Of a stretch of DNA of 64,000 bases, positions 1 to 64,000 are shown one piece after another. The DNA is from Candidatus Woesebacteria bacterium GW2011_GWB1_39_12 (lineage in GTDB: Bacteria; Patescibacteriota; Microgenomatia; UBA8517). The notes below the pieces were generated by a model, which searched no databases, had not been told where the DNA came from, and was given only the letters and a program-made list of their open reading frames with translations. Position 1 is the first letter of the stretch. Every line of letters begins with the position of its first letter. The translations under genes were made by a program, and so were the position numbers. The DNA lies in the NCBI GenBank assembly GCA_000993405.1, contig LBWB01000009.1, positions 77,848 to 141,847 on the forward strand. Direction: 5' to 3'.

Positions 1-223
1 ATATATCGTATCACCAAATCTTTTACCGAAAACTCGCGGAGGAATCCCGAATCCGAATTCTTCGACCCAGACTCCTGCACGCTTTGCCGCAAAAAAGTGT
101 CCAAGTTCATGAACGAGAACCAGAATGGATAAAACTGCAATGAAGGCGATTATGGAAAAAAGCATACACTAGAGATTAGCACAAAAAACTACAAATTTCT
201 ATTTAGATAATTTGAAAATTAAA

Positions 224-778
224 TTATATCTGAAGTAGTTCTTCTTCTTTGGTTTTTCCTGTCTTGTCTATTTTCTCAATATGCTCATCAGTTACTTCCT
301 GCAAATGTTTCTCCTGACCAAACTTCTCGTCCTCGCTTAACTCTTTTTTCTCAAAACTCTCTTTAATATCGTGCATTGCATCTCCTCTAATCTGGCGAAT
401 CATTATCCGACCATTTTCAAGTTTTGTATGAAGAAGTCTTACGTAATTTTCTCTGTCCTCGGAAGTTAAGGGAGGAAGGCTTATCCTAATAAATTGTCCG
501 TCAATCGAAGGGTTCAGGCCAACATTTGCCGCTAGAATTCCCTGTCTTATCTCACCGACTATTGATTTATCCCAAGGTTCAATGACAAGACTCTGGGTAT
601 CAGGCGCAGAAATCGTAGCAAGCTCCTGGATCTTCAGTTTTTGCTGGCCGCCGTAAACTCCTACGACTAAATCTTCAACTAGTGCCGGGGTTGCCCTGCC
701 TGTGCGAATTGAAGCAATATCGGAAGTCACTAAATCTAATACCTGTTGCATCCGTCTTCTAATGTCATCTTCGTTCAT
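224..778 (-). CDS. frr: ribosome recycling factor
   Basis: 184-aa ORF with typical RRF sequence (…DGQFIRISLPPLTSEDRENYVRL…); conserved neighbourhood with tsf and rpsB. Confidence 0.9.
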   Translation of the reverse strand: MNEDDIRRRMQQVLDLVTSDIASIRTGRATPALVEDLVVGVYGGQQKLKIQELATISAPDTQSLVIEPWDKSIVGEIRQGILAANVGLNPSIDGQFIRISLPPLTSEDRENYVRLLHTKLENGRIMIRQIRGDAMHDIKESFEKKELSEDEKFGQEKHLQEVTDEHIEKIDKTGKTKEEELLQI

Positions 779-822
779 CTGGAGTATTTTACTTTTCTCC
801 CGCCAGCAATATAGCTAAAGCT

Positions 823-1287
823 TTAGCTTTTTGCAGGCTGACCTAATTCTACACGAAAAACTCGGCCTATGCGACTATTCTCACCCGTTTTGGCAATAAC
901 TTCCTTAATCAGATCTTCGACCTTCTTTGAAGGATCTTTTATAAAATCTTGTTTTTCAAAATCTTTATCTCCCATTGAAGCAACTTGCATTGCAAGATCT
1001 TTACCTAACTCTTGAAATAATTCGTTTCTTGCCACAAAATCCGTCTCGCAAAAAAGTTCTACCACACCAACAACTTTCTGGTTATGGTGAGTATATGTTG
1101 CTAATATTCCCGCAGTAGTGGCACGCCCTGCGCGCTTTTCAACTTTTTCAAAACCTTCTTTCTGCAAAAGCATTTCTGCCTTCTTCATATCCCCCTTTAG
1201 TTCCTCCAAAACCTGCTTCGCCCTCATTACAGGAGCTCCGGTTTTATCTCGCAACTCTCTTATTTGACTAGCAGACACCTTAATCAT
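823..1287 (-). CDS. tsf: elongation factor Ts (short form)
   Basis: 154-aa ORF; N-terminal EF-Ts motif …ASQIRELRDKTGAPVMRAKQVLEE…; lies immediately downstream of rpsB as in most bacteria. Confidence 0.9.
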   Translation of the reverse strand: MIKVSASQIRELRDKTGAPVMRAKQVLEELKGDMKKAEMLLQKEGFEKVEKRAGRATTAGILATYTHHNQKVVGVVELFCETDFVARNELFQELGKDLAMQVASMGDKDFEKQDFIKDPSKKVEDLIKEVIAKTGENSRIGRVFRVELGQPAKS

Positions 1288-1411
1288 GACTTTGGATAAT
1301 TATCCAGATTTTTAAAAACTCTAAATCCTAAATTCTAATATCAAATTTTCCAAACATATTTTGTTTTGAATTTTTAATTTTGAATATTGTGATTTATTTA
1401 GGATTTAGATA
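1288..1411. repeat. AT-rich dyad-symmetric intergenic element built from AAATCCTAAAT / TTTTGAATTTT words
   Basis: ctctaaatcctaaattctaatatc … atttaggatttagatattaggatttgg are imperfect inverted repeats; related elements lie at 16353-16458 and 17542-17700. Confidence 0.5.
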
Positions 1412-2109
1412 TTAGGATTTGGTTTTATTCTTACTCTCACTCTTACTCTTACCACCCTTCCCATCCATTATCACATCTCTCATTAACTCCAACACATATT
1501 CCAGCGCCCTTGTTGCATCATCATTCATTGGAATTGGATAGTCAACTAGGGTCGGATCACAATTTGAGTCAACTAACGCAACTGTCTCAACTCCTACCAT
1601 AGCTGCTTCACTAACGGCCGTTTTCTCGCGTCTAATATCAATAATAATCAATATATCGGGAATCTTGCTCATCCCGACTATGCCGCCAAAAAAATTGGAA
1701 AGTCTCTGAATTTCTCGATCAATCAGAAGTCTTTCTTTTTTGGTTCTGTCATTAAAATCTCCCCTCTCCATCCCGCTTTTTAACTCTTGCAGCTTTTTTA
1801 CGGACTTAAGGATTTGGTCAAAATTAGTCAAAGTACCCCCAAGCCAGCGTTCATTAACGTAAAAAGAACCGGCTTCTTCGGCAATCTCTGCCAATTTATC
1901 CTTAACTTGTTTTTTTGTTCCTACAAAAAGAATTGTCTTACCCTCTTTTGATCTTCCAATTTCTCTTTAGTTTTGGTCAAATCAAAGATATGAACCCCAT
2001 CTTTTTCCCCATAAATATAAGGGGCCATCTTAGGATTCCAGCGTTTTACCTGATGTCCAAAATGTGCTCCAGCTGAAACTAATTCTTTGAGTGATACTTT
2101 AGTTGTCAT
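1412..2109 (-). CDS. rpsB: 30S ribosomal protein S2, interrupted by an apparent single-base frameshift near 1943-1947
   Basis: The N-terminal fragment (1921..2109, …[18 protein letters not shown]…) and the C-terminal fragment (1412..1920, …[12 protein letters not shown]…WLGGTLTNF…) are both clearly S2. They lie in different frames. Reading through, one extra G in the GGG run restores [10 protein letters not shown]. Confidence 0.85.
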
Positions 2110-2219
2110 ATGTCTCCTTTTACCGCCACCGATCAGAAGTGCTCAGGAGACCTGATCGATGTGTGAACTTCTTGGTATGTTAGCAAACAAGGATTCGAAA
2201 AGCAAATATGATTCCCCGC

Positions 2220-3041
2220 TTAATTCTTTGCAGCTTCAACCAAATTTTCCAAAAGACATGAAATCGTAACTGGTCCGACGCCACCTGGAACGGGAGAAAC
2301 AAATGAAGCCTTTTCGTAAGCCCCTTTTTCAATATCACCATACGGTGCGCCAACGTCAATAACTACTGCGCCTTTTTTGATGTCATCTCTGCCGATAACT
2401 CCTGGTGAGCCGGTTACACTGATTAATATATCCGCCATTTTTGTCTTTTTCTTCAAATTTCCCGATTTACGATCTAATCCTTCAACTTCATATCCCATCT
2501 TTTTCAAATTTTGATAAATCTTTTTTCCCTCAAATCCCATCGCCCCAACAACTACTACTTTGCAGGGTCGTACCCTGTTTTTAATATAAGGTTTTCCTAT
2601 GCGAAGAATCTCCAAAACCGCTTTAACTGTTGGAGTCAAATGCAAACTGTCTTCACGAAGACCATCAACGTCTTTTTCTTTCGCGATTGTGTTAAGTATT
2701 TCATCTCTATCTCCTTTCGAAAAATTATCCGGTAGCGGCAACTGCACCATTATCCCGTGTACATTGTCATCATTGTTAAATTTTACAATTATTTTTTGGA
2801 TTTCCTTTTTACTTATACTTAGACTTAAACTTATCACTTCTACCTTCGCCCCTATTCTCTCTGCCACTTTTCTCTTGAGATTCACATACAGGGTACTTGC
2901 AGGATTATCCCCCACCAAAATCGATACCAACCTAGGAGTCACCCCCCCCAATCTCTTACGACCGAAGGTCGAATTCATCTCTTCTTTTAACTTATTCTCT
3001 TTTTCCCAAGCAAACGCTTTTCCGTCAAAAATATGTGTCAT
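2220..3041 (-). CDS. folD: bifunctional methylenetetrahydrofolate dehydrogenase/methenyl-THF cyclohydrolase
   Basis: 273-aa ORF; FolD family pattern (…ILVGDNPASTLYVNLK…, …VVVGAMGFEGK…, …GGVGPVT…). Confidence 0.9.
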   Translation of the reverse strand: MTHIFDGKAFAWEKENKLKEEMNSTFGRKRLGGVTPRLVSILVGDNPASTLYVNLKRKVAERIGAKVEVISLSLSISKKEIQKIIVKFNNDDNVHGIMVQLPLPDNFSKGDRDEILNTIAKEKDVDGLREDSLHLTPTVKAVLEILRIGKPYIKNRVRPCKVVVVGAMGFEGKKIYQNLKKMGYEVEGLDRKSGNLKKKTKMADILISVTGSPGVIGRDDIKKGAVVIDVGAPYGDIEKGAYEKASFVSPVPGGVGPVTISCLLENLVEAAKN

Positions 3042-3091
3042 ATTATTAAGAATTTTAATTCATTTGATAAAAGTAAACAATTATTGAAGCC

Positions 3092-3307
3092 TTAAATTTT
3101 ACTTACTGTTCTATTGCATCGTTCTTGTAGACTTTCAGGGTTCGATTGCGATTGTTCTCTAAACTCATCGTAATATCTTCTTCTTGTTTTATTGCTGATA
3201 AATCCTCCTCTATTTACCCACATCTTTAAAAGACACCTACCAGTTTCATAATTAGGACAGTTAATTCCGGCACACCAATCGGGTCTTTCGGAACCACCTT
3301 TTCCCAT
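3092..3307 (-). CDS. small Cys-containing hypothetical protein
   Basis: 71-aa ORF between folD and glyA on the same strand; no recognisable family; could be spurious. Confidence 0.3.
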   Translation of the reverse strand: MGKGGSERPDWCAGINCPNYETGRCLLKMWVNRGGFISNKTRRRYYDEFREQSQSNPESLQERCNRTVSKI

Positions 3308-3336
3308 AATAATTTCTATTCCTAAACAATCGGAAA

Positions 3337-4551
3337 TTAAGTATTTCTTGCATCTTTATTCTGTGGAAGTTTATACGCTTTAACATAGTCGATTACTTTT
3401 AAAATCCATTCAGCAATTTGCTCCATTTCCTTTTCCTTCATACCTCTTGCGGTTATTGCCGGCGTCCCCAGTCGAATCCCCGATGGATAAAAGGGTGGCA
3501 TCGGATCATTCGGAACCGAGTTTCTGTTAACAACAACTCCGGCTATCTCGAGTGCTTCTGCTACAACATTTCCGGAAAGTCCAAGCGGCATAAGGTTTAC
3601 TACTACTAAGTGGCTCTCAGTTCCGTCACCATAAAGGCTAAGGCCGCCCATTTTAAGAGCAACTCCTAAGGCTATAGCGTTTTTTACAACCTGTTTTCCA
3701 TATTTTTTGAATTCGGGCATTTCAGCTTTTTCAAGAGCAACAGCAATTCCTGCCGTTGTATTATTATGTGGCCCGCCTTGAAGACCAGGGAAAACTGCTC
3801 TATCAATTTTTGATGGCAACACCGGGTCCTTTTTTAAGCCTTTATTTGTCACCCAAATAATCGCTCCTCTTGGCCCGCGAAGAGTTTTATGAGTCGTTGA
3901 AGTAATAACGTGTGCATAATTAATTGGGGAAGGATAAGCACCTGCAACAATTAGACCAATAACATGAGAAATATCCGCAACCAACCAGGCACCTATCGAA
4001 TCAGCAATTTCTGAAAACTTTTTCCAATCAAAAGCCAAGGGATAAGCCGTAGTTCCTATAAGCATCAATTTTGGCTTCTCAACTTTTGCAAACTTGGCGA
4101 TTTTTGAATAGTTCAATCTCCCATCTTCATCAACGCCAAACTGTACAGACCTAAAGTATTTTCCAGAAAATGTAATGTCGGGGTGACCGTGAGTAAGATG
4201 CCCTCCAACTTTTAACTGCATCCCCATTACGGTTTCGCCAGGGTTGACTAAAGCAAAATAAACCGCTGAATTGGCAGGAGAACCGGAATATGGCTGAACA
4301 TTTGCATGAGGAGTTCCAAAAAGTTTTTTTGCCCTTTCAACTGCAAGCCTCTCAATGTCATCAACTATTTTGTTACCCTGGTAATATCGTGCACCCGAAT
4401 AGCCCTCTGAATATTTATGCATGAGGATTGATCCAACCGCTTCCCGAACCTCGGGATAGGTATAATTCTCCGACGGAATCATCATAAGCGTCTCCGCCTG
4501 CCTTTTTTCCTCTTTCTTAATTAATTCCAATATTTTATCCATGTATTTCAA
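3337..4551 (-). CDS. glyA: serine hydroxymethyltransferase
   Basis: 404-aa ORF; SHMT hallmarks (…LKVGGHLTHGHP…, PLP-lysine region …TTHKTLRGPRG…). Confidence 0.95.
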   Translation of the reverse strand: MKYMDKILELIKKEEKRQAETLMMIPSENYTYPEVREAVGSILMHKYSEGYSGARYYQGNKIVDDIERLAVERAKKLFGTPHANVQPYSGSPANSAVYFALVNPGETVMGMQLKVGGHLTHGHPDITFSGKYFRSVQFGVDEDGRLNYSKIAKFAKVEKPKLMLIGTTAYPLAFDWKKFSEIADSIGAWLVADISHVIGLIVAGAYPSPINYAHVITSTTHKTLRGPRGAIIWVTNKGLKKDPVLPSKIDRAVFPGLQGGPHNNTTAGIAVALEKAEMPEFKKYGKQVVKNAIALGVALKMGGLSLYGDGTESHLVVVNLMPLGLSGNVVAEALEIAGVVVNRNSVPNDPMPPFYPSGIRLGTPAITARGMKEKEMEQIAEWILKVIDYVKAYKLPQNKDARNT

Positions 4552-4576
4552 TATTTTACTCTACTTTGATTATAAA

Positions 4577-5494
4577 CTATATCCTCTCGGCTCGTCTTGA
4601 AGAAGCCTTGGAATCAAAGAAGAACTCGCGGGCAGGCCAATACTTTTCCCACCCCGGGGCAAGAGTGGACCAAGAATGTCTTACTCCTATCTCAAGCTCA
4701 TAATTTGCTCTGTTTAATATCTCTCCAATTGTACCCGTTTCTCCTTCTCTAAAAACTCTTCCCAGAACTTGCTCATTGAAATCAACAAAACGTCCACATC
4801 TTTCTCCATTTCCTCTAATACCCAGCCTTGGACCTACAGCTTCCAAAATTTGTCTACTTACACCTTCTGCTGACAAATTCTTCCTATCAATTACAACCCA
4901 ATCCTGCTCAAGCTGAATATAATGTTTTAGAATACCAGCTCTTGTATTATAGGCTGATCTATCTACTTCAAAAGAGTCGTCCTTTAAACCCCTATCTATA
5001 TCTCGTCGTGCCCGCGAGACATCTGCTTCTTTAGTACTAACATCCAAAAAGAATTTAAAGGTAGGAGTCCCTTCAAACAACGAAAAAAATTGCTTATCTA
5101 TTTCTTTTAAAAATCTAAACTCTTGACTAGCAGTAGTTTTGAATCTTTTCACCTCATCAAGTATCGACAGTGCATTACTGGAGGGCCACCTTTCTATAAC
5201 AAAAGACCATCCCATTACAATTCCACTTTCAATAAACTGGGAAATTTCACCACGGTTGACCGCGAAAAGTTCTTGCAACGATCTTCCCTTAGGAATAAGC
5301 GTATATCCGTCAGGCCTCAGGATTGATTCTAGAATTCGACCTGTCGGAGTTTCATAACAGGGAAGTTTTAAAGAACACACATCCATCCCTCTACTTACTA
5401 CTTCCTTAATCAGTAACTCTGCGGTTGTAGATTTGCCCGAGCCGCCCAGACCTTCCAAAACAATTGCAAGCTGCTGATTAGTCTTAGCTGACAT
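4577..5494 (-). CDS. thymidylate kinase-like P-loop kinase with ~90-aa C-terminal extension
   Basis: 305 aa; N-terminal AIVLEGLGGSGKSTTAELL resembles the dTMP kinase P-loop (IEGxxGxGKST); the C-terminal third is unrecognised. Confidence 0.6.
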   Translation of the reverse strand: MSAKTNQQLAIVLEGLGGSGKSTTAELLIKEVVSRGMDVCSLKLPCYETPTGRILESILRPDGYTLIPKGRSLQELFAVNRGEISQFIESGIVMGWSFVIERWPSSNALSILDEVKRFKTTASQEFRFLKEIDKQFFSLFEGTPTFKFFLDVSTKEADVSRARRDIDRGLKDDSFEVDRSAYNTRAGILKHYIQLEQDWVVIDRKNLSAEGVSRQILEAVGPRLGIRGNGERCGRFVDFNEQVLGRVFREGETGTIGEILNRANYELEIGVRHSWSTLAPGWEKYWPAREFFFDSKASSRRAERI

Positions 5495-5788
5495 CTCTGG
5501 CTAAAAATAGACTATTATTAGAAAAACCGCAAGAGTGCAAAATCAAGAAGTGTCAATTGGAATATAATTCTCTGACGGAATCATCATAAGGGTATCCCTC
5601 TGTCTCGTCCCCTCTTTCTTAATTAGCTCGAATATCTTATCTTCTTTTTTCATGGCTACTGATTAAAGCTTGGCCAAGCTGAGCTTGGTAAGCGTCTCTA
5701 TTTGTCTTTTCTCCTCCTTTTTAATTAATTCAAAGATCTTGTCCATGAGAGATAAAATTTGTTAAGTTAGATTAGCATTCTATTTTGT

Positions 5789-7504
5789 CTACATCAATGA
5801 CGGCAAAGGTTGTCTAACAAAATCTTCCGGTTGATTTACACAACTAATGTGTCCATTTTTGCAACATACTGGTTCATATTGCTCCTCACCCGCAACAAAG
5901 GTTTTGTCATCGTAATCAGCTATTTCCCCATACTGGTTATACCTTCGCGTTCCTTGTGCCTCGTTATCACAATACTTACAGGTAGTACCCAACTCTACCT
6001 CATGCCAATCTGGACGAACAGTTGCCTCTCTTATTAATTTATGAGCAAAATTAAATGGTTCTTCTTGGAATGTGTAGTCTATAAAATCGCAAACCACATG
6101 GAAACCCATCTGTCTTAACTCTTCAACTGAACTAACTGCCTCATCTGCGTCACTCTCATAAAACAACATTGTCTCATCAATAAATAAGTAAGTCTTTCTC
6201 GGATCAATATTATCAGACCCAATCCTTCTCTTCACATCCTCTAAAATCTCTGAAAGTTTATTACTCCATATCGTATTAGCCGGTATCTCCACACCGTCTC
6301 GATTTTTTAATTTAGTTTCATACTCGGGTCCGTATCTTAATGCTGCGGCAGGTTGAAAGGCTAAAATATTTTCATCTCCCACCATTTCGGAAATGTAAGT
6401 AAGCACACTTGTTTTCCCAGCAAACATACTTTTACTATGAGCAATAACTACTTGTGGTCCCATGTTTGGTGAAAAAATTCTACTTACTATATAATCAGCT
6501 ACTTCCTTTGGATCTTGCTTCAAATATTCTCCCAATATCTCAAGTTGATCTCTTATTGAAAACAAAGTTGCATACTTCAAATCTGGATTCCGATAAAATT
6601 CAGGAGGATCAACTACAATTGGCAAAACCTTTATACCTTCTTCTCTCAATGGTTCTATTGCTTCCCTCTCTACCCGAACCATCACCTCTAGATCCTCCAG
6701 TGTTATTTTTCTTTCCATGTCTCGAACTTTTGGATTCCCTTCTATCCTCTCCTGAAGTCCCTGATATAATCTCTCAACAGAAGTAGGAAGCATAAGGACC
6801 AATAAATCGGGTTTTGATATCAATGGTTTTAAAAGCTCAACTGTTTTTTTATAAACTTTATATTCTTCATCTGTAACTTGGCCTCCCTCCACCCTTGCTC
6901 TCATGAATATAAAATTATCCGACCAAACACTTGTGTCTCTCGCCCATCTCCCGTCATAAAGTTTTCCTCTTAACCCGGTAAAAATACTGTCTAAGCCAAA
7001 ACCTAGTTCTGTTCTTAACCAATAATCGTTGTCTGAATAAGCCAGGCTTAAAAAAGGATTCTCTGATGAATGAAAACGTTCGCTTTCCATTTTCGCTTTA
7101 ATTTCTGGCGAAACAAACTCTGTAAGAGTGGATTTACCAACTCCAACAACTCCTGCAGCTTCGAGTACGAATTCCTGTTTACCTTCCCCCATCATAATTT
7201 CACAAAACTCCGGGAAATTATCAAAAGGAGGCAAAGAATATTTTATAGAAAAAAGATTAAACGTCTTTTCGAATAACCCAATTTCATCCGGGGAAAATTG
7301 TGTATGAAAGTCTGTAAGCTGTCCTCTCACCAATTCTGTAAACTGTCTTTTCTGACCTTGATCTGCGTTTGAAAGAACCTCTTCTGACAAATTTAAAGTC
7401 TCGATAAAATTTGAAAATTCGCCCAAAAATACTTCTCTCGGAGCAAATTCTTTGGAAGCATAACCTTCTCTTTCAGGGGCAGCAGTTTTTCCCTGTGAAG
7501 TCAT
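5789..7504 (-). CDS. fusion protein: deoxynucleoside kinase-like domain (N) plus thymidine kinase TK1-type domain (C)
   Basis: 571 aa; N-terminal P-loop AAGVVGVGKSTLTEF is dNK/dCK-like. The C-terminal half has the TK P-loop VIAHSKSMFAGKTSV and a Cys4 zinc-ribbon lasso (…CKYC…CCKNGHISC…) typical of TK1. Confidence 0.7.
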   Translation of the reverse strand: MTSQGKTAAPEREGYASKEFAPREVFLGEFSNFIETLNLSEEVLSNADQGQKRQFTELVRGQLTDFHTQFSPDEIGLFEKTFNLFSIKYSLPPFDNFPEFCEIMMGEGKQEFVLEAAGVVGVGKSTLTEFVSPEIKAKMESERFHSSENPFLSLAYSDNDYWLRTELGFGLDSIFTGLRGKLYDGRWARDTSVWSDNFIFMRARVEGGQVTDEEYKVYKKTVELLKPLISKPDLLVLMLPTSVERLYQGLQERIEGNPKVRDMERKITLEDLEVMVRVEREAIEPLREEGIKVLPIVVDPPEFYRNPDLKYATLFSIRDQLEILGEYLKQDPKEVADYIVSRIFSPNMGPQVVIAHSKSMFAGKTSVLTYISEMVGDENILAFQPAAALRYGPEYETKLKNRDGVEIPANTIWSNKLSEILEDVKRRIGSDNIDPRKTYLFIDETMLFYESDADEAVSSVEELRQMGFHVVCDFIDYTFQEEPFNFAHKLIREATVRPDWHEVELGTTCKYCDNEAQGTRRYNQYGEIADYDDKTFVAGEEQYEPVCCKNGHISCVNQPEDFVRQPLPSLM

Positions 7505-7595
7505 TTTTCAATAATTAATAAACTCAAGAAATCTTACTTATCATAAATTATAAAATTAACTTGATTTATTCAATACACGCAGATAATATACAACC

Positions 7596-8432
7596 ATGAA
7601 AGAATACCTCGACCTAGTTGAAGATGTTATGACAAACGGAAAACCAAGGCAAGGACCAAAACCAGAAGGAACAATTGCTGTATTTGGAAGACAAGTAAGA
7701 TATAATTTAGCTGATGGTTTCCCCTTAATAACTACTCGCGACCTAAGTAAATCTTGGTTAAAAGTCATAGTTCCAGAACTTCTATGGATAATATCTGGTA
7801 GCACAAATGCAAACGACCTCCACAAGTATGGCAGTAATTTATGGGATAAATGGGCAAAGGCAGCCGAGGAAAAAGTCGGTTATCAAAATGGGGAGCTGGG
7901 TCCAATTTACGGCCATCAGCTTCGTAATTTTGGGGGACAAGTTGATCAACTTACACAAGTAATCGGAATGTTACAGCGAGAACCAGAAACACGCAGAGCA
8001 ATAATTAGTCTTTGGAACTTGAGTGATGTCGAGACCCCAGAAGGCAAACACACAGTAGATGTTGCGCCATGCATTGCAATGTTTCACTTTGCTCAAATGG
8101 GTGGAAAATTAGATCTTATAATGACCCAGCGAAGTGCAGATATCCCAATTGGTGTACCAAATGACGTTGCCGAGTGGGCGCTTTTTCAGATGTTAATTGC
8201 GAAAGAGGTTAATTTACCACCAGGAGAATTCATTCATAACCTAGATGACGCACACATCTATGTTGACCAAATCCCTGCTATGAAAGAGTTGCTTACAAGA
8301 GAACCCAAAGTGCGTCCAGATGTAACCATTGCAAACTCACTAACGGGAACTATTTATGACCATGTAGTGGAAGACTTTCAGCTACTCAATTACAACCCCC
8401 ATCCGCCAATTAAGATTCCCGTTGCTTTGTAG
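7596..8432 (+). CDS. thyA: thymidylate synthase
   Basis: 278 aa; ThyA family (…MKEYLDLV…, …PCIAMFHF…, …DAHIY…). Confidence 0.9.
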   Translation: MKEYLDLVEDVMTNGKPRQGPKPEGTIAVFGRQVRYNLADGFPLITTRDLSKSWLKVIVPELLWIISGSTNANDLHKYGSNLWDKWAKAAEEKVGYQNGELGPIYGHQLRNFGGQVDQLTQVIGMLQREPETRRAIISLWNLSDVETPEGKHTVDVAPCIAMFHFAQMGGKLDLIMTQRSADIPIGVPNDVAEWALFQMLIAKEVNLPPGEFIHNLDDAHIYVDQIPAMKELLTREPKVRPDVTIANSLTGTIYDHVVEDFQLLNYNPHPPIKIPVAL

Positions 8433-9252
8433 AGCTAACTCTTTTTAACTCAACTCCATTTTCTACCAAGAGTGGGACTGCCTCAGACAGTCCATATGAG
8501 TCTCTTTCAAAAATCACCGTTTTTATGCCCGCTCCTATTATTTCCATGGCACAGGGCCTACAAGGAAACTTAGTCGCATAAATAGTTGACCCTTCTAAAG
8601 AAATGCCATCTTTAGATGCATGGGATATTCCTACCCTTTCCGCATGCAAAGAATCACAAAATAACATCCTTTCACCAGGATTCAAATGTAATTCTCTGAA
8701 ATCTAATGGTATCTCTCTACAATTAGAGTTGTTAAAACTTGTAGATGCGCTTTCCAGTAAAACACCATCACCCCTAACAAAGACGCAGCCTGCAGGATCC
8801 AACCAGCAATTACTTGATTCGGCCGCCCTTCTAGCCTTCGCTATCATTTCCACATCAAATGGGTCGGTCGATTCATTAATTGGAACTCCTGTGTCAATTT
8901 CCTCTGCAATCGCTCTCTCTGGTTTACTCCATCTTACTTGCCCCTCTATTTTCACAAGAGCCCAGTTATTTCCCACCTCTTGGTTTGCGGATTCGTAGTC
9001 CAGAGGCATTACTCCTTTTAACCGTTCTGTTACTGAAGCCAAAATCTGGGCTTTTGCCCAGCCCCTAGTACCTTTTTGGTATTGATAATCTGGCATTACC
9101 AATATCGCATCAATACCTACTTCAGTAATCATTTCCTTAAATTCACGGAGATTAACACAGCTTATATTTCTTTCATCGCATACAAGTAACATCAGTCGAG
9201 CTTTTTCTGATACATTTAGACTCTCTGGTGATAAGACATCAAGCTCTCTCAT
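8410..9252 (-). CDS. dCMP deaminase domain protein with ~130-aa unknown N-terminal domain
   Basis: The C-terminal half has the cytidine/dCMP deaminase zinc motifs HAE…PCRPCA. The track ORF starts at 9357. An internal ATG at 9250-9252 shares the TG of the upstream HIT gene stop in an ATGA overlap, so I take 9252 as the start. It is convergent with thyA. Confidence 0.7.
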   Translation of the reverse strand: MRELDVLSPESLNVSEKARLMLLVCDERNISCVNLREFKEMITEVGIDAILVMPDYQYQKGTRGWAKAQILASVTERLKGVMPLDYESANQEVGNNWALVKIEGQVRWSKPERAIAEEIDTGVPINESTDPFDVEMIAKARRAAESSNCWLDPAGCVFVRGDGVLLESASTSFNNSNCREIPLDFRELHLNPGERMLFCDSLHAERVGISHASKDGISLEGSTIYATKFPCRPCAMEIIGAGIKTVIFERDSYGLSEAVPLLVENGVELKRVSSTKQRES

Positions 9253-9737
9253 TTTTCTAGTGCGCCTCTCAATCTCTCTGCTAAATCTAAAGGGGTAATA
9301 CTGATTTCCTGAAAATGCCAAGTATTTAATCCCTCGATATATGGCATTATATTCCAATGTAAGTGGCTTACGGTTTTTCCAGCTATAGGCCCTTGACGTA
9401 AAATAATCCAGTAATTTTCAATTTCAAGCTCTCTTTGAAGAAGCCCAATCCCAGTTTTAACTAACTCATGTCCAGCTAAAACATCTTCATTAGTTAAATC
9501 ATGATAGTTTTCAATATGTCTCTCGGGAAGTACTAACACTTGACCATCAATGTAGGGGAAAATATTTACAGTCAAAATCCACTGGTCTTGTTTGGTAACA
9601 ACGTACTTGTCTCTTAAGTCACAAAAAACACACTTGCCAACATTTTCAGCAATATTGTGATATTTCCCCTCTAATCTCGCGTTGAGCTGATTTTTAGTCC
9701 TAAATGGATCATCTCGATCTACCATAAAATTAGGCAC
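9249..9737 (-). CDS. HIT-family (histidine triad) nucleotide hydrolase/transferase
   Basis: 162 aa; histidine triad SHLHWNIMP near the C-terminus. Confidence 0.8.
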   Translation of the reverse strand: MPNFMVDRDDPFRTKNQLNARLEGKYHNIAENVGKCVFCDLRDKYVVTKQDQWILTVNIFPYIDGQVLVLPERHIENYHDLTNEDVLAGHELVKTGIGLLQRELEIENYWIILRQGPIAGKTVSHLHWNIMPYIEGLNTWHFQEISITPLDLAERLRGALEK

Positions 9738-10395
9738 TTTTATTTCTTTCTGACATGAACCTTTGGAAATCGGAAATTATTTGTTGTGTATTTTGTTCAG
9801 ATATCTTATGAATTATATCTGTGGTTGAAAGAAAAGGATCCTGTCTTGGGGTACGGAAAACTTGTCCTCCTATTTCGGTCATTGCTATAACTTCCGCTTT
9901 GGTTTCAATATCGCCCTCCCAACTTCCTTCAACACACAGGTAGGTATCAGGTTTTAAGATTCTTATTACCTCGGCTCCATTATCTTCAGGAAAAGGAGTA
10001 ATATAATCCACAAACTGTATAAAACTTAGCATTTCCGCTCTCTCACTCTCTCTCAAAACAGGTCGATTTGGTCCCTTCAGTCTCTTTACAGATTCGTCAG
10101 TGTTGAGTCCTACAAAAAGCACGTTTCCCAATGATCTTGCCAACTCCAAATACCTGGCATGTCCAATATGGACCATATCAAAAACACCAGTTGTAAATGA
10201 TAGTTTGTATCCTCTTCTTCTCAAGAAATCGCCTACTGAAGCAAGTTCCCCTCTAGGTATTAATTTATTTTGTAATAATGGGTGTGTTTCCTTTGTTGAA
10301 TTTCCTTCAAGAAAATGAATACTTACCTCATTTCCTCCTATCTTAACCTTTAATCCAAGCGGTCTTTCCATGCTTACAAAGATAGTTATTATCAA
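9730..10395 (-). CDS. nucleotidyltransferase of the cytidylyltransferase superfamily (HxGH motif; RfaE domain II/TagD-like)
   Basis: 221 aa; …GVFDMVHIGHARYLELAR…VGLNTDESV… matches the (H/T)xGH cytidylyltransferase fold signature. Confidence 0.6.
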   Translation of the reverse strand: MIITIFVSMERPLGLKVKIGGNEVSIHFLEGNSTKETHPLLQNKLIPRGELASVGDFLRRRGYKLSFTTGVFDMVHIGHARYLELARSLGNVLFVGLNTDESVKRLKGPNRPVLRESERAEMLSFIQFVDYITPFPEDNGAEVIRILKPDTYLCVEGSWEGDIETKAEVIAMTEIGGQVFRTPRQDPFLSTTDIIHKISEQNTQQIISDFQRFMSERNKSA

Positions 10396-10474
10396 AAAAA
10401 AGGAGTTGTTACAAGCTCCAAAATTTCATATACAGTTCTGAACAAATTTTTATAACTTAGTACTCGCTAACCAA

Positions 10475-11389
10475 TCATACCCTAGTCGAAGCAAGATAAT
10501 CTTTCCAAAACTCTTTGATCATAATTTCTGTCCAAGTTTCAATTTTGGGTTCTTTTCCCCTATTCCAATCACCCTGTCTTTTTTCCATCTCTTCTTCCAC
10601 TTTACTAAATGGAACCCACCAAGCTTTTGCAATCTCACTTGTAGGAAATGTTAAATGACTGACTACTCGGGAGTTAATCTCTAAAACTGCCGCAATGCCT
10701 GTGTGCACCCAACCAACTTGTACTGGTAATAACGGGTCTTCAATCCTTTTATCGTAAAATGCGCCCAATAGTTTTAAATTTTCAACTCCGTCTCTGGTTA
10801 TCCCTATTTCTTCTTCAACCTCACTGAAAAAACCACGATTCAAACCTAAAACTGTCCCAACTTCATCTTGAACGGCGGGTAGTAAACCTTTAAGAAAGAT
10901 AAGTTCTTCACGGCTTATTGATATATCTTCTTGAGTTTTATGTCCGCCAAAACCAACTGTAAAACGACCCTGAAGTCGTGGATCACCAATAAACTTTCTA
11001 CCTTTTTTAGCTTCGGGACTTGAACGTTGATACCAAAGAAGATTTTCTTGACAGGTAACCATGGTATAAATAATTATTTGCTGTCTAGTAGGATCATTTT
11101 CTAAACCATTCTCGCCATATCTTCTCGCAACATCACCGTATTTAAATACAACTTTCAAAACTTCTGGTACATTTCGAGTTACTAAAACATCCGGAGAAAA
11201 AAAGGAAGGCAAAAACTCTGTTCTGTCATTGAATAAAACTTCGGTTGGCACAAAAAGCGATGTCTTATCAAGAGTTGGTAAAGCTTCTTTTTCAGACTTG
11301 ATAGAAACCGGAATTGGAAGCATAAACGTCTTTTTGCCTTGTTTCGCTTCTGCGCTTCTTTCTGTCACCATTTTCTTTTTTTTACCCAT
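10475..11389 (-). CDS. hypothetical protein (weak Nudix-like segment)
   Basis: 304 aa; only a loose GX5EX7RExxEE-like stretch (…GGHKTQEDISISREEL…); function unknown. Confidence 0.4.
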   Translation of the reverse strand: MGKKKKMVTERSAEAKQGKKTFMLPIPVSIKSEKEALPTLDKTSLFVPTEVLFNDRTEFLPSFFSPDVLVTRNVPEVLKVVFKYGDVARRYGENGLENDPTRQQIIIYTMVTCQENLLWYQRSSPEAKKGRKFIGDPRLQGRFTVGFGGHKTQEDISISREELIFLKGLLPAVQDEVGTVLGLNRGFFSEVEEEIGITRDGVENLKLLGAFYDKRIEDPLLPVQVGWVHTGIAAVLEINSRVVSHLTFPTSEIAKAWWVPFSKVEEEMEKRQGDWNRGKEPKIETWTEIMIKEFWKDYLASTRV

Positions 11390-11613
11390 TAAAAACCTCC
11401 TTGTTAAAGGAGGGCAGTAATTTGTCTATTTTACAACAAATAAAGTTTTTTAGAAGTATTATTATTTACTTTTAAGGGACAGCTCCTACGAGGTGTATAT
11501 AGTTTTAATTAATTAATTTCCCTTTCTGAACCTGTAGCGTTTTCTCTCTCCGCTCTGGGTTTTCGCCGAGTCTAACTCGGCTTACGCCAGCTGGCCATTT
11601 GCGTTCTGGGGTC

Positions 11614-12099
11614 TTAACAAATTTCATTAATCACCTCAGTGGAATATGATTTACCGTCGATCCAATCTCTAATTGCTGGAATATTATATTCAGGTTTATA
11701 TAATTTATTTTCTTCTATCAGCTTTTCTAATTCCGAAGTACTGAAATAATTAAAACCGGTTATTTCAAACCCGTCTGGCGTTACTTCACCTTCAACAATT
11801 TCTCCTCTGAAAACAAACCCTAAACCGGTTGCATCATCTCCCCGATCAGTTGGATAAATCCTAATTAGATCTAAAAGGTTTATTTCAACTCCGATTTCTT
11901 CCTTGGCTTCCCTTTTCGCAGTCATCATAGGATCTTCGTGTGGTTTCATTTTGCCGGAAGGGGGTGCCCATGCAAACTTTTCTTCCTCTATTTTCTTTTT
12001 TAAAAGGAGCAGTCTCCCTTCTCTATCCCCGATAAAAACACCGCTTGAAACACTTACTGGCAGTTTTTCTCTCGAGGATATCCTTTCTTTAGACATCAA
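11614..12099 (-). CDS. NUDIX hydrolase
   Basis: 161 aa; good Nudix box GKMKPHEDPMMTAKREAKEEIGVEI. Confidence 0.8.
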   Translation of the reverse strand: MMSKERISSREKLPVSVSSGVFIGDREGRLLLLKKKIEEEKFAWAPPSGKMKPHEDPMMTAKREAKEEIGVEINLLDLIRIYPTDRGDDATGLGFVFRGEIVEGEVTPDGFEITGFNYFSTSELEKLIEENKLYKPEYNIPAIRDWIDGKSYSTEVINEIC

Positions 12100-12460
12100 G
12101 AGTAAAATGCTTACATTCTTCTGAACCAGGATCAGTAAACATCTCTCCTAAATTTTTCCCTAATCCTTTAGCGATTCTCTGCGCAAGTTCGATGTCCATG
12201 GCGGCCATTGGACTCGAACCATCTCTCAACATATATAAGTAATAACGCATGGTATCAAAAACCTTGGCAGCTTTTTTAATTCCACCCAAATCACCAATTC
12301 CGCTTTCCAAATTTCCACGAAAATTTTCAAGTAATCGCTGAACTTCCTCTTCAGAGACCTCGTTACCAGTTGCGTCCTTGTATCTTCTCGCTTGCTCCTG
12401 TATAACCATTCCTAAACTCGGATTGGGTTTTTTAATTTCTTCTGGAGACATACTTGTCAC
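12089..12460 (-). CDS. hypothetical protein
   Basis: 123-aa ORF in a same-strand array; no family recognised. Confidence 0.4.
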   Translation of the reverse strand: MTSMSPEEIKKPNPSLGMVIQEQARRYKDATGNEVSEEEVQRLLENFRGNLESGIGDLGGIKKAAKVFDTMRYYLYMLRDGSSPMAAMDIELAQRIAKGLGKNLGEMFTDPGSEECKHFTLDV

Positions 12461-12500
12461 CTTTAAGGGTTCCTTTAAGGGTCGTGCCCTATAAGGTACG

Positions 12501-12755
12501 CTAATCGTACGGTGGCATGTGATCGATTGAGTTTTCTCTAAAATAATTATCTATTTTTTCATCTCGCATTTTTAAAGCCAGATTTATTTCATCATCAGTT
12601 AAATCCTTCCGAGCAGCTGCTAAATTTTCATTCTCTAACCATACCTCAACTGAAAAATGGTTTGTATATAAAATTCTCGCAAGTTTTTCAGCCAGACCCA
12701 CTCGAACCCCCGCCTTTTCTCCGGTTAGCAAATCGATTCTTTCTGACATATTCAT
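12501..12755 (-). CDS. hypothetical small protein
   Basis: 84-aa ORF; no family recognised. Confidence 0.35.
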   Translation of the reverse strand: MNMSERIDLLTGEKAGVRVGLAEKLARILYTNHFSVEVWLENENLAAARKDLTDDEINLALKMRDEKIDNYFRENSIDHMPPYD

Positions 12756-12829
12756 GCAAATATAACTTTATAAAAATAATAAAGCTTGACTTAATCCGTT
12801 GGGCATCTTTGACTTGTTTTTGACATTTT

Positions 12830-13927
12830 TTGACAACCTTGTTCCATTCTGGTATAAACCTAATCCTAAATAGGATTTTTGACATGAATCAGGCTTATTT
12901 TGAAACTTTGTCCAAGGATTATTTTGGTAACCTTTACCAAAAAGTTTGCAGTGCATTAACTAAAGGTGAAAATGTTTGCATTTCCGTGATACCTGGTTTT
13001 GGAGAAAAAACAATTTTTAATTTCCTGAATTTTAATTTCAAAAACGACAAACTGTTTAACGAAATTTATATTTATGATCCCGAATTGGAAAATGAAAGTA
13101 TTATCGACTATACCAAAAAATTGGAATCCCATAAAACTTCTAAAACTAAACTTCTCATTATCAGATTCTTTGAACAAATTGAAAAAAAGAGAGAGACTTT
13201 GGAAAAACTTGATAACATCAGAAGGAAAAATCCAAAGAGTCTCACCTATTTAGCCGTTTCCAATCAAGAAGCTTTTTTAAATCCCTCCTCGCACCAGGCA
13301 TTAACAACGGTGTTCTTTTCTGAACTAATTTATTTTTCTCCTTTTGATTTTGCTCACACAGAAAAAATGGTTGAGTCGTTGGCGTCTTATTATGGCTGGA
13401 AAATTGAGCCTTCCAGCTACAAAGAAATTTATAATTTGTCTGGTGGAATCCCTAGAATTATAAAATACTTAACTAAAGAGCTTTATGAATCTCGAATCCC
13501 GCTAGCCAATAAAGACAAGTTAACACTAATTCCCCAAATCGGCTTTCAACTTAGACTTATGACAAGAATTTTGATTACCTATGATCAAAAACAAATTCAA
13601 TTGATGGGATTAATCGATGAAAAATACCGATTGAAATCAGGACTTTTAAAATACTTCTTAAAAAATTTCAGAAGCGATATGATTAGCAACCTCTACCCAC
13701 AGCTAGGTGACACCGAAACAAAGATTCTGTCTTTTTTCAGCGAGAAGGAAAGTAAAATTGTAACTTTAGATAATTTAGCCCACTTAATGAAGATGTCTGA
13801 TGATGATTTTTCCTTATGGGCAATTTATAAGTTAATATCGCGCCTTAAAGTGAAAGTAAAAAATAACTTTAATATAAAAAATCTCAAAGGCCGAGGGTAT
13901 ATTCTTAGTAAATCAGTGAATCAATAA
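12830..13927 (+). CDS. hypothetical protein (possible degenerate P-loop GFGEKT)
   Basis: 365-aa ORF; unknown family. Confidence 0.45.
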   Translation: MTTLFHSGINLILNRIFDMNQAYFETLSKDYFGNLYQKVCSALTKGENVCISVIPGFGEKTIFNFLNFNFKNDKLFNEIYIYDPELENESIIDYTKKLESHKTSKTKLLIIRFFEQIEKKRETLEKLDNIRRKNPKSLTYLAVSNQEAFLNPSSHQALTTVFFSELIYFSPFDFAHTEKMVESLASYYGWKIEPSSYKEIYNLSGGIPRIIKYLTKELYESRIPLANKDKLTLIPQIGFQLRLMTRILITYDQKQIQLMGLIDEKYRLKSGLLKYFLKNFRSDMISNLYPQLGDTETKILSFFSEKESKIVTLDNLAHLMKMSDDDFSLWAIYKLISRLKVKVKNNFNIKNLKGRGYILSKSVNQ

Positions 13928-13928
13928 G

Positions 13929-14294
13929 TCATGAGTTAAATTTTGTAGATATTGATGAGAAGATCTTCACAAATTCTTTTGCTTCACGAAGTAATTCAGT
14001 TAATTCGTTTGTAAAATTTGGATTAATTTCAATTAATAATTCTAACCAGTACAAGGTTTCTTTAGACTCTTTCTTGCAAATTCTTATTTTGTGAACAAAA
14101 TCTTTGCCAGACTCCGCTTCACAAGCCTCTCTATAATTCGCACCTATAGAAGTACCCGAACGGATAGTCTGTTTTATTAATATTTCATTTGGAATTGTTT
14201 TGGGAAATCTACTTAATACTTCGATTAAATTTAATGAGAAATCTTTTGTTCTTTTTTGCATCTTCTCTCTAAATTCTGTATTTTTATATACCAT
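13929..14294 (-). CDS. four-helix-bundle protein (TIGR02436-like, formerly called 23S rRNA intervening-sequence protein)
   Basis: 121 aa; characteristic …IRSGTSIGANYREA…KDF…KIRICKKESKETLYWLELL…. Confidence 0.75.
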   Translation of the reverse strand: MVYKNTEFREKMQKRTKDFSLNLIEVLSRFPKTIPNEILIKQTIRSGTSIGANYREACEAESGKDFVHKIRICKKESKETLYWLELLIEINPNFTNELTELLREAKEFVKIFSSISTKFNS

Positions 14295-14306
14295 TGACTT
14301 ATTGAC

Positions 14307-16352
14307 TCACTGACTAACTGATTTACTATCAGATGGTTTTTTCCAAGAAGCCCATTTACAGTCGGGGTAGCGGGAACAGCCGAAGAATTTTCGACCGGTT
14401 TTTGTATTTCTTATAATGACATCCCCTTTAGCGCACTTAGGACATTTCATACCAAGCTTTTCTAAATACTTTTCGGTGTGTTTGCATTCGGGAAAGAGTG
14501 AGCAGGAAATAAATTTGCCAAAACGTCCTGTTCTTATAACCAATTCACCTTGTTTATCTCCAACCCTTCCTTCTTTCTCGCAAGTTGGGCATTTTTTTCC
14601 AAGTTTTTCAGCCTCAATTTTTACTCTTTTAGAATTTTTCTCGACGTCTACCAATTTTTTATCAAAAGGGGCATAAAATACTTTCATCATTTTTTCCCAT
14701 TCCAATTCCCCTTTTGCAATATCGTCCAATTCTTTTTCCATCTCTGCCGTAAATGAATAATCAACAATATCTTTAAAATTCGTGACCAAAAAATCATTTA
14801 CCGCAACGCCGATAGGGGTCGGTATGAACTTTCCCTCCTCTTTTTCGACATAATTTCTTACCTGTATTGTTGTTATTATCGGAGCATAAGTCGAAGGTCT
14901 ACCGATTCCGAGAGCTTCCAAAGTTTTAATCAACGACGCTTCGTTATAACGAGGGGGTGGTTGGGTAAATTTCTGTTCTGATAACACTTTTAACAGATCC
15001 AATAGTTCATCTTTTTCGACCAAAGGCAACTCCGGCTCTTCTTCTTTGGTTAATGGTATTATTTTTCTCCATCCGTCAAACTTCAGAACTTGCCCGGAAG
15101 CTCGTAAAAAATACACCTCCGAGGTGTGAATGTTTTTCACCTCGGAGGTGATACTGGCTTCAATGTCAATTATTGTTTCGTCAAAAACACAAGCTGCCAT
15201 CTGACAGGCAACAAAGCGCTTCCAAATAAGTTGATAAAGCTTCTCGAAATCATTACTAAATTTTCCATCTGTAATTTGTAATTTGTCATTTGTAATTTCA
15301 ACATTAGTCGGCCTGATTGCCTCATGGGCTTCTTGTGCAAGTTTGGAAGTTCTTTTAAAAAACCGTGGTTTCTCGGGCAAATAGTTTGCACCATATGTCT
15401 TGCCTATATATTCCCGGGCTTTTTCAACCGCAGTCGCAGCCAAATTCACCGAATCGGTCCTGTGATAAGTAATTAAGCCCTCTTCATAAAGCCTTTGGGC
15501 AATACTCATTGTTCTTTTGGCCGACCAGCCAAAAAGTCTGGCTCCTGCTTGAGTCATGGTTGATGTTGTAAAAGGGGGATACGGAGACTTAACTACTTCG
15601 CGTTTTCGTACATCGAAAACTTTATAACCGGATTTTTCAAGATCGGAAACTACAGATTTTGCATTTTCTTCATTTTTGATTTCAGCTTTTTTGTCATTTA
15701 TTTTAATCAACTGAACGGTAAATTCGCCATCTTTTACCTCTTGCCTTTTACCTTTTACCTGACAAAAGATTTCCCAATATTCATCCGATTTAAAAGCCTC
15801 TATTTCTCTTTCTCTCTCTACAATCAAGCGTACCGTAACCGATTGTACTCGTCCGGCAGACAAACCTCGACGAATTTTTTTCCATAAAAGCGGCGAAAGC
15901 TTATAACCCACAAGTCTATCCAAAACGCGCCTTGCAATCTGGGCGTCGACTAAATTCTTGTCTATATCCCTAGGATGAGCAATTGCTTCCTCTACCGCCT
16001 CTTTTGTAATCTCATGAAAAACGATCCTTCGGGGGTGATCGCTGATATGTGATCGGTGATCGGTGAGAATTTCTTTAACGTGTTGAGCTATAGCTTCTCC
16101 TTCACGGTCAGGGTCCGTTGCTAAAAATATTTGCTTTGCTTTCTTCCCCTCCTCCTCAATTTTTTTGATCGTATCTTTCTTCTTTTCGACCAATAAATAC
16201 TTTGGTTCAAAATTCTTTTCTATGTCAACCGCCAACTCACTTTTAGGAAGATCCTTAATGTGTCCCGTTGTGGCCTCCACAGAATAATCGTTCCCCAAAA
16301 AACGGGACAAAGTTTTAGCCTTTGTTGGTGATTCGACAATAATTAAATTCAT
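14307..16352 (-). CDS. topA: DNA topoisomerase I
   Basis: 681 aa; TOPRIM N-terminus MNLIIVESPTKAKTL; C-terminal C4 zinc ribbons; contains two in-frame word-repeat insertions. Confidence 0.95.
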   Translation of the reverse strand: MNLIIVESPTKAKTLSRFLGNDYSVEATTGHIKDLPKSELAVDIEKNFEPKYLLVEKKKDTIKKIEEEGKKAKQIFLATDPDREGEAIAQHVKEILTDHRSHISDHPRRIVFHEITKEAVEEAIAHPRDIDKNLVDAQIARRVLDRLVGYKLSPLLWKKIRRGLSAGRVQSVTVRLIVEREREIEAFKSDEYWEIFCQVKGKRQEVKDGEFTVQLIKINDKKAEIKNEENAKSVVSDLEKSGYKVFDVRKREVVKSPYPPFTTSTMTQAGARLFGWSAKRTMSIAQRLYEEGLITYHRTDSVNLAATAVEKAREYIGKTYGANYLPEKPRFFKRTSKLAQEAHEAIRPTNVEITNDKLQITDGKFSNDFEKLYQLIWKRFVACQMAACVFDETIIDIEASITSEVKNIHTSEVYFLRASGQVLKFDGWRKIIPLTKEEEPELPLVEKDELLDLLKVLSEQKFTQPPPRYNEASLIKTLEALGIGRPSTYAPIITTIQVRNYVEKEEGKFIPTPIGVAVNDFLVTNFKDIVDYSFTAEMEKELDDIAKGELEWEKMMKVFYAPFDKKLVDVEKNSKRVKIEAEKLGKKCPTCEKEGRVGDKQGELVIRTGRFGKFISCSLFPECKHTEKYLEKLGMKCPKCAKGDVIIRNTKTGRKFFGCSRYPDCKWASWKKPSDSKSVSQ

Positions 16353-16458
16353 AAACGAATAATTTTTATTTTACCAATTTTTAATTTTCAATGAATTTTC
16401 AATTAGTTAATTTATTAATTAAATATTGAATAAAAATTAGAAATTAAGAATTAGAAAT

Positions 16459-17541
16459 TTAAACCTTTTTGTATACCCCATTACCAATATTCTTCACTAT
16501 CCCTTTTAATTCCATAACAGTAAGTTTCCCTGAAATTTCAGAAACTTTCAACCCTGATATTCTAGCGCATTCGTCAAGATGCAAGGGTTCATTTGTCAGA
16601 ATTTCAATTATTTTCTTCTCATCTGCGTCAGTCGGCATAACCTTGTTAACGGCGTCTCTATCAACTTTAAGCTGTAAATCCAGTTCCTCCAAAATATCAT
16701 TAACACTCGTAACCATTTTGGCTCCGTTTTTAATCAAATAATGCGAAGCTGCTGACATTGGAGACGTAATCTGGCCGGGAACCGCAAAAACGGTCCTTCC
16801 TTGTTCGGCCGCATGTTTTGCTGTATGAATTGTTCCGCTTTTAATCATTCCTTCAACAACAATAACGGCTTTGCTCAGACCCGAAATTATTCGATTTCTG
16901 AAAGGGAAAAAATACCGTTGTGCCTCGGTTCCCGGAGGAAACTCCGAAACTATCGCCCCACCTGTCTTTATTATTTCCAAACCTAACCATTCATTAGACC
17001 TTGGGGTTAGTTCGTCAACTCCCGAAGCCAATACCGCAACACACCTTCCTCCTACACTAAGTACGCTTTTATGGGCTTCTAAATCCACGCCGAATGCAAG
17101 GCCCGAAACAATCGTTATTCCCAAAGACGCCAGTTCAGAGGATAATTTTTGCGTTACCTCTCTACCATAAGAAGTCATTTTCCGGCTGCCTACAATAGCC
17201 ACCGAGTTGGTGTCATTTTTACTTAATTTCCCCCTTATATATAAAACCAACGGGGCGTCGTCCAGATCTCTCAAATTTTCCGGGTAACTATCATCGTTTA
17301 TTGTGATTACATCAATTGAATGCTTCTTTAATCTATCAAAGTACTCTTGAGAGTTAAAATCTCTCTTATATCTTCCAAAGTCTTCAACAATATTTTTCTT
17401 CAGACCTATTTCGACTAAACTTTTACTGTTAGCATTCCAAGCATCTTTAGCACTACCAAAATACTGAATCAGAAGATTTGTCCTCGCGGGACCAAAGTAG
17501 ATAAATGCGTACAAAGCAATCAGATATTCACGGTCAGTCAT
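16459..17541 (-). CDS. dprA: DNA processing protein DprA (Smf)
   Basis: 360 aa; Rossmann-like DprA core …IVSGLAFGVDLEAHKSVL…VAVLASGVD…. Confidence 0.9.
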   Translation of the reverse strand: MTDREYLIALYAFIYFGPARTNLLIQYFGSAKDAWNANSKSLVEIGLKKNIVEDFGRYKRDFNSQEYFDRLKKHSIDVITINDDSYPENLRDLDDAPLVLYIRGKLSKNDTNSVAIVGSRKMTSYGREVTQKLSSELASLGITIVSGLAFGVDLEAHKSVLSVGGRCVAVLASGVDELTPRSNEWLGLEIIKTGGAIVSEFPPGTEAQRYFFPFRNRIISGLSKAVIVVEGMIKSGTIHTAKHAAEQGRTVFAVPGQITSPMSAASHYLIKNGAKMVTSVNDILEELDLQLKVDRDAVNKVMPTDADEKKIIEILTNEPLHLDECARISGLKVSEISGKLTVMELKGIVKNIGNGVYKKV

Positions 17542-17700
17542 ATACCGAATCAGAAATCCTAAACTCTAAATCCGAAATCCTAAATAAACTCAAAATTCAA
17601 AATTACAATGCTCTATGCGGTTTGAAACATTTGAATTTGGAAATTAAAATTTGTTTAGAATTTAGAAATTAGGATTTGGAATTTTAGTCTGGTTTTAAAA

Positions 17701-19317
17701 TCACTCTTTTATATTAGAAAATTCATTCGACACTTTAAACCAGTAGTCGAATATTTCCCTTGCAATCGGTCCTGCAACACGCGAGCCTTCTCCGCCATTT
17801 TCTATCAAAATAGTGGCAATTATTTGAGGATCCTCAAGTGGCGCGAATGCCACAAACCAGGCGTGCGGATCACTATTTTCAGTTTCGGCTGTACCCGTTT
17901 TACAACCAACATCAATTCCAGTTTTTTCTTTAAAATCAAAAAAAGTAAAGCCGGTCCCACCCGTACTACACGCCTGTCTCATTCCCTCTTTAACCAAATC
18001 AATATTTTCTTTTTCAACTCCCAAGTTTTTGCACCCGCCTGCATCGCTATGCGAAGCATTGCGGGCAGGTTGGAAATCTTCTAATTCTGAAGAGGAAACA
18101 AGATGGGGTTGGCAATACTCTCCGCCATTTGCAATGGTAGCAATCGCTGCATTAACCCCCAGAGGAGTCAAAGCAATATCTCCCTGTCCGATTGACATAT
18201 GATAGGTATTTCCCAAAAACCAGCGCTCGCCCTTGGTCCTCATTTTCCAGGCCGGACCTGGAACCAAACCTGCAACCTCACCGGGGATATCGATACCTGT
18301 TTTTTCGTCAAGCGAAAATTTGTGTGCCCAATCACCGAGTTTCTCAACACCGATAATTTCCCCTAAAGTATAAAAAAAGGTGTCGGTTGACCTTGCAATT
18401 GCCCGCTCTAGACCAATCTTACCTTCCCTCCCTCCATACTGATTAAAAAACCAGTTGGTATAGGAAAAAGTCCCGTACAAAGTTTTAATGGTTATGACAC
18501 CCGTATCTTCAAAGGTAAAATTCTTGTCGATTTTCTCTTCTTCTAGAGCTGCAATTGCAACAATCGGCTTAAAAGTAGATCCCGGGTGATATACTCCGCC
18601 CATCACTCTATTAAACAAAGGTAAATTGACGTCTTGAAACAAATCCGAAATTTGATTTTGATTATCCTTAGTTATGAATAGGTTAGGATCATAAGAAGGC
18701 GAAGAAAAAAGCCCAAAAATTTCCCCATTTGCGTCACTTACAACCACCGCTCCCTTTTTGCCTTCCAACGATTGAGCGATCTTTTTTTGTAATCCATAAT
18801 CAACAGTTGTCTTCAGGTCTCTTCCTTGCCTCGGTTTTACTTTTCCTAAAATTCTTACCTTTCGGCCCATCGCGTCAACTTCGACCAACTCCTCGCCTTC
18901 ATATCCCGAAAGAGATTTTCCCAATTCTTCTTCGGAAACTTCACCCAAATAGCCAGATAAGTGAGCAAAATCGGCCCCCATCGGATAGTTTCTAACCCAC
19001 TCGGAAATCAATTCTGAGGAGTCCCCTTCTTTTACTTCTTCTTTTCTAACTCCTTCGGTTTCGTCGAAAATCAGCCTCATTTTTACCTCCTTACTGTCGA
19101 CTAAGATTTCTCCACCCCGCGCCAGAATTTTTCCCCGGGGAGCGGAAATCGGAATTCTCCTTATCCTGTTCTCTTCGGCCAGAGCCTTAAAATACCTTCC
19201 CCGGATTATCTGTAAGTCGATAAGTCTTCCAAAAAGAACCAGAAACCCCAAAATTAAAACTCCACGTAAAAACCAAACTAACCAACTTTGAATTTTTGTT
19301 GAGGACAGTGTCTGCAT
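17701..19317 (-). CDS. mrdA: penicillin-binding protein 2 (peptidoglycan D,D-transpeptidase)
   Basis: 538 aa; N-terminal TM; transpeptidase motifs STFKP, SxN-like, KTGT. Confidence 0.85.
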   Translation of the reverse strand: MQTLSSTKIQSWLVWFLRGVLILGFLVLFGRLIDLQIIRGRYFKALAEENRIRRIPISAPRGKILARGGEILVDSKEVKMRLIFDETEGVRKEEVKEGDSSELISEWVRNYPMGADFAHLSGYLGEVSEEELGKSLSGYEGEELVEVDAMGRKVRILGKVKPRQGRDLKTTVDYGLQKKIAQSLEGKKGAVVVSDANGEIFGLFSSPSYDPNLFITKDNQNQISDLFQDVNLPLFNRVMGGVYHPGSTFKPIVAIAALEEEKIDKNFTFEDTGVITIKTLYGTFSYTNWFFNQYGGREGKIGLERAIARSTDTFFYTLGEIIGVEKLGDWAHKFSLDEKTGIDIPGEVAGLVPGPAWKMRTKGERWFLGNTYHMSIGQGDIALTPLGVNAAIATIANGGEYCQPHLVSSSELEDFQPARNASHSDAGGCKNLGVEKENIDLVKEGMRQACSTGGTGFTFFDFKEKTGIDVGCKTGTAETENSDPHAWFVAFAPLEDPQIIATILIENGGEGSRVAGPIAREIFDYWFKVSNEFSNIKE

Positions 19318-19412
19318 AATAGCGATGCTAATATACTACTTTTCGCATCATTCGAGTTTTGATTCGCACTATTCGCATCGAGTTAAATACCGCTGGGATT
19401 GCACGTCAATAT

Positions 19413-20507
19413 TTAGATACCACGCGTAAACTTAATTCTAGTCAAAAGCGTAAGGTCTTCTAAGATTTTTCCACATCCTCTAACTACACAAGTCAGGGGG
19501 TCATCGGCTATATAGGTAGGCATTTTGGTAGCTTCTGCAACAAATTCACCAATTCCAGGCAAAAGCGATCCTCCTCCGGCCATAACAATCCCTTTTTCCA
19601 TAATATCAGATACAAGTTCGGGCGGTGTTTCCTCCAACGTCTCTACGATATTTCCAACAATCTCCTGAATAACTGGCGCGAGAGCCTCTCTTATTTCTGA
19701 ACTTGAGAGTTTTATTGATTTCGGTAGACCGGTTTCCAGGTCTCGCCCTCGAACCACAAAGTACTTCTCCTCTTTTGTGGGTTTGGAAGTCCCGATTGAT
19801 ATCTTCACTTCCTCTGCGGTTGGTTCTCCCAGTAAAAGTGAATATTTAAGTCTGACGTAGCTAACTATCGCCTCATTCATTTCGTCTCCGGCAATTCTTA
19901 TTGATCGCCCAACAACGGTTCCCCCCAAGGAGATTACAGCCATCTCGGAAGTTCCTCCACCGATGTCTACAATAAAAATGCCCTCAGGTTTTTCAATGGG
20001 TAATTCTGCCCCGATTGCAGCAGCCATTGGTTCCTCGATTAGATGAGCTTCACGCGCCCCAGATGTAACCGCAGCATCAGCAACCGCCCGCCTTTCGACC
20101 TCTGTTACTCCTGACGGAATTCCGATAACAACTCTTGGTCGGGGAATTTTGGGTATAATTCCGCCAGATTCATGAACGCGCTTTATGTAATGAGAAAGCA
20201 TAGCTGCAGTTGCGTCAAAATCAGCAATAACTCCGTCTCTTAATGGCCTAACAGTCTCAATTGTTGATGGAGCACGTCCTTCCATTTTTTTTGCAGATGT
20301 TCCAATTGCCAGAATTTCTTTCGACTTTTTATGCCTGGCAACAGCAGAGGGTTCCCTTATGACAATCCCTTTACCCTTAACCCAGACAAGTGTATTAGCA
20401 GTTCCTAAGTCGATACCAACATCATGAGAGAAGATTCCAAAAAGTCTATTTATATGCAAAGAAGGCAAGATGCCGCCAACATTTTTAAGTTTCGTAGATA
20501 TCTTCAT
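19413..20507 (-). CDS. mreB: rod shape-determining actin homologue MreB
   Basis: 364 aa; …VGIDLGTANTLVWVKGKG… and actin-fold phosphate motifs. Confidence 0.95.
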   Translation of the reverse strand: MKISTKLKNVGGILPSLHINRLFGIFSHDVGIDLGTANTLVWVKGKGIVIREPSAVARHKKSKEILAIGTSAKKMEGRAPSTIETVRPLRDGVIADFDATAAMLSHYIKRVHESGGIIPKIPRPRVVIGIPSGVTEVERRAVADAAVTSGAREAHLIEEPMAAAIGAELPIEKPEGIFIVDIGGGTSEMAVISLGGTVVGRSIRIAGDEMNEAIVSYVRLKYSLLLGEPTAEEVKISIGTSKPTKEEKYFVVRGRDLETGLPKSIKLSSSEIREALAPVIQEIVGNIVETLEETPPELVSDIMEKGIVMAGGGSLLPGIGEFVAEATKMPTYIADDPLTCVVRGCGKILEDLTLLTRIKFTRGI

Positions 20508-20745
20508 ACCTTACCGCAGTATAACTTTTTGCTTAAAAGTTGCAAACCCCAACACTAAGTTAGCAGAAAATATTAAACTGATTTGCAACGTAAGATTATT
20601 AATATCTTACTGTTATTGAATGTTCCAAAATTATTATAATTAGGAGCATATTTTGTAAAATCAGCTACTAACTTGGTGTGAGGGCAAACCCCAACACTAA
20701 AATCTCGTTTAAAAGATATTGATTTTGTTGTAAATTGGAGTAAGT

Positions 20746-23001
20746 ATGGTCGAAAAAATTAAAAATAGTATCACAGTAGTTTATTATCTGTTGTTTTTTA
20801 GTGTACCTCTTATTTTTCATCCTCAAACTTCAGAGCTTTTTGAATTTAACAAAATGGTACTAACCTACGCGTTAACAACATTTATTGTTTCGTTATGGCT
20901 TATCCGCATGATTCTCGAGAAAAAGATTATCTTTCGTCGCACAATATTGGATATACCTTTAATAATTTTCCTGATTTCTCAATTCCTAAGTACCTTAATC
21001 TCCATAGATTCAAGAACTTCCCTTTTAGGCTACTATTCCCGCTTCCATGGAGGTTTGGCATCAAGTCTTTCTTATTCGCTTCTCTACTGGGCATTTGTTT
21101 CAAATATGCATCGTTTAGAGGTAATAAAATCAATAAAAATTCTTATCACAAGCGCATTTTTAATAAGTATCTGGGCGATATTTGAGCACTTCGGCCGCTC
21201 ATTCAGCTGTCTTTTAGTTCCGGAGTTTCGTAGCTTCGATGCTTCATGCTGGGTACAGGACGTTCAAAATAGAGTCTATGCAACCCTTGGGCAACCCAAT
21301 TGGTTGGCGGCTTGGATAGTAGCACTCACACCATTAACGTGGGGGTTCGCTTTAATATCAAATATCAATCCTTCGGCAAAGTTCAGGATTGATGCTGAGC
21401 GAAGTCGAAGCATCAAAAATCAAAAATCAAAATTACAAAGCAAAAAGACAAATATTTTAAAGTTTGTTTTTTGGGTTACCCTTTCAATTTTATTCTTTTC
21501 AACTTTATTGTTCACCAAGTCTAGATCTGGATTACTTGGATTTGGAGTAGCAAACTTGACTTTCTGGGCACTGTCTTTCTTATTCTCCCTTAAACATAAT
21601 ATTGAAAAAAAACACTTTCTCAAAACATTTGTAATTTGTAATTTGGCGTTTGTAATTCTCGCCCTGGCGAGCGGCACTCCTTGGACTCCGAATTTAAAAA
21701 ATGAGGGCTTGCCCGCCGAAGCCCTGAGCGACGCCGAAGGGGTGAAGGCGGGTCCTGCGCTCGAGGTAGGAGGTTCGTCTTCCGTAGAAATTAGAAAAAT
21801 TGTCTGGAAAGGGGCAATCGATATTTGGAAACACTATCCAATCTTGGGTACGGGCGTAGAAACTTTTGCCTTTTCCTACTATAACTTCCGGCCGGTAGAA
21901 CATAATTTGGTTTCGGAGTGGGACTTTCTTTACAATAAAGCACACAATGAATACCTTAACTATGCTGCAACTGCAGGCACGGTTGGACTCCTCGCATATC
22001 TCTTACTAATATGCTTCTCTGTCTACCAAATTTCTAATATCAAATTTCTGGGACAAAGTCCAAAGGATTTATCCGCCATTTCTAAACAAATCCCAAATTC
22101 CAAATCCCAATTAGGCCAATCAGAGCAATCAGAAATTAGTCTTTTGAGCATAGCATTATTATCTGGCTTTATATCAATCCTTATGACCAACTTCTTTGGC
22201 TTTTCCGTCGTCCCCGTCGCACTACAATTTTTCCTCTTTCCTGCATTTGCAATTACGCTTGCAGGACAAAGTGCAGAGGACAAAGTGCAAAGATTTGAAA
22301 AAATCGAATCATCTAACTCACAAAAAACCCTAGTCTTCTTTGTTTTTTGTACTATGCTCTTTGCGCTATTTTCCATAGGAAAATACTGGTATGGAGACTT
22401 TCTTTATGCAAAAGGAAAGATGTTTAACGATTCGCAGGAATATATTAAAGCCCAGGCTACACTTGCGAAAGCCGCAATGCTTTCTCCAAAAGAAAGCGTT
22501 TATCATGGAGAACTGGCTGACGTTGCATCAACTCTAGCAATCATCGCTTACGAGGAAGGCGATGAAGATCTTGCAAAAAAATTCGTGGAAATTGCAATTT
22601 ATGAGTCTGATATGGCAGCAAAACTTTCACCAGCAAATATCACTTTAAAAAGGGATAGAGCCAACATGTTTATCAAATTGTCGATAATCGATCCGAGTTT
22701 TCTGATCAGTGCTCGCAATACATTAATAGAAACGGTAAAGTTTGCCCCAACCGAAGCGAAACTTTCTTATAATCTGGGCGTGACCTATCTTCGTACCGGC
22801 GATTATGAAAAGGCAATTGAAATTATCCAAAAGGCGGTTGAGATGAAACCGAATTATAAGGAGGCTCACTATGCCCTTGCCCTTTTGTATATTGATAAAG
22901 GCGAAAAGGAAAAAGCCAAAGAAGAACTTCTTTATATTTTAGAAAATATCTCTTCCAATGATCCCGAAGTTAAGAGGGAGTTAGACGAATTAGGAATTTG
23001 A
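20746..23001 (+). CDS. polytopic membrane protein with O-antigen ligase (Wzy_C)-like core and C-terminal TPR repeats
   Basis: 751 aa; many TM segments; …NKAHNEYLNYAATAGTVGLLAYL… resembles the O-antigen ligase motif; C-terminal ~200 aa TPR-like (…YNLGVTYLRTGDYEKAIEIIQKAVEMKPNYKEAHYALALLY…). Confidence 0.7.
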   Translation: MVEKIKNSITVVYYLLFFSVPLIFHPQTSELFEFNKMVLTYALTTFIVSLWLIRMILEKKIIFRRTILDIPLIIFLISQFLSTLISIDSRTSLLGYYSRFHGGLASSLSYSLLYWAFVSNMHRLEVIKSIKILITSAFLISIWAIFEHFGRSFSCLLVPEFRSFDASCWVQDVQNRVYATLGQPNWLAAWIVALTPLTWGFALISNINPSAKFRIDAERSRSIKNQKSKLQSKKTNILKFVFWVTLSILFFSTLLFTKSRSGLLGFGVANLTFWALSFLFSLKHNIEKKHFLKTFVICNLAFVILALASGTPWTPNLKNEGLPAEALSDAEGVKAGPALEVGGSSSVEIRKIVWKGAIDIWKHYPILGTGVETFAFSYYNFRPVEHNLVSEWDFLYNKAHNEYLNYAATAGTVGLLAYLLLICFSVYQISNIKFLGQSPKDLSAISKQIPNSKSQLGQSEQSEISLLSIALLSGFISILMTNFFGFSVVPVALQFFLFPAFAITLAGQSAEDKVQRFEKIESSNSQKTLVFFVFCTMLFALFSIGKYWYGDFLYAKGKMFNDSQEYIKAQATLAKAAMLSPKESVYHGELADVASTLAIIAYEEGDEDLAKKFVEIAIYESDMAAKLSPANITLKRDRANMFIKLSIIDPSFLISARNTLIETVKFAPTEAKLSYNLGVTYLRTGDYEKAIEIIQKAVEMKPNYKEAHYALALLYIDKGEKEKAKEELLYILENISSNDPEVKRELDELGI

Positions 23002-23044
23002 TGTACAACTAATTTTTGGCCGTTTTCATGATATAATCTGCAGT

Positions 23045-23605
23045 ATGGTTAGAGAAATTTTAAATACAAAAGATCGCCGCTTAAGAGTGGTTTCAAAACC
23101 GGCGAGCAAAGTTGATAAAAAAATTAAAGAGCTTATCAAAGATTTAAAAGAAACTCTTCTTGTCCAAAAAGATCCCGAGGGAGTCGGTCTTGCGGCGCCG
23201 CAAATCGGAAAAAATGTCAGGGTCTTTGTTATTATGCCGGATAGTAAAATCAAGGTTATTATTAATCCTGAAGTCGTTAAAACGGAAACGGAAATCAAAA
23301 AGGAAGAAAAGTCATCTAAAGGACGACCTCGTCCAACAGATGGGGCAGCCGGCAGAAAAATTATGGAGGGCTGTCTGTCGCTTCCTAACTATTACGGGCC
23401 GATTAAACGAAGCGCTGAAATTACCATAAAATATCTTAATGAGGAAGGCGTTACCAGAACTGAAACTTTTTTTGGGATTGAAGCCCAAATTATTCAGCAC
23501 GAAATAGACCATTTAAACGGCATACTTTTCGTTGACCGCCTCCTGGAGCAAAAAAAACCGCTCTATGAGTATATTGATGGAGAGTGGGAAGAAGTCGAAC
23601 TTTAG
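23045..23605 (+). CDS. def: peptide deformylase
   Basis: 186 aa; motifs GVGLAAPQIG, EGCLS, QHEIDHLNG; carries a ~25-aa basic insertion. Confidence 0.9.
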   Translation: MVREILNTKDRRLRVVSKPASKVDKKIKELIKDLKETLLVQKDPEGVGLAAPQIGKNVRVFVIMPDSKIKVIINPEVVKTETEIKKEEKSSKGRPRPTDGAAGRKIMEGCLSLPNYYGPIKRSAEITIKYLNEEGVTRTETFFGIEAQIIQHEIDHLNGILFVDRLLEQKKPLYEYIDGEWEEVEL

Positions 23606-23669
23606 TTCCATCTCTTCGAGCCTGAGCCTCAGAGCCGAAGGCCTGAGCGCAGTCGAAGGATGAATTATT

Positions 23670-24674
23670 ATGAAGATTATATTTTTCGGTACCCCAGATT
23701 ATGTAGTCCCCGTCTTAGAAAGCTTACATAGGACTTTCAAGCCTAAAACGGGCGAGTCACCAATTGCTGCAGTAGTTACTCAAGCTCCGAAGCCGACCGG
23801 AAGAAAACAGGAATTATCCTACTCGCCTGTTGATACCTGGGCATTCAAGAAAAAGGTTCCTAAGTTCTTCGATCCAGAAGACATATTAAAAAATAAAATT
23901 CAGGCAGATTTAGGCGTTTTAGCATCATATGGCACAATTATTCCAGCCGAAGTTATTAATCATTTCCCTCACGGCATTTTAAACATCCATCCGTCTCTTT
24001 TACCAAAGTGGCGCGGTTCGTCTCCCATTCAAGCCATAATTATCTCCGAAGATCAGGCGGGTGCAACAATTATTAAAATTGATGAAAAACTGGATCATGG
24101 TCCGATAATTTCCCAATTTAAAGACGAGGTTCTACCAGAAGACACAACCGAAACTTTACGTAGACGCTTATTTGAAAGGTCTGCAGAAGTTTTGACTACC
24201 CTCATCCCTCCCTATTTGTCAGGTAAAATTATCCCCCGCGAACAGGATCATAAGTTAACAACATTTACTCGTGAAACCAAAAAAGAAGACGCATTTATTC
24301 CACCGCAGATGTTGTGGTCAGTGGTCAGTGGTCAGTGGTCAGAAAAACAAAAGGAGTGGAAAATTAGTTTTATCGGGGATCTCACTGTTCACTGTACACC
24401 AATCACTGTCCACAATTTCATTCGCGCCATGCAACCATGGCCAACAGCCTGGACTTTCGTCCGGCTAGGACAAAGAGCTAAGGACAAAGAGCAAATAAGA
24501 CTGAAAATTCTCAAAGCCCATCTCGAATCAATCCAAGCTACTGGATCCAAGCTACCAGCTACTAAACTAGTGCCTAGTGCCCAGTGCCTAGTGCCTGACC
24601 TCATCCAACTTGAAGGCAAATCCCCCGTTTCCTGGAAGCAATTCCTCGAAGGCTACCCTGAAGCAAAATTCTAG
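23670..24674 (+). CDS. fmt: methionyl-tRNA formyltransferase
   Basis: 334 aa; formyltransferase N-domain (…LNIHPSLLPKWRGSSPIQ…); C-terminal domain riddled with in-frame DNA word repeats. Confidence 0.9.
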   Translation: MKIIFFGTPDYVVPVLESLHRTFKPKTGESPIAAVVTQAPKPTGRKQELSYSPVDTWAFKKKVPKFFDPEDILKNKIQADLGVLASYGTIIPAEVINHFPHGILNIHPSLLPKWRGSSPIQAIIISEDQAGATIIKIDEKLDHGPIISQFKDEVLPEDTTETLRRRLFERSAEVLTTLIPPYLSGKIIPREQDHKLTTFTRETKKEDAFIPPQMLWSVVSGQWSEKQKEWKISFIGDLTVHCTPITVHNFIRAMQPWPTAWTFVRLGQRAKDKEQIRLKILKAHLESIQATGSKLPATKLVPSAQCLVPDLIQLEGKSPVSWKQFLEGYPEAKF

Positions 24675-24683
24675 ATTGGCCAA

Positions 24684-24935
24684 TCAAACAACTGAAATAC
24701 TTTTATAATTCCTAACAGCTCCGAATTTTTTGATTCTTTTCAAACATTTTGCACATATGCGCATTTGGCGCTCTTCTCCCCGAATTCTGAGGGTAACTCT
24801 CTGCAAATTAGGTTTGAATAGACGCGGAGTCGGAGTTACTCTATCTATCCAACGTTTTCCCGCAACACCCCTTTTGTGCTTTTGAGAACTTCCGACGACA
24901 CTTTTTTTACCGCAAATTTGACAAATATATGACAT
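24684..24935 (-). CDS. rpmB: 50S ribosomal protein L28
   Basis: 83 aa; …CQICGKKSVVG…LFKPNLQRVTLRI… typical L28. Confidence 0.85.
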   Translation of the reverse strand: MSYICQICGKKSVVGSSQKHKRGVAGKRWIDRVTPTPRLFKPNLQRVTLRIRGEERQMRICAKCLKRIKKFGAVRNYKSISVV

Positions 24936-25088
24936 GGTTAAATGGTTAGATAGTTAAATGGTTAAGAATAATAATTATTATATTCATAAAAAAACCATTC
25001 AGCCATATAGCTATCTAACAATTATTTGCTTTGCTTCTGCAAAGCTTGTCTATTATACTAATAAAGCGCCTTAATATCAAAAGCAATT

Positions 25089-25718
25089 ATGGAAATTCTT
25101 ATACCCGTTATTTCCTTTCTAGTAGCCATAACAATCCATGAGACCGCTCATGCGTGGATGTCTTATAGATTGGGAGATCCAACCGCCAAACTTCAAGGTA
25201 GACTTTCACTTAATCCTCTGGCACATATTGACCCTGTCGGGACAGTATTGGTTCCACTTTTTCTAATTATCACCAGATCACCATTAATTTTTGGCTGGGC
25301 AAAACCTGTTCAATTTGATCCCTATAACCTGAAAAATCCCAGAAAAGATTCCGCAACAATCTCGCTGGCAGGACCTCTCTCAAATTTTTCCTTAGCTATC
25401 TTACTTTCAATAATATTAAGGTTACTTCTTTTCAACTTTCCTTCCACGTCTTTTTTAATAAATCTTCTTACTTATACAATAGACATTAATATTGTACTTG
25501 GATTATTTAACCTTATCCCGATTCACCCTCTGGATGGGGGGAAAATATTTATAGGATTATTACCTCAAGATCAGGCATATGAAGCAGACATCTTCCTTAG
25601 AAGATACGGCATGATTATATTGTTATTCCTTGTTTTTCCTATATTCGGAAGAGTAGCCCCACTCTCATACGTTTTATTCCCTATTCGAAGATTATTACTA
25701 AATATCCTTATACCCTAA
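25089..25718 (+). CDS. site-2 protease family (M50) membrane metalloprotease
   Basis: 209 aa; HETAHA (HExxH) in a TM helix and downstream …PLDGGKIF… (M50 LDG motif). Confidence 0.75.
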   Translation: MEILIPVISFLVAITIHETAHAWMSYRLGDPTAKLQGRLSLNPLAHIDPVGTVLVPLFLIITRSPLIFGWAKPVQFDPYNLKNPRKDSATISLAGPLSNFSLAILLSIILRLLLFNFPSTSFLINLLTYTIDINIVLGLFNLIPIHPLDGGKIFIGLLPQDQAYEADIFLRRYGMIILLFLVFPIFGRVAPLSYVLFPIRRLLLNILIP

Positions 25719-26102
25719 GGTTATTTTTGCTCTATTCAACTATTGACCTTTCTTGCTACAATATAAGTGACCCTGTGGAGGGGATTCGGGAAAGCCTTTT
25801 CTCACCGTTTTTTAAACAATGGGTGCCCATTAATTAAGGGCCTCGGGGCAAAGTTCCCGATTTCCACGGAGTCCCGAGAGAAATCGAGGGATTCTAAGGA
25901 CTTCGAGACAGCCTACCCACCTGGATTCATCCGGGAAAAGTCTTCTTCCGAACCCAAAGCAGGGTCATTCTTGAGCAAATCCAGCTTCAATAATAACTTC
26001 TGTAATGTTATAATCAGTCAGTCTCGCCGTCTTAGCTCAGTGGTAAGCAAAGCTTGGCCGAGTCAGACTCGGTAAGCAAAGCTTGGCCGCTGAGATGCGT
26101 TT

Positions 26103-26174
26103 GCCGTCTTAGCTCAGTGGTAGAGCAGCTGTTTTGTAAACAGCAGGTCTAGGGTTCGAATCCCTAAGACGGCT
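26103..26174 (+). tRNA. tRNA-Thr (anticodon UGU)
   Basis: Hand-folded cloverleaf: acceptor gccgtct/agacggc, D-arm gctc-agtggta-gagc, anticodon arm gctgt-tttgtaa-acagc, T-arm taggg-ttcgaat-cccta; CCA not encoded. Confidence 0.85.
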
Positions 26175-26199
26175 CAAGTGCAAACACACATTTTATTTA

Positions 26200-26284
26200 G
26201 CTGGAGTGCCGGAGTGGACAATCGGAGCAGTCTGTAAAACTGCCGCCCGGACGGGCTACCCAGGTTCGAATCCTGGCTCCAGCA
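26200..26284 (+). tRNA. tRNA-Tyr (anticodon GUA), class II with long variable arm
   Basis: Acceptor gctggag/ctccagc, anticodon arm gcagt-ctgtaaa-actgc, long variable arm cgcccggacgggctac, T-arm ccagg-ttcgaat-cctgg. Confidence 0.85.
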
Positions 26285-26316
26285 CAAGTAAAGAATCTTT
26301 CAAGAGAAGTACAAAC

Positions 26317-27528
26317 TTAGACCTGACTTACGACTGTTGGAGGGTCACCGGGGTTGCTTCTTTCTTCTTTCTTCTTTTTTAACTTCAGAAATAAAATTAA
26401 GATTAGCACTAAGATAACTACAGCCCCAAAAGCCAGACCACCGTAAAGTATCCAGTTTTGGATATTTGCAGTACTTTCAGAAAATTGTTCTTCGAAAGTT
26501 TGCAGAGTGTCGCTTTCTACAACATTAATTTTGGTTATTTTGGTCTTTCCTTTGTACTTGACAATTAGGCCGTGCTCCCCTGGCGCCACGTTTTCAAAAG
26601 TAGCTTCACCGTTTTCGTCTGTGACGCTTTCTTTGAGCTCAGAATATAAAGAAATACTAGCCCCTTCAACGGGAGATCCATTAATGTCTAATATCTTTAA
26701 CTTTATCGAAAAACCGGGTGTCAAAAAGGTCGTTGCATCACCCACCGCCTCGTTTTCTTTTGAATCGATAGATTTAACTCTTAAGTAGTAAGTTGTGCCA
26801 GGAATAAGAGTTCCTTCCGCCAAGATAACAACGTGGTCCTTTGTAAGTTCTTCTGAAAGAAAATTGAACTCGTAATTACCTGTTACCCCGTATTCGACAA
26901 TAGAACTTGCAGCAAGATTTGTATTCCATGTAACTTTAGCAGAAGTCTTAGTAATTTCTGTAACCTGGACATTACTAATAGTTAATGCCGCCACTCCCGT
27001 TGAAGTCTGGGTAGTTTGAGAACCGGAGGATGACTGCTCGCTACCTGAACCTGAAAGTGAAAGGTTGGCGGTTGAGCCTCCTGTGAAAATATTGGAATTG
27101 TCGGCATCTTTTAAAATTGCCGAATCGCCTGCGAAACTCAATGTCGCGGAGCCGGAGTCAGCTAAGACAATAAAATTTACAGAAGCTATGAATTTGCTGC
27201 CCGAAAATCCGGGTGTAGGCGTCCCTCCGCCGATTCTTACAAAACCTCCCCCACCCCCCTTTTCAGCAATTATTGTCAAAACCGAGCCGCCGGTAGATAC
27301 GCTTGAAAACTGAAGCTTGTCCGCAGGATAGATAATGTTAGCCTGAACCGCATTTACGTTTTCTCCTCCTGTCGCGACACTTACATTCATCTTTAAGGTA
27401 GAGCCTTTCGAATAGGTACCAGAAGTAGGACTAAGGCTGAATGTAGCCGCAAAGACAGACGAGGGAACGGCCAAAAACAAGACAAAAAAGCTAAAAAAGA
27501 CAAAGAGTTGGGCAGTTATTTTTTTCAT
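26317..27528 (-). CDS. cell-surface protein: signal peptide, cohesin-like domain, Ig/FN3-like repeats, C-terminal TM anchor
   Basis: 403 aa; N-terminal signal; …NAVQANIIYPADKLQFSSV… matches the cohesin consensus (GIxxxDFxxxYDPxxL); C-terminal hydrophobic helix then a KKKK tail. Confidence 0.5.
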   Translation of the reverse strand: MKKITAQLFVFFSFFVLFLAVPSSVFAATFSLSPTSGTYSKGSTLKMNVSVATGGENVNAVQANIIYPADKLQFSSVSTGGSVLTIIAEKGGGGGFVRIGGGTPTPGFSGSKFIASVNFIVLADSGSATLSFAGDSAILKDADNSNIFTGGSTANLSLSGSGSEQSSSGSQTTQTSTGVAALTISNVQVTEITKTSAKVTWNTNLAASSIVEYGVTGNYEFNFLSEELTKDHVVILAEGTLIPGTTYYLRVKSIDSKENEAVGDATTFLTPGFSIKLKILDINGSPVEGASISLYSELKESVTDENGEATFENVAPGEHGLIVKYKGKTKITKINVVESDTLQTFEEQFSESTANIQNWILYGGLAFGAVVILVLILILFLKLKKKKEERSNPGDPPTVVSQV

Positions 27529-28613
27529 TATTTATTATAGTTTGAGAGAATAATGCTTAGATCCAGTATAGTTACTCTTCCGTCGCCATTCAAATCTGCA
27601 CCACCCTGGGAACCAGTTTTGCCGAATTTTGAGAGAACTGTGGATAGGTCAATAATCGTAACTCTACCGTCTTTGTTAACATCTCCTTTTTTATTCAAAG
27701 TCGAGGTTGATGAACCTGAACTACCCGAAGAGGCCGATGAACCTCCACCACTGCTACTTCCTCCGTCACCCCCAGAGGATCCTGAACTTCCTGTTGAAGT
27801 TTGTGTAGTAGTCGTTGGCTGTACGGTTATCGCAGTTGCCGTTGGATTATTGGGAGAAAAAGTAACTGTTGGGTAAGGGGTTACTGTGGGTGTGACAGGA
27901 ACACTCGTTGCGGTCGGTTGGGGTGTTGGTGTATTAGTAGGAGCGGGAGTAGAGGTTGGAGTACTTGTAGGTTCTCCTCCAAATGTTCCACCTCCCGGTA
28001 GGGTCGGCGCCACGGGGGTAGCTGTAGGTGCTTCGGTCGGAATCTCTGTGGGCACAGGAGTCAAAGTAGCCGTGGGTTCGGGAGTTGGAGTTGGTGAAAT
28101 ATAATTGAGAACTAAATTAGCAGGATCAATGTTGCCGCCCAAAGAAGCAGCAGTACTATCGACTATTTGAATATCTGTATTGTCGATGAGGAGGGCCGTA
28201 GCATCATTTTCTGTACCAGAAATAGAAGTCAAAGAAAACTCGCTTACAACTGTATTAAGGCTACTTATCTGAATCTCGTCCAAAAGCTGGAGTTTGGTTG
28301 GATCAAAATTAAAAATTAGTCTAACAAAGGATATTTCAATTTCATTAGAATTTATCATTAGTCTAAAGTGAGCATCTGGGGGCAAGTTTTGTTCGCTTGG
28401 ACCAAAGAAAATGTCGACGGTCGGAGCATCGGCTTGTGTCCTTATGTCGGCGGGACGATTAACAAGGTAAATTATTAACGGGATACTTATAATTAAAGTA
28501 GCGGCGATAATAAATTGGGGAATTATTCCTTTGGGTAAATAGATCTTGAATTTCCAATAAATATCTTTGATGCGTTTTATGAATTTGTTAAAAGGCCTTT
28601 CCAATAATTTCAT
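27528..28613 (-). CDS. membrane-anchored adaptor protein: N-terminal TM, cohesin-like domain, Pro/Thr- and Gly/Ser-rich linker, C-terminal dockerin
   Basis: 361 aa; …FVRLIFNFDPTKLQLLDEIQISS… is cohesin-like. The C-terminus DVNKDGRVTIIDLSTVLSKFGK…DLNGDGRVTILDLSIILSNY is a classic duplicated type-I dockerin calcium-binding repeat. Confidence 0.6.
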   Translation of the reverse strand: MKLLERPFNKFIKRIKDIYWKFKIYLPKGIIPQFIIAATLIISIPLIIYLVNRPADIRTQADAPTVDIFFGPSEQNLPPDAHFRLMINSNEIEISFVRLIFNFDPTKLQLLDEIQISSLNTVVSEFSLTSISGTENDATALLIDNTDIQIVDSTAASLGGNIDPANLVLNYISPTPTPEPTATLTPVPTEIPTEAPTATPVAPTLPGGGTFGGEPTSTPTSTPAPTNTPTPQPTATSVPVTPTVTPYPTVTFSPNNPTATAITVQPTTTTQTSTGSSGSSGGDGGSSSGGGSSASSGSSGSSTSTLNKKGDVNKDGRVTIIDLSTVLSKFGKTGSQGGADLNGDGRVTILDLSIILSNYNK

Positions 28614-28706
28614 AATATTATACGAACTACAATTTAGAGTAAACTATCTCTGGTAATTATTCAACCCCTCACTCACTCCAATCGTTCGGGATGAGCCATA
28701 AAAAAT

Positions 28707-30026
28707 TCATACATAATTGTTTAACCAAAGAACATAATCAATACCGTCAACCATCCCGTCTGAATTAAAATCTCCATCGAGATATCCTCCATTTGTTTCC
28801 TGATTGTAATGATTTAGCCAAATTACATAATCTATTCCGTCAACTCTCCTATCCCCGTTCGCATCTCCGGGCAATGGCGGTTGGGTTGGAGAAGAAGTGG
28901 GCATTTGGGTTGGAATATCAGTTACACTAGCTCCAGGATTTATCGAGGGTGTTGGAGTGGAAGTCTGTGATGGTACTGGGCTCGGATTTACTCCCCCCGG
29001 ATTCCAGCCGGCAAGTTGTGCCATCAGAACCCAAAAGGCTTTTGCGATACGAATCCGAATCGGCCCCATGGTTAGATGACCATTCGTGGTCTCGACAGTA
29101 TAATGCTGACATATCGCTGGATAGTTAATACCGTCATTGGCTAAATTTTCACACACCCCGGGAGATTGACAATATTGGACACCGTCACGATCATCATAGC
29201 AGGGAGACCCATCGGGCAAGTGGGATTCAATATCGGCAAAATCCAGGAAGACCCTATACTTTCCCAAACTATCACGTTGTTGTATATATTGACGCATTTG
29301 GTTGTTGAAATCGGTAGCCACACTATTGCCAATACTTCGAGCCAAACTTGAAGTCATAAAGATAAAATATTTATTGGGGAATCTTGCCAACCGCGTTTCC
29401 AGATCATAAACATCGTTTTTATCCCCGGCATTGTTCCAAAAAAAGCCACCCGGTTGTTCAGCGATCGAGTCAAAATCAAGCACGTTTAAATAGCTGAATT
29501 GGAAGGTGTAAACCGAAAAGTTATTAATACTCCGTTGACCTTGGACTTGATTGTTATCCAAAAGAGCCATGTAGTCGGCAGTCATTGTATACCAAGTTTC
29601 GGCAAACGGTTCATGAATCCAGTTCGTCCGGTTATAACCTCCTGGTCTATACCAGTTAATGGTGTCTGCTGGAAGATTGTAAGTTGGGTCGGCGTGATCC
29701 AATTTTATACAGTCAAGCAGACAATTAGGCCTATTGTCCCAACAAGCTTCATCCGATTCCCATACTAAACAGCTGATCGCTTCATCAGTGTTAACACCAA
29801 CCGAGCGGTTGCCAAAGATCATAGGGATGGCCGCGGCCCGCTGGATATATAAGTCTGGAATTTGCTCAAACAGCGACAGGCTGGTGCGGTTAACGATGAT
29901 CGGGGCCTGTTGCAAACGAGTATTTAAATTAGGGTCAATCTGAGCACTAACTATCCCTACCCCCATAATATTTATGGAAAAATATACTGCTAAAAAAATC
30001 AATGAGTGTGTTAATTTTTTCTTCAC
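28707..30026 (-). CDS. secreted protein of unknown catalytic class with C-terminal dockerin module
   Basis: 439 aa; signal peptide. The C-terminus GDANGDRRVDGIDYVIWLNHY…GDFNSDGMVDGIDYVLWLNNY is a duplicated dockerin-type repeat. Confidence 0.6.
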   Translation of the reverse strand: MKKKLTHSLIFLAVYFSINIMGVGIVSAQIDPNLNTRLQQAPIIVNRTSLSLFEQIPDLYIQRAAAIPMIFGNRSVGVNTDEAISCLVWESDEACWDNRPNCLLDCIKLDHADPTYNLPADTINWYRPGGYNRTNWIHEPFAETWYTMTADYMALLDNNQVQGQRSINNFSVYTFQFSYLNVLDFDSIAEQPGGFFWNNAGDKNDVYDLETRLARFPNKYFIFMTSSLARSIGNSVATDFNNQMRQYIQQRDSLGKYRVFLDFADIESHLPDGSPCYDDRDGVQYCQSPGVCENLANDGINYPAICQHYTVETTNGHLTMGPIRIRIAKAFWVLMAQLAGWNPGGVNPSPVPSQTSTPTPSINPGASVTDIPTQMPTSSPTQPPLPGDANGDRRVDGIDYVIWLNHYNQETNGGYLDGDFNSDGMVDGIDYVLWLNNYV

Positions 30027-30072
30027 TGTCTATACATTATAATGGTTCAGTCCTTCGGCTTCACTCAGGATT

Positions 30073-32754
30073 TCACAACTGTGTTCCATAGTTGTTCAAC
30101 CATATTACATAGTCTACGCCATCAACTCGTCCATCAGAGTTAAAGTCTGCGTCAGATGACCCATTTGAGGTAGTTACACCATAATGATTGAGCCAGATAA
30201 CATAATCGATTCCATCAACACGGCGGTCGTTATTAGCATCACCCAGGATGGGTACTAGGGTTGGTATTGGTGTTGAGCTAGACTGATTATTAAATGCTAT
30301 CTGGTAACTTCCGCTTGATATCCGTATTCTAACCCAGTCAGTTCCGCTGGAAAGAGGGGTCTGAGCTTGACCATTCAAATAGATTGTTATCAATCCCGGT
30401 CGATAAAAAGTAATATCGCTTCCTTGAGAAATAACATTTCCTCCCTCATCACTCATATACAAACTAACCGAGTTCGTGGCTTCAAAACCTCTTTGAGGAG
30501 TGGCGGAATCGCGAAACAAACTTCCCTGGCGGACAAAGTAAGCGCTAGTTTGAGAATTCTGGGTTCTGTACCAAACCGCTTTCCCTCGAAAAGTCACTAA
30601 GTCATGCCGGATATCCGAAGTTGGAGCAGAAGATTCCAGGGCTGTGTCAAAAATACTTGCTGGATGTTGTACGGATGCTCCTGTGTAATTGCTCCCGCTC
30701 AGGCGGGAAAAACCGGCTGCGGCATGAGTGCTATCGTAAGGAAAAACAACAGTTACAATATTCTTCCGGCTACTGCTAAGCGGATAGGTAGAAAAAATGT
30801 ACTTGCCCACATAAGGAGCGTGGTCATCATAGTATTCCCAATGACAAAGTGCTCCGTCAAGAAGATCCACTCTTTGAGGCGGTGTGGCCAAAAATACGCT
30901 TATGCCAGCGCTTTGGTTGGTGAAAGCCACCGAACAAGAAAAAGGGTCGCCTGTTTCGGGATCATAGCAAGTCCGAGGAGTTGCGGGAATTGGAGCCCGG
31001 TATTCCTGATTTGAACTGACGGCAGCAGTCAAATCTGAATTTGGGTGTAAAGCAATATGGGCAGTACTTGTCCCGGCATTACCGGTTATTTCATCAAACA
31101 GTATAAAATAGCCGTTACTTCCAATTTGCGGGTGGACAAAAATAAAATTACGCTGATGCTTACCATTGGGTAAAGCCAGCCCGGAATCCCCGGATGCATA
31201 ATCAATTCCATTTCCGGTAAACCCTTCGCTAATTCCAGCACCAAACTTATACCGATGGTCATTTGCTTCACTTGGATCGTTCGGGTTACCAATATTGTAA
31301 TTTATCAGTGCCGTATTATTTCCTACCGCCCGGTGCGTCATATAGTTAGTGGAAAACCCTAAACACTCATCCGCCCCTTGGGCTCCCCCAGCCCCTTTGA
31401 AACCTACATTTAGAAGAAGCGGCTCTCCGTAAGCAGATACATGTATCGAGTTGGTATCATTGTGGGCATGGAAATAAACCATATTTGGGTCATTAAAATA
31501 CTCTTCGGTTGCCTTTACGTTCCACAAAGCGCCGTACAATGAATTTTTAGTCAAATTGTGGTCCATAAAAAAAGCTCCTCCGTCATTAAATATTCTGCTG
31601 ATTGGGGCAGTCGGAGCCGGCAAAGGATATGATAATAAAACATATTGGAGCAGTCGCCCCGGAAGAAATATCGGGTCTTGAGAAGGTTTGTCTGCAAACT
31701 GCGTCCGCCGCCACATGGCATATTGTCCGGCCTCTTGACTAAACTTGGATGCCTGTCCCGTATGAGCAGTATGTATTGTATAGTAGCCGAAATTCTCCGA
31801 CCAAACCGGGTAAAAATCCGAGCTGTCACCAAAGGGGGCTTGAATCCCTGCCGGGGTGGAAGCATAGCCAAAAAGCCACTCATACAGGTTTTGATATTTG
31901 GGATCTTGATAAAAACTGTAGTTGTCTGCTACCCCGTTCCCGTCAAAATCGATATTTCTAATGATATTGGTGTGTTCCAAAATATCTATAATATGAGATC
32001 TTTCCCCCCGCTGGTGTGCAAAAGCTACGGTACCGTAAAAAGGTCCCTCGTAATAAACCCCGTCCGGAGTAAAAAGCATATCCATCTGGGGCTTATAACC
32101 CACTATGGGCCGATAATCATCTCTCTGACCCCCTTTCACTAACGCATTAATATAAGGATCACTTGCGTCTTTACCTTTGTAAATGTTCCAAACCAACTGT
32201 GTGCCTTCAAATGCGGGTGGGTTGGCTGGAGGGGCATTGTAGTAGTGGTTATATTCCTGAAGTAACCAATTTTCTGCGCTGGTTTTCTCTGCTAAGGTTA
32301 AATCGTTGTAAATAATATCCATAGCCAGGATAGAATCTAAAAAAGCGGCGGCCGGAGCCATAAAGAAGGCTGCGGAGTAATTTGGTGTGCGCTGAACTAC
32401 CAAAATATCAGCCCACATCGGCATCACATTTAGAATTTTCTGTTTATACTGCATACGGTTAGCATCATCTAGTATAAAAGCCAAGGAACAGGCACTCATA
32501 ATATTTTGCATTCGGTACCCTTTATCGTAATCCTGAAGGTCGCCTGGGCTATAGGTTAAATTTTGACAATCGAAAATGGCATCGGCTTTCATACTTGACC
32601 AAGGCTCTTGACTGGCCCGGGCTCTGAGAGCAGGTAATTGGTCTGCACTGACAAGCATAAAAGGATGTGCCGGAGTCTGGGCAGAAATTAGATTAGTAAA
32701 TGCAGTAATCTGAAATAAAACCAAAACACCAACCAATATGACAAAGGTATGCAT
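30073..32754 (-). CDS. secreted putative polysaccharide lyase/hydrolase (heparinase II/III-like guess) with C-terminal dockerin
   Basis: 893 aa; signal peptide. The C-terminus GDANNDRRVDGIDYVIWLNHY…DFNSDGRVDGVDYVIWLNNY is dockerin-type. The catalytic family is assigned only by loose resemblance. Confidence 0.5.
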   Translation of the reverse strand: MHTFVILVGVLVLFQITAFTNLISAQTPAHPFMLVSADQLPALRARASQEPWSSMKADAIFDCQNLTYSPGDLQDYDKGYRMQNIMSACSLAFILDDANRMQYKQKILNVMPMWADILVVQRTPNYSAAFFMAPAAAFLDSILAMDIIYNDLTLAEKTSAENWLLQEYNHYYNAPPANPPAFEGTQLVWNIYKGKDASDPYINALVKGGQRDDYRPIVGYKPQMDMLFTPDGVYYEGPFYGTVAFAHQRGERSHIIDILEHTNIIRNIDFDGNGVADNYSFYQDPKYQNLYEWLFGYASTPAGIQAPFGDSSDFYPVWSENFGYYTIHTAHTGQASKFSQEAGQYAMWRRTQFADKPSQDPIFLPGRLLQYVLLSYPLPAPTAPISRIFNDGGAFFMDHNLTKNSLYGALWNVKATEEYFNDPNMVYFHAHNDTNSIHVSAYGEPLLLNVGFKGAGGAQGADECLGFSTNYMTHRAVGNNTALINYNIGNPNDPSEANDHRYKFGAGISEGFTGNGIDYASGDSGLALPNGKHQRNFIFVHPQIGSNGYFILFDEITGNAGTSTAHIALHPNSDLTAAVSSNQEYRAPIPATPRTCYDPETGDPFSCSVAFTNQSAGISVFLATPPQRVDLLDGALCHWEYYDDHAPYVGKYIFSTYPLSSSRKNIVTVVFPYDSTHAAAGFSRLSGSNYTGASVQHPASIFDTALESSAPTSDIRHDLVTFRGKAVWYRTQNSQTSAYFVRQGSLFRDSATPQRGFEATNSVSLYMSDEGGNVISQGSDITFYRPGLITIYLNGQAQTPLSSGTDWVRIRISSGSYQIAFNNQSSSTPIPTLVPILGDANNDRRVDGIDYVIWLNHYGVTTSNGSSDADFNSDGRVDGVDYVIWLNNYGTQL

Positions 32755-32763
32755 TTTTTCTCT

Positions 32764-35709
32764 TTAAGATCCGTAATTGTTTAGCCATATCACATAATCA
32801 ATTCCATCAACTGCCCCATCGCCATTAAAATCCCCACCAGAACTTCCGTTTCCTGCTGCCTGATTATAATGATTAAGCCAGATAACATAATCAATTCCGT
32901 CTACCACCCTATCTCCATTTGCATCACCAGGAACCGGCACTAAAGTTGGAGTTGGAGAATCAGTTACCCCGGCTCCAGGATCCACCCCAGAAGAAGGTGC
33001 TTCTATAGTAGCTACTAAATTTTGAATAAAGAAAAGGTCGCCACGTTGAAATGCAGGAGTATCCAAATACTTATAGAGATTTTCGCGTGACTCGTTTTGT
33101 ATCCAAGCTTTAGCTTGGAAAAGGGCCGGATAATCATAAAGCGACTGCATTACCGACTCTCCCTGGGCAGCTTCGTACCGGGCTACAAACCAATAAGGAG
33201 CGATTGTATTGTAGTCCGCAAGAGCCGAACCGACTTGGGCGTTTAAATTAGTTGCATAGGCATCAGCTATCTCCGGCACCAGACCCAGGAAGTTTCTGGC
33301 AATATTCATATTGCGTTTATGATAGGAAACTTCGTCTGTGCCAGTAAACGGAGTGTCCTTACTAAAGGTACTCCAGCGGTAAGTTTTGAGATTAGTCAAT
33401 TCAGTTTGGATACTGTTTTTCAAAGATGCATCTCCAGTACCAATCCCGGCCAGGGTGTGTAAATTCAAAAATCCCTGATACCCTGCCATCCAAGAATTCA
33501 TTTCCCAAACATTGGCACTACCGCTTAAGCGCGGAGCAGTTTGAGAAATTGTGCCATTGGTAATTAATGTTTTAGCCCGGTCATAAACTGCTCGAACCGC
33601 CGTAGTGTCCGTACCCAAAACATTTTTTGCATACAAATACATCGCATACAGATTTTGCGGCGGATAATTATAAGAAGCCCCAGAGGTCCCGTACCCCGGT
33701 CCAAAGGTGGCAAAATCTGGTGATATATCGGGGGGAAAATTCATATCTTCCCGCGCTATCCCTGTCGCCCAACCTACGCTCGCATAAGCATTAGTCTGAA
33801 AATAAGTCTGATATTCCTGCTGTAAAAATGTCTTTAGTCGGCTTTGGAGGTTCAAAGAGAGGTGGGGATAAGCTAAAGACAAGGTGTAAAGTGTGTCGCC
33901 CGGATTGTTAAAATAGTCAGAAATATAGTCATACATAAATTGATTGACGTTATAATATCCGGGTCGAAGGTGACCTGCGGATACGTGTTTATCAACTTCA
34001 TTTTCTAAGCGATTTTTAAGTGCATCGAGGGAAATGGCTGGAGCCGTATCACTCTTAGACGTAAGTGCCTGGGTAGCCAGCTTTCTGGCTCCCCCGTTTG
34101 GACCAAATGCAATAAGAGCGTTGCCCCTGTGAATAAAAACTCTATTTTGATGGGCAACAAATGCAGTTTGATCACCATGAGTGTGATATAACCCATTTAC
34201 TGAGTCATTCGGCCCGGAGTAAAAACCGCAAAGATTTGGGTGGCCGCAATCTAAAATCGTCCACATCTCATTATAATTAGGGGCTTTGGATGATAAATCA
34301 TATTGCCAGAACATACCGCCGCCGTTTAGGGAAAAATAATCAGCAAATCGATCACAACATACGCTGCGGAATATTACACTGCCCCCCATCGAAATGGATT
34401 GAGGCTCAGCCGTAGCCCCATTTCCAGCTCCAAAACCTCCTGTCCCAGCCAGAGCTAAATAGGTAGGGTTTAGTGGATTCCAAGCAAATACAGTTCCCCG
34501 CGGATCGCCGGAAGCTTGGAAAACGCTATTGTAATAGAGATTACCATTTGCTCCCACAATTGGGGGGTAATCATTACCCGATCCAGTACCGTAATAGACG
34601 GCCGGCATATACTCAGGATATCCATCACCATCGGAATCAAAGGTAAATTCGCTCCCATTACTTTTGTTGAGTACTACAAATGGCCGCCTCCAAGGTTTGT
34701 ATTTTCGTTGGTCTACCAAAGTCTGTCCATGGTTTTCAAAATATTCGGTTATTCGCGGAGCCGCATTATATGTAGTCATACCACTGGCCCATGCCGGGGG
34801 TGTCACTGTGGGACCAAGGTATGCCGAACCTGTATAATTTGTGCAGTTTAGTTCTGGAAACATATCACAGATCTGATCAGAGTATAAAGGACTATTTTGT
34901 CCTGGACGCTTACCGTTTCGAAAATCTTCTGAAGCCGAAAAAATGACATAATTTTGGTAGATTACCGGCCAGAATGATTGATATTGAGATCCGGGCAGCG
35001 TCGCGGATTCCCAAGCCTTGACCCCGGTCGTAGCATTAAGCGCATAGGCCTTCATATTTTGAGAAGCAAAATATAAAACGCCATTATCATAAGCTGGAGA
35101 AATCAGTATCGGACCTAGGGCTATTTGATTAGCGGCCGGATACTGCCAAACCAAATTCCCATTCGCTGCGTCGAGCGCATAGAAATAGCCGTCGCGGCCA
35201 CCCAAATAAACTCTGTTATTTACTACAATAGGGCTGCCGCTGAAGCCCGCCTTAGCCCCGCTAAATTCCCAAACTGCTGAGCCATTTGTAGCGGTCAAAG
35301 CATGGATCTTTTTATCGTAACTGCCGAAATAAACCACATTATTAACCACCGTCGGAGTAAAAATTGGCATTTCGCTATCGTATTTCCAAACGAGTACGCC
35401 ATCAGCCGCGTTATAAACATAAAGGCCGCGGCTTGTCGCTATGTAAAGCTTGCCCTGAACAGCGATTACTTGAGTTTTTTGGTCAATATATGCTTCTATT
35501 GGTCGATACCATTCAACACTTAAATTCCCAGTAGGCCCGGCATCTGTTCGACTTTCGCGTTTAAAATTACCTGCTGTTGTATACCAGTCCGAGCTAGATT
35601 GCGCATTAACCGGAGTCGCCAAAAAAACTAAACCCATAACGATTCCTAAAAGTGGAAAGACAACCTCCTTGAGTCTCATAGATTTATTATATAGCTTTTT
35701 GTTAATCAT
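32764..35709 (-). CDS. secreted PQQ-like beta-propeller repeat protein with C-terminal dockerin
   Basis: 981 aa; signal peptide; several …YALDAANGNLVWQY…-type PQQ/beta-propeller repeats; the C-terminus GDANGDRVVDGIDYVIWLNHY…GDFNGDGAVDGIDYVIWLNNYGS is dockerin-type. Confidence 0.6.
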   Translation of the reverse strand: MINKKLYNKSMRLKEVVFPLLGIVMGLVFLATPVNAQSSSDWYTTAGNFKRESRTDAGPTGNLSVEWYRPIEAYIDQKTQVIAVQGKLYIATSRGLYVYNAADGVLVWKYDSEMPIFTPTVVNNVVYFGSYDKKIHALTATNGSAVWEFSGAKAGFSGSPIVVNNRVYLGGRDGYFYALDAANGNLVWQYPAANQIALGPILISPAYDNGVLYFASQNMKAYALNATTGVKAWESATLPGSQYQSFWPVIYQNYVIFSASEDFRNGKRPGQNSPLYSDQICDMFPELNCTNYTGSAYLGPTVTPPAWASGMTTYNAAPRITEYFENHGQTLVDQRKYKPWRRPFVVLNKSNGSEFTFDSDGDGYPEYMPAVYYGTGSGNDYPPIVGANGNLYYNSVFQASGDPRGTVFAWNPLNPTYLALAGTGGFGAGNGATAEPQSISMGGSVIFRSVCCDRFADYFSLNGGGMFWQYDLSSKAPNYNEMWTILDCGHPNLCGFYSGPNDSVNGLYHTHGDQTAFVAHQNRVFIHRGNALIAFGPNGGARKLATQALTSKSDTAPAISLDALKNRLENEVDKHVSAGHLRPGYYNVNQFMYDYISDYFNNPGDTLYTLSLAYPHLSLNLQSRLKTFLQQEYQTYFQTNAYASVGWATGIAREDMNFPPDISPDFATFGPGYGTSGASYNYPPQNLYAMYLYAKNVLGTDTTAVRAVYDRAKTLITNGTISQTAPRLSGSANVWEMNSWMAGYQGFLNLHTLAGIGTGDASLKNSIQTELTNLKTYRWSTFSKDTPFTGTDEVSYHKRNMNIARNFLGLVPEIADAYATNLNAQVGSALADYNTIAPYWFVARYEAAQGESVMQSLYDYPALFQAKAWIQNESRENLYKYLDTPAFQRGDLFFIQNLVATIEAPSSGVDPGAGVTDSPTPTLVPVPGDANGDRVVDGIDYVIWLNHYNQAAGNGSSGGDFNGDGAVDGIDYVIWLNNYGS

Positions 35710-38413
35710 AATGATTTAGCCAGATAACATAGTCTATCCCGTCAACTGCCCCATCAGAGTTAAAGTCTGCGTCAGATGATCCATTTGAGGTAGTTGTATC
35801 ATAATGATTTAGCCAGATAACATAGTCTATGCCGTCAACTCTTCCATCGCCGTTTGCATCTCCCTGAACCGGCACTAAAGTTGGTGTAGGTGAAGGGAAC
35901 AAAGACGGACCAATCTGTGAATAATCTCCTACTTTAATTCCAGCATCTGCAACGCTTGACGGCAAATTATTTAAATTTATAACCAGATTCCCCTGACTGT
36001 CGGTGGTTAGCGACGAAAGGGGCGGCCTAGTTAACCCGGTGTTGGTATCAAAATACCACCACTCAACTGGTAAAATAGCATTTGCACTAAATCCGGCGAC
36101 TATAACACTTCCGGCTAGACGACTACTGTCCCAGACTTGGGGACAACCAGAAATATTCCCCGATACCGCACACCAAGTGTGACGTTTATTTTGAATCCAC
36201 AAATGGGCACGGTTTGTGGACGGATTTTTCTGCCCAACAACCCGTACATTAGCATCAGAAACAGTTGCGGCTAAGTTCTGATAACCACCAAGATTGAGGG
36301 GAATGTTTTTTACAAAATCAAAAACGTCTTTGAAATGGTGCCTGTGATCAAAATCCATTCTAATCGAGCAGGGTGGACCCCCGGGGCAGTCGTAAATATG
36401 CCAATTTTCAAACCAGTAAGACTCAATGAGCCCATTGGAATTAAGTCCTCCCCAGAGAAAGTTGTGCAACCAAACTCCATTTCTATCCGTATGAATATCA
36501 AGGTTGGGATCCAAATTATCACTGTTGACAAAACCCGTCTCCCCTCGGATTACCGGCCAGCGAGCGGAATTTTGCGGACCCCAAAGACTTGCGGCATCTA
36601 TGGTAGCTTGGGCGGCATCGTAGAAATCTTCCAAAGGAACACAGGCAGAACCGCTTCGGCGGTTATAACAATGGACATCGCCGAAATCAATTCCAGGATA
36701 ATTACTCAGGTTCCAACTCGAAGTTGTTCCATTCCAGACAGATGTGGCCGACAAATGTCTGGGTGTGAACTGATGAAAATACCGCCCCATCAAATCTGCA
36801 GCAACAGCGTGTTCGGTACCGGGCGTACCTTCATTGACAAATTCCCAGGAATGAATGGCTGTGGAATATCCCCAACGGGCTTGCAGGTATCGCCACCATT
36901 GCTTTTGCAACCAACGGCTTCGAGTCACCGAACCATCAGTCGGTCCATAAAGGTAAGCACTATTGGGGGAAGCAGTGTACAATCCGTTCCAGCCAAAACT
37001 GGCTAAAATTTCTTCCCGCCAGTCTAAAACTACCGGACGAAGATAAACACCATACTCTTCTGCCATGTTAACGACTTTATCAAAAGCAAAGGAATTGCGC
37101 TGATCAAAATAGCGGTGATGATCCATGAAAGGCTTGGGCAAAATATTGGAGCCATACTGACCATTACCCAAATCCTCTTCTATCCAAACATAACGAACTT
37201 CAGCCATACCGGCGCTGACATTTTCCAAAGCTAAAACAATAAAGTCGAGAAAACGCTGGTCGGCTTGGGTAGTAAAATTACCTTCAAGAGTCTGCCAGGC
37301 GGCAACGTTGTTGGGTTGTACTGGGGTAATCTTGGAACCACTTGCGGCAAGGTTGCAATTATCGCTGGTATTGGTAAATTTGACAACAAAACCGTAAGGT
37401 TGCCCGTTAACCGCCGGACCCTCTATACCCAAGGTTTTATAGTTCACGCGTAAACGATAACGGGTATTGGGTTTTACCGGCGGATGCGGAGAATTTAAGC
37501 CGTACATAAAACACCGGCTGGGATTAGAACTTATCTGAAAAGCAAACTCTGTTACCGGGTTGGTACCCGGATCATACATAAGCCAAGTCCAAGGCGGATC
37601 ATTCCCGTTGCTGGCAGCATCCCGCCATGGATTCCAGTGCGAACCAAAAATTGACCACTGGGAAAGCCAGACACGAATAAGCTGGATGCCGTTATCCCCC
37701 ATCGCACGAAAATGATCGATATTATCGCCCTGGCTGGTAGGACTATCAGCTTCGGGATCAATCCACTGAATGTGATTGTAATTCATGTTATAACCAAGGG
37801 CAGGGAAATATGTCCCGTCTTCAAATTCAAAGTATCGCTTATCCATTTGGGAAACTCGGATAAACCCCTTATTTTCCGAATTAACAACCTCAAAACCTTG
37901 AGAAGAAGATATTACAGTACCCGATGCATCTTGGACCTTGAGGCGGTACTGCCAAGTGCCTGCCTGATTAGGAGCATAGCGGACTTTCCAATAATAATTA
38001 GTGGTCGGGTAATACCAGTCAGTACCCCATTGGCTGGGATGGGTTTCATCTAGAAAATCTTGGTAGTAGAAAGCGGGTTGGGTGTAGGCTCTGGTCCAAT
38101 CGGATTGGCCCGGGGGAAGGAATTCTGCATCAACAGCGATACCTTGGTCAAAGGGATAATTCTCGGAACCGGGGTAAGGGCTGGTATTTGGTTCATAGGC
38201 AAAATTTAAGTTTTGGGCGACTGTATTTTGAATCTGGAAAGTAATTTCAAACTTTTCGTACTTGGGAATTTGAGAATTTGGATAAGAGCTTTTATTATCC
38301 GATATGTTGCTAATCGAAGGGCCGGTTTGGGCACTCACTGAAGGAACATAAAAGCCAAAAAAAACGACTAAAAAAGCAATGAAAAATACCCGTCTTACCA
38401 AGTTACAAAGCAT
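35702..38413 (-). CDS. secreted putative glycoside hydrolase (GH5-like / DUF5060-DUF4038-type guess) with C-terminal dockerin
   Basis: The track ORF runs to 38491, but the signal peptide starts at the internal Met (MLCNLVRRVFFIAFLVVFFGFYVPSVSAQ), so the start is probably 38413. WEFVNEGTPG resembles the GH5 NEP acid/base region. The C-terminus GDANGDGRVDGIDYVIWLNHY…DFNSDGAVDGIDYVIWLNHYD is dockerin-type. Confidence 0.55.
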   Translation of the reverse strand: MLCNLVRRVFFIAFLVVFFGFYVPSVSAQTGPSISNISDNKSSYPNSQIPKYEKFEITFQIQNTVAQNLNFAYEPNTSPYPGSENYPFDQGIAVDAEFLPPGQSDWTRAYTQPAFYYQDFLDETHPSQWGTDWYYPTTNYYWKVRYAPNQAGTWQYRLKVQDASGTVISSSQGFEVVNSENKGFIRVSQMDKRYFEFEDGTYFPALGYNMNYNHIQWIDPEADSPTSQGDNIDHFRAMGDNGIQLIRVWLSQWSIFGSHWNPWRDAASNGNDPPWTWLMYDPGTNPVTEFAFQISSNPSRCFMYGLNSPHPPVKPNTRYRLRVNYKTLGIEGPAVNGQPYGFVVKFTNTSDNCNLAASGSKITPVQPNNVAAWQTLEGNFTTQADQRFLDFIVLALENVSAGMAEVRYVWIEEDLGNGQYGSNILPKPFMDHHRYFDQRNSFAFDKVVNMAEEYGVYLRPVVLDWREEILASFGWNGLYTASPNSAYLYGPTDGSVTRSRWLQKQWWRYLQARWGYSTAIHSWEFVNEGTPGTEHAVAADLMGRYFHQFTPRHLSATSVWNGTTSSWNLSNYPGIDFGDVHCYNRRSGSACVPLEDFYDAAQATIDAASLWGPQNSARWPVIRGETGFVNSDNLDPNLDIHTDRNGVWLHNFLWGGLNSNGLIESYWFENWHIYDCPGGPPCSIRMDFDHRHHFKDVFDFVKNIPLNLGGYQNLAATVSDANVRVVGQKNPSTNRAHLWIQNKRHTWCAVSGNISGCPQVWDSSRLAGSVIVAGFSANAILPVEWWYFDTNTGLTRPPLSSLTTDSQGNLVINLNNLPSSVADAGIKVGDYSQIGPSLFPSPTPTLVPVQGDANGDGRVDGIDYVIWLNHYDTTTSNGSSDADFNSDGAVDGIDYVIWLNHYD

Positions 38414-38420
38414 AAATAAA

Positions 38421-39182
38421 TTATATTCTTCTTTTCCTACCAATCCTACCAATAAAATAGCCCGACAGACCACCGGAGATAAGTAAACCAAAAACTACCA
38501 AAAAATATATATAACTATTACCACTCAATTTACTGTCGTTATCGTCGCTTTTAATGGTCAGGCTATCTTCCGCCCCCTTAACGATTCCTTCTTTTTTCCT
38601 AAACGGATTCAGTTTTGAAGATGTGTCTTTATCGGAAGTATTGTCCGATGTCACACTAACACCAGGCGTCAACTCTGAAGCAGGACTCTCAACTTTAACT
38701 AGCAGGCTGCCGGTTCTTATTAAGATATCGACGCCCTCAGAAACAACAACATTGCTATCAGTTGAACTCCCGGGTGAAAAGTCAAAAGAAACATTTGTCG
38801 ACTCGGTTCTTTCTCTTCCCTCAAAAGTTATTTTTGCAACAGATTTCTTCTCGGTTGTAAAAACGCTATAGTCGTTTGAAAATGCGATTTCGACCGAGCC
38901 GCTATCGTTGTCGACCGATTGTGCCGGTGAAGTCGAAAATGCTTTTAAATCCTCGATTTCTATAACTTTTACATACTTGGGGTCATACTTTATAAAAAGG
39001 TCTATTCCGATAACTTCAGCGCCACCAGGATCCAGAACTACATCGACTTTCTTCTGACTGCCTTCGGCAAGCGATATAGCATTTTCGGAAAAAGAGATCG
39101 AGGAATTTGTAGCTAAAGCCGTCCTTGAAAGGCCGAAAAGCAGTAGGAACGAAAGAAAAAAAACCTTTTTTGCATCAGTCAT
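38421..39182 (-). CDS. membrane-anchored cohesin-domain protein: signal peptide, one cohesin, C-terminal TM anchor
   Basis: 253 aa; …VDVVLDPGGAEVIGIDLFIKYDPKYVKVIEIED… matches the cohesin signature (cf. GIANCDFVFRYDPNVLEII); C-terminal TM then RIGRKRRI. Confidence 0.6.
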   Translation of the reverse strand: MTDAKKVFFLSFLLLFGLSRTALATNSSISFSENAISLAEGSQKKVDVVLDPGGAEVIGIDLFIKYDPKYVKVIEIEDLKAFSTSPAQSVDNDSGSVEIAFSNDYSVFTTEKKSVAKITFEGRERTESTNVSFDFSPGSSTDSNVVVSEGVDILIRTGSLLVKVESPASELTPGVSVTSDNTSDKDTSSKLNPFRKKEGIVKGAEDSLTIKSDDNDSKLSGNSYIYFLVVFGLLISGGLSGYFIGRIGRKRRI

Positions 39183-40683
39183 TGGTCTTGAAGAAATTTT
39201 GAATTAAGATCCAGTAATCAAAAGTGTTTACAATTCCATCTTTGTTATAGTCGGCAGATCCGCCTCCAAACCAACTACCATACATCAAAGACAAATCAAT
39301 ATTATTAACTACCCCATCGTCGTTCATGTCTCCTGCCAATAGACTTCCAAAATTCACTAAATTTTCCCCCGAGTCAACCAGTAAGGTCGCTTTCTTTCTT
39401 AAAAAACCAGTTACTTTCGCGAAGAATTCGTAAGTGTTTCCAATAAACTGTGCAGGCAATTCAATTGGAGCGCTCACGCCCTCGGTGTCCGTTGAAAAAC
39501 TATTAGAAAAGCCGTCGCTACTTTCAACAATTCCTGCTACCTGATGCCCACTCGTCCCCTCAAAGGACGTTGTCAGTTTAACCTTAAGGCTGGCCTTATC
39601 AATTATCTCTATAGAAAGCGGTTGAGGGGGAGTCAAAATATCCTGGCCGCTGGCGGCTGCAATCACATTGCTTTCGCTTTTCGAGTTGGGCGCAAACTCG
39701 AAGTCAAAATCGGTAGTTCCGACAGATTTGGCCAAAAAGTTTACGGCTGCAACCGAACCCTTCCCTACATAGCTAAACCCCTGTGACTCGATTTGAGAAA
39801 TTCTAATCAGGCCAGCGGAATTATCAAAAGAACTGATAGTGTTTCCGCTTAAAAGTTTATTATCATCAATTGAAACTACTTCCACTTTTGATGGATCAAA
39901 GTTAACCACGGCATCTATACCCACGACGGGAGTGGAAGTTGATACCTGCAAATCAGTTGAAAACTGACTACCCAAGATAGGAGGGTTAATAAGACTTAAA
40001 GAAAGTGTTGTCGGATCTGGGGATGAAGGTGTATCGGTAGGCGTGGGAGTAGGAGTATCCGTTGGCAAGGGAGAATTGGTTGGCGTGGGAGTAATTTCAG
40101 GGGTTACTTCAATGTTAGCCAATAAATCCGCATTTTCCGTCAGAAAATCTAGATTTTGGGCATCTATGCTTACAATTTGTATGTCTTGACTATCTATTGC
40201 CAATTCCGAATGGATATTTGTTTCTTCTGTCTTTAACTCCAAAGGTATTTTTGCTAATTCAAAAACTCCTGAAGGTGGACTTTGCCGTTGTTCAGCAGAA
40301 AGACCCAGAACAAGCAGTATTTGCCCGTTTGTGTTGGCTTCATTCATGCCTGTCTTTTCTATCACACTAGCCAAAAGTGGCGTAGTTTCAATTTCCTGGG
40401 AAAGACTGAAATAAGTATTGTCAAAGTAAATTTTTACTCTTATAAAGCCGATTCCTTCGCTTTTGGAATCGACCGTCAAACTGAAAGTGGTATCTGGAGG
40501 AAATACTGCAATATTGGGCTCAAAATAAATATCGACTTGATCTTGAGCCTTAACAAGATTTAGTTTAAAAACCCAAAATGAAAAAGTATAAAAAAGAACC
40601 AAAAACAAGAGAGATAAAAGTGAAAATCTAAATACAAAAGTACTTCTTTTAAGGGCCTTGAATTTTTGGAATAAATTAATCAT
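39175..40683 (-). CDS. scaffoldin-like protein: N-terminal TM anchor, two cohesin-like domains separated by a Pro/Thr linker, C-terminal dockerin
   Basis: 502 aa. Cohesin-like 1 is …EGIGFIRVKIYFDNTYFSL…. The linker is TPTPTNSPLPTDTPTPTPTDTP. Cohesin-like 2 is …PVVGIDAVVNFDPSKVEVVSID…. The dockerin is GDMNDDGVVNNIDLSLMYGSW…DYNKDGIVNTFDYWILIQNF. Confidence 0.6.
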   Translation of the reverse strand: MINLFQKFKALKRSTFVFRFSLLSLLFLVLFYTFSFWVFKLNLVKAQDQVDIYFEPNIAVFPPDTTFSLTVDSKSEGIGFIRVKIYFDNTYFSLSQEIETTPLLASVIEKTGMNEANTNGQILLVLGLSAEQRQSPPSGVFELAKIPLELKTEETNIHSELAIDSQDIQIVSIDAQNLDFLTENADLLANIEVTPEITPTPTNSPLPTDTPTPTPTDTPSSPDPTTLSLSLINPPILGSQFSTDLQVSTSTPVVGIDAVVNFDPSKVEVVSIDDNKLLSGNTISSFDNSAGLIRISQIESQGFSYVGKGSVAAVNFLAKSVGTTDFDFEFAPNSKSESNVIAAASGQDILTPPQPLSIEIIDKASLKVKLTTSFEGTSGHQVAGIVESSDGFSNSFSTDTEGVSAPIELPAQFIGNTYEFFAKVTGFLRKKATLLVDSGENLVNFGSLLAGDMNDDGVVNNIDLSLMYGSWFGGGSADYNKDGIVNTFDYWILIQNFFKTND

Positions 40684-40702
40684 CTAAGAAATATGACCAA
40701 AA

Positions 40703-40735
40703 AAAACCCTGCATTTTTGCAGGGCCTCCGTTTGC
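40703..40735 (-). terminator. rho-independent terminator downstream of capA
   Basis: On the minus strand, ccctgca-aaaa-tgcaggg is followed by a T9 run. Confidence 0.6.
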
Positions 40736-40810
40736 GGTCGGCTCTTTCTTTTCTAATTGTAACAGATTACCCTATTTTGGAACATAAAGTCAACCCTGGT
40801 GGTTAGTTTG

Positions 40811-41767
40811 TCATTCCCCTAAATAGGCTGAAGAAAAAACGGGTTGACCGATCTCAGATATGTAAGAGCGGTAAAGGTTTGAAGAAAAAAGTCTCCCACC
40901 TCTATACATTAAGTCGACTACGAGACCCTTCTTTGTTTTCTCACTCCACATTTGGTCGAAAATAAAATTGCCCAAAGAATAATAAACAGGTACTCCATTA
41001 ATTATTTCCGAATTTTGAACCCAATGTGGGTGGTGGCCAATGATAACATCCGCTCCCGCATCAACCATCTCCTTAGCCCATTCTCTTTGCTTCCTGGTAG
41101 GCTTATCTGTATATTCAACCCCCCAGTGAACCCCAACTATTACAACATCAGCTTTTTCATTAGCGCTTGTTATCAATTCAAGATCAGCATCATTCAGTAA
41201 ATCTACGGTAAAATCGAAGCCGAGGAAACCAAATGACATATTCCTATATTGTTTTATGACTATATCGCCAAGTCCGGTTACTAAAATACCATTTTCTTCC
41301 AAGATTTTTACGGTCTCATTTATTCCCTCTTTACCATAATTCCCAGAGTGATTGTTGGCCAGACTCGCTACATCTACTCCTGCAAAGGTGAGTCCCGCAA
41401 CCATTTTAGGATCGGCACAAAATTTAAAACCGCTATCGTTCTTTGGACAATCAGGGATTATTGGATTCTCCAGATTGATAAAAACTAAGTCTGCCTCTCT
41501 TAACTTATCGGCCACCTTTCTAAACGGATAAATCGGATCCTCCTTTTCTTCCGCCTCAATCATCACCGTTCTTCCAAGCATTACATCACCAGTTGCAATT
41601 ATTGTTATCCTTTCAGGGTCCTCGTTTTGAAGTTTCGGGGTAAAACTTATTACCTGTTTTCTACCATCCATAAAAACAACAAATACAAACACTAGAGATA
41701 AAATCGCTAAAAATAAAAAAACGAAGCCTTTTAAATATGGCTTAGAGTTTGCCAATTTAGCGGACAA
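40811..41767 (-). CDS. CapA-family (poly-gamma-glutamate/capsule synthesis) metallophosphoesterase-like protein
   Basis: 318 aa; N-terminal TM; …TGDVMLGRTV… and …IGHHPHWVQ… are typical of the CapA/PgsA family. Confidence 0.7.
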   Translation of the reverse strand: MSAKLANSKPYLKGFVFLFLAILSLVFVFVVFMDGRKQVISFTPKLQNEDPERITIIATGDVMLGRTVMIEAEEKEDPIYPFRKVADKLREADLVFINLENPIIPDCPKNDSGFKFCADPKMVAGLTFAGVDVASLANNHSGNYGKEGINETVKILEENGILVTGLGDIVIKQYRNMSFGFLGFDFTVDLLNDADLELITSANEKADVVIVGVHWGVEYTDKPTRKQREWAKEMVDAGADVIIGHHPHWVQNSEIINGVPVYYSLGNFIFDQMWSEKTKKGLVVDLMYRGGRLFSSNLYRSYISEIGQPVFSSAYLGE

Positions 41768-41862
41768 AAATAATCCCCGCGATCACAAACGCGAAAATCG
41801 CGCAGGCAATAAGGATGTATAACAAGGAATAATCCTTTTTGTTTGTTGCCATCTTTTTTTGA

Positions 41863-42681
41863 CTAGAGAGCTAAAAGCGCTGCTCCGATAATAACAAGAA
41901 TACCCAGTCCGATTCCAAAGTAAGTTGGGTATGAAACTCCCGCATCGGGTAGTCCACCCTTACCGGTTCCGGTCGGAGTTGCTGTAACACTAACCGCTCT
42001 TGTAGGCGTAACAGTTCCGGTCAGTCTCGTGGTCGGAGTCGGACTTCCTGTTACCCGAGTCGTTGGGGTCGGGGTTCCGGATATCTGCGTCGTAGCTCCG
42101 GCTACAGTATAGCTTCCTGTTGAAGTAGGTATGAGAAGAATGTCTTCGTTATTGGTCTTTCTGGTAATGATTGATTCTGCCGGGTCAAAACGTATAACTA
42201 ACGGCGAAACTGACGGTGTCCTATCGACCCTTAATGTTAAATTCGCCAAAAGTGTTGCCGTATTTGCGGTAAATCCAAAAGCACTGGTATTTGTACAGGA
42301 AATATCAACAACTACATTTCCACCCGAAAGACTGGAATTTTGTATCGGACAGGTCCAATCACCTGAAGATAAAAGAGCAGAGTTAACTTCGATTGACGAA
42401 ACGCTTACTTCGGGAGTTGTTCCCGAAAAGGGATAAGTAAGTCTTACCGCTACTCCTGATATTGCGATATTTGCCGGATTAAAATAAATGCTTGAGTTGA
42501 TCGTGTCGCCGACGTCATAATCCCCTGTCTCCGGGGAAATTGAAACCTCGGCCTGGCCGGTTGGAACAGACGCTTCCTCACGCAGCTCCTGTCGTTCTCT
42601 TAAAAGCACAAGACCTGCCACAAAACCTCCCACCGCAACTATGATTATTAGAAGTGCAACAATTATCTTTTTCGCAGGCAT
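41863..42681 (-). CDS. membrane protein with cohesin-like domain, Thr/Pro-rich linker and C-terminal LPDAG+TM sorting-signal-like tail
   Basis: 272 aa; N-terminal TM; …ISGVAVRLTYPF… beta-rich domain; …GTPTPTTRVTGSPTPTTRLTG…; the C-terminus GKGGLPDAGVSYPTYFGIGLGILVIIGAALLAL is an LPxxG-like motif followed by a hydrophobic helix. Confidence 0.45.
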   Translation of the reverse strand: MPAKKIIVALLIIIVAVGGFVAGLVLLRERQELREEASVPTGQAEVSISPETGDYDVGDTINSSIYFNPANIAISGVAVRLTYPFSGTTPEVSVSSIEVNSALLSSGDWTCPIQNSSLSGGNVVVDISCTNTSAFGFTANTATLLANLTLRVDRTPSVSPLVIRFDPAESIITRKTNNEDILLIPTSTGSYTVAGATTQISGTPTPTTRVTGSPTPTTRLTGTVTPTRAVSVTATPTGTGKGGLPDAGVSYPTYFGIGLGILVIIGAALLAL

Positions 42682-42741
42682 ATTTATATTCTAATCAATT
42701 AAAGCACCATTTGCAAAGTCTTTGCAAGTGCTATTTTGAAA

Positions 42742-42996
42742 TCACTGAGTAGGACACCCCCCAAGAATGTCTCCGTGATTCAAATGCTCTTCCAAGTCGC
42801 TTTCTTTTAGTTCGATCAAACTCCAATAATCTCCCCCTTCCTCCTTGTGACAGACAACAAAAGTTTCTTTTTCTAACTCTTTGGCCTTATTTCTGAAATC
42901 CTGAACTTGTAAAACTAATACAACTCCTGCCGCAACACCTATGACTAATAGTAGTATCCCCAAAAGACCAAATGTATTTTTCCCTTTCTTTGCCAT
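42742..42996 (-). CDS. small membrane protein, hypothetical
   Basis: 84 aa; one TM; conserved-looking Cys/His (…VVCHKEEGG…HLNHGDILGGC…). Confidence 0.35.
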   Translation of the reverse strand: MAKKGKNTFGLLGILLLVIGVAAGVVLVLQVQDFRNKAKELEKETFVVCHKEEGGDYWSLIELKESDLEEHLNHGDILGGCPTQ

Positions 42997-43062
42997 TCCA
43001 GTATATTCAATTTAACTTCCTTGGTTTTTAAAGTCAAATATTGATATAATCGAGTCGAATCA

Positions 43063-43267
43063 AGCCGAGATAGCTCAGGGGTAGACCTGCCCGCCGAAGT
43101 CGTGCCGTCGTAGCTCAGTTGGTAGAGCGTGCCCTTGGTAAGGGCAAGGTCACCGGTCCAATTCCGGTCGACGGCTCCAAATACGTAGGCGGGGCACTTT
43201 CTTGCCTGCCTTTGGCAGGCGACTTCGTCTAAAGAAAGGGGTCGTGGGTTCAATTCCCACTCTCGGC
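43063..43267 (+). ncRNA. split tRNA-like shell (degenerate tRNA-Thr-like 5' and 3' portions) enclosing tRNA-Thr(GGU)
   Basis: 5' piece gccgaga-ta-gctcaggggtagacc-tgccc is 43063-43091. The 3' piece runs gggca, a 42-nt hairpin insert, gggtc, gtggg-ttcaatt-cccac, tctcggc, t (43191-43267). The acceptor has 7/7 perfect complementarity and the anticodon-stem halves tgccc/gggca match those of the inner tRNA. Confidence 0.4.
43103..43178 (+). tRNA. tRNA-Thr (anticodon GGU), CCA encoded
   Basis: Perfect cloverleaf: gccgtcg/cgacggc, tagctcagttggtagagc, tgccc-ttggtaa-gggca, aggtc, accgg-tccaatt-ccggt, t, cca. Confidence 0.9.
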
Positions 43268-43320
43268 TCAAATCAGTTAGATTGTTGCATGGTTACATTA
43301 ATAAAAGTAAAATACCTACT

Positions 43321-43506
43321 ATGGCTAAAAAAGGGGCAAGGGAAATAGTCGCATTAGTCTGTACTGTCTGCAAAAGTCAAAATTACGTGACTGAGCGGAA
43401 TAAGGTTAATATGGATTTGAAAGGCAAAGGCAAGCTGCAGATTAAAAAATGGTGCAAACGATGTAAGAAAGTCCAACTACATAAGGAGACCTCTAAACTA
43501 AAATAA
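43321..43506 (+). CDS. rpmG: 50S ribosomal protein L33 (zinc-ribbon type)
   Basis: Real start MAKKGAREIVALVCTVCKSQNY…KWCKRCKK (C4). The upstream in-frame Met of the track ORF is probably not used. Confidence 0.85.
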   Translation: MAKKGAREIVALVCTVCKSQNYVTERNKVNMDLKGKGKLQIKKWCKRCKKVQLHKETSKLK

Positions 43507-43581
43507 GTTCACCTATAAAGCCAAGTCTGATATTTGATATATACAAAAATGCTATCATTAGTATGATATATCGAACTATTA

Positions 43582-43983
43582 ATGACACATTTATCTCGCA
43601 GAATTTTGCAGTCAAAAACCGAAAAGGAATTAAAAAGCATCTTAAAAGAGGCGCTTCTTAATTTAAAATTCAGTGAGTACGATAAAGTATTTTACTCTCT
43701 AATCACCAAGACCGAGGAGCTAATGATAGCTAAAAGACTTGGAGTAATATTAATGCTTTCAGAGGGTGCAACTTACGAGGAAATCTCAGAATCTTTAAAA
43801 TTAACAAACGAAACTATATCAAGAGTTCACTTTGAAATGAATTCTCATCCTGCAACTTACAAATTTTTGTTAAATAAATTAAAACCATGGAAAAGAAGGA
43901 AACTCTTAAAAGAGATTCTCGGAGATCTTGGATTTAGAGCTTTAAAACTTACCGCCAAACATGTGGGTGGTCGAATTTATTAA
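43582..43983 (+). CDS. TrpR-like (YerC/YecD family) helix-turn-helix regulator
   Basis: 133 aa; …RLGVILMLSEGATYEEISESLKLTNETISRV… HTH; the gene is bracketed by a 20-bp palindrome and a half-palindrome. Confidence 0.55.
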   Translation: MTHLSRRILQSKTEKELKSILKEALLNLKFSEYDKVFYSLITKTEELMIAKRLGVILMLSEGATYEEISESLKLTNETISRVHFEMNSHPATYKFLLNKLKPWKRRKLLKEILGDLGFRALKLTAKHVGGRIY

Positions 43984-44142
43984 CTTATTTTCTCTTTCGA
44001 TCTCTAAAGGTTGCTTAGTTCGATATATCGAACTATAAGGCAGGAAATTTACAGTAAAGTTCGAAGGTGTTAAAATATACAAGTTAAGGATTACAATTTA
44101 GGACTGTCGGTTAATACTAAACCATAGTTCTTTAAACAATAT

Positions 44143-44213
44143 AGGGTCGTGGTGAAATGGTATCACGGCGGTCTCCAAAACCGCTTTTCCGGGTTCGAAT
44201 CCTGGCGACCCTG
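44143..44213 (+). tRNA. tRNA-Trp (anticodon CCA)
   Basis: agggtcg/cgaccct acceptor, gtga-aatggta-tcac D-arm, gcggt-ctccaaa-accgc anticodon arm, ccggg-ttcgaat-cctgg T-arm, discriminator g; CCA not encoded. Confidence 0.85.
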
Positions 44214-44395
44214 CAAAACAAAAGTGACTCTCTTGTGGAGTCTATTTTTGTTTTGTGGCCAGGATGAGAAATTTACACTGAGCGAGTGAAACGAGTCGAA
44301 TGTGAATCCTGGCGACCCTGCCAATTCTTTGAAATTCCAAGTGTGTCAAGCTATTCCACTCCAGGTGTGGTTTAAACAAGTGATATTATTAATTT

Positions 44396-44722
44396 ATGCT
44401 TAGAGAATACGATCGAAAAATCAAAAGGCTTCTTGATTCAAAACGTGCAGACACGGATTGGAAAGAAATCTTTAAAACCCATCAAGAAATGGTATCAATT
44501 ATCCGGCACGAAAGACTTTTACATCTTCTGGTTATGCTGACTGTGGCAATTATAGTAACAATTGTATTTGCTTTAATTATTGTGTTTGAAAAAACCATTC
44601 TTCTTTTATTGGGTATTCCGCTTTTTGCATTGTTTATCGGATATATCATCCACTACAGGTTTTTGGAAAATACAACTCAAAACTGGCACAAATTGTCCAT
44701 GGAAATAAAGAAAAATATTTAA
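44396..44722 (+). CDS. hypothetical membrane protein
   Basis: 108 aa; two hydrophobic helices. Confidence 0.4.
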   Translation: MLREYDRKIKRLLDSKRADTDWKEIFKTHQEMVSIIRHERLLHLLVMLTVAIIVTIVFALIIVFEKTILLLLGIPLFALFIGYIIHYRFLENTTQNWHKLSMEIKKNI

Positions 44723-44830
44723 CTATTGTGACCTCTTGCAAATATTCTTAAGATATTTCAATTTGGTTGAAACAGTCCTTCGATCCCACTCGGGATAAAT
44801 CCACTAATCCCTGCAAAATAGCCTCTGGCA

Positions 44831-45301
44831 TTATAAATTTATAAACTGAAGATATTTCTCTAATATAGGATACATTCCTACCATTAAATCTTTATATCCC
44901 AAAAGTACTTCAGGACTCTCCCACTTGTATTTATCATGCCCTTCTAAGTTTAAATCAATTTTTGAGTTTGAAGTTAACGTTGTTTCCGCTAACCAAACAT
45001 CGTAATTAATTTGCTTGCGGACTACGTAAAAATTAAAGGTACCCAGATGAGTTAAGTTTTCCTGATTAAACTCTAACCCTATTTCCTGCCTGGTTTTTGA
45101 AACTGCTGTATCTATAAAGGACGCCCCCTCAGCAACCTTACCACCTGGCAAACCCCAACGATTACCTTCTGGAACATTGCCTTTCCGATGCAGCACTAGC
45201 AATTGTCCGCCCTTATTTACTAACAGTATTCCTGCTGCTCTAATAGCCATATAAATGAAGATTAGCATTTGAATAAGCATAATTAAAGAAGCTCCTGACA
45301 A
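44831..45301 (-). CDS. NUDIX-like hydrolase
   Basis: 156 aa; …GLPGGKVAEGASFIDTAVSKTRQEIGLE… approximates the Nudix box. Confidence 0.6.
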   Translation of the reverse strand: MSGASLIMLIQMLIFIYMAIRAAGILLVNKGGQLLVLHRKGNVPEGNRWGLPGGKVAEGASFIDTAVSKTRQEIGLEFNQENLTHLGTFNFYVVRKQINYDVWLAETTLTSNSKIDLNLEGHDKYKWESPEVLLGYKDLMVGMYPILEKYLQFINL

Positions 45302-45338
45302 AGTTTACTAGCCCCTGCCGCGTAACCTCGGTGGTATA

Positions 45339-45881
45339 ATGCGTTTGATGGAAATTGTTGATTTATCACAATCTCTCTTTGATGGAATGGAAGTTTATCC
45401 AGGCGACCCAGAGGTTCGCATAAAACAAATTCATACCTTAAACAAAGAAGGTTGGAGGCTTAGATATCTCCAATTCTCTACCCATATCGGTACTCACGCA
45501 GACGGCCTTTCTCATATGGACAAAAAGGGCACAACAATTGACAAGATGCCTATCAGTAAATTCATAGGTAAGACAGTTCTTGTTAAACCAAGCGACAATT
45601 TTCCTCAGGGAATAGGACTAGCGTTTAGGGATAATATATTGGGTTTAGATATTTTCAAAAAGATAGTAGATGCGCGACCTTTGTTTGTTATCGCTGGAGA
45701 TAAATGTGACTTTGAACTTGAGATGGAAAGAAAACTCCTGCAAGCAGGAGTTCTTACAATGGCTGGGCTGGTGAATATGAATAAATTACCAAGAAACAAG
45801 CCGTTTACGTTTTATGGTGTCCCTCTAAATATTAAAAATGGTGATGGCTCTCCAATTAGGGCTTTTGCAGTGTTGGGCTAG
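45339..45881 (+). CDS. cyclase-family protein (kynurenine formamidase/arylformamidase-like)
   Basis: 180 aa; …QFSTHIGTHADGLSHM… is the HxGTHxDxPxH-type cyclase-family motif. Confidence 0.65.
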   Translation: MRLMEIVDLSQSLFDGMEVYPGDPEVRIKQIHTLNKEGWRLRYLQFSTHIGTHADGLSHMDKKGTTIDKMPISKFIGKTVLVKPSDNFPQGIGLAFRDNILGLDIFKKIVDARPLFVIAGDKCDFELEMERKLLQAGVLTMAGLVNMNKLPRNKPFTFYGVPLNIKNGDGSPIRAFAVLG

Positions 45882-46063
45882 TGTAAAAATAGTTCCCTAC
45901 AAAATTCACTAGCCCCTGCTTAAAATTCCCTAAATTCCCAATGTGTCAGATGTTTGATTCTGAGCGGTGGACTTTTCGCTCAGACTCGAAGAGCTATTTA
46001 ACTCCTGGAATTGTTTAGTGTGGCTAAATCAATGTACTTTAAGAATTTCGTAAATATTTAGAC

Positions 46064-46432
46064 TTACTTAGAAATACAGTCAAACTCATAGCCGCCACTA
46101 TCGGATATTGGTACTTCAACCTCTTTACAGTTTTCAATCGAAGCATCGCACATCTTAATTTTTTGACCGGTATAAAACTCCCTTTTATTAACAACTTGAC
46201 ATCCTGCTTTTACACATTCTTTTGCTTCTGTTTCGCCTTCCATATAACCAGCACTGCCTGAAAATTGGCTACAATATCTATCGTTATTCATACTGACCCG
46301 GTAAAGTAAAAATACTAGCAATATAACGAAAATTAAAACCACTGGCAAATAAACTTTTTTCATAGTAAATAAACTACCGAGGGTTAATAACCCACGGTAT
46401 TCTCGCCCTTTGGGCTCAACAAGTTTGTTCAC
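46064..46432 (-). CDS. small secreted Cys-rich protein, hypothetical
   Basis: 122 aa; N-terminal signal/TM; 6+ Cys in the mature part. Confidence 0.4.
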   Translation of the reverse strand: MNKLVEPKGREYRGLLTLGSLFTMKKVYLPVVLIFVILLVFLLYRVSMNNDRYCSQFSGSAGYMEGETEAKECVKAGCQVVNKREFYTGQKIKMCDASIENCKEVEVPISDSGGYEFDCISK

Positions 46433-46637
46433 TCCTCCCTTTCATCCGTGGACTAAAAGTCCACAGTTTTCAGGGAGTTTGAATAAATTATATATCATCC
46501 CTAAACCATCTCAAATGAGCTTATTTCATACCAATGGTTTGACCATGCTCACGATTTGTAATTGCTCGTTTATCCTGAGACATCTTGAAAGAAAGTCCAG
46601 CGCATAATCTCTGCTATTAAGTGTTATTATTTAAGAG

Positions 46638-46997
46638 GTGTTATTAAAATTTACTAAGTATCTGATTATTTTTTACTTCATCTTTATGTCGCTGTTTTTT
46701 TTATTCGGTTTTGCCGTTGTTATTGATTCGGGGAGCAAAAATTTATATCTTACCTTCAGTTTGTCAATCTTTGGAATATTGTTTTTGTTATCGGGAGTAA
46801 AGCTCCTAAAAAACTCTCAAAAGGCTTACTTATTTTCTATCACTACACTTACTCTCGAATTTATTATTACCGCTGCTTACAGGTTCTTTCTTGTTACAAA
46901 CCACAAACTTCAGATAATCGATTTAAATAATCTACTGCTGTTTGGAATACCGTTAATTCTTATAATAGCGATCAGCAATAAATCTGAGTATCGCTAA
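46638..46997 (+). CDS. hypothetical membrane protein
   Basis: 119 aa; 3-4 predicted TM helices. Confidence 0.4.
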   Translation: MLLKFTKYLIIFYFIFMSLFFLFGFAVVIDSGSKNLYLTFSLSIFGILFLLSGVKLLKNSQKAYLFSITTLTLEFIITAAYRFFLVTNHKLQIIDLNNLLLFGIPLILIIAISNKSEYR

Positions 46998-47031
46998 GTT
47001 TAAACATGACACACTTGGGGTATTCACGAAA

Positions 47032-48273
47032 CTATTCCCACTTCTTTATTTCCTCCTGAGGAAGTTTTAACTTTTTGGGAGTAGTAAGTAAAAGAACTGC
47101 CGAAACGACAACTACGGTAATACCAACCGCACTAAATGTAAGTCTTTCTCCAATAGTACTCGCTATAAACCCCGCCCAGGCAGGACCGATTATATAGGCA
47201 ATACTTATTGTCGAGCGTGATAGGCCAATGAGATGCCTTCTCTCTCTACCCATCCTGGCAACGATATCCGAATAAACCCCGTCGGTCAGAGGAAAAGATA
47301 CTGCCAAAAGAGTACTTGAAACAAATACAAATAAAAGCTGAAAAAAGATGGCATCAGTTAGTCCAAGCATTGCCAAGAAAATTCCGGAAAAAAACAAAAA
47401 TTTCTCCGCCAGGCGTTTCTTACCTTCAAAAACTTGCCACTTGGCGACAACAAACCCAACAAAAAGTGAGGGTAACGTATAAAGAGGTAAAAACATCCCT
47501 CCCCACCAACTTCTTTCTGATAAAGTATGACTCCAAACCGCGCCAGTCGTCCAAAAAGTCGCATCAACCAGCCCCATAAAAATACTCATAATTACAATTG
47601 GCCAGACGTGAGAAAAAAGTACTTTCCAATGGGCCAGTTCCCGAATCAAATTTACTTCGTGAACATCAATTTCAATCGGTCTTTTATGCTTTTCCCGAGC
47701 CAACATCAAAAAGACTAATCCCAAAAACGTAAAGAGAATTGCAAAATAGGCTGGCGTTCTGTCCCCTCTTGCCAAGAGTAACCCGCCGATAATGGGACCC
47801 AAAAAGTAGGCCAAGCTTCTGAATATGGACATTACTCCCCAAGCGGCCGAATGAAGTCTTAAAGGAGTTGAATCGGCCACAAATTGCTGTTCACCAAAGC
47901 CCAAAAGTTCGTAATAGATTCCCCAAACAGCCATAGCAAGAAGAAAAATAACAAGATAAGGCGCCGCGGTAGCACCAAGAAGAATTGCTGAAAACAAAAA
48001 ACTTGATAGAATCCCCAGAAGTATCAGTCTTTTAACTGTAAAACCTCTCAGAATCTGGGGAAAAATAAGATCAGCCCCGAATCCAACGACTGACGAAAAA
48101 CTGATAACAAGACCCATTAAAAAAGAACTTTGCAAAGAATCTTGGATAAAATTGGGAACCCAGAAGGATAAAATTGCATCTGCCAATAGAATCAGAAATA
48201 AAATCATACCTAAGGTCAGAACTTTCGACCAAACTTCGTCTTTTAATATCCTCGGAAAGGTTTTAACAAACAT
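47032..48273 (-). CDS. MFS-type transporter
   Basis: 413 aa; about 12 hydrophobic helices and the conserved loop …LARGDRTPAYF… typical of the major facilitator superfamily. Confidence 0.65.
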   Translation of the reverse strand: MFVKTFPRILKDEVWSKVLTLGMILFLILLADAILSFWVPNFIQDSLQSSFLMGLVISFSSVVGFGADLIFPQILRGFTVKRLILLGILSSFLFSAILLGATAAPYLVIFLLAMAVWGIYYELLGFGEQQFVADSTPLRLHSAAWGVMSIFRSLAYFLGPIIGGLLLARGDRTPAYFAILFTFLGLVFLMLAREKHKRPIEIDVHEVNLIRELAHWKVLFSHVWPIVIMSIFMGLVDATFWTTGAVWSHTLSERSWWGGMFLPLYTLPSLFVGFVVAKWQVFEGKKRLAEKFLFFSGIFLAMLGLTDAIFFQLLFVFVSSTLLAVSFPLTDGVYSDIVARMGRERRHLIGLSRSTISIAYIIGPAWAGFIASTIGERLTFSAVGITVVVVSAVLLLTTPKKLKLPQEEIKKWE

Positions 48274-48381
48274 ATCTAAAGTATCGGATAAACATATAAA
48301 ATAGTAAACAGGAATAGATTTGTTCCATTCTTTTTACTTCTTTACTTACTCTTCTACTTAAACTTATACTTAAACTAACGT

Positions 48382-49788
48382 ATGGATCCTGTCCAAAATT
48401 CAAACAATAACCTACGAGATTCACCAGCCCAAACAGAAACACCAAAACCTGCCTTCGTAACCCAGGAAATTTCCTCTTCTGACCAGGTTCAGACTTCCAC
48501 TACTGAAGAACCTTTACAGTCTTCTCAAATTGAGACTACTCCCCAACCCGGACCCCCGCAAACTATACTTTCCCCGGCTCCATCATCCCAAGTATCTACT
48601 GAATCTCAGGATTTTCCAAAGTCGGGAAAAAGGAGAATCATACCTTTTGTCGCCGGATTATTATTATTAATATTTTTCATCCTAATAATCACCGGCGGTG
48701 CTACCTATGCCGTTGCTTATGAAAAAATAAAACTTAATAAGAATCCCGAACTTCAGAAAAAAGTAGCCTATTTTGTAATGTCACTTCCCTTCACGCCAAA
48801 AACGCCGAAGTTTTTACTGGCAAAAACCGGCATGGCTCATCAGGATGTAACCAAGGAATCATTTGATATTTCGCTTGCAATAGACTCAAAAGACTTTGTA
48901 AGTTCACTCGGTCTAAGCGGACTGGATATAGAAGCCAAGGGGAATGTTGACTATTCTGACCCTAAAAACGTAAAACTTGTTCTTGACACTTCTATTACCA
49001 AAGACTTCAATTTTGAATTGAGAAAAAAAGATAAATTTCTACACTTTAAGATAAATAAGCTTCCTTCGGCACTTCTGGCACTTCTTGGACTAAAGGTTGA
49101 GGAATTTGCACCGATTCTTGACAAATGGGTCTCATATGATACAACTCCTTTGGATACCGAAGCCAGAAGATCAATTCAGGATGAAGAGATAGACCCTTTG
49201 AGTGAAGAGTATTTAGACGAAACCTTTGAGAAATACATTGACGATGAAGTGCTTTCTAAAATGAGGCTCGTTGAGGTCACCGAAGAAGGCAGGGAAATGT
49301 ACAAAATAACGCTTGATGCTGACCCGGCATTAATTGATCATTTGGGTCAAAAGCTTGAAGAAGAGAGGAAAAAGACTGGTGGAGCTTATCTTGACCAATC
49401 AAGCGAGTCCGTCAAACTTTCGGATATGATAAAAGCCCTTAAATGGGAAATCTATATAGATAAAGATAGTTACTACACAAGAAAACTAATAGTCACTGCC
49501 GATCTTGAAACCGACAAAATGGATTATGGCAGCATATTCACGGGCACTTCTGGTTCACCAAGCGAGAAAAGTCAAGCAAAAATTGCATTCGCCGCAAAAT
49601 TTGACGACTTTGGAGAAGAAGTAGTTGTTCAGGAACCAGAAGACGCAATTACCTTCGAAGAATTTACAAATATTGTTTCAGAGATATTGAAACAGGTTTA
49701 CGGAGAATTCTTCAATTCACAATACTCCTCCGGACTGGATAATCCGGACATACCGGATGCCGAACTCGAACTTCCCGACAATCTTTAA
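48382..49788 (+). CDS. hypothetical membrane-anchored protein with Pro/Gln-rich N-terminus
   Basis: 468 aa; low-complexity N-terminus, single TM, then a large extracytoplasmic domain of unknown family. Confidence 0.45.
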   Translation: MDPVQNSNNNLRDSPAQTETPKPAFVTQEISSSDQVQTSTTEEPLQSSQIETTPQPGPPQTILSPAPSSQVSTESQDFPKSGKRRIIPFVAGLLLLIFFILIITGGATYAVAYEKIKLNKNPELQKKVAYFVMSLPFTPKTPKFLLAKTGMAHQDVTKESFDISLAIDSKDFVSSLGLSGLDIEAKGNVDYSDPKNVKLVLDTSITKDFNFELRKKDKFLHFKINKLPSALLALLGLKVEEFAPILDKWVSYDTTPLDTEARRSIQDEEIDPLSEEYLDETFEKYIDDEVLSKMRLVEVTEEGREMYKITLDADPALIDHLGQKLEEERKKTGGAYLDQSSESVKLSDMIKALKWEIYIDKDSYYTRKLIVTADLETDKMDYGSIFTGTSGSPSEKSQAKIAFAAKFDDFGEEVVVQEPEDAITFEEFTNIVSEILKQVYGEFFNSQYSSGLDNPDIPDAELELPDNL

Positions 49789-49837
49789 ATCAGTTTTTGA
49801 GTTGACTTTGAAAAAAATCTGACGTACTATCACGCCA

Positions 49838-50671
49838 ATGGAAGAGCAGGTAATTACGCCCCAGGAAAAAGTCACAGAAGTAAAAGAATTGAGTTCCGGA
49901 AAAAAAGTCTTGATAGTTTTGGCGGGAATTCTTCTCCTAGCCGGAGTCGGTGCAGGATCGTATTTTTTAGGAAATAAGGGTAAATCACAAGATACATCAA
50001 TTTTGTCTCCAACCCCCGCTGATTTAATTTCCGAAACTCCTACAACCACACCAACTCCTGAAATAAATATTTCAGGAACAATCTCTCCTACAAAAAAACC
50101 AACAGTAACTCCAAAACCCACTCTTACGCCAACACCCGTGGTCAAACAAAAAACCCTGTCTTCAAACACTTCTCTTGACGGATTTCAATCTAGTAACGGA
50201 GGCGGAAATAAGACTCTTGAAATTCGGGCCGGAAGAAATGTGAATTTGGTTACGCGGGGATTCGTAAGTTTTGACCTTTCTGAAATTCCTGCCGGAGCGG
50301 TAATTAAAGAGGTAAATCTCAGGCTCTACCAGGCAAAAATAATCGGAAATCCTTACGGAGTCGGAGGCTCGCTTAAAATCGATCATCTAAACTTCGGAGA
50401 TTCTCTTGATAACCCGGATTACGGCTTGGCCGCGCTTTCATCAAGTTTTATAACATTAACCAGTAATAACGTAATAGAATGGAAGGACGCTATAGTAACC
50501 GACCAAGTCAAAGATGATCTTGCCAACGCACGCTCGCGCAGCCAGTTCAGAATCCATTTCCAGACCGAAAACACCGGAGGCGACGTAACCGGCGATTTCG
50601 CCTACTTCGAGGCAGCGGAAAATAATATGGCTACAGGCAACTCTCCTCAATTGGTTGTTAAGTACTATTAA
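49838..50671 (+). CDS. hypothetical membrane-anchored protein with Thr/Pro linker and C-terminal beta-rich domain
   Basis: 277 aa; TM, PTPADLISETPTTTPTPE…TPKPTLTPTP linker, unknown C-terminal domain. Confidence 0.45.
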   Translation: MEEQVITPQEKVTEVKELSSGKKVLIVLAGILLLAGVGAGSYFLGNKGKSQDTSILSPTPADLISETPTTTPTPEINISGTISPTKKPTVTPKPTLTPTPVVKQKTLSSNTSLDGFQSSNGGGNKTLEIRAGRNVNLVTRGFVSFDLSEIPAGAVIKEVNLRLYQAKIIGNPYGVGGSLKIDHLNFGDSLDNPDYGLAALSSSFITLTSNNVIEWKDAIVTDQVKDDLANARSRSQFRIHFQTENTGGDVTGDFAYFEAAENNMATGNSPQLVVKYY

Positions 50672-50738
50672 ATAAGAACCATCATTTGTTTCCTCGTGCT
50701 TCCCGGGTGTATAATTCCCGAAATTTACCCCAATTAAC

Positions 50739-52685
50739 ATGACTCACGAATTAAATTCCGGTCAACGAACACGTTGGTGGATACAAAATCCACGTCGGAC
50801 TTCGGCCGAACCTCAAATACAACCCCCCGTTTATGAAAAACCTTTAACTATCAGAGAATGGTTAAATCAAGAACCTGATGGAAAAGTGGCTCAATCTTAT
50901 AAACTTGCAGAAAAAATCCATGAAGGTCAGGTAAGATTCTCCGGCGAACCCTATATATCTCATCCCGAAGCTGTTACTGACATAATAAACACCGAATTCT
51001 ATAATGGCGCTCTCCCTGACGTGGATTTAATCTGTGCCGCTCTTCTTCACGATACTCTTGAGGATACGAATGACGAACAAAAACTTCTTATTTACGAGAA
51101 AATAAAAAATGATTTTGGGGAAGGTGTAGCCTACTTGGTAGAAAGTGTATCTCAATTCAGATCAGATGGAAGTGAACAATCAGACACCGAATATCTTCAA
51201 AAACAGGCTGCTCATGGAATTCCGGATCCCCGCGTATTTGTTCTCAAACTGGCCGATAGACTTCACAATATGCGTACCCTCCAATTCGTACCCGAGGAAA
51301 AACAAATTCCTAAAGCAAAGGAAACCCACATTTATGCAGGTCTGGCCGAAAGACTCGGAATGTGGGCAGTAAAAACAGAACTTGAAGATCTAGCTTTCAA
51401 ATATGAATCACCCGATCTTTATCAATCAATCAAAGAAGAGGTGGATTCCGATCCACGCCTTACTGCTGATTTTATCAGTAAAGTTGAAAACAGCTTAAAT
51501 CAGGTATTAAGAAATAACGAGGGCACGAAAGGTTCAATAAGTGTAAGAAAAAATGGCTTATGGGCATTATATGATAAGAGAATCAGGTTGGCGCAGGCAG
51601 GAAAAGGAAGATTGGGTACTTTTTCGCATATAAATGACTTAGTTAGCTTTCGCATAGTATGTGATACTGTTAATTCGAATAATCTTTTAGAACTGTATAG
51701 CATACTCGGCGCCATCCATAACCATCCAAAATTTAATGAGCCTTTAGATGAAACCAGATTGGACGAATTTTTAGCCAAACCTAAAGGTAACAAATACTCA
51801 GCACTCCAAACAACAATCGACTATCCCGAAGGATCATTTGAAATAGCAATAACAACGAAAGAAAGAGAAGAATTTAACAATTGGGGAATAATGTATTTAT
51901 TAAGGCGTGGTCAATTACAGGAAGCCACTCCCCTATATGAATTGAAAATAGTATTTGACGAAGAAGGTAAGGCTATATTTCTAAATAAAGATGCAACCGG
52001 AGTGGATTTTGTTTACGCAAAAAACCCCTGGCTGGGTGCTCAAGCAATAAGTCTAATCGTAAATGAAGTCCCTACAAAAATCGGACAATTCGTTCCAAAT
52101 GCATCAAGTATTAAAGTAGTAGCATCAGAAGATATACGAAGAGCTCCACCTGCACATTTTCTGGAACATTGTAGCCCTGAAACTCAAAAAATTATTGAAT
52201 CTCAATACGCACTTTTGGGTAGAGATTTTGACGTCGTCAGAGGTAGCGAATTACTTGAACCTATACTTTCCCGTATAGGTCTTCTCGTTGTTTCTGACTG
52301 GCCTCCTCTTGAAAGAATACTCCTTACTAAATTCGACGCACAAGATCTCCATGATTTATACCTCAAAATTGCAAGAACAGGTGAACATCTGTTAAATGAA
52401 ATAAGTCAAGTATTTCAGGAAGAAGGAATCAATAAAGAAGCTCTGAGTTTAACCACGATCAGGCTTCGGGGAAAAAACAGCCCTCACGTCCTAAGAGATG
52501 TGTCAAATCTCATTGACGATCTTAAGGTAGACACAAGACACATCTTGACAAGTAAACCGATAGCCTCAGAAGAAGGAGATTACGAGCTGAGAATTGTAAT
52601 AAATAATCCTTCTCAAGAAATCCTTAACACGCTTAATAAGAAACTAGGTAACGACCAGAGGTTTGATCAGGTAACTATAGTCTGA
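50739..52685 (+). CDS. RelA/SpoT-homologue (RSH) (p)ppGpp synthetase/hydrolase
   Basis: 648 aa; HD motif …ICAALLHDTLEDT…, …ADRLHNMRTL…; synthetase-domain motif …DEFLAKPKGNKYSALQTTI… (cf. DYIAxPKxNGYxSLHT). Confidence 0.8.
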   Translation: MTHELNSGQRTRWWIQNPRRTSAEPQIQPPVYEKPLTIREWLNQEPDGKVAQSYKLAEKIHEGQVRFSGEPYISHPEAVTDIINTEFYNGALPDVDLICAALLHDTLEDTNDEQKLLIYEKIKNDFGEGVAYLVESVSQFRSDGSEQSDTEYLQKQAAHGIPDPRVFVLKLADRLHNMRTLQFVPEEKQIPKAKETHIYAGLAERLGMWAVKTELEDLAFKYESPDLYQSIKEEVDSDPRLTADFISKVENSLNQVLRNNEGTKGSISVRKNGLWALYDKRIRLAQAGKGRLGTFSHINDLVSFRIVCDTVNSNNLLELYSILGAIHNHPKFNEPLDETRLDEFLAKPKGNKYSALQTTIDYPEGSFEIAITTKEREEFNNWGIMYLLRRGQLQEATPLYELKIVFDEEGKAIFLNKDATGVDFVYAKNPWLGAQAISLIVNEVPTKIGQFVPNASSIKVVASEDIRRAPPAHFLEHCSPETQKIIESQYALLGRDFDVVRGSELLEPILSRIGLLVVSDWPPLERILLTKFDAQDLHDLYLKIARTGEHLLNEISQVFQEEGINKEALSLTTIRLRGKNSPHVLRDVSNLIDDLKVDTRHILTSKPIASEEGDYELRIVINNPSQEILNTLNKKLGNDQRFDQVTIV

Positions 52686-53084
52686 AAAAAACCTTCTTGT
52701 AATGCGAGATCTATAAAGACCGTCGCACAATATTTATCTTTTCCCAGTTTGTCCACAAGGTCTTCCACTGTGCCTAGTCTTTAAAACTATCTTTCATACT
52801 AACTCCATCAAAAAACCTCCGTTTTAGAAGGTTTGTAAGTAAAAAAACAAATCACCGATTAGTATAGGAGGTACATGATTATCTGCCTAACACAAATTAA
52901 TTTCATACAGGGTTTACATTTTAACTGTCAATTTCGAAAATTACAAATAAATATCCTATAACGTTGATTTTTGGGGAAAAATTTGATATACTTTGGATTC
53001 CCAAAGTCGCAAGACCTAAGGATTGTATGGGAAACCATACAAGGGTTGGCACCCCTAGCACATTGACATACAGGAGATGATCAA

Positions 53085-53564
53085 ATGACTACAACCGCAA
53101 GGTTAGGTGGACTGCTTTTCGCGGTCCTGTTACTCGCGGCGCTCGCTTTGATGATGAGCCCCGCAAACCCAGCTGCACTGCAGCTGGAAATTAGCATACC
53201 CGGTGGCGCTGCGCCGGAACTGTCTGCTGCAGAGCAGGCGATGAAAAACGCCTTGGAACTTCTCCCAGGCGCCCAAATCAGCGTTCCTGCGCTCTTTTCG
53301 CCAAACGGTGGCTCAGTAACCTTGAACATGAACGGCATGTCGCTTCAGACAAACTGGAGCCCTGTGGACGAAGGGTGTGATTATCACGGGTTCATTAATG
53401 GAAAGAGAATCCCCCTTCTTCACTCGGAGGATCCTTGCGATCCTGCTGATTTCCTCGCGTGGCTGGTTGCCTACGCTTACAAGATCACCGAGGTGATCGG
53501 TAAGGAAAGGGGCGATTCCATAGTTCGTGCAGTTGTCGAGCTGATTCAGCCGTTTGTCCACTAA
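53085..53564 (+). CDS. secreted hypothetical protein encoded by a conspicuously GC-rich, foreign-looking segment
   Basis: 159 aa with signal peptide (…LGGLLFAVLLLAALALMMSPANPAA…). The coding DNA is visibly far more GC-rich than every other gene in the window. An RBS-like aggaga lies upstream. Overlapping minus-strand ORFs are probably GC artefacts. Confidence 0.5.
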   Translation: MTTTARLGGLLFAVLLLAALALMMSPANPAALQLEISIPGGAAPELSAAEQAMKNALELLPGAQISVPALFSPNGGSVTLNMNGMSLQTNWSPVDEGCDYHGFINGKRIPLLHSEDPCDPADFLAWLVAYAYKITEVIGKERGDSIVRAVVELIQPFVH

Positions 53565-53833
53565 GTTCTAAGCTAGGGTGCCAACCCGAAGGGGAGGGCA
53601 AGATTTGTTACGGGTATGGAGTGCGCATGCGCGTACTCAACAAAAATGTTAGCTCAAAGCTAACCAACATAACACATACCCAACACATTTCTTCCCTCCC
53701 CTAGTTCTTCTTTTAATAAATTCAGACAATTTAACTCGTTTATTAAAATAATTAAATTATGTATTTTTATTGCTAACCGAGAGTAAAATATAGGATATTA
53801 TGAATACAGAAATTTCCAGGCGCAATTTTTTAA

Positions 53834-54568
53834 ATGAAAAAATTACCGAACTTCTCCTATGAAAAACGACTTTGGAAAAAAGGCTATAAATTTGTCGCCG
53901 GCTGCGACGAGGTGGGAAGAGGATGTTTTGCAGGACCTGTAGTAGCAGCATGCAACGTATTCATGCCGCAAAATCCAAAAAACAAATTCCAAATTCCAAA
54001 AAATATAAAAATTGATGACTCGAAGAAGTTATCAGAAACCCAAAGAAATATAGCAGCAAAGTGGATTAAAGATAATTGTTTAACCTGGGGAATCGGCATA
54101 GGAAGAGTATCGGAAATAAATAGGTTAGGAATGACAAAAGCAACATCTTCGGCTTTTCGTCGGGCTATTACTAACGCTAATAAAAGGATGGCTTCCCGAG
54201 TAGATTACTTACTCATAGATGCATTTTATATACCATACACAAGGGGCTTACGGATGCCACTAAAAACTGAGAAACTAAAGAATAAAAGAATCAAGGAACT
54301 TAAATATTCAAAATTATCAGGACGACAGTTGGCAATAATAAACGGTGATGAAAAATCTCTTTCAATAGCCGCTGCCTCAATAATTGCCAAGGTTTATAGA
54401 GACAAGTTAATGAAAAACTTAAGTAAAAGACCCAAATTTAAGAAATATGGGTGGGACAAAAACAAAGGTTATGGAACTCGGCAGCATCGAGAAGCAATTT
54501 TAAAATACGGCTCAACAAAATATCACAGAAAAAAATTTGTAGAAACTTATCTTTCCAAAAATAATTAA
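53834..54568 (+). CDS. rnhB: ribonuclease HII
   Basis: 244 aa; …AGCDEVGRGCFAGPVV… catalytic DEVGRG motif; contains an in-frame ccaaattccaaa word repeat. Confidence 0.85.
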   Translation: MKKLPNFSYEKRLWKKGYKFVAGCDEVGRGCFAGPVVAACNVFMPQNPKNKFQIPKNIKIDDSKKLSETQRNIAAKWIKDNCLTWGIGIGRVSEINRLGMTKATSSAFRRAITNANKRMASRVDYLLIDAFYIPYTRGLRMPLKTEKLKNKRIKELKYSKLSGRQLAIINGDEKSLSIAAASIIAKVYRDKLMKNLSKRPKFKKYGWDKNKGYGTRQHREAILKYGSTKYHRKKFVETYLSKNN

Positions 54569-54762
54569 TAGTTTCTTTTTTTCTCCAGTTCTATTTGGAA
54601 CTTGACTCGGGCTTTTTGTTCCTTTCTTTTTTCAGATGGAGGCTTAAAGCGAGCGCGTTCCCTGGCTTCCTGCAGAAGACCTGAGTCCAAAACCTCTTTC
54701 TTGAATCTGGCGATCAACCTGTCTTCGGATTCTCCCCTTTTTTTGACCACGACGACCATCAA
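54565..54762 (-). CDS. rpsU: 30S ribosomal protein S21
   Basis: 65 aa; …LIARFKKEVLDSGLLQEARERARFKPPSEKRK… S21 pattern. Confidence 0.7.
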   Translation of the reverse strand: MMVVVVKKRGESEDRLIARFKKEVLDSGLLQEARERARFKPPSEKRKEQKARVKFQIELEKKRNY

Positions 54763-54890
54763 AAATCGCCTCCTCTCCCTCCGGGCCGAAGGTCAGAAAA
54801 ACCTGAGGCCCTGCTTGTATATAATAATTCATCATACAAATCACCACGCCTATTGTAGCAGAAAAAGCTATAATATGGTAGAATTTCCCC

Positions 54891-55076
54891 GTGAAGGCTT
54901 TATTGGAATATCTAAAAGGCGTTCGAAGCGAACTCTCTAAGGTTACCTGGCCCAAAAGAGATGAGGTCATGAGGTTAACTTTGACTGTTTTTATCATTTC
55001 TGGGATAATTGGAATCTACCTTGGCGTCCTAGATTTCGCCCTCACAAAGTTACTTGAGGTTTTAATTTCAAGCTAG
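54891..55076 (+). CDS. secE: preprotein translocase subunit SecE
   Basis: 61 aa; …ELSKVTWP… followed by a single TM; conserved position before nusG. Confidence 0.85.
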   Translation: MKALLEYLKGVRSELSKVTWPKRDEVMRLTLTVFIISGIIGIYLGVLDFALTKLLEVLISS

Positions 55077-55080
55077 ATCT

Positions 55081-55731
55081 ATGTCCGACGATAACACCCA
55101 AACCATTGCATCTCAAAATTCTGCCTTGGAAACCCCTGCAATAAGCGAGCGAGGAACCGGAAAGAAAAAAATTCCCGGCCATATCGTAATTAACACAAAC
55201 GATAATAAAGACGCAAACTGGTTTGTTGTTCATACAACAAGCGGCCATGAAGTAAGAGTTGCCGAAACCTTGCGTCAAAGGGTCGAAACCATGGGACTTC
55301 AGGACAATATATATGAACTTCTCGTTCCTACTCAGGACAGAGTCGTGATAAGAGGCGGTAAGAAGGCAACGGTCAAGGAAAAGATTTTCCCCGGTTATCT
55401 TCTTATCAAAATGGTAATGAACGATCCTACATGGCTTGCGGTGAGAACTACTCCGGGCATCACAGGTTTCGTGGGCGCCGGCAAAACTCCTACTCCTCTA
55501 TCGGAGACTGAAGTAACAAACATCCAAAAATTCGTTTCAGCTCCTGCAAAGCGCTTTAAGACAAGGTTTACGACAGGTGAAGCAGTAAAAATTACTGACG
55601 GACCTTTTTCGGATTTTCTTGGAACCATTAACGAAATCGATGAAGAAAAAGGGAAAGTAAAAGTTTTAGTCTCAATCTTCGGAAGAGAAACACCTGTTGA
55701 GTTAGACCTTTTGCAAATAGCAAAAGTTTAA
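55081..55731 (+). CDS. nusG: transcription termination/antitermination factor NusG (with ~45-aa N-terminal extension)
   Basis: 216 aa; NGN domain …WFVVHTTSGHE…; KOW …GEAVKITDGPFSDFLGTINEID…. Confidence 0.9.
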   Translation: MSDDNTQTIASQNSALETPAISERGTGKKKIPGHIVINTNDNKDANWFVVHTTSGHEVRVAETLRQRVETMGLQDNIYELLVPTQDRVVIRGGKKATVKEKIFPGYLLIKMVMNDPTWLAVRTTPGITGFVGAGKTPTPLSETEVTNIQKFVSAPAKRFKTRFTTGEAVKITDGPFSDFLGTINEIDEEKGKVKVLVSIFGRETPVELDLLQIAKV

Positions 55732-55744
55732 TATACAATAGATA

Positions 55745-55842
55745 CTACCTCGTTTAAGCTTGACTTAAATCGAGGAAGACAGACCGCCGAAAGGTTTGTC
55801 GAAGACAAAAAAACAAAAATCTTCGATTTTTTCTTCGGCGGA
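55745..55842 (+). promoter_or_regulatory. structured nusG-rplK intergenic leader (two hairpins; candidate L11-operon leader/attenuator)
   Basis: Hairpin cctcgtttaag…cttaaatcgagg; then nested hairpin ccgccgaa…tcgaaga-caaaaaaacaaaaa-tcttcga-tttttt…ttcggcgg. Confidence 0.4.
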
Positions 55843-55879
55843 ATTTCTAAACTAATCACCAATAACCAATCACTAACTT

Positions 55880-56308
55880 ATGGCATCTAAAAAGATAAAA
55901 ACCATTGTTAAAGTCAACTTGAAAGCAGGAGAGGCAACTCCGGCTCCACCCTTGGGTCCGGTATTGGGACAGCACGGCGTCGCCATAATGGAATTCGTAA
56001 AAGCCTACAACGAGCGTACTACCGAAATGAAGGGTGAAACAGTGCCTGCAGTAATAACGATTTACGAGGACAGGAGTTTTGATTTTGAGATAAAGAAAGC
56101 ACCCGTTGCCGATATGATCAAAAAGGCATTGGGCATTGAAAAAGGCTCAGGAACAACTCCGAGAGAAATGGTTGGAATGCTTACTAAAGCACAAGTTGAG
56201 AAAATCGCTAAGGAAAAAATGGATGATTTTAATACCCAGGATCTGGAAGAAGCAAGAAAGATTGTGTCAGGAACAGCAAGAAGTATGGGAGTAAAAGTGG
56301 AAGATTAA
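55880..56308 (+). CDS. rplK: 50S ribosomal protein L11
   Basis: 142 aa; …KAGEATPAPPLGPVLGQHGVAIMEFVKAYN… typical L11. Confidence 0.95.
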   Translation: MASKKIKTIVKVNLKAGEATPAPPLGPVLGQHGVAIMEFVKAYNERTTEMKGETVPAVITIYEDRSFDFEIKKAPVADMIKKALGIEKGSGTTPREMVGMLTKAQVEKIAKEKMDDFNTQDLEEARKIVSGTARSMGVKVED

Positions 56309-56312
56309 TTTT

Positions 56313-57128
56313 ATGGGAAAAACAAAAACAGCATTCGTCGGTGAGGTTGAAGAAAAAAAACTAAGCGGCGAAGAAAAATACAAAGAAAGACAAAAGAAAA
56401 AAGAATCCGTTCAAAAAGAGGAAAAAGTTCATGTTGCCGGATTAAAGGGGGGGCAGAGGATAAAAGTTGTGGAGGCAGAAACATTACCCACAGAGGTCGT
56501 AGAGGAATCCACAGAAGCCGGAGAAAAGAAAAAAGTCATCAAGAAAAAAATTCGTGGTAAAAATTATCTTCAAGTTAAATCAAAAATAGACAGAAACAAG
56601 TTCTATTCAGTCAACGATGCACTAAAACTGGTTAAAGAAACATCTTACTCAAAATTCAACGGAACTTTTGAAATGCATATTGTAGTCAAAAAGGTAGGCT
56701 TATCGGAAAATGTCACCCTCCCCCATTTCGAAGGAAAAGCAAAAAGAGTTGAAGTTGCCGATGATAAAACCATTGAAAAACTCAAAAAAGGCAAAATTGA
56801 TTTTGATGTACTTTTGGCAACCCCCGACATGATGCCGAAATTGGTTCCATTTGCCAAAATTCTGGGTCCTAAAGGACTCATGCCAAATCCAAAGAATGGA
56901 ACTATTATCAAAGGTAACAAAGACGTTGAGAAATTTTCAGGGAACTCTTTGACAATAAAAACCGAAAAAGACGCGCCGGTTATTCATACAGTCGTAGGCA
57001 AAGTCAGCCAGCCGGAAAAAGAGTTGGAAGAAAATATTGAAAGCGTCTTAAATGCAGTCAATAAAAAACAGATTGTCAAAGCCTATCTCAAATCCACAAT
57101 GTCGCCATCTGTAAAATTATCTGTCTAA
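56313..57128 (+). CDS. rplA: 50S ribosomal protein L1 (with ~50-aa Lys/Glu-rich N-terminal extension)
   Basis: 271 aa; L1 core …FDVLLATPDMMPKLVPFAKILGPKGLMPNPK…. Confidence 0.9.
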   Translation: MGKTKTAFVGEVEEKKLSGEEKYKERQKKKESVQKEEKVHVAGLKGGQRIKVVEAETLPTEVVEESTEAGEKKKVIKKKIRGKNYLQVKSKIDRNKFYSVNDALKLVKETSYSKFNGTFEMHIVVKKVGLSENVTLPHFEGKAKRVEVADDKTIEKLKKGKIDFDVLLATPDMMPKLVPFAKILGPKGLMPNPKNGTIIKGNKDVEKFSGNSLTIKTEKDAPVIHTVVGKVSQPEKELEENIESVLNAVNKKQIVKAYLKSTMSPSVKLSV

Positions 57129-57139
57129 AACCTAGAATG

Positions 57140-57175
57140 CTCGCCAGCCGAAGTCTTAACGTAGGCGGGAGCCTA
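57140..57175 (+). repeat. GC-rich hairpin element (empty copy of the GCCCGCCGAAG…GGCGGG family)
   Basis: gctcgccagccgaagtcttaacgtaggcgggagcc; the same arms flank tRNA-Thr(GGU) at 43088-43195. Confidence 0.55.
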
Positions 57176-57204
57176 TTTGTAAAAGCATAAGTATAATTCT
57201 TTAC

Positions 57205-58266
57205 TTAAATAGTCCTGTTCCCCGATATTGCAGAAGTAATGTCTTCAACTATTCCATTCTTACATTCCCCACATAAATTTTTTCCTGACATACAAGCTTG
57301 TAATACCTGCTCTAAAGTAGCATCTTTTAAGACTAGGTCTGCAATTTTAAAAAAAGAACATTTATGAGGATTTCCTCCAAGTTTTTCTTGTTCATTCACC
57401 GAACGACCTCCGCTTACTGCTTTTATTAATTTCTTCCGATTTACTTCAGGATCGTCTCCGAGAAAAACAGCCGTATTAGGAACTTCAATAGACATTCTTT
57501 GTCCATTATTGCTTTTTAAACTTGGCAAAAGTAAGCGGTAGGAAAAGCTGGGCGGACTGACATTCAGTCGTCTTGCAACTTTATTTGTAATCTCAGCATG
57601 AGTAACCTGCTTAACATCCGCTGTCACTAGAGTTGGTTTTTCTGGCGAAATTAGCTGAGGCAATAAGAAAGAGGCAGTGAGTGTACCCGGTGTATTTAGC
57701 TGGTTCATGGTAATTTCACCGGCATTCCACCCATACAATCTCAAGAGTTCTGCAATTTTTATTTTATTATCTACAACGGATTTAAGAGATCTTATTTCTG
57801 GTGAATCGACATCCGAATACACATATTGAGGAAAAGCTAAATCCTCTTTCAATACACCCCTTATAACAGTCTTCCAAAATTCTCCTACTTTTGCTCTTGC
57901 CTGATCAGTACTCAAAAAAGTATTTGCTTCATGACCGGATACTACAAAAAAGGGTTCAGCTCCGTGTTTTATATGCCAAGCGATCTCTCGTCCTAAAGTT
58001 ATATGACCCGCATGAAACCGAGAAGGTTTGAAACCAACCAAAAGATTATAACTTTGACCTCGGTCTATTTGATCGAATATCTGATCAGGATCCTTCATTG
58101 CCCAAACACCCGTCTTTGCTAAAGATCTAGCTAAATTTGTACGTAGTCCTTCATATTCTGATAGTGGTGTTAATCCAAATTGTTGAACTTTTTTTCGACT
58201 TTCCTCGCCTAAATCGCCCACCCAGGACATTCTAAGTTCTGACAATAAGCTTGCATTCTCACTCAT
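57205..58266 (-). CDS. class I aminoacyl-tRNA synthetase-like protein (TrpRS-like) with C-terminal Cx21Cx6Cx2C motif
   Basis: 353 aa; HIGH-type motif FKPSRFHAGHITLG; no clear KMSKS; the C-terminal Cys spacing resembles the [4Fe-4S] motif described for Thermotoga-type TrpRS. Confidence 0.5.
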   Translation of the reverse strand: MSENASLLSELRMSWVGDLGEESRKKVQQFGLTPLSEYEGLRTNLARSLAKTGVWAMKDPDQIFDQIDRGQSYNLLVGFKPSRFHAGHITLGREIAWHIKHGAEPFFVVSGHEANTFLSTDQARAKVGEFWKTVIRGVLKEDLAFPQYVYSDVDSPEIRSLKSVVDNKIKIAELLRLYGWNAGEITMNQLNTPGTLTASFLLPQLISPEKPTLVTADVKQVTHAEITNKVARRLNVSPPSFSYRLLLPSLKSNNGQRMSIEVPNTAVFLGDDPEVNRKKLIKAVSGGRSVNEQEKLGGNPHKCSFFKIADLVLKDATLEQVLQACMSGKNLCGECKNGIVEDITSAISGNRTI

Positions 58267-58278
58267 TTTTTCACCTTT

Positions 58279-59097
58279 CTAATTTATAATTGACTGATTT
58301 TTCAAGAAAGTTAATGACTCCATGTATTTTGGTTCGCTGAGATACTTATTGCATTTTTCAAAATATAAATCCGGAAAATCAAATCGGTCATGACTATAAG
58401 CTCCGAAAGCCCAAAACCGGGAAGTATACTCAACAGCTTTTCTATTTATATTTTTCAGTAATCCTCCAGTAAATCTATATTTGTTTCTGCTTATTTTTAT
58501 TACCAAATTTAATTTAATTAAAGTATTTGGCATCGTTTCTCCCATAATTCTCCAAATATCCTGAAATTTGGGTGAAACATAGTGCTTGAAAAAATACGAA
58601 TGATAATGCGGGTACAAAAAGGAGTAAGACTGAAACACACTGGCCACAATATTATTCCTATTTAAATTTTGAATATTCTTATTTTTACTAAGATACACCA
58701 TAAAGGGGGTTATTAATTCTAAAGAGACTGAAAGTATTTCCTTATCATCCATAAGATTTCCTATCGAAATAAACGGGTTTAAAGTCTTACCGCAGAAATA
58801 CCCACCATATTTTCCTTCTCGACCATCTTTTACGAACTCTTTCTTGGGTACGATATAAAGAGTTACAGGATGGTTTTTATAAGAGGCGCTAATTCTTCTG
58901 GGATTACCGTTTGAATTAGTAATCAACATAAAATCCAAATCACTGCCCTCTTTTAACTGATTTGTGATCAGACTGCCATAGACTATCCAGACATGATCTT
59001 TTTTATAACTAGATTCTAGATTTAGCCTCTCAGATAGATACTTGGTTGACTCGACAGCTAGCTTATAATTTTTCTCTGAAACAATAGATTTATACAT
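58279..59097 (-). CDS. nucleotidyltransferase-domain protein (Pol-beta superfamily)
   Basis: 272 aa; …VYGSLITNQLKEGSDLDFMLI… matches the GSx(n)DxD minimal nucleotidyltransferase motif. Confidence 0.6.
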   Translation of the reverse strand: MYKSIVSEKNYKLAVESTKYLSERLNLESSYKKDHVWIVYGSLITNQLKEGSDLDFMLITNSNGNPRRISASYKNHPVTLYIVPKKEFVKDGREGKYGGYFCGKTLNPFISIGNLMDDKEILSVSLELITPFMVYLSKNKNIQNLNRNNIVASVFQSYSFLYPHYHSYFFKHYVSPKFQDIWRIMGETMPNTLIKLNLVIKISRNKYRFTGGLLKNINRKAVEYTSRFWAFGAYSHDRFDFPDLYFEKCNKYLSEPKYMESLTFLKNQSIIN

Positions 59098-60202
59098 ATG
59101 TATGGTAGGACTTATCTATATATTGGAACGGTTGTCCTGCATTTCCAAAAGTTGTCTTTACTGCTTCGGCAATAATTGCGGGCATTAGTTTTTGCTTATT
59201 CCAATAATCTAAGAATCGTATTTCACCAAAATACAATAACCCCAAATATTTATTTATATCCTGAATATCCTTCCAGGTGCCGTTCATTCTTGTAAAGACT
59301 TCTACTGCGACTTTTTGATAATTTTGTATTTCATTATTAAAACCGTAATTATGATTGATGATTATTCTGCCAAACTCAATTTTCATTTCACCTAAAGTTT
59401 CTGCAGAAAAATATCTATAAGACCACCAACCATACATGTGAGAAAGCATTTGCCTCCAATCATTATGAAAACCAGACCACTCCCAATCTACCAAATACCA
59501 GCCGTTACCGCTTACTACAACATTCGATGGCTGAGGGTCACCATGACAAAGTACACCAAATGAAGGAGCATCTACTCTTTCCAAACGCGAAAAACACTCC
59601 TCTAAAGATGGATAAATGACCCCATTAATTTTTAAAGGTAAATTAAAATAATTTTCTAATTTTATATTATCTGAAATTTTTATTTCTTTTACCCCTTTGG
59701 TAATTCTTTCCAATCTTGGTTTATAAGGCCGAGGAGACTCCTCTGAGAGATAGTTATGTTTAGTTTGCTCCCAAACATCAACTAATGAAAAAACCACATC
59801 ACTCCATATAGACAAACATTTAGAGCATGTTTTAGGTTTACTACAAATCAATCGATGTAATGTTTCTGTGCCATATGCATTACTAATCATAATTTCATAA
59901 TTTCCTACTTTTTGAACATTTAAAACTTCTGGTAAATTTTTGTAGTACTTCGATAAAGTCAAATATCTCGCATACTCATCGAATAACGACAGTCTCGGAT
60001 CTTTTACGCATTTTACTGCATAAAATACTTCTTTCTGGGTGTCACCATAAATATAGACCTTTGAATTAGACGATCCTGAATGTACAGATAATAACTGCAA
60101 TCTGTCCGAACTAGTAAGCTTTGTAACTAACTTATGGGCAATTTTTTGAGACATATTATCAAATAAAAATAAAAACCTCCTTTTGGTAGAGAGGTTGTTC
60201 AA
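59090..60202 (-). CDS. phosphotransferase of the APH/choline-kinase (protein-kinase-like) family
   Basis: 370 aa; …LCHGDPQPSNVVV…YLVDWEWSGF… (Brenner HGDxxxxN motif and DWE motif). Confidence 0.7.
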   Translation of the reverse strand: MNNLSTKRRFLFLFDNMSQKIAHKLVTKLTSSDRLQLLSVHSGSSNSKVYIYGDTQKEVFYAVKCVKDPRLSLFDEYARYLTLSKYYKNLPEVLNVQKVGNYEIMISNAYGTETLHRLICSKPKTCSKCLSIWSDVVFSLVDVWEQTKHNYLSEESPRPYKPRLERITKGVKEIKISDNIKLENYFNLPLKINGVIYPSLEECFSRLERVDAPSFGVLCHGDPQPSNVVVSGNGWYLVDWEWSGFHNDWRQMLSHMYGWWSYRYFSAETLGEMKIEFGRIIINHNYGFNNEIQNYQKVAVEVFTRMNGTWKDIQDINKYLGLLYFGEIRFLDYWNKQKLMPAIIAEAVKTTFGNAGQPFQYIDKSYHTYV

Positions 60203-60379
60203 AACTTTATTCTTTAAACGGAATTAAGGAAACAACCTCCTATGTAAGGAGGACAAAGTTTAAGTAAATAAGATTTTTCAAAATAATCACGGTTATACTT
60301 ATTAGTTTAATATACTATAAGATATCTGTCAATCGTAAAATGATATAAAAAATCACCACCTGCTTGTCTAAAAATCTAA

Positions 60380-60556
60380 TTTAGACAATCCGAATTGTCA
60401 ACAAGTGAACTAACTCTTGACCAAACATTCAGATACACATATAATAATCCTGTCCTAAGATAGCGCGCAGTCAAAAGACATAAGACACGCCGAGGCAAAC
60501 AAAGTTTAAGACGCCTCGTGCGTCTTTTTTTTATCGAAGATACGCGAAGTATTGAA
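60380..60556 (+). promoter_or_regulatory. rplJ (L10) leader with attenuator-like hairpin plus T8 tract
   Basis: The hairpin gacgc-ctcgt-gcgtc (about 60510-60524) is followed by tttttttt, immediately upstream of the L10 start. Alternative pairing partners gacacgccgagg lie just upstream. Confidence 0.5.
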
Positions 60557-61075
60557 ATGAGAAAATCTGAAAAACCATTTTTTGTATCAAATTTAACCGA
60601 GGAGCTCAAAGGCGCGAGCTCTGTTATTCTTGTCGACTACTCTGGTTTAACAGTCAAGTTGCAGCAGGATCTAAAAAAGCGCCTGAAAGAGATCGGTTCG
60701 AATATGTTTGTCGCTAAAAACAGACTTTTCAAGTTAGCCGGAAATGAAGCCAAAATGCCTGAAGAAGTCCTGACAGATACCGCTTTAACCGGTCCTACTG
60801 CTTTTATTATTTCCGAAGAAGATCCTATTGCCCCCCTGCAAGTTATTTATAAATTTGCAAAAGAACACGAAATTCCGACTTTCAAGGCAGGAATTGTTGA
60901 CGGTAAATTTCAAGATAAAGAAGCTCTCAAAATATTAGCTCAACTTCCTTCAAAAGAAGTTCTTTACGGACAATTAATGGGAACCATCGCGAGTCCGATG
61001 TACGGATTGGTATCAACTTTGCAAGGAAACTTACAGAAATTAGTATATATATTGAAAACAAAATCACAAGCATAA
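60557..61075 (+). CDS. rplJ: 50S ribosomal protein L10
   Basis: L10 pattern …VILVDYSGLTVKLQQDLKKRL…. The track ORF starts at 60518 inside the leader hairpin; the internal Met MRKSEKPFF (60557) is the more plausible start. Confidence 0.85.
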   Translation: MRKSEKPFFVSNLTEELKGASSVILVDYSGLTVKLQQDLKKRLKEIGSNMFVAKNRLFKLAGNEAKMPEEVLTDTALTGPTAFIISEEDPIAPLQVIYKFAKEHEIPTFKAGIVDGKFQDKEALKILAQLPSKEVLYGQLMGTIASPMYGLVSTLQGNLQKLVYILKTKSQA

Positions 61076-61156
61076 GGGGATTATAAGATAAGAGTGACTA
61101 GTCTCTCTTTGACTCATCACTATCATCCTCTAATCCTTGAATCCTAGATACCAAAG

Positions 61157-61630
61157 GTGGTGATAATTATGACAGATGATATTAAAAAAGAAGAAGTAAA
61201 AACTGAAAAAAAGGATACAAAAGTATCTAAAGGTGTTGAAGCTCTCGTTAACGAAATCGCAAAACTTTCAGTTATGGAACTGTCCGAACTTGTAAATGCT
61301 TTACAGGATAAGCTCGGAGTCAGTGCGGCTGCTCCCATGATGGCCGCGTCGAACGTGGCTGCGCAGACAGCAGGGCAATCCGCAGAAGGCACAAGCGAAG
61401 CTCAATCTGCTTCCGGCGGAACCCAAACCGTAACAATGACTAATGCTGGAGGAAATAAAATAGCCGTAATTAAGGCTTTGAGAGAAATCAACCAAAATTT
61501 GGGACTAAAAGAGGCAAAAGATATGACAGAACAGGTTCCTGCAGAAATTCTAAAAGACGCTAAAGCTGAAGACGTTAAATCCGCTGCAGACAAACTCAAA
61601 GCAGCCGGCGCCACGGTAGAGCTGAAATAA
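61157..61630 (+). CDS. rplL: 50S ribosomal protein L7/L12
   Basis: 157 aa; Ala-rich hinge and C-terminal domain …KIAVIKALREINQNLGLKEAKDMTEQVP…. Confidence 0.9.
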   Translation: MVIIMTDDIKKEEVKTEKKDTKVSKGVEALVNEIAKLSVMELSELVNALQDKLGVSAAAPMMAASNVAAQTAGQSAEGTSEAQSASGGTQTVTMTNAGGNKIAVIKALREINQNLGLKEAKDMTEQVPAEILKDAKAEDVKSAADKLKAAGATVELK

Positions 61631-61671
61631 ATTTCAGTCTACGTGGTAAACCACAGTAGAATTAAAATAAT

Positions 61672-62274
61672 TCACTTAAATATTATCAGTGTGAAGTCTT
61701 TCATACGGTAGTGGTGGCGAAAAATAACTTTTGGGGATAAACTCAAGCAGAATTTTAAAATTTCTAAAGAGTTTGCATACCATACTTTGTATTTTTCTTT
61801 ATTTGTAGGCTGCGGATAGCCTCCTGCCATATTAAATACAACCGCCTCTTTCGCATGATCGAACATAATTTTTATTGCCTTTTCCCTGCAGTCCATAGGA
61901 TATTCAACATTTGAATTTAGAGTTCCCGAAGTAAGAACTATGTCAAACTTTTCTTGCAGAGGTTTGCCAAAATAATCTCCAATAATAAACTCGTGTTCGG
62001 GATGTTTTTTGCGAGCTATTTCTATAAATTCAGAAACCAAATCTATTCCTGTATATTCAAAATGTTTCGCTTTTGCAGAAATAAAGGGAATAATATCCCC
62101 AAAACCGCATCCGATATCAAGAACGCTTTTCCCTTCAATATCAACGTCTGCAACTAGATTTAGGAAGCGAACTTCTTGGGCAACCCTTGATCTAAACCTC
62201 AGAGCTTTAGGACCAACACCAAATTTTTTATAAGAGGCAAGATATCTTTCCTTAATTTTTGATGTTTCGCTCAT
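61672..62274 (-). CDS. class I SAM-dependent methyltransferase
   Basis: 200 aa; motif I …SVLDIGCGFGDI…. Confidence 0.7.
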   Translation of the reverse strand: MSETSKIKERYLASYKKFGVGPKALRFRSRVAQEVRFLNLVADVDIEGKSVLDIGCGFGDIIPFISAKAKHFEYTGIDLVSEFIEIARKKHPEHEFIIGDYFGKPLQEKFDIVLTSGTLNSNVEYPMDCREKAIKIMFDHAKEAVVFNMAGGYPQPTNKEKYKVWYANSLEILKFCLSLSPKVIFRHHYRMKDFTLIIFK

Positions 62275-63154
62275 ATAGAGTTTCGAAATATTTTATAATC
62301 TCTTCTGCAGCATTAATCCCGGTATACTTTTCGAATCCCGTAAACTGGGGACCCGGGTTAATCTCCAAAATATACGGTTTACCCGTATTTTTATTCACCA
62401 TTATGTCTACTCCTGCTATCTCTGTTGCGGTAATTTCACTCAGTTTCTCGGCAATATTTCTTATTTCAGGATACTTTTCTAGATCAAATTTCTCGCCTCT
62501 CCCACCAAGGCTAATATTACTTCTGAATTCATCTTTCTTCGTCGGAACTCGCTTCATGGCTCCGATTGCTTTATACCCAACGGTAAAAACTCTGATATCG
62601 CCGTCGTTTGGAATAAATTCACGAATAACAAACGAGGGTGATTTTTGTTTATTTTCCTCGATCACTTTCTCTACTTCCTCCGGAGAATCTACCTTGAAAA
62701 CACCCCTTCCCTGTCTTCCTTCTGAAATTTTAACAATTAAAGGAAATTCAAAATTATCTATTACCGACCTTACCGACTTTGAGTCAAAAACCAGTGCAGA
62801 TTTTGGGAAAGGAAGCAGATTTTCTGTTTGTTTCAAATAATCGGAGGCTGGGGTTAAGTAATAATTGTAAGAAGAATCAATTACCTTTTTATTAACAATT
62901 ATCGTACGCATCTGCCTATTTAAAAAATTGACGGCCGTATACCACTCCCAGCGTCTTTTCCCCACCGCCCAAAGGTAGATAAGATCGTATTTAAGTTCTT
63001 TACCGCGAAGGGTGGGTTTGAAAATATCGGGCGTTGAATAGATTGTAAGCTCTGACGTATAACATCCTTCAACGGTATGACCACGCTTCTTGCCTTCCTC
63101 TTTAATTCTTTTAAGTTGAGGATTTCTAACAAGACCGACGATTAGAATTCTCAT
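62252..63154 (-). CDS. ATP-grasp ligase of the RimK family
   Basis: 300 aa; …SEGRQGRGVFKV…, …RVFTVGYKAIGAMKR…, …GVDIMVNKNTGKPYILEINPGPQF…. Confidence 0.75.
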   Translation of the reverse strand: MRILIVGLVRNPQLKRIKEEGKKRGHTVEGCYTSELTIYSTPDIFKPTLRGKELKYDLIYLWAVGKRRWEWYTAVNFLNRQMRTIIVNKKVIDSSYNYYLTPASDYLKQTENLLPFPKSALVFDSKSVRSVIDNFEFPLIVKISEGRQGRGVFKVDSPEEVEKVIEENKQKSPSFVIREFIPNDGDIRVFTVGYKAIGAMKRVPTKKDEFRSNISLGGRGEKFDLEKYPEIRNIAEKLSEITATEIAGVDIMVNKNTGKPYILEINPGPQFTGFEKYTGINAAEEIIKYFETLYERNIKN

Positions 63155-63228
63155 GGTTAAATAGTCAAATAGTTATATGGTTTTAATGCTTTTTTAACAA
63201 TTCAGCTATTTAGCCATATAACCATTTT

Positions 63229-63996
63229 TTATATTGCATTTTTTATAGCATATTCGACAAATACTTTTGTGATATTTTCTCCGGTTGCGGCCTCCATTCC
63301 GATCATCCCCGCCGTATGATTTACTTCCAAAATATATCTCTTACTGTCTTTACTAATAAGCAAATCTACCCCGCCCACGCTTATGTCCACTGCGTCTAAA
63401 GCCGCCTTGGCAAGCTTTTCGTCTTCTTGATCAAGGTCAAATTTCTCAACGCTTCCGCCTAGAGAAAAATTGGCTCTGAATTCTCCCTCGCCGGGGATTC
63501 TTCTCATAGAGTATATTTTATCTCCGATAATTAAGACTCTAAGATCATATTTATAGTCAATGAATTGTTGTAAAAGGTAACTTTTAGCCTCGCCGCCATT
63601 TTCCTTTATCCTTGAAATAAATTCACCAAGCTCCTCTTCATTATCAAATTTATAAACTCCTGCGCCTTTACCTGTTCTTGTCAATTTAACAACGACGGGA
63701 TATCCGATTTCTTGGGCAGCTTCCGCGAACTTATCAAAATCGTGAAGATGATACGAATCTGGTACGGGTACGCCTGCATCTGCCAATTTTATGAGATCAG
63801 AAATTTTATTGATAGAATATTTATGGACTAATAAATTGTTGTCAAAAACCTTTACGCCTTTTTCTCTCAAACCGACAATATGAGAAGAAATGCCTTTGAT
63901 ATTATTGAAAATTCCCCGCAAAATAAGCACGTCAGGTAAATCATCCGTAGGTTCAATAAATAATTTGCCGTTCCTTATAGCATATTCAAACTTCAA
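63229..63996 (-). CDS. second ATP-grasp (RimK-like) ligase, possibly N-terminally truncated by the window edge
   Basis: 255 aa; …GKGAGVYKF…, …RANFSLGGSVEKFDLD…, …GVDLLISKDSKRYILEVNHTAGM…. Confidence 0.7.
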   Translation of the reverse strand: MKFEYAIRNGKLFIEPTDDLPDVLILRGIFNNIKGISSHIVGLREKGVKVFDNNLLVHKYSINKISDLIKLADAGVPVPDSYHLHDFDKFAEAAQEIGYPVVVKLTRTGKGAGVYKFDNEEELGEFISRIKENGGEAKSYLLQQFIDYKYDLRVLIIGDKIYSMRRIPGEGEFRANFSLGGSVEKFDLDQEDEKLAKAALDAVDISVGGVDLLISKDSKRYILEVNHTAGMIGMEAATGENITKVFVEYAIKNAI

Positions 63997-64000
63997 AAGA

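What the first reader, a model, noticed from the sequence alone, without database searches (positions are those of the whole stretch)
27528..28613. Adaptor scaffoldins carrying both cohesin(s) and a dockerin imply a hierarchical multi-tier assembly
Two proteins combine an N-terminal membrane anchor, cohesin-like domain(s) and a C-terminal dockerin. They are 27528..28613 (one cohesin plus the classic dockerin DVNKDGRVTIIDLS/DLNGDGRVTILDLS) and 39175..40683 (two cohesins plus GDMNDDGVVNNIDLS…DYNKDGIVNTFDY). Their dockerins differ in sequence type from the enzyme-borne dockerins (the GIDYVIW type). This suggests at least two cohesin-dockerin specificities, as in type I and type II interactions of cellulosomes. 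Separate pure-anchor cohesin proteins lie at 38421 and 26317.
Basis: inference. Interest (0 to 1): 0.7.

Follow-up and report, generated by a model that had tools for sequence, protein, structure and literature searches.

The report
Cohesin-dockerin adaptor proteins, CPR-type operon
An eight-gene operon, probably from an uncultured Microgenomates-like bacterium, encodes a cellulosome-style kit for hanging secreted enzymes on the cell surface through adaptor and anchor proteins. The adaptor at the flagged coordinates has lost part of its enzyme-binding module.

Summary
The features are real. All six dockerins pass Pfam thresholds. They fall into three sequence classes: four enzymes (75-85% identical to each other), B (27528-28613) and H (39175-40683).

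H carries two true cohesins. The N-terminal one is invisible to Pfam, but its AlphaFold model (pLDDT 96.9) matches only cohesins in the PDB.

B's N-module belongs to that same divergent cohesin class, which has 709 clusters in public data. B alone among about 150 relatives lacks roughly 30 residues, covering the β4-β5 helix, strand β5 and the class's most conserved motifs.

A and G are cohesin proteins with a signal peptide and a C-terminal membrane helix.

Comparative genomics supports a hierarchy:
- In all 12 fetched loci (10 distinct contigs) with an A-like gene and upstream sequence, the ORF immediately upstream carries a B-type dockerin.
- H-G adjacency recurs in four lineages.

Binding specificities are untested. 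The "N-terminal anchors" may be cleavable signal peptides. The cargo shows no cellulase signature.

Verdict: a cellulosome-like, multi-tier display system of a known kind. Cohesin/dockerin genes have already been noted in Microgenomates, so interest is moderate.

The parts
27528..28613 (-). B: adaptor-type protein (361 aa). Order of parts: N-terminal hydrophobic segment, truncated class-3 cohesin, T/P/S/G-rich linker, B-type dockerin.
   Evidence: ORF; Pfam Dockerin_1 E 6.6e-12; identical to library representative P0071.
28461..28526 (-). B N-terminal hydrophobic segment (residues 30-51). It is either a signal anchor or the h-region of a cleavable signal peptide (…TQA|DAP).
   Evidence: Read from the sequence. 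Family-wide small-x-Ala junction motif in 125 of 138 members.
28092..28427 (-). B class-3 cohesin-like module (residues 63-174), internally deleted.
   Evidence: 30% identity to H cohesin 1 at E 4e-11. hhalign 99.7% to the deep class-3 profile. hmmsearch splits it into profile positions 1-66 and 97-150.
28230..28256 (-). Site of the ~30-residue in-frame deletion in B (…NTVVS|EFSL…). It removes the β4-β5 helix, strand β5 and the β5-β6 loop, including the ANxxG and PxG motifs.
   Evidence: Alignment A1. A5 conserved columns A73, N74, G77, P94, G96. DSSP of the H cohesin 1 model. All orthologues are intact.
27687..28091 (-). B linker, about 135 residues, rich in T, P, S and G.
   Evidence: Composition T35 P24 S21 G16 of 130 residues.
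27531..27686 (-). B-type dockerin: two near-symmetric repeats, DVNKDGRVTIIDLSTVLSKF and DLNGDGRVTILDLSIILSNY.
   Evidence: Repeat identity 13/20. 63% identical to the dockerins of orthologues P0061 and P0153.
26317..27528 (-). A: anchor protein (403 aa). Order of parts: signal peptide, class-1 cohesin (27049-27447), FN3 (26758-26979), CarboxypepD_reg (26506-26706), C-terminal TM (26386-26454), KKKK tail. Its start codon overlaps B's stop codon (TAATG).
   Evidence: Pfam fn3 and CarboxypepD_reg. hhalign of A3 against bona fide cohesins 97.7%, E 2.4e-12. The only PDB hits are cohesin 6kgc/6kg8. Junction sequence.
39175..40683 (-). H: adaptor-type protein (502 aa) with two cohesins, an unassigned module and an H-type dockerin.
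   Evidence: Architecture conserved in P0002-P0005 and P0008.
40102..40554 (-). H cohesin 1 (class 3, residues 44-194).
   Evidence: AF2 pLDDT 96.9. Foldseek against the PDB returns cohesins for all top 50 hits, best E 4.5e-11.
39601..40008 (-). H cohesin 2 (class 2, residues 226-361).
   Evidence: Pfam Cohesin E 3.8e-9. Profile A2 hits PDB cohesins at E 5e-4.
39334..39600 (-). H unassigned ~90-aa module that abuts the dockerin directly. By position it is analogous to an X-module; the fold was not established.
   Evidence: Conserved in A4. No Pfam hit. hhalign against CarboxypepD_reg is not significant.
39178..39333 (-). H-type dockerin with asymmetric repeats, DMNDDGVVNNIDLSLMYGSW and DYNKDGIVNTFDYWILIQNF.
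   Evidence: Repeat identity 7/20, with 0/8 in the helix. 65-70% conserved in P0002-P0004.
38421..39182 (-). G: anchor protein (253 aa). Order of parts: signal peptide, class-2 cohesin (38682-39110), linker, C-terminal TM (38448-38513), RKRR tail. Overlaps the end of H by 8 nt.
   Evidence: Pfam Cohesin E 4.1e-6. 31.5% identical to H cohesin 2 at E 4e-18. G-like genes follow H-like genes in L001, L005 and L007.
35702..38413 (-). F: cargo protein, DUF5060-type putative glycosidase with an enzyme-type dockerin (35732-35860). The likely start is the ATG at 38413, not the TTG at 38491.
   Evidence: Pfam dockerin. PDB 9gmj DUF5060 protein at E 1e-17. Signal peptide begins at M27.
32764..35709 (-). 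E: cargo protein with a PQQ/BamB-like β-propeller, a C-terminal region and an enzyme-type dockerin (32797-32925).
30073..32754 (-). D: cargo protein with weak heparinase II/III-like and oligoalginate-lyase-like signals and an enzyme-type dockerin (30112-30240).
   Evidence: No relative by PDB sequence search.
28707..30026 (-). C: cargo protein of unknown catalytic family with an enzyme-type dockerin (28737-28865).
   Evidence: No relative by PDB sequence search.
41863..42681 (-). I: possible further anchor (272 aa). Order of parts: N-terminal TM, weakly cohesin-like module (42097-42552), T/P linker, LPDAG plus a C-terminal hydrophobic segment. Membership is tentative.
   Evidence: blastp A against I E 2e-4. 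hhalign of I alone against the A-type profile gives only 41%. No Pfam hit.

Best explanation
Genes H-G-F-E-D-C-B-A (40683 to 26317, minus strand) form one tightly packed operon. It encodes a cellulosome-like, multi-tier surface display system in a bacterium whose nearest named relative is a Candidatus Gottesmanbacteria (Microgenomates, CPR) genome.

**Tier 0, anchors.** A and G are type-I membrane proteins. Each has a signal peptide, an extracellular cohesin and a C-terminal TM helix. Protein I may be a third anchor.

**Tier 1, adaptors.** B and H carry cohesin(s) plus a dockerin of their own class.

**Tier 2, cargo.** Four secreted proteins (C-F) carry a near-identical 'GIDYVIWLN' dockerin.

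**Proposed wiring.**
- B-type dockerin binds A's class-1 cohesin.
- H-type dockerin binds G's class-2 cohesin.
- Enzyme dockerins bind the class-3 cohesins, the divergent class found on B orthologues and as H cohesin 1, and possibly H cohesin 2.

**Shown.** Module identities, the three dockerin classes, the three cohesin classes, and the conserved adaptor-anchor gene pairs.

**Inferred.** Which dockerin binds which cohesin, and where each protein sits.

**B in this genome.** B has lost strand β5 and the conserved motifs of its cohesin. It probably still docks onto A, but it may no longer recruit cargo. That would leave H as the working adaptor.
For: **Modules.**
- Dockerins.
- Canonical cohesins in G and H cohesin 2.
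- H cohesin 1 is a cohesin by fold.
- Class-3 profile against the cohesin profiles gives 90-94%.
- A's module gives 97.7%.

**Operon.** Gene junctions are overlaps of 1-8 nt or gaps of at most 93 nt.

**B-A pairing.**
- TAATG stop/start overlap.
- The same order (enzyme with E-type dockerin, then B-like, then A-like) occurs in L021/L022 and L024.
- In 12 of 12 fetched loci (10 distinct contigs) with A-like genes and upstream sequence, the adjacent upstream ORF has a B-type dockerin. This holds even where its cohesin is class 2 rather than class 3, as in L030 and L031.
- A's cohesin (60-63%) and B's dockerin (63-69%) are more conserved than the rest of their proteins (34-53%).

**H-G pairing.** Adjacent or overlapping in four lineages.

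**Architecture tracks dockerin class.**
- 20 of 30 class-3-plus-dockerin proteins have a B-type dockerin.
- 21 of 27 class-3-plus-class-2-plus-dockerin proteins have an H-type dockerin.

**Class 3 and enzyme dockerins.** A class-3 cohesin is present in every locus that holds E-type dockerin enzymes.
Against: - No binding data exist.
- B's cohesin is truncated, and AF2 could not fold it (pLDDT 36.5 with a 5-sequence alignment).
- G-type cohesins are only 30-34% conserved while H dockerins are 65-70% conserved, so H-G co-conservation is weak.
- H cohesin 2 is in the same class as G. If the H dockerin binds class 2, H could also self-associate.
- If the N-terminal segments of B and H are uncleaved anchors, the 'adaptor' geometry changes.
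- The assignment of enzyme dockerins to class 3 rests on co-occurrence and elimination only.
- Loci related by descent are not independent observations.
Confidence: 0.6

Rival explanations
1. One-tier or promiscuous system. All dockerins, including those of B and H, bind the membrane-anchored cohesins of A, G and I directly and interchangeably. The sequence classes reflect paralogue history rather than specificity. B and H simply add extra cohesin sites at the surface.
For: - Dockerin classes share the Ca-loop scaffold and are 37-48% identical.
- Cross-reactivity is known among some cellulosomal pairs (general knowledge).
- There is no direct specificity evidence here.
Against: - Recognition positions 10/11/17/18 differ completely: GI/LN, II/LS, and NI-TF/YG-IQ.
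- Each dockerin class is conserved within its own architecture across distant genomes.
- The strict B-dockerin/class-1 adjacency in 12 of 12 fetched loci is hard to explain without a specific pairing.
Confidence: 0.12
2. B is a decaying gene in this genome. The internal deletion destroyed its cohesin, so B is at most a dockerin-tagged, linker-rich surface filament or a competitor for A's cohesin. The only functional adaptor here is H.
For: - The ~30-residue deletion removes the β4-β5 helix, β5 and the family's most conserved motifs ANxxG and PxG.
- It is unique among about 150 relatives and all syntenic orthologues.
- β-sheet 8-3-6-5 is the dockerin-binding face (PMC5429695).
- AF2 on the B module gave pLDDT 36.5.
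Against: - The ORF is intact and in frame, with a well-conserved dockerin (63%) and a coupled start for A.
- β5 is an edge strand, so the fold might survive.
- The AF2 failure may only reflect the shallow alignment.
- The deletion could be an assembly artefact; no second assembly covers it. L025 covers only B's C-terminal 180 aa.
Confidence: 0.3
3. B and H stay anchored in the membrane by uncleaved N-terminal helices. Their dockerins reach sideways to A and G on the same cell, or to cohesins on a neighbouring or host cell. The system then works as an envelope lattice or adhesion device rather than an outward-growing enzyme scaffold.
For: - The hydrophobic segments are long, 19-24 residues, and follow long basic n-regions.
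- CPR bacteria are often episymbionts (PMC9123182).
- Cohesin-dockerin pairs have non-cellulosomal uses (PMC5429695, conclusions section).
Against: - A small-x-Ala motif sits at the TM/module junction in 125 of 138 members, and [KR]A in 59 of 138 against 5% background.
- This resembles the xA|Q ends of the enzymes' own signal peptides.
- Four co-operonic dockerin-tagged enzyme-like proteins argue for cargo display.
Confidence: 0.2

Closest known systems
Ruminococcus flavefaciens ScaC adaptor scaffoldin, with ScaA/ScaB/ScaE (PMC5429695)
   Same: - ScaC is a single cohesin plus a dockerin on one polypeptide. It recruits a subset of dockerin-tagged enzymes and plugs into another scaffoldin's cohesin through a dockerin of a different group.
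- The system has several dockerin groups with discrete specificities.
- Scaffoldin genes are clustered.
- B orthologues (class-3 cohesin, linker, dockerin) have exactly this architecture.
   Different: - Here the base proteins are held by C-terminal TM helices, not by sortase.
- The adaptor cohesin belongs to a divergent class that Pfam does not detect.
- The cargo shows no cellulase or hemicellulase signature.
- The window's own B has a truncated cohesin.
- No binding has been demonstrated.
Clostridium (Acetivibrio) thermocellum CipA with its type II X-dockerin and the anchors SdbA/OlpB/Orf2p; Acetivibrio cellulolyticus ScaA/ScaB/ScaC (PMC4217186, PMC4959524)
   Same: - A scaffoldin carries cohesins for enzymes plus a C-terminal dockerin of a second specificity.
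- That dockerin is preceded directly by a non-catalytic module and binds cohesins of cell-bound anchors encoded next to it.
- H (two cohesins, a module, then an asymmetric dockerin), followed by G, mirrors this arrangement.
   Different: - H has only two cohesins, and they are of two different classes.
- There is no CBM and there are no SLH domains.
- The module before H's dockerin has not been shown to be an X-module.
- The type I/type II labels cannot be transferred by sequence.
Cohesin/dockerin genes reported in CPR Microgenomates (Ca. Shapirobacterales, Ca. Roizmanbacterium), cited in PMC9123182
   Same: Same superphylum-level lineage. Cohesin and dockerin domains occur together with polysaccharide lyases or glycoside hydrolases and were interpreted as a cellulosome.
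   Different: - As far as PMC9123182 describes, those reports rest on domain annotation and expression.
- Not described there: the adaptor/anchor wiring, the three dockerin classes, the divergent class-3 cohesin family, and the conserved B-A and H-G gene pairs.
- I could not read the Roizmanbacterium paper.
Single-cohesin proteins with C-terminal transmembrane helices in Firmicutes (PMC11557425)
   Same: Putative non-SLH anchoring scaffoldins made of one cohesin plus a C-terminal TM helix, like A and G.
   Different: - In that study their dockerin partners were mostly unidentified.
- Here each anchor gene has a conserved upstream dockerin-bearing partner gene.

Membership tests
Dockerin (Pfam PF00404, type I dockerin repeat) | Score above the Pfam gathering threshold (22.9 bits). 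| tested here: met
   B 45.9, H 24.5, C 24.6, D 25.7, E 27.7 and F 30.4 bits.
Dockerin (Pfam PF00404, type I dockerin repeat) | Two tandem segments of about 22 residues, each an EF-hand-like Ca loop (D-x-[ND]-x-[DN]-G-…-D) followed by a helix. | tested here: met
   12 loops in six proteins, two per protein, at the C-terminus.
Dockerin (Pfam PF00404, type I dockerin repeat) | Ca2+-dependent binding to a cohesin. | not testable with these tools
   Needs recombinant protein.
Cohesin (PF00963; nine-stranded β jelly-roll) | Sequence match to the Pfam Cohesin model above threshold. | tested here: inconclusive
   - Met for G (27.5 bits) and H cohesin 2 (37.3 bits).
- Not met for B's N-module, H cohesin 1, A and I.
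- Only 5 of 50 class-3 members give even weak Cohesin hits.
Cohesin (PF00963; nine-stranded β jelly-roll) | Cohesin fold. | tested here: met
   - H cohesin 1: pLDDT 96.9, and the top 50 Foldseek PDB hits are all cohesins, with TM 0.59-0.78.
- A: profile comparison only, 97.7%.
- B: member of the class (99.7%).
Cohesin (PF00963; nine-stranded β jelly-roll) | Complete 8-3-6-5 dockerin-binding sheet, tested for B specifically. | tested here: not met
   B lacks profile positions 67-96, which are the β4-β5 helix, β5 and the β5-β6 loop. Strands were numbered by their order in the model, which is an inference.
Adaptor scaffoldin (ScaC / ScaB / CipA-like) | Cohesin(s) and a dockerin on one secreted polypeptide. 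| tested here: met
   - H: two cohesins plus a dockerin.
- B: a truncated cohesin plus a dockerin.
- B orthologues: an intact cohesin plus a dockerin.
Adaptor scaffoldin (ScaC / ScaB / CipA-like) | The adaptor's dockerin differs in specificity from enzyme dockerins and binds an anchoring scaffoldin's cohesin. | tested here: inconclusive
   - Sequence classes differ.
- Conserved adaptor-anchor gene adjacency in 12 of 12 fetched loci for B-A and in 4 lineages for H-G.
- Binding itself is not testable here.
Cellulosome in the strict sense (cellulolytic) | Dockerin-bearing cellulases or hemicellulases (such as GH5/9/48) and a cellulose-binding CBM on the scaffoldin. | tested here: not met
   - No GH or CBM Pfam/NCBIfam hits in C-F, B or H.
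- The cargo is a weak heparinase II/III-like protein, a PQQ-type propeller, a DUF5060-type protein and an unknown.
Cellulosome in the strict sense (cellulolytic) | Cell attachment through SLH domains or sortase. | tested here: not met
   - A and G end in a TM helix plus a basic tail.
- No SLH hit.
- Only I has an LPDAG-like motif.

The most novel reading that the evidence does not exclude
The N-modules of B and H represent a large cohesin class that current domain models do not recognise, with 709 clusters at 50% identity. Together with class-1 and class-2 cohesins and three matching dockerin classes, it would form a lineage-wide, three-specificity wiring code: enzyme dockerin to class 3, B dockerin to class 1, H dockerin to class 2. 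This code would build membrane-helix-anchored 'lyasomes' on ultra-small CPR cells, possibly to harvest polysaccharide from host envelopes or biofilm matrix rather than from plant cell walls.
Probability: 0.3. Interest if true: 0.65.

Novelty: new member of a known kind. Interest (0 to 1): 0.45.

Why it matters
If the inferred wiring holds, reduced-genome Microgenomates-like bacteria invest about 14 kb in a modular display system with orthogonal cohesin-dockerin pairs and simple membrane-helix anchors.

- It would extend the scaffoldin/adaptor principle beyond cellulolytic Firmicutes.
- It would explain how such cells concentrate scarce extracellular enzymes at their surface.
- It would provide three new candidate orthogonal cohesin-dockerin pairs for synthetic scaffolds.
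- Domain-based surveys using Pfam Cohesin undercount cohesins in these lineages, because the class-3 and class-1 modules are missed.

Tried and rejected
- **Homologue search for B.** A word-indexed search with B residues 1-180 found nothing. An exact-sequence contig look-up for B also found nothing.
- **Shallow PDB profile.** The 5-sequence class-3 profile against PDB sequences gave no meaningful hit. The 50-sequence profile gave only weak cohesin hits at E 0.51. The fold search was what settled the question.
- **AF2 on B's module.** With a 5-sequence alignment it failed at pLDDT 36.5. This does not say whether the truncated module folds.
- **N-module as a non-cohesin β-sandwich or pilin-like domain.** I considered this and rejected it on the Foldseek result and on the lack of any competing family.
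- **H's pre-dockerin module.** I tested whether it is a CarboxypepD_reg-like domain like the one in A. The result was not significant.
- **Protein I as a cohesin.** Support is weak: 41% on its own.
- **Promoter and terminator scan.** Counts over 25.7-43.3 kb did not exceed shuffled expectation.
- **PDB sequence searches for C and D.** Both were empty.
- **AFDB fold library.** It was unavailable, so I obtained no taxon names for class-3 relatives.
- **Mobile element.** I considered that the cluster sits on one, because T4SS genes neighbour the L005 cluster. The window's flanks are housekeeping genes.
Full report
**What is at the coordinates**

The region 26317-40683 holds eight tightly spaced genes on the minus strand. 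I call them H, G, F, E, D, C, B and A. Junctions are overlaps of 1-8 nt or gaps of at most 93 nt. Two more minus-strand genes lie upstream: a PGA_cap gene and protein I, 41863-42681.

The flagged ORF B (27528-28613, 361 aa) and ORF H (39175-40683, 502 aa) exist as described.

**Dockerins**

Pfam Dockerin_1 scores above its gathering threshold in B (E 6.6e-12), H, and the four large proteins C, D, E and F. A six-frame scan finds exactly 12 dockerin Ca-loop motifs in the 64-kb window. All 12 are in these six proteins, two per protein, at the C-terminus.

The dockerins fall into three classes:
- The four enzyme dockerins are 75-85% identical to each other.
- B and H are 37-48% identical to every other dockerin.
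- At the positions that determine specificity in studied dockerins (10, 11, 17 and 18 of each repeat, from established knowledge), the classes read GI/LN for enzymes, II or IL/LS for B, and NI or TF/YG or IQ for H.

The enzyme and B dockerins are internally symmetric, with 14-17 and 13 of 20 positions identical between repeats. The H dockerin is asymmetric, with 7 of 20 identical and 0 of 8 in the helix. In known systems, symmetry goes with dual binding and asymmetry with single binding (PMC5429695).

**Cohesins**

Pfam recognises only G and the second module of H. A profile of that class (A2) hits PDB cohesins.

*Class 3: the N-modules of B and H.* They are 30% identical to each other at E 4e-11 and have no Pfam hit. 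Profile-profile comparison to the canonical class gives 89.5-92%, and to the A-type class 93.7%.

An exhaustive HMMER search found 709 clusters (at 50% identity) of this module. 516 of them score at E ≤ 1e-10.

With a 50-sequence alignment, AlphaFold2 models H's N-module at pLDDT 96.9. Foldseek against the PDB returns only cohesins in the top 50. The best is CaCohA2 (6kgf) at E 4.5e-11 and TM 0.75-0.77. H therefore carries two true cohesins. The first belongs to a divergent class that I call class 3.

*Class 1: A's N-module.* Together with four close relatives and the weaker module of protein I, it gives 97.7% and E 2.4e-12 against the canonical class. Its only PDB hits are cohesins. I call this class 1. 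Protein I on its own is only weakly cohesin-like, at 41%.

**B is a truncated member**

B's module matches the deep class-3 profile at 99.7%. It lacks profile positions 67-96.

On the H model, this is the helix between β4 and β5, strand β5 and the β5-β6 loop. The strand numbering follows order in the model and is an inference. The lost segment contains the class's nearly invariant ANxxG and PxG motifs.

Sheet 8-3-6-5 is the dockerin-binding face of cohesins (PMC5429695). No other member among about 150 relatives has this deletion, and none of the syntenic orthologues has it.

AF2 on the truncated module was uninformative, at pLDDT 36.5 with a shallow alignment. No second assembly covers the deletion site.

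**Anchors**

A has these parts in order: signal peptide, class-1 cohesin, FN3, CarboxypepD_reg, C-terminal TM, KKKK tail. G has: signal peptide, class-2 cohesin, linker, C-terminal TM, RKRR tail.

**The N-termini of B and H**

Both have 22-24-residue hydrophobic segments after basic n-regions. Across the family, 125 of 138 members have a small-x-Ala motif at the junction with the module. 59 of 138 have [KR]-Ala, against 5% background. This resembles the xA|Q ends of the enzymes' own signal peptides. Whether these segments are anchors or cleaved signal peptides is open.

**Comparative genomics**

H has relatives at 22-41% identity with the same architecture. In the window, L001/L002, L005 and L007 (a Candidatus Gottesmanbacteria MAG), the H-like gene is followed, usually with an overlap, by a G-like gene. 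Enzymes with the 'DY[VI]IWLN' dockerin are nearby in the window, L001/L002 and L005.

B's closest relatives are P0061, P0153 and P0053. They have intact modules and dockerins 61-69% identical to B's. In L021/L022 and L024 the gene order is: enzyme with enzyme-type dockerin, B-like, A-like.

A metagenome scan with the A family returned 37 loci. I annotated them locally with HMMs for the three cohesin classes and the dockerin.
- In all 12 fetched loci with a close A-like gene and upstream sequence, the ORF immediately upstream on the same strand carries a B-type dockerin. These A-like genes are 43-99% identical to A, apart from one 31% outlier. The 12 are 10 distinct contigs: L026 and L027 give identical annotations, and L029 is the same contig as L022.
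- In L030 and L031 that upstream ORF has a class-2 cohesin rather than a class-3 cohesin. The constant feature is therefore the B-type dockerin next to the class-1 anchor.
- Several more distant class-1 arrays also have an upstream B-type dockerin ORF.

Among class-3 proteins, architecture tracks dockerin class:
- 20 of 30 class-3-plus-dockerin proteins have a B-type dockerin.
- 21 of 27 class-3-plus-class-2-plus-dockerin proteins have an H-type dockerin.
- Proteins with two or three tandem class-3 modules also exist.

A's cohesin (60-63%) and B's dockerin (63-69%) are more conserved than the rest of their proteins.

**Mechanism (inferred)**

Cargo proteins C-F are exported and captured by class-3 cohesins, and perhaps by H cohesin 2. 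The adaptors dock through their own dockerins onto membrane-anchored cohesins: B onto A, H onto G.

My estimates for the individual steps:
- Any hierarchical assembly: about 0.6-0.65.
- B onto A: about 0.7.
- H onto G: about 0.5.
- Enzyme dockerin onto class 3: about 0.4.

In this genome B probably still docks onto A, but it may not recruit cargo.

**Cargo**

The cargo has no cellulase signature:
- D is weakly heparinase II/III-like or oligoalginate-lyase-like.
- E has a PQQ/BamB-type propeller.
- F is related to DUF5060 proteins (PDB 9gmj, E 1e-17).
- C is unknown.

Relatives' clusters carry PL8 and β-helix lyase-like proteins. 'Cellulosome-like' describes the assembly logic, not the substrate.

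**Comparison with known systems**

The design equals adaptor and anchoring scaffoldins of *R. flavefaciens* (ScaC), *A. cellulolyticus* and *C. thermocellum* (PMC5429695, PMC4217186, PMC4959524).

It differs in four ways:
- Anchoring is by TM helix. This has been noted as a possibility in some Firmicutes (PMC11557425).
- The adaptors use the divergent class-3 cohesin.
- No scaffoldin carries a CBM.
- The cargo is different.

Cohesin/dockerin genes, and even 'cellulosomes', have already been reported in Microgenomates (PMC9123182, citing a Roizmanbacterium study that I could not read). I therefore file this as a new member of a known kind. The useful additions are the class-3 cohesin family, the conserved adaptor-anchor gene pairs, and the truncated B.

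**Verdict**

Interest is moderate, at 0.45.

Noticed in passing
window 26103-26285 and 43104-43179; composition 26-42 kb: tRNA genes bracket the cluster: tRNA-Thr(tgt) and tRNA-Tyr just downstream of A, and tRNA-Thr(ggt) just upstream of protein I. The cluster's G+C is 0.41-0.465, against 0.37-0.40 in most flanks, and its GC skew is near zero. This may be a horizontally acquired island, or it may only reflect composition from the T/P-rich linkers.
   Followed up: partly
window 41863-42681 (minus strand): Protein I ends in GGLPDAG followed by a 22-residue hydrophobic segment. That resembles a variant sortase (LPXTG-like) sorting signal, but there is no basic tail. It also has an N-terminal TM helix. 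No sortase gene turned up among the neighbouring genes I scanned.
   Followed up: partly
window 40811-41767 (minus strand): A PGA_cap (CapA-like) gene (Pfam E 4.7e-62) sits between protein I and H. The same arrangement is seen in the identical contig L003. Its link to the cohesin-dockerin system is unknown.
   Followed up: no
window 38413-38491 (minus strand): The mechanical ORF for F starts at a TTG and overlaps G by 71 nt. A typical signal peptide begins at the ATG at 38413, 8 nt after G's stop codon. The true F is probably 35702-38413.
   Followed up: yes
L030:246-1100 and L031:1069-1911: In two metagenomic loci the protein upstream of the A-like anchor has a canonical-type (class-2) cohesin fused to a B-type dockerin, rather than a class-3 cohesin. 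This suggests module shuffling on a constant dockerin-anchor pair.
   Followed up: partly
L021:6754-9276: An 840-aa Cys-rich protein ends in a hybrid dockerin. Its first repeat is degenerate (DINRDFVVNNDDY) and its second is enzyme-type (DGVDYVIWLNN).
   Followed up: no
L005:1-5700: In one relative, the H-like/G-like cluster lies next to conjugative type IV secretion genes (TrbC, TraC-like, TraG-like P-loop, M23 peptidase). Nothing similar flanks the cluster in the window.
   Followed up: partly
window 49838-50671 (plus strand): A 277-aa protein with a borderline CBM96 hit (26.0 bits against a cut-off of 26) lies outside the cluster, among housekeeping genes.
   Followed up: no
Genome-contig loci L009-L020: Dockerins resembling the H and enzyme classes (D-x-N-x-D-G-x-V-N/D-x-x-D … W) are frequent in Planctomycetota/Phycisphaerae MAGs. 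Their cohesin partners were not examined.
   Followed up: no

Follow-up and report, generated by a model that had tools for sequence, protein, structure and literature searches.

A tRNA-Thr(GGU) gene nested within an interrupted tRNA-Thr(GGU) shell in a Woesebacteria genome

Anatomy of the nested locus

The window analysed here is a 64-kb stretch of a contig from the groundwater CPR bacterium Candidatus Woesebacteria GW2011_GWB1_39_12. It holds a complete tRNA-Thr(GGU) gene enclosed by the separated parts of a second tRNA-Thr(GGU) gene, to which we refer as the shell. The features of the locus are as follows:

43041..43050, + strand: TTGATATAAT, which resembles an extended -10 promoter element, 13 nt upstream of the shell; identified by eye, with conservation in support
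43064-43268, + strand: outer shell overall, derived from an ordinary 72-nt tRNA-Thr(GGU) gene ("type A")
43064..43085, + strand: shell 5′ part, with acceptor strand GCCGAGA, U8 A9, D-stem GCTC, D-loop AGGGGTA and the first two nucleotides (GA) of the D-stem 3′ strand
43086..43193, + strand: insertion 1, a 108-nt cassette separating shell positions 23 and 24 in the 3′ strand of the D-stem; the L004 gene lacks it
43086-43103, + strand: leader of insertion 1, CCTGCCCGCC-GAAGTCGT
43104..43179, + strand: inner tRNA-Thr(GGU), type B (body 43104-43176, encoded CCA 43177-43179), found by ARAGORN and Rfam
43180-43193, + strand: trailer of insertion 1, AATACGTA-GGCGGG
43194..43204, + strand: shell middle part, with D-stem 3′ GC, A26, anticodon-stem 5′ strand CTTTC and loop TTG, equal to GCACTTTCTTG of L004
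43205..43229, + strand: insertion 2, 25 nt and cargo-less, CCTGCC-TTT-GGCAGG-CGACTTCGTC, in the true outer anticodon loop
43230..43268, + strand: shell 3′ part, with loop TAAA, anticodon-stem 3′ strand GAAAG, variable region GGGTC, T-arm GTGGG TTCAATT CCCAC, acceptor strand TCTCGGC and discriminator T
43324..43506, + strand: rpmG (ribosomal protein L33; PF00471), 55 nt downstream of the shell, which served as the anchor for orthologous loci

The inner gene is canonical, as an earlier note made from the sequence had stated, although the coordinates given there (43103-43178) lay one base low. It belongs to the Rfam tRNA family RF00005 (68.1 bits; gathering score 29). Its four stems are all perfectly paired and its anticodon loop has 7 nt, and it alone among the window's 4 tRNAs has an encoded CCA. 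Its closest relative is the lone tRNA-Thr(GGU) of L146/L147, with which it is identical at positions 8-48 (41/41). The exact inner-tRNA 30-mer AAGGTCACCGGTYCAATTCCGGTCGACGGC had 0 matches in the genome, viral and metagenome contig collections, so the source of this cargo was not found. Judging by its sequence and by the plain type-B genes that relatives have at this locus (see below), we presume the inner tRNA to be the working gene. Two observations count against this: its T-loop, TCCAATT, carries the rare C55, seen in 3 of 155 unique tRNAs, and its exact sequence was not found elsewhere in the contig collections.

That the flanks are tRNA halves, as the same note had proposed from the acceptor strands, the 5′ part of the D-arm and the T-arm, is borne out by comparison with intact genes. 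The acceptor strands GCCGAGA (43064-70) and TCTCGGC (43261-67) pair at 7/7 positions, the T-arm matches the consensus, and the 5′ 22-mer is identical (22/22) to the start of the intact tRNA-Thr(GGU) in L004/L005/L006. When both inserts (43086-43193 and 43205-43229) are removed, ARAGORN calls the repaired shell as a 72-nt tRNA, and 68 of its 72 positions are identical to the tRNA-Thr(GGU) that lies next to rpmG in a related Woesebacteria genome (L004 2503-2574). Agreement of this extent lies far outside what chance would give. One of the differences is a compensatory pair change in the T-stem, from A49-U65 to G49-C65. The same T-arm also occurs at the 3′ end of the tRNA upstream of rpmG in L145 (an A-type gene fragment). 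All four shell helices are still intact in the window, and the trinucleotide CAA directly 3′ of the shell likewise follows the window's other tRNA genes in our trailer comparison.

The ends of insertion 1 pair as a basal stem, CCCGCC/GGCGGG, which appears in both the minimum-free-energy fold and the inverted-repeat list; removal of the insertion restores GAGCA exactly as in L004. No bases are duplicated at the D-stem junction (GTAGA|...|GCA), where excision restores the stem exactly, or at the loop junction (TTG|...|TAAA), and the outer D-arm (GCTC...GACC) looks degenerate only because the insert starts after GA. Insertion 2 opens with CCTGCC, the same starting hexamer as insertion 1. Its hairpin, the inverted repeat GCCTGCC/GGCAGGC, is unique within the window, and its presence destroys the shell's GGU anticodon.

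This dissection revises how the parts had been assigned. The inner tRNA had been placed at the position of the outer anticodon loop; it actually lies in the D-stem, and the anticodon loop holds the separate second insert. The strands TGCCC/GGGCA (43088-92 / 43192-96), previously taken for the outer anticodon stem, are really the inverted repeat of the insert together with shell G24-C25-A26, and what had been described as a 42-nt hairpin insert (CTTTCTT...AAGAAAG) is the outer anticodon stem itself, CTTTC/GAAAG like that of L004, its loop enlarged by 25 nt. The resemblance once seen between the outer and inner anticodon stems is a coincidence of cassette ends, since in a second locus described below (L062) these ends accompany a cargo whose anticodon stem is unrelated.

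The shell as it stands does not have the makings of a tRNA-Thr. After excision its loop reads TTG|TAAA, with GUA at the anticodon position, versus TTGGTAA in L004, and no contiguous excision exists that would give TTGGTAA with its GGU anticodon. ThrRS reads the NGU anticodon through G35 and U36; the shell offers no NGU anticodon. At the gathering threshold of RF00005 only the inner gene scored and the shell had no match; at E <= 10 the shell region gave only a 21-bit tRNA-Sec-like match at 43187-43268 (gathering score 47). The intron and pseudogene modes of ARAGORN, which had been suggested as a means of recovering the outer tRNA, did not call it on the native sequence, because the two inserts defeat the tool. 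In folding, the whole region forms nested cloverleaves with z = -4.5, and 0 of 200 shuffles were as stable. The nested structure is not an assembly artefact; over 261 nt, the locus has 100% identity among four independent assemblies (L010, L011, L012 and L014), which come from different samples and were made with different assemblers.

Several further candidates were examined and set aside. An 8-bp complementarity between the two insertions (CGAAGTCG/CGACTTCG), or a third, middle shell, is expected as a chance match (~p = 0.3). An antisense ORF at 42945-43271 (108 aa, with an ELNPRP motif) is a translation artefact of tRNA antisense sequence. A dispersed repeat family was rejected, as the flanks and the CCTGCC hairpin occur once in the 64-kb window; a 15/18 match at 21708 falls within a 751-aa ORF.

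Promoter, rpmG and orthologous loci

The promoter-like element lies in a block (43020-43050) common to relatives that carry a plain tRNA-Thr(GGU) here, where CTTGGTTTTTAAAGTCAAATgTTGATATAATC (L389) or TTTTGATATAATTGAG (L146) stands immediately 5′ of the single tRNA gene. A consensus promoter scanner did not include the TTGATATAAT element among its listed sites. Downstream, the rpmG product is 100% identical to L33 of Candidatus Woesebacteria GW2011_GWB1_39_12. No terminator-like site was found between 43268 and 43324, and from this arrangement rpmG is probably co-transcribed with the tRNA locus. Genes called in the ~2-kb flanks comprise PGA_cap, L33, Trp_repressor, NUDIX, a cyclase and three products without a Pfam match; none of them is an integrase or transposase.

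Relatives with the same upstream 84-aa gene and promoter (L001, L388, L389 and L390), as well as L146, have one plain type-B tRNA-Thr(GGU) at this locus, whereas L004 and L145 have type A. The flanks of the window locus look mosaic, the left one resembling the B-type genomes and the right one (rpmG and a TrpR-like gene) the A-type genomes. Because type B is found in every relative with this left flank, shell A may either have been resident at the locus or have been brought in by recombination together with the rpmG side. The earlier note reasoned that its reading would fall if related genomes had an ordinary single tRNA-Thr with unrelated flanks and covariance models gave the outer halves no score. 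Relatives do have a plain single tRNA-Thr and the outer halves do go unscored, but the flanks are homologous to a tRNA gene. We also observed that partial, decayed tRNA copies beside intact ones are common in these lineages.

Further nested loci and their shared ends

Besides the window we identified three more nested tRNA-Thr loci, two in CPR and one in Bacteroidota (L062, L142 and L099). All four nested loci were found via a tRNA-Thr 22-mer, so their threonine specificity and the sharing of an isoacceptor between cargo and shell may be ascertainment effects. In the three other loci the cassettes are 109-112 nt long, sit at positions 23/24 or 35/36, and have ends of the type CCYGCCYGCC...GGCRGGCRGG; the five cargo-bearing cassettes measure 108, 109, 112, 111 and 112 nt.

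The closest correspondence is with L062, from Patescibacteria. Its junctions, GGGGTAGA|CCTGCCCGCC and AGGCGGG|GCA, are those of the window (18/18 and 10/10 identical) at the same D-arm position, yet its cargo, with a UGU anticodon, is only 43/73 identical to the window's and its shell is a different gene, adjoining a tRNA-Tyr. This locus has a second cargo-bearing cassette (L062-2) in the anticodon loop at 35/36, giving two cargos in one shell, so L062 uses the same two sites as the window. The ends of L062-2 form an unrelated 10-bp stem rather than CCYGCC. The remaining two cassettes also lie at 35/36, with ends CCCGCCTGCC...GGCGGGCAGG in L142 and CCTGCCTGC...GCAGGCAGG in L099. A basal stem is kept in 5/5 cargo-bearing cassettes, even where the sequence differs (L062-2); terminal stems are 8-10 bp in L142, L099 and L062-2, and L062-1 has an imperfect inverted repeat.

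The shells differ in their state of preservation. That of L062 has lost its anticodon-stem 3′ strand and has an acceptor G-G mismatch, and that of L142 has a non-tRNA T-loop, GATAAAATT. In L099, as in the window, all four helices are intact; its substitutions (C43U and G49A) preserve pairing, the region folds as a clean double cloverleaf (z = -6.1), and precise excision would restore TTCGTAA. Of the 26 fetched relatives of L099 in which the Rrf2 gene is likewise adjacent (CrcB too in several), 23 have an uninterrupted, sequence-identical tRNA, that is, an empty site. Both marks of site-specific insertion are therefore present in these data: ends of one kind recur at one target position in genes that are independent of each other, and empty sites are seen (L004 and the L099 relatives).

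The pattern CCTGCC[CT]GC occurs 18 times in 1.03 Mb. In 5 of these occurrences a tRNA lies no more than 60 nt away, where ~1.2 would be expected, and every one of the 5 is a cassette end. Basal leader/trailer stems of at least 8 bp are found in 6 of 285 tRNA contexts, 3 of which are cassettes. In a deletion test on the fetched loci, 286 predicted tRNAs were removed one at a time, each with 0-30 nt of sequence on either side. A spanning tRNA was robustly recovered in two contexts only, the window (772/961 combinations) and L099 (807/961). A tRNA-Tyr apparently nested in a tRNA-Thr at L046 was a false positive of this deletion test, the two genes being merely 8 nt apart. Outside the window and L062, the trailer motif TAGGCGGG showed no clear enrichment (3 of its 12 matches are near tRNAs). 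In viral contigs, the junction patterns GTAGACCTGCCCGCC and CCTGCCCGCCN{6,14}GCCG matched 240 loci, which we attribute to chance, given their median GC of 64% and the absence of a tRNA context from all of them; these scans gave no evidence for a phage origin of the cassette. A possible further nested case is L019 (Peribacteria, CAZBGQ010000003.1), where the stored stretch reaches 39 nt into the second copy.

Origin of the nested arrangement

We consider it likely that a type-A gene was broken by the two insertions and is now a dead shell, that the type-B gene inside it works, and that the arrangement arose through a site-specific, tRNA-carrying cassette. Two origins suggested in the earlier note, a colonised tRNA pseudogene and a tRNA-derived mobile cassette, gain support together: the shell is homologous to an intact gene and has lost GGU, and near-identical ends occur at the same two positions in other loci. 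Insertion 1 would belong to a family of 108-112-nt cassettes in which the inverted-repeat ends (CCYG)2CC ... GG(CRGG)2 enclose a complete tRNA, preceded by a short leader and followed by a short trailer. Such cassettes would enter resident tRNA-Thr genes at two fixed positions, 23/24 and 35/36, without target duplication, disabling the resident gene while providing its replacement, after which the shell would decay. Insertion 2 may be a cargo-less relative or a footprint of such a cassette. In the present locus, the conserved TGATATAAT promoter would drive transcription from ~7 nt ahead of the shell, probably on into rpmG. RNase P would cleave at 43103/43104 and the 3′ end would be trimmed back to the encoded CCA, leaving the shell pieces as by-products.

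Several features count against parts of this reading. With neither a target-site duplication nor direct repeats, the cassette matches no known transposition or integration chemistry, and only four nested loci are known. The intactness of every helix in the window and L099 counts against a dead shell, and a residual structural role is possible in these two.

In their small size, terminal inverted repeats or GC-rich palindromes, and lack of coding capacity for mobilisation, the cassettes resemble MITEs and REP-like palindromes. Terminal inverted repeats are present in the window (CCCGCC/GGCGGG). Unlike those elements, the cassettes show no target-site duplication, have a target strictly inside a tRNA gene, carry a presumably functional tRNA as cargo, and are not dispersed: multiple copies are absent within the window, with one CCTGCC hairpin in 64 kb.

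Alternatively, a one-off illegitimate recombination between type A and B tRNA-Thr(GGU) alleles or paralogues could have left B inside A, with no mobile element involved. The occurrence of both types at this locus in relatives and the mosaic flanks of the window locus are in keeping with such an event, as are the decayed tRNA copies common in these lineages. We nevertheless regard it as unlikely, as it leaves unexplained the 18/18 and 10/10 junction identity with another gene in another organism (L062), the uniform 108-112-nt size and CCYGCC...GGCRGG ends in four loci including Bacteroidota, and a second CCTGCC-initiated insert in the same 72-nt gene.

An integrase-borne element carrying its own tRNA-Thr might also have entered the resident tRNA-Thr, with an internal deletion leaving only the tRNA. 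L020, from Peribacteria, represents the classical integrase version in a CPR genome: the 5′ two-thirds of a pseudo-tRNA-Thr(GGU) is followed by 110 nt, a complete but different tRNA-Thr(GGU) and two tyrosine integrase genes (PF00589, E = 2.5e-34 and 1.7e-16). Integration by tyrosine integrases leaves direct core repeats at both junctions. None flanks either insert here, and no integrase was among the genes called in the ~2-kb flanks. Independent deletions would not yield 108-112 nt five times, nor inverted-repeat ends that abut the target. Furthermore, position 23/24 in the D-stem is not among the known integration sublocations, which Williams in 2002 reportedly gave as the anticodon loop, the T-loop and the 3′ end. 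This origin is quite unlikely for the window. tRNA genes are nonetheless classic integration sites at which partial tRNA copies are left behind as att-site duplications (van der Gulik et al. 2023, PMC9897764), and the cassettes share with such elements a tRNA target and a dead remnant beside a functional gene for the same isoacceptor. Classical integrative elements are kb-sized and leave direct repeats and a 3′ fragment; here, both old halves flank an insert of ~110 nt with inverted-repeat ends.

A third alternative is that the locus encodes a composite RNA, as the earlier note had also envisaged, and that its shell is functional, being kept to help process or stabilise the inner tRNA or the rpmG mRNA, or serving as a tRNA-like decoy that lacks an anticodon. 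For example, RNase III might act at the GC basal stem, and the acceptor/T-arm minihelix might be a substrate of RNase P/Z or of the CCA-adding enzyme. Consistent with this, the window and L099 retain the full set of four shell helices, the few substitutions keep pairing (A-U to G-C in the window T-stem; C43U and G49A in L099), both regions form clean double cloverleaves, the basal stem persists in all five cargo-bearing cassettes despite sequence change in L062-2, which is covariation-like, and no terminator precedes rpmG. We still find it improbable. The shells of L062 and L142 have lost helices and loops, which argues that there is no long-term constraint on shells, and close relatives do without any shell. 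The substitutions are too few for a statistical test, and the window T-stem variant, being present in the A-type fragment of L145, need not postdate the insertion. Moreover, no contiguous excision restores GGU, and features of group I introns or bulge-helix-bulge motifs are absent. A helix-based insert in a structural RNA gene also recalls the intervening sequences of CPR and other bacterial rRNA, which are excised at a basal stem without religation, and the basal GC stem could similarly be a processing site. However, fragmented rRNA works as a non-covalent assembly, whereas a tRNA cut in the anticodon loop or D-stem would not decode, and the stems here (6-10 bp) are not duplexes of RNase III length.

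A final alternative is that the outer gene is a tRNA interrupted in its anticodon loop, with the inner tRNA as the intron, and that excision yields two functional tRNAs. This is extremely improbable: although L099 and L142 do have a cassette at 35/36, with TTCGTAA restorable in L099, the tRNA-bearing insert of the window is in the D-stem, the outer anticodon is not restorable, and the window's inserts lack the hallmarks of the two classes of tRNA intron considered next. RtcB ligation requires an end chemistry other than that left by RNase P/Z.

The first of these classes, the group I introns of Patescibacteria, interrupts tRNA genes, tRNA-Thr(GGU) included, in the same phylum; site 35/36 is shared with L099, L142 and L062-2, and the interrupted genes are likewise missed or mis-called by standard tRNA finders. 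Those introns are self-splicing ribozymes of 184-894 nt that follow an exon ending in U, themselves end in G, and restore the tRNA on splicing. The cassettes, by contrast, are 108-112 nt long (108 and 25 nt for the two window inserts), give no covariance-model signal, carry a whole tRNA and have one of their two sites in the D-stem, and the window's host tRNA is not restorable. Intron_gpI (RF00028) had no match in 42990-43330 at E <= 10. As divergent Patescibacteria tRNA-Thr introns also escape RF00028, size and boundary rules were added to this test; the exons end in A (43085, insertion 1) and G (43204, insertion 2) rather than U, and the inserts end in G and C.

The second class comprises the disrupted tRNAs of archaea and red algae (multi-intron, split and permuted), which also have inserts at non-canonical positions, among them the D-arm besides the anticodon loop, allow more than one insert per gene and have insert ends that pair. 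They are processed by the archaeal/eukaryal splicing endonuclease at a 3-nt bulge/4-bp helix/3-nt bulge to give one functional tRNA (PMC4090602, PMC3218864, PMC3728597). The present cases differ in their bacterial hosts, in their flush-helix junctions and in that the insert is itself a tRNA gene. Inspection of the window junctions and folds found no bulge-helix-bulge, the basal helix abutting the insertion point on both strands.

Literature searches on nested tRNA, tRNA within tRNA and interrupted bacterial tRNA genes found no matching description in the searchable literature. We tentatively suggest, as something possible rather than probable, that the cassettes represent an undescribed class of ~110-nt, hairpin-ended elements, each with a complete tRNA gene, that insert site-specifically without duplication, kill and replace a resident gene of the same amino-acid family so that the host is unable to lose the cassette, and occur in at least CPR/Patescibacteria and Bacteroidota. 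If so, this would be a replace-and-addict selfish element driving serial tRNA gene replacement, with an insertion chemistry that possibly acts on exposed D/anticodon regions of a folded tRNA or of a tRNA-gene single strand.

For genome annotation, the shell escapes standard tRNA finders, which report the inner gene alone. Mis-calls may also arise from shells and from hairpin-substituted tRNA-like remnants, and estimates of CPR tRNA complement and genome completeness are affected. The locus resembles a tRNA replacement caught midway: two tRNA-Thr(GGU) lineages alternate at one Woesebacteria promoter, and nesting is a concrete way in which one could come to replace the other. Should the cassette family hold, it would add a novel type of mobile or site-specific element. 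Such an element would carry as cargo an essential gene of the very sort that its insertion destroys, and its ends would be conserved across two phyla.

Anatomy and lineages of the nested tRNA-Thr genes

The nested structure consists of a broken outer tRNA-Thr gene (the shell) with its inserts and ends 55 nt before rpmG, whose L33 product matches that of Candidatus Woesebacteria bacterium GW2011_GWB1_39_12, a groundwater CPR/Patescibacteria genome, at 100% identity. ARAGORN and Rfam call four tRNAs in the window, and alignment of the shell and its inserts to the intact tRNA-Thr(GGU) of a related Woesebacteria genome (L004) gives the layout below.

Features of the window locus
Gene order: PGA_cap, two small membrane/secreted proteins, nested tRNA structure, rpmG (L33), TrpR/YerC-like gene, tRNA-Trp, NUDIX
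26.1-26.3 kb: tRNA-Thr(UGU) and tRNA-Tyr (ARAGORN/Rfam)
Starts 43104: inner tRNA-Thr(GGU) (ARAGORN/Rfam)
44143: tRNA-Trp (ARAGORN/Rfam)
43064-43085: shell positions 1-23 (L004 alignment)
43086-43193: insertion 1, 108 nt (L004 alignment)
43194-43204: shell positions 24-34 (L004 alignment)
43205-43229: insertion 2, 25 nt (L004 alignment)
43230-43268: remainder of shell (L004 alignment)

The inner gene is genuine (43104-43176 plus an encoded CCA; called by ARAGORN, and 68.1 bits in Rfam), as the earlier note had proposed with numbering one base low. It alone among the four window tRNAs encodes CCA; the shell and the other three end in the discriminator base followed by CAA. Its T-loop carries C55, a rare base found in 3 of 155 unique tRNAs across the fetched loci, and its identity to the shell is just 70%. 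The flanking tRNA halves are also present, with perfectly complementary acceptor strands (GCCGAGA, 43064-70; TCTCGGC, 43261-67), the 5′ part of a D-arm and a consensus T-arm, and the region folds into nested cloverleaves (z = -4.5). In its native form the shell receives no score from Rfam or ARAGORN, intron and pseudogene modes included; once the inserts are taken out, ARAGORN recognises a tRNA. Because 261 nt are identical (100%) in four independent assemblies, a chimera is ruled out.

The L004 gene (GCCGAGA TA GCTC AGGGGTA GAGC A CTTTC TTGGTAA GAAAG GGGTC ATGGG TTCAATT CCCAT TCTCGGC T) comes from RIFCSPLOWO2_01_FULL_39_23 (L004-L006), which has an L33 85% identical to that of the window and the same right flank of rpmG, TrpR-like gene and tRNA-Trp. 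Excising both inserts leaves a shell of 72 nt, which equals this empty site in length and is identical to it at 68/72 positions; the four differences fall in the anticodon loop (TTGTAAA versus TTGGTAA) and in one compensatory T-stem pair. The nesting reported in the earlier note is real, but this alignment corrects its anatomy. The true anticodon stem (CTTTC/GAAAG) and insertion 2 together make up what had been taken for a 42-nt hairpin insert, the supposed outer anticodon stem TGCCC/GGGCA is formed by the insertion 1 end and shell G24, C25 and A26, and the inner tRNA sits in the 3′ strand of the D-stem rather than in the outer anticodon loop. The shell has lost its anticodon: no contiguous excision from it restores GGU, so it cannot decode threonine codons.

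The inner tRNA belongs to a second lineage of tRNA-Thr(GGU) (type B, as opposed to type A of the shell). Its positions 8-48 are identical (41/41) to the single tRNA-Thr(GGU) of a relative (L146/L147), a gene preceded by a homologous TTGATATAAT promoter and followed directly by rpmG, and every relative with the upstream 84-aa gene and a near-identical upstream block (L001, L388, L389, L390) carries one plain type-B gene. Type A is intact in L004, and a 3′ end of it lies upstream of rpmG in L145. With A in L004 and L145, and B in L146/L147 and the left-flank relatives, two tRNA-Thr(GGU) lineages thus alternate at this promoter in Woesebacteria, and the window has B inside A. The history of the locus is mosaic, and shell A may have been resident in the window lineage or may have come in together with the rpmG side through recombination.

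The sister Woesebacteria lineage L004 also carries a 23S rRNA intervening-sequence protein gene (PF05635, 2766-2963) between tRNA-Thr(GGU) and rpmG, which is missing from the window, and an rve-family integrase gene ~1.2 kb upstream of the tRNA. A 108-aa ORF (MSREWELNPRP...) antisense to the entire nested structure (42945-43271, - strand) was rejected as a gene, being a translation artefact of tRNA antisense sequence. An equivalent ORF occurs at the Bacteroidota locus L099, and such ORFs could end up mis-annotated as genes.

Other nested loci and the decay of their shells

A probe made from the shell 5′ 22-mer retrieved 125 loci, the majority of them ordinary tRNA-Thr genes of Bacteroidota and CPR. 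Scanning these for flank stems and split tRNAs yielded three further nested cases, bringing the known total to four, all detected with a tRNA-Thr probe. In L062 (Patescibacteria KR11_N3.mb.38), a tRNA-Thr(UGU)-like shell adjoining tRNA-Tyr contains two inserts (cassettes) that each carry a whole tRNA as cargo; L142 has CPR-like gene order; and L099 is a Cytophagales-like contig with the order Rrf2, tRNA-Thr(CGU), CrcB.

Further nested loci
L062 4156-4450: double-cassette shell, each cassette with a complete tRNA-Thr(UGU)
L062 cassette 1: D-arm 23/24, GTAGA/CCTGCCCGCC...(Thr UGU)...GGCAGGCGGG/GCA, 109 nt
L062 cassette 2: anticodon loop 35/36, 112 nt, 10-bp stem CCCCGCACCA/TGGTGCGGGG
L142: tRNA-Thr(UGU) shell split at 35/36, CCCGCCTGCC...(Thr UGU + CCA)...GGCGGGCAGG, 112 nt
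L099: shell split at 35/36, CCTGCCTGC...(Thr CGU)...GCAGGCAGG, 111 nt

Both insert positions of the window recur in L062, and the junctions of the two loci are identical (18/18 at the 5′ side, 10/10 at the 3′ side); their cargos match at 43/73 positions with different anticodons, and their shells are different genes. At L099, precise excision would return TTCGTAA, and an uninterrupted, sequence-invariant tRNA occupies the site in 23 of 26 fetched relatives with Rrf2 beside the tRNA (several also with CrcB). The 9-mer CCTGCC[CT]GC has 18 matches in 1.03 Mb; five of these lie within 60 nt of a tRNA, where about 1.2 would be expected, and every one of the five is a cassette end. A blind test that deletes each tRNA and re-calls a tRNA across the junction, and which picks up still-intact shells only, was positive in 2 of 286 tRNA contexts, namely the window type and L099. 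Together, these comparisons indicate that the window insert is one of a family rather than a one-off.

The shells are decayed to different degrees. In L062 the 3′ strand of the anticodon stem is missing and the acceptor stem contains a G-G mismatch; in L142 the T-loop (GATAAAATT) is not that of a tRNA and the acceptor stem has an A-C mismatch; and in L099 a 14-nt hairpin stands where the variable loop would be. This gradation argues that shells are not kept long-term, though a transient structural role is conceivable. Since every helix still pairs in the window and L099 shells, these two insertions are probably recent. The first of the two L062 cargos is itself already decaying, with a U-C mismatch in its anticodon stem and a TTTGAAT T-loop, which suggests serial replacement.

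tRNA fragments and hairpins at other sites

Within the window, a 20-nt tRNA-Thr(UGU) 5′ fragment (GCCGTCTTAGCTCAGTGGTA; 26026-26102 with its spacer) stops at the D-loop end, and a 57-nt spacer separates it from the intact gene downstream (26103-26175). In this spacer, two GGTAAGCAAAGCTTGGCCG copies flank the hairpin CCGAGTC-A-GACTCGG, and a homologous motif, GGTAAACAAAGTTTGGCCACTGA, follows a tRNA-Thr(GGU) 5′ fragment on another Woesebacteria contig (L016 1448-1508). Fragment and spacer may be the decayed remains of an older shell, or else a leader element that is conserved. A GC-rich patch (GGGCTTGCCCGCCGAAGCCCTGAGCGACGCCGAAGGGGTGAAGGCGGGTCC; 21700-21790) in a 751-aa ORF (20746-23001) of the otherwise 40% GC window matches the cassette leader at 15/18 positions, probably by coincidence or as a low-complexity coding insert.

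Elsewhere, a Peribacteria pseudo-tRNA-Trp (L068, - strand, 7508-7640 in reverse-complement coordinates) lies ~300 nt upstream of an intact tRNA-Trp. Two inserts interrupt this pseudogene: a GC-rich one, CCGCGCC-TAC-GGCGGG, directly follows GGTA of the D-loop, and another, which includes CATAGGCGGGCA, lies in the 3′ strand of the anticodon stem. Because these resemble the window cassette without cargo, tRNAs other than tRNA-Thr may be affected too. Decayed tRNA-like copies adjoin intact tRNA-Thr genes upstream of tRNA-Thr(CGU) in Chryseolinea-like Bacteroidota (L027, L112), downstream in Gracilibacteria (L051) and in Peribacteria (L019 6510-6576). Each has a GC-rich hairpin in place of the anticodon arm (TGGCGCG-CTG-CGCGCCA, CCCCGC-TGTATA-GCGGGG, TCCCGC-GTT-GCGGGA), and L019, which ends inside a second copy, may be a further nested case. 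Similar palindromes, CCTGCCTGCCGGTCAGGCAGG and CCTGCCTGCCGGCAGGCA, occur within 8 kb of a Deltaproteobacteria MAG (L072, ~3699 and ~7194), one of them 80 nt upstream of tRNA-Thr(CGU); they may be a REP-like family sharing CCTGCC arms. A Bacteroidetes MAG (L076, - strand) carries five near-identical tandem tRNA genes within ~600 nt; with UCA as anticodon (loop CTTCAGT) they would read UGA, and they may form a suppressor or recoding cluster.

Proposed working, origin and likeness to known systems

Transcription would start from the conserved extended -10 (43041-43050) and run through the entire structure, probably into rpmG, as no terminator was found between the two. RNase P would cut at 43103/43104, the 3′ end would be trimmed back to the encoded CCA, and the shell fragments would be thrown away. 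The structure would have originated when a cassette of ~110 nt, with inverted-repeat ends that pair into a basal GC clamp, inserted site-specifically; insertion 2 (CCTGCC-TTT-GGCAGG...) would be its cargo-less relative or footprint. The inserts show neither target duplication nor direct repeats, the genes called in the ~2-kb flanks include no recombinase, and the 64-kb window holds no dispersed cassette copy.

Several known systems share features with these cassettes. Group I introns of Patescibacteria tRNA genes resemble them in host phylum, in targeting tRNA-Thr and in using site 35/36. Those introns, however, are ribozymes of at least 184 nt that restore the tRNA (PMC13011429), whereas the window locus gives no group I signal. 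MITEs match in their terminal inverted repeats but not in target-site duplication or dispersal. Disrupted archaeal and algal tRNAs likewise have multiple inserts at D-arm and anticodon positions, but depend on bulge-helix-bulge junctions, which the nested loci lack. Finally, att duplications of integrative elements account for many partial tRNA copies (PMC9897764), but the nested cases have neither direct repeats nor a kb-scale element. By comparison, the Peribacteria contig L020 (27-2176), with the 5′ two-thirds of a pseudo-tRNA-Thr(GGU), 110 nt, a complete, different tRNA-Thr(GGU) and two tyrosine integrase genes (PF00589), is an integrative element bringing its own whole replacement tRNA.

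Our literature search, incomplete in coverage, turned up no report of one tRNA gene lying inside another in bacteria. Most probably, the window locus is a type-B gene in working order enclosed by the dead shell of a type-A tRNA-Thr(GGU), an arrangement made by a tRNA-carrying, hairpin-ended cassette. Such cassettes would form a small family, apparently not described before.

Follow-up and report, generated by a model that had tools for sequence, protein, structure and literature searches.

The window analysed here, a 64,000-nt stretch of DNA from Candidatus Woesebacteria bacterium GW2011_GWB1_39_12, contains one tRNA gene lodged inside another. Positions 43086-43193 are a 108-bp insertion made up of a complete tRNA-Thr(GGU) between two complementary GC-rich arms (43086-43197 reads cctGCCCGCCGAAGtcgtg – tRNA – aaatACGTAGGCGGGgcac), and the pieces of an older tRNA-Thr gene lie on both sides. 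On balance, we favour the reading that the arms represent a strand-specific hairpin repeat of the REP/MITE-like kind, and that the copy at this locus carries a replacement tRNA within a dead tRNA-Thr gene. The features of the locus are as follows.

43042..43050, + strand: promoter-like extended -10 (TGATATAAT), from reading of the sequence, 13 nt 5' of the outer tRNA start
43064..43085, + strand: 5' fragment of the outer (old) tRNA-Thr(GGU); 22/22 identity with the intact tRNA-Thr(GGT) of a related genome (L003)
43086..43103, + strand: 5' arm of the hairpin element, CCTGCCCGCCGAAGTCGTG, parsed as CCTG-CCCGCC-GAA-GTC-GTG; fits the family consensus
43104..43179, + strand: inner intact tRNA-Thr(GGU), CCA encoded, in the apical loop of the element; ARAGORN, and Rfam tRNA at 68.1 bits
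43180..43193, + strand: 3' arm of the hairpin element, AATACGTAGGCGGG, parsed as AAT-AC-GTA-GGCGGG
43194..43204, + strand: middle fragment of the outer tRNA-Thr (GC of the D stem, A26, anticodon stem 5' strand, U32 U33 G34); identical to L003
43205..43231, + strand: 27-nt insert in place of outer anticodon bases G35 U36, by comparison with L003
43232..43268, + strand: 3' fragment of the outer tRNA-Thr, from A37 to discriminator U73; 95% identity with L003

The inner tRNA is a canonical cloverleaf that scores far above the Rfam gathering score of 29 and was called tRNA-Thr(GGT) by ARAGORN. The duplex formed by the 22 nt on each side of it has an energy of -15.7 kcal/mol, against -0.5 to -9.5 kcal/mol by the same measure for 69 other Woesebacteria tRNA-Thr(GGT) genes; the arms do embrace the tRNA, as a first-pass annotation of the window had proposed, and the observation is no product of chance. 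The annotation had overlooked the host, the second, disrupted tRNA-Thr gene around the element. Its 5' fragment (GCCGAGA-TA-GCTC-AGGGGTA-GA, 43064-43085) supplies the 5' strands of both the acceptor and the D stem, together with the D loop and the 2 nt that open the 3' strand of the D stem, and pairs with 43261-43267 in the MFE fold. The 3' side of the outer gene (43194-43268) reads GC-A-CTTTC-TTG…AAGAAAG-GGGTC-GTGGG-TTCAATT-CCCAC-TCTCGGC-T. The acceptor stem and T arm formed by the outer halves are both perfect, and the MFE fold of 43060-43275 (-94.6 kcal/mol, z = -4.45) encloses the inner cloverleaf between the paired acceptor strands and the T arm of the outer gene. This nested arrangement explains why tRNA finders make a single gene call at the locus. 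The TGATATAAT motif upstream also occurs 10-18 nt upstream of tRNA-Thr(GGT) at many Woesebacteria loci and may serve as the promoter; a consensus scan misses it because its -35 is weak.

The outer gene was compared with 80 rpmG-anchored loci from Woesebacteria/Microgenomates species. One related Woesebacteria genome, L003, whose L33 protein is 85% identical to that of the window, has an uninterrupted tRNA-Thr(GGT) (GCCGAGATAGCTCAGGGGTAGAGCACTTTCTTGGTAAGAAAGGGGTCATGGGTTCAATTCCCATTCTCGGCT). Relative to this gene, the outer gene carries two lesions, a clean 108-nt insertion in the D stem at GGTAGA^GCAC and the substitution of 27 nt for anticodon bases G35 U36; the 3' fragment also shows a compensated G-C/A-U pair in the T stem. 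The 27-nt insert (CCTGCCTTTGGCAGG-C-GACTTCGTC-TA) is composed of the palindrome CCTGCC-TTT-GGCAGG, which occurs once in the window (0.01 expected), and a small GAC-TTC-GTC hairpin. When both inserts were excised and GT was restored, ARAGORN called tRNA-Thr(GGT). Assignment of the outer gene to tRNA-Gly(GCC) or tRNA-Cys(GCA) was rejected, as ARAGORN accepts either only after an arbitrary excision and the L003 orthologue is a tRNA-Thr(GGT). To judge from its sequence, the outer gene is dead and lacks a usable anticodon as it stands, because a second small palindrome also replaces its anticodon. Comparison of the filled site with the empty L003 site (GGTAGAGCAC) revealed no target-site duplication at 43086-43193, and no integrase was found near the nested locus.

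The nested locus is not an artefact; at least 13 independent assemblies, drawn from several samples, agree at 100% identity over the 324-bp intergenic region that contains it. Two diverged strains (L093 and L094) are identical to the window through the outer 3' end at 43268, show their first mismatch 4 nt downstream at 43272, and cease to align at 43274-43275, and the neighbouring rpmG falls to ~80% identity. The end of the outer tRNA therefore appears to act as a recombination boundary in these strains. Neither presence/absence polymorphism of the element nor substitutions in the outer shell were found among strains. Because the strain differences are clustered by recombination, a shell without substitutions says little about selection, and we set aside the strain comparison as uninformative on constraint of the outer shell.

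The same point bears on the notion that the outer tRNA still works as a 'Russian-doll' precursor, which would yield a second tRNA either through removal of the inserts or with its pieces kept in place by the arm helix. A D stem that re-forms exactly upon removal of the 108-nt insert, the perfect outer acceptor stem and T arm, and the unchanged shell would all suit such a precursor, but the unchanged shell proves little for the reason just given, and anticodon bases G35 U36 are missing, so that Gly(GCC) or Cys(GCA) can be had only by an arbitrary cut. By inspection of the sequence, no bulge-helix-bulge can be drawn at either junction, both of which lie within helices or at a 1-nt bulge. The sole tRNA introns described in Patescibacteria are group I introns, located in anticodon loops (PMC13011429), and inserts of 108 nt (76 of which are the tRNA) and 27 nt are far too short for these; one of the two lies in the D stem, and no Rfam group I match was obtained in the window. 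We consider a working outer tRNA highly improbable.

The inner tRNA is of a different sequence type from that of close relatives. It matches the tRNA-Thr of the distant loci L064 and L078 at 70/73 and 69/73 positions, respectively, whereas L33 of these loci is only 66-70% identical to that of the window; it matches the tRNA-Thr of the close relative L003 at only 50/73. The clade has two tRNA-Thr(GGU) sequence types, and their distribution is mosaic. At several loci, fragments of earlier copies lie beside the working gene: 3' partial copies with wrecked anticodon loops adjoin the working tRNA-Thr in L016, L031, L034 and L042, short 3' remnants of another tRNA-Thr type occur in L011 and L055, and 20-nt duplicates of the tRNA-Thr 5' end occur in L002, L009 and L021. 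Turnover of the tRNA-Thr(GGU) gene is therefore recurrent, with the window as its cleanest snapshot.

The nested arrangement could also be taken as scar tissue from site-specific integration and excision at tRNA-Thr, in which case the hairpins would be att leftovers and not an independent repeat. Intact tRNA genes followed by a 3' partial copy that starts near the anticodon arm (L016, L031, L034 and L042 for Thr, L211 for Leu), the break in synteny of L093 and L094 no more than a few nt from the outer tRNA 3' end, and the mosaic of tRNA-Thr types are consistent with this. Against it, the outer gene of the window is a single complete copy that a clean insertion has divided, with no duplication of any tRNA segment; the hairpin is also present in ORFs and arrays at a distance from tRNAs; and no integrase lies nearby. 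An att scar is thus quite unlikely here.

Other small structures were seen around tRNA-Thr genes. The 3' partial copies lie 20-60 nt downstream of the intact tRNA-Thr in L031, L034, L042 and L016 and likewise after tRNA-Leu in L211, and carry a small stable hairpin in place of the anticodon loop and sometimes of the T loop; they could be att scars or products of repeat insertion. In L002, L009 and L021/L022, the first 20 nt of tRNA-Thr are duplicated 60-90 nt upstream, followed by ..AAGAAAATCTTGCCAC.., and the duplicated piece of L021 snaps back onto CTACCCAGG over 10 bp. All of these resemble additional tRNA fragments at this hotspot. L016 (~2690-2799) and L028 (~2760-2872) share a structured leader of ~110 nt between promoter and tRNA-Thr(GGT) (..CCCCCACAAAATT..GAGGAGGAATAGCGAAACGG..GCGAAGTGAAGCTTATTCCGAC), which has CGAAG...GCGTAG words and no Rfam match. 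The window itself has tRNA-Thr(UGU) and tRNA-Tyr(GUA) at 26103-26285, 17 kb from tRNA-Thr(GGU), and many relatives keep Thr-Tyr-Thr as a single cluster upstream of rpmG; no tRNA-Gly was present in this cluster among the loci examined.

The arms belong to a family of hairpins with the consensus CYTG-CCCGCC-GAA-GTC-[variable hairpin]-GAC-GTA-GGCGGG and a unit size of 30-45 bp. Each unit folds into a P1 helix of 6-7 bp and a variable P2 helix, separated by a symmetric GAA/GUA internal loop. Metagenomes were scanned with the pattern GCCGAAGTC-N0-30-ACGTAGGCGGG, and matches were found on at least 119 contigs. Forty-eight of the 120 exact-arm matches listed had, unforced by the pattern, a YYC extension of P1 and a G before ACGTAG (~2 expected); these 48 are preceded by a conserved CYTG and enclose a segment that varies in sequence but almost always forms a hairpin itself. 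The scan yielded at least 46 further copies, and a small structured repeat family, as proposed in the first-pass annotation, does exist. High-GC matches with long gaps look like coincidences in coding sequence, and viral contigs were discounted as a source, since their 7 + 4 exact-arm matches are nearly all chance-like and carry no tRNA cargo.

A covariance model, R1, was built from 32 copies. In the window, GCCGAAGTC and ACGTAGGCGGG co-occur at just two loci, the nested arms and 57147-57169. In the population loci, R1 recognises the nested unit over its full 108 nt (29.4 bits, E 0.003), whereas its score for the anticodon-loop palindrome is not significant (11.1 bits, E 3.8). Besides the nested copy, the window contains the following.

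57140..57169, + strand: 'empty' copy; R1 41.6 bits, E 2e-6, a score that is partly circular as this copy is 1 of the 32 training rows of R1 (the other 31 are from metagenomes); folds as P1, 3x3 loop, P2
21708..21752, + strand: divergent 45-nt copy, CTTGCCCGCCGAA...AGGCGGG, supported by its fold and by R1 at 24 bits, E 0.009
18034..18069, - strand: weak divergent 36-nt copy, CCTGCCCGC..GCAGGCGGG; R1 10.9 bits, E 4.2, not significant alone and included solely because its P1-loop-P2 fold matches and it lies in a linker

The empty copy lies 12 nt past the rplA stop codon, ahead of a convergent gene, and shares both arm words exactly with the nested copy. It gave no terminator call and no Rfam match, and with no rplJ downstream, an L10 (rplJ) leader or a terminator was rejected for this site. 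The 21708-21752 copy lies in frame in a hypervariable linker of an O-antigen-ligase/TPR protein, where it encodes ..LPAEALSDAEGVKAG.., and this linker differs in every homologue. The minus-strand copy, which the first-pass annotation had overlooked, falls within a variable loop of penicillin-binding protein 2 and keeps the reading frame; a 72%-identical PBP2 homologue lacks ~17 residues at this site, and other homologues have different GC-palindrome-like peptides at the same place. Of the five copies originally proposed, the nested, post-rplA and O-antigen-ligase instances are members of the family, the last of them divergent. The other two are not: the def-fmt spacer (23618-23658) has no R1 match and resembles the 21708 copy only in a CGAAGG-type word of its inner part, and the nusG-rplK stem CCGCCGAA...TTCGGCGG (55785-55840) matches neither R1 nor Rfam and is a separate long-range leader helix.

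Both helices of the element are maintained by covariation. Among 54 distinct sequences, both sides change in 9 of 13 pairs, a level reached in 0 of 500 shuffles, and sliding the register lowers the paired cells from 92% to 33-55%. Extra copies on the same contigs, unforced by the search pattern, show compensated P1 changes (UCCGCC/GGCGGA, CUCGCC/GGCGAG and CACGCC/GGCGUG), and P2 varies as well. A scan with 4227 Rfam families at gathering score returned only tRNA matches in the window and 40 loci. K-turn, sarcin-ricin/S-turn and BHB motifs were rejected for the GAA/GUA loop, whose sequence on inspection fits none of their consensuses. The terminal inverted repeats (CCCGCCGAAGTC against CCCGCCTACGTC as reverse complement) are identical at 9/12 positions. 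The flanks of 61 copies contain no consistent target-site duplication and, apart from the hairpin, no signature marks the termini; a 7-nt repeat in L156 and repeats flanking L186 look like local duplications. GTAG is conserved, but its place is in the internal loop, after P2 and ahead of the P1 3' strand; it precedes a GGCGGR-loop-YCCGCC hairpin only in tandem arrays. In ~40% of copies, GCGGG/GGCGGA stands ahead of CYTG, which in arrays is the end of the preceding unit. Both the nested and the post-rplA copy have A in place of the usual G before CGTAGG, suggesting that the nested arms belong to the genome's own subfamily. A full-text literature search returned nothing relevant on the arm sequences or the motif, and as far as we could find, the tRNA-in-hairpin-in-tRNA arrangement has not been described before.

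The window holds 3-4 copies in 64 kb, compared with 0 in 440 kb from 80 related species, and the abundance of the element is lineage-specific. Contig L213 has ~10 copies in 12 kb, most of them between same-strand accessory genes and three head-to-tail; L213 is probably not CPR, because it encodes a Por_Secre_tail protein. Its copies lie at 4654-4764 and eight other sites, with the tandem trio among GNAT, glyoxalase and methyltransferase genes. The arms are near-identical in contigs of 33% to ~60% GC from at least two phyla. Six copies lie within ORFs identified by a long spanning frame or by checked homologues, in both orientations and with lengths of 30, 30, 33, 36, 39 and 45 nt; three more, of 35, 38 and 40 nt, lie in 519-585-nt open frames of unverified coding status, so that 6 of the 9 lengths are divisible by three. 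A tRNA lies within 250 nt of 16 of the 46 low-GC matches listed, where we would expect a few percent by chance. At six loci, the GCGGG of the 3' arm doubles as nt 1-5 of tRNA-Gly or tRNA-Trp, and at four the element lies directly 3' of tRNA-Ser. In L211, where a partial tRNA-Leu lies beside an intact one, the element occupies the T loop of the partial copy and a CCTGCC..GGCAGG palindrome its anticodon loop. Deletion of the element in silico from 54 loci, which would expose hidden tRNAs, re-found only adjacent tRNAs, and the window copy remains the only one known to bear cargo.

A part of this evidence would suit a conserved functional RNA motif in place of selfish DNA, that is, a protein-binding, processing or stability element such as an RNase or RNA-chaperone site or a 3'-end stabiliser or terminator. 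The GAA/GUA loop may then be a recognition site, and around the inner tRNA the arms may form a leader-trailer processing stem. The very strong conservation of loop and arms across very different GC contents and phyla, the covariation in both helices, the sense orientation of 4 of 4 window copies relative to the host gene, the tRNA associations just described and the U-runs after some copies all point this way. However, copies in long ORFs occur in both orientations and the best-supported lengths are multiples of 3 nt, so that they appear tolerated and translated, not used. The tandem arrays and the large gaps in copy number between related genomes fit repeats, and two copies, one in a tRNA D stem and the other in a T loop, each destroy the host gene. 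The motif has no Rfam match, and no terminator was called at the nested or the 57140-57169 copy; U-runs follow only some of the metagenome copies. We regard a functional RNA as a serious competitor, though the less probable reading.

REP/BIME sequences are GTAG-tagged repetitive extragenic palindromes mobilised by RAYT tyrosine transposases, and REP families are normally species-specific. The element resembles them as a 30-45 bp imperfect GC-rich palindrome that contains GTAG, is present in many copies in some genomes as singletons and tandem groups, and lies mostly downstream of genes with occasional in-frame copies in linkers. It differs in that its GTAG is in a symmetric internal loop opposite GAAG, whereas canonical REPs carry it at the end of the palindrome, in that its arms are nearly identical across distant lineages, in its strong association with tRNA genes, and in that a gene lies within one copy. 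A screen of one contig revealed no transposase near any copy, whether RAYT/IS200-605 or of another kind, and the ten ORFs of this copy-rich contig gave no Y1_Tnp match. Rickettsia palindromic elements (RPE) likewise insert in frame into permissive parts of proteins, and into RNA genes, and are tolerated, but are 100-150 bp long, CGTC-tagged and restricted to Rickettsia. MITEs such as Correia/NEMIS and RUP are also short non-autonomous units with inverted-repeat ends, an RNA hairpin and a variable internal segment; unlike them, the element has no cognate DDE transposase and no target-site duplication at GGTAGA^GCAC, the sole junction that can be checked against an empty site. Published descriptions of REPs include a GTAG tag, a length of 20-40 bp, positions downstream of genes, in-frame intragenic copies, arrays and use as targets for other insertions (PMC3733652). 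The palindromes with GTAG, arrays, post-gene sites, in-frame copies and use as an insertion target match REP/BIME, RPE and MITE behaviour, and the REP-like reading is therefore favoured.

The locus also recalls the disrupted tRNA genes of archaea and red algae (BHB introns, split tRNAs) and the group I introns of Patescibacteria, in which the D arm or anticodon loop is interrupted and tRNA finders miss the gene. Here, by contrast, there is neither a BHB motif nor a group I core, the anticodon cannot be restored, and, compared with the archaeal and red-algal cases, the host is bacterial and the insert itself contains a tRNA. Duplicated tRNA 3' fragments at integrase att sites resemble the partial genes beside intact tRNAs in sister lineages and share the feature of a recombination hotspot, but the outer gene of the window is a single gene split by a clean insertion, without a duplicated fragment.

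Under the REP/MITE-like reading, the repeat would multiply in some genomes as a selfish palindrome of the REP/MITE/RPE type and persist where harm is small, that is, after genes, in tRNA flanks and in variable protein linkers. One copy would have split the resident tRNA-Thr(GGU) gene at the D stem, and the tRNA-Thr(GGU) of a different sequence type in its apical loop would now do the job. A single transcript from the old promoter would be expected, from which RNase P and 3' trimming would free the inner tRNA while the outer shell and arms are discarded. At the DNA level, the repeat would move, probably as a single-stranded hairpin handled by a trans-acting HUH/RAYT-like or similar enzyme. We can only infer this mobility, because no transposase and no target duplication was found; of the earlier proposal of a mobile or structured repeat family, the structured, multi-copy part holds. 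Events may have run in either order, with the tRNA inserting into the hairpin as its target or coming in as cargo. The assignment of the nested arms to the genome's own subfamily slightly favours insertion of the tRNA into a resident hairpin over import of a whole cassette, and a cargo mechanism lacks the support of a second cargo-bearing example.

The conservation of the arms across the GC range and across phyla is unusual for REPs and hints at a conserved partner or function. Given this, the lack of a transposase, a target-site duplication or a polymorphic empty site, the odd position of GTAG and the single cargo, an RNA-level role keeps about a quarter of the probability. A more novel possibility, which we hold to be rather doubtful, is that the element is a tRNA-gene-directed mobile cassette that knocks out a resident tRNA and brings its own replacement, or else an undescribed cross-phylum RNA signal that marks tRNA ends. 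A cassette of this kind would be a self-compensating, hard-to-lose mode of tRNA gene turnover. The locus illustrates in concrete form how a reduced CPR genome can replace an essential tRNA gene and keep the old gene as a fossil around its successor. The motif itself, which has no entry in Rfam, is widespread in uncultured bacteria, often near their tRNA genes, and represents either a new REP-like repeat class that reaches Patescibacteria or an unrecognised RNA signal.

Several smaller palindromes were seen in the window and at other loci. The nusG-rplK stem encloses ~45 nt, including a smaller hairpin, in the nusG-rplK spacer, and is probably an L11-operon leader or attenuator. The GC-rich word of the def-fmt spacer, GCCGAAGGCCTGAGCGCAGTCGAAGG, resembles the inner part of the 21708 copy (21722-21745), and CGAAGG-like words also occur within P2 of L209, L143 and L178; this word may represent another small repeat, nested within the hairpin family. 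Palindromes of the form CCTGCC(N)GGCAGG, which may constitute a second mini-palindrome family, occur in L032 (1570-1584), L042 (1604-1621), L068 (2234-2253), L191 (1325-1343) and L197 (2611-2626), and that of L068 sits between tRNA-Thr(UGU) and tRNA-Tyr.
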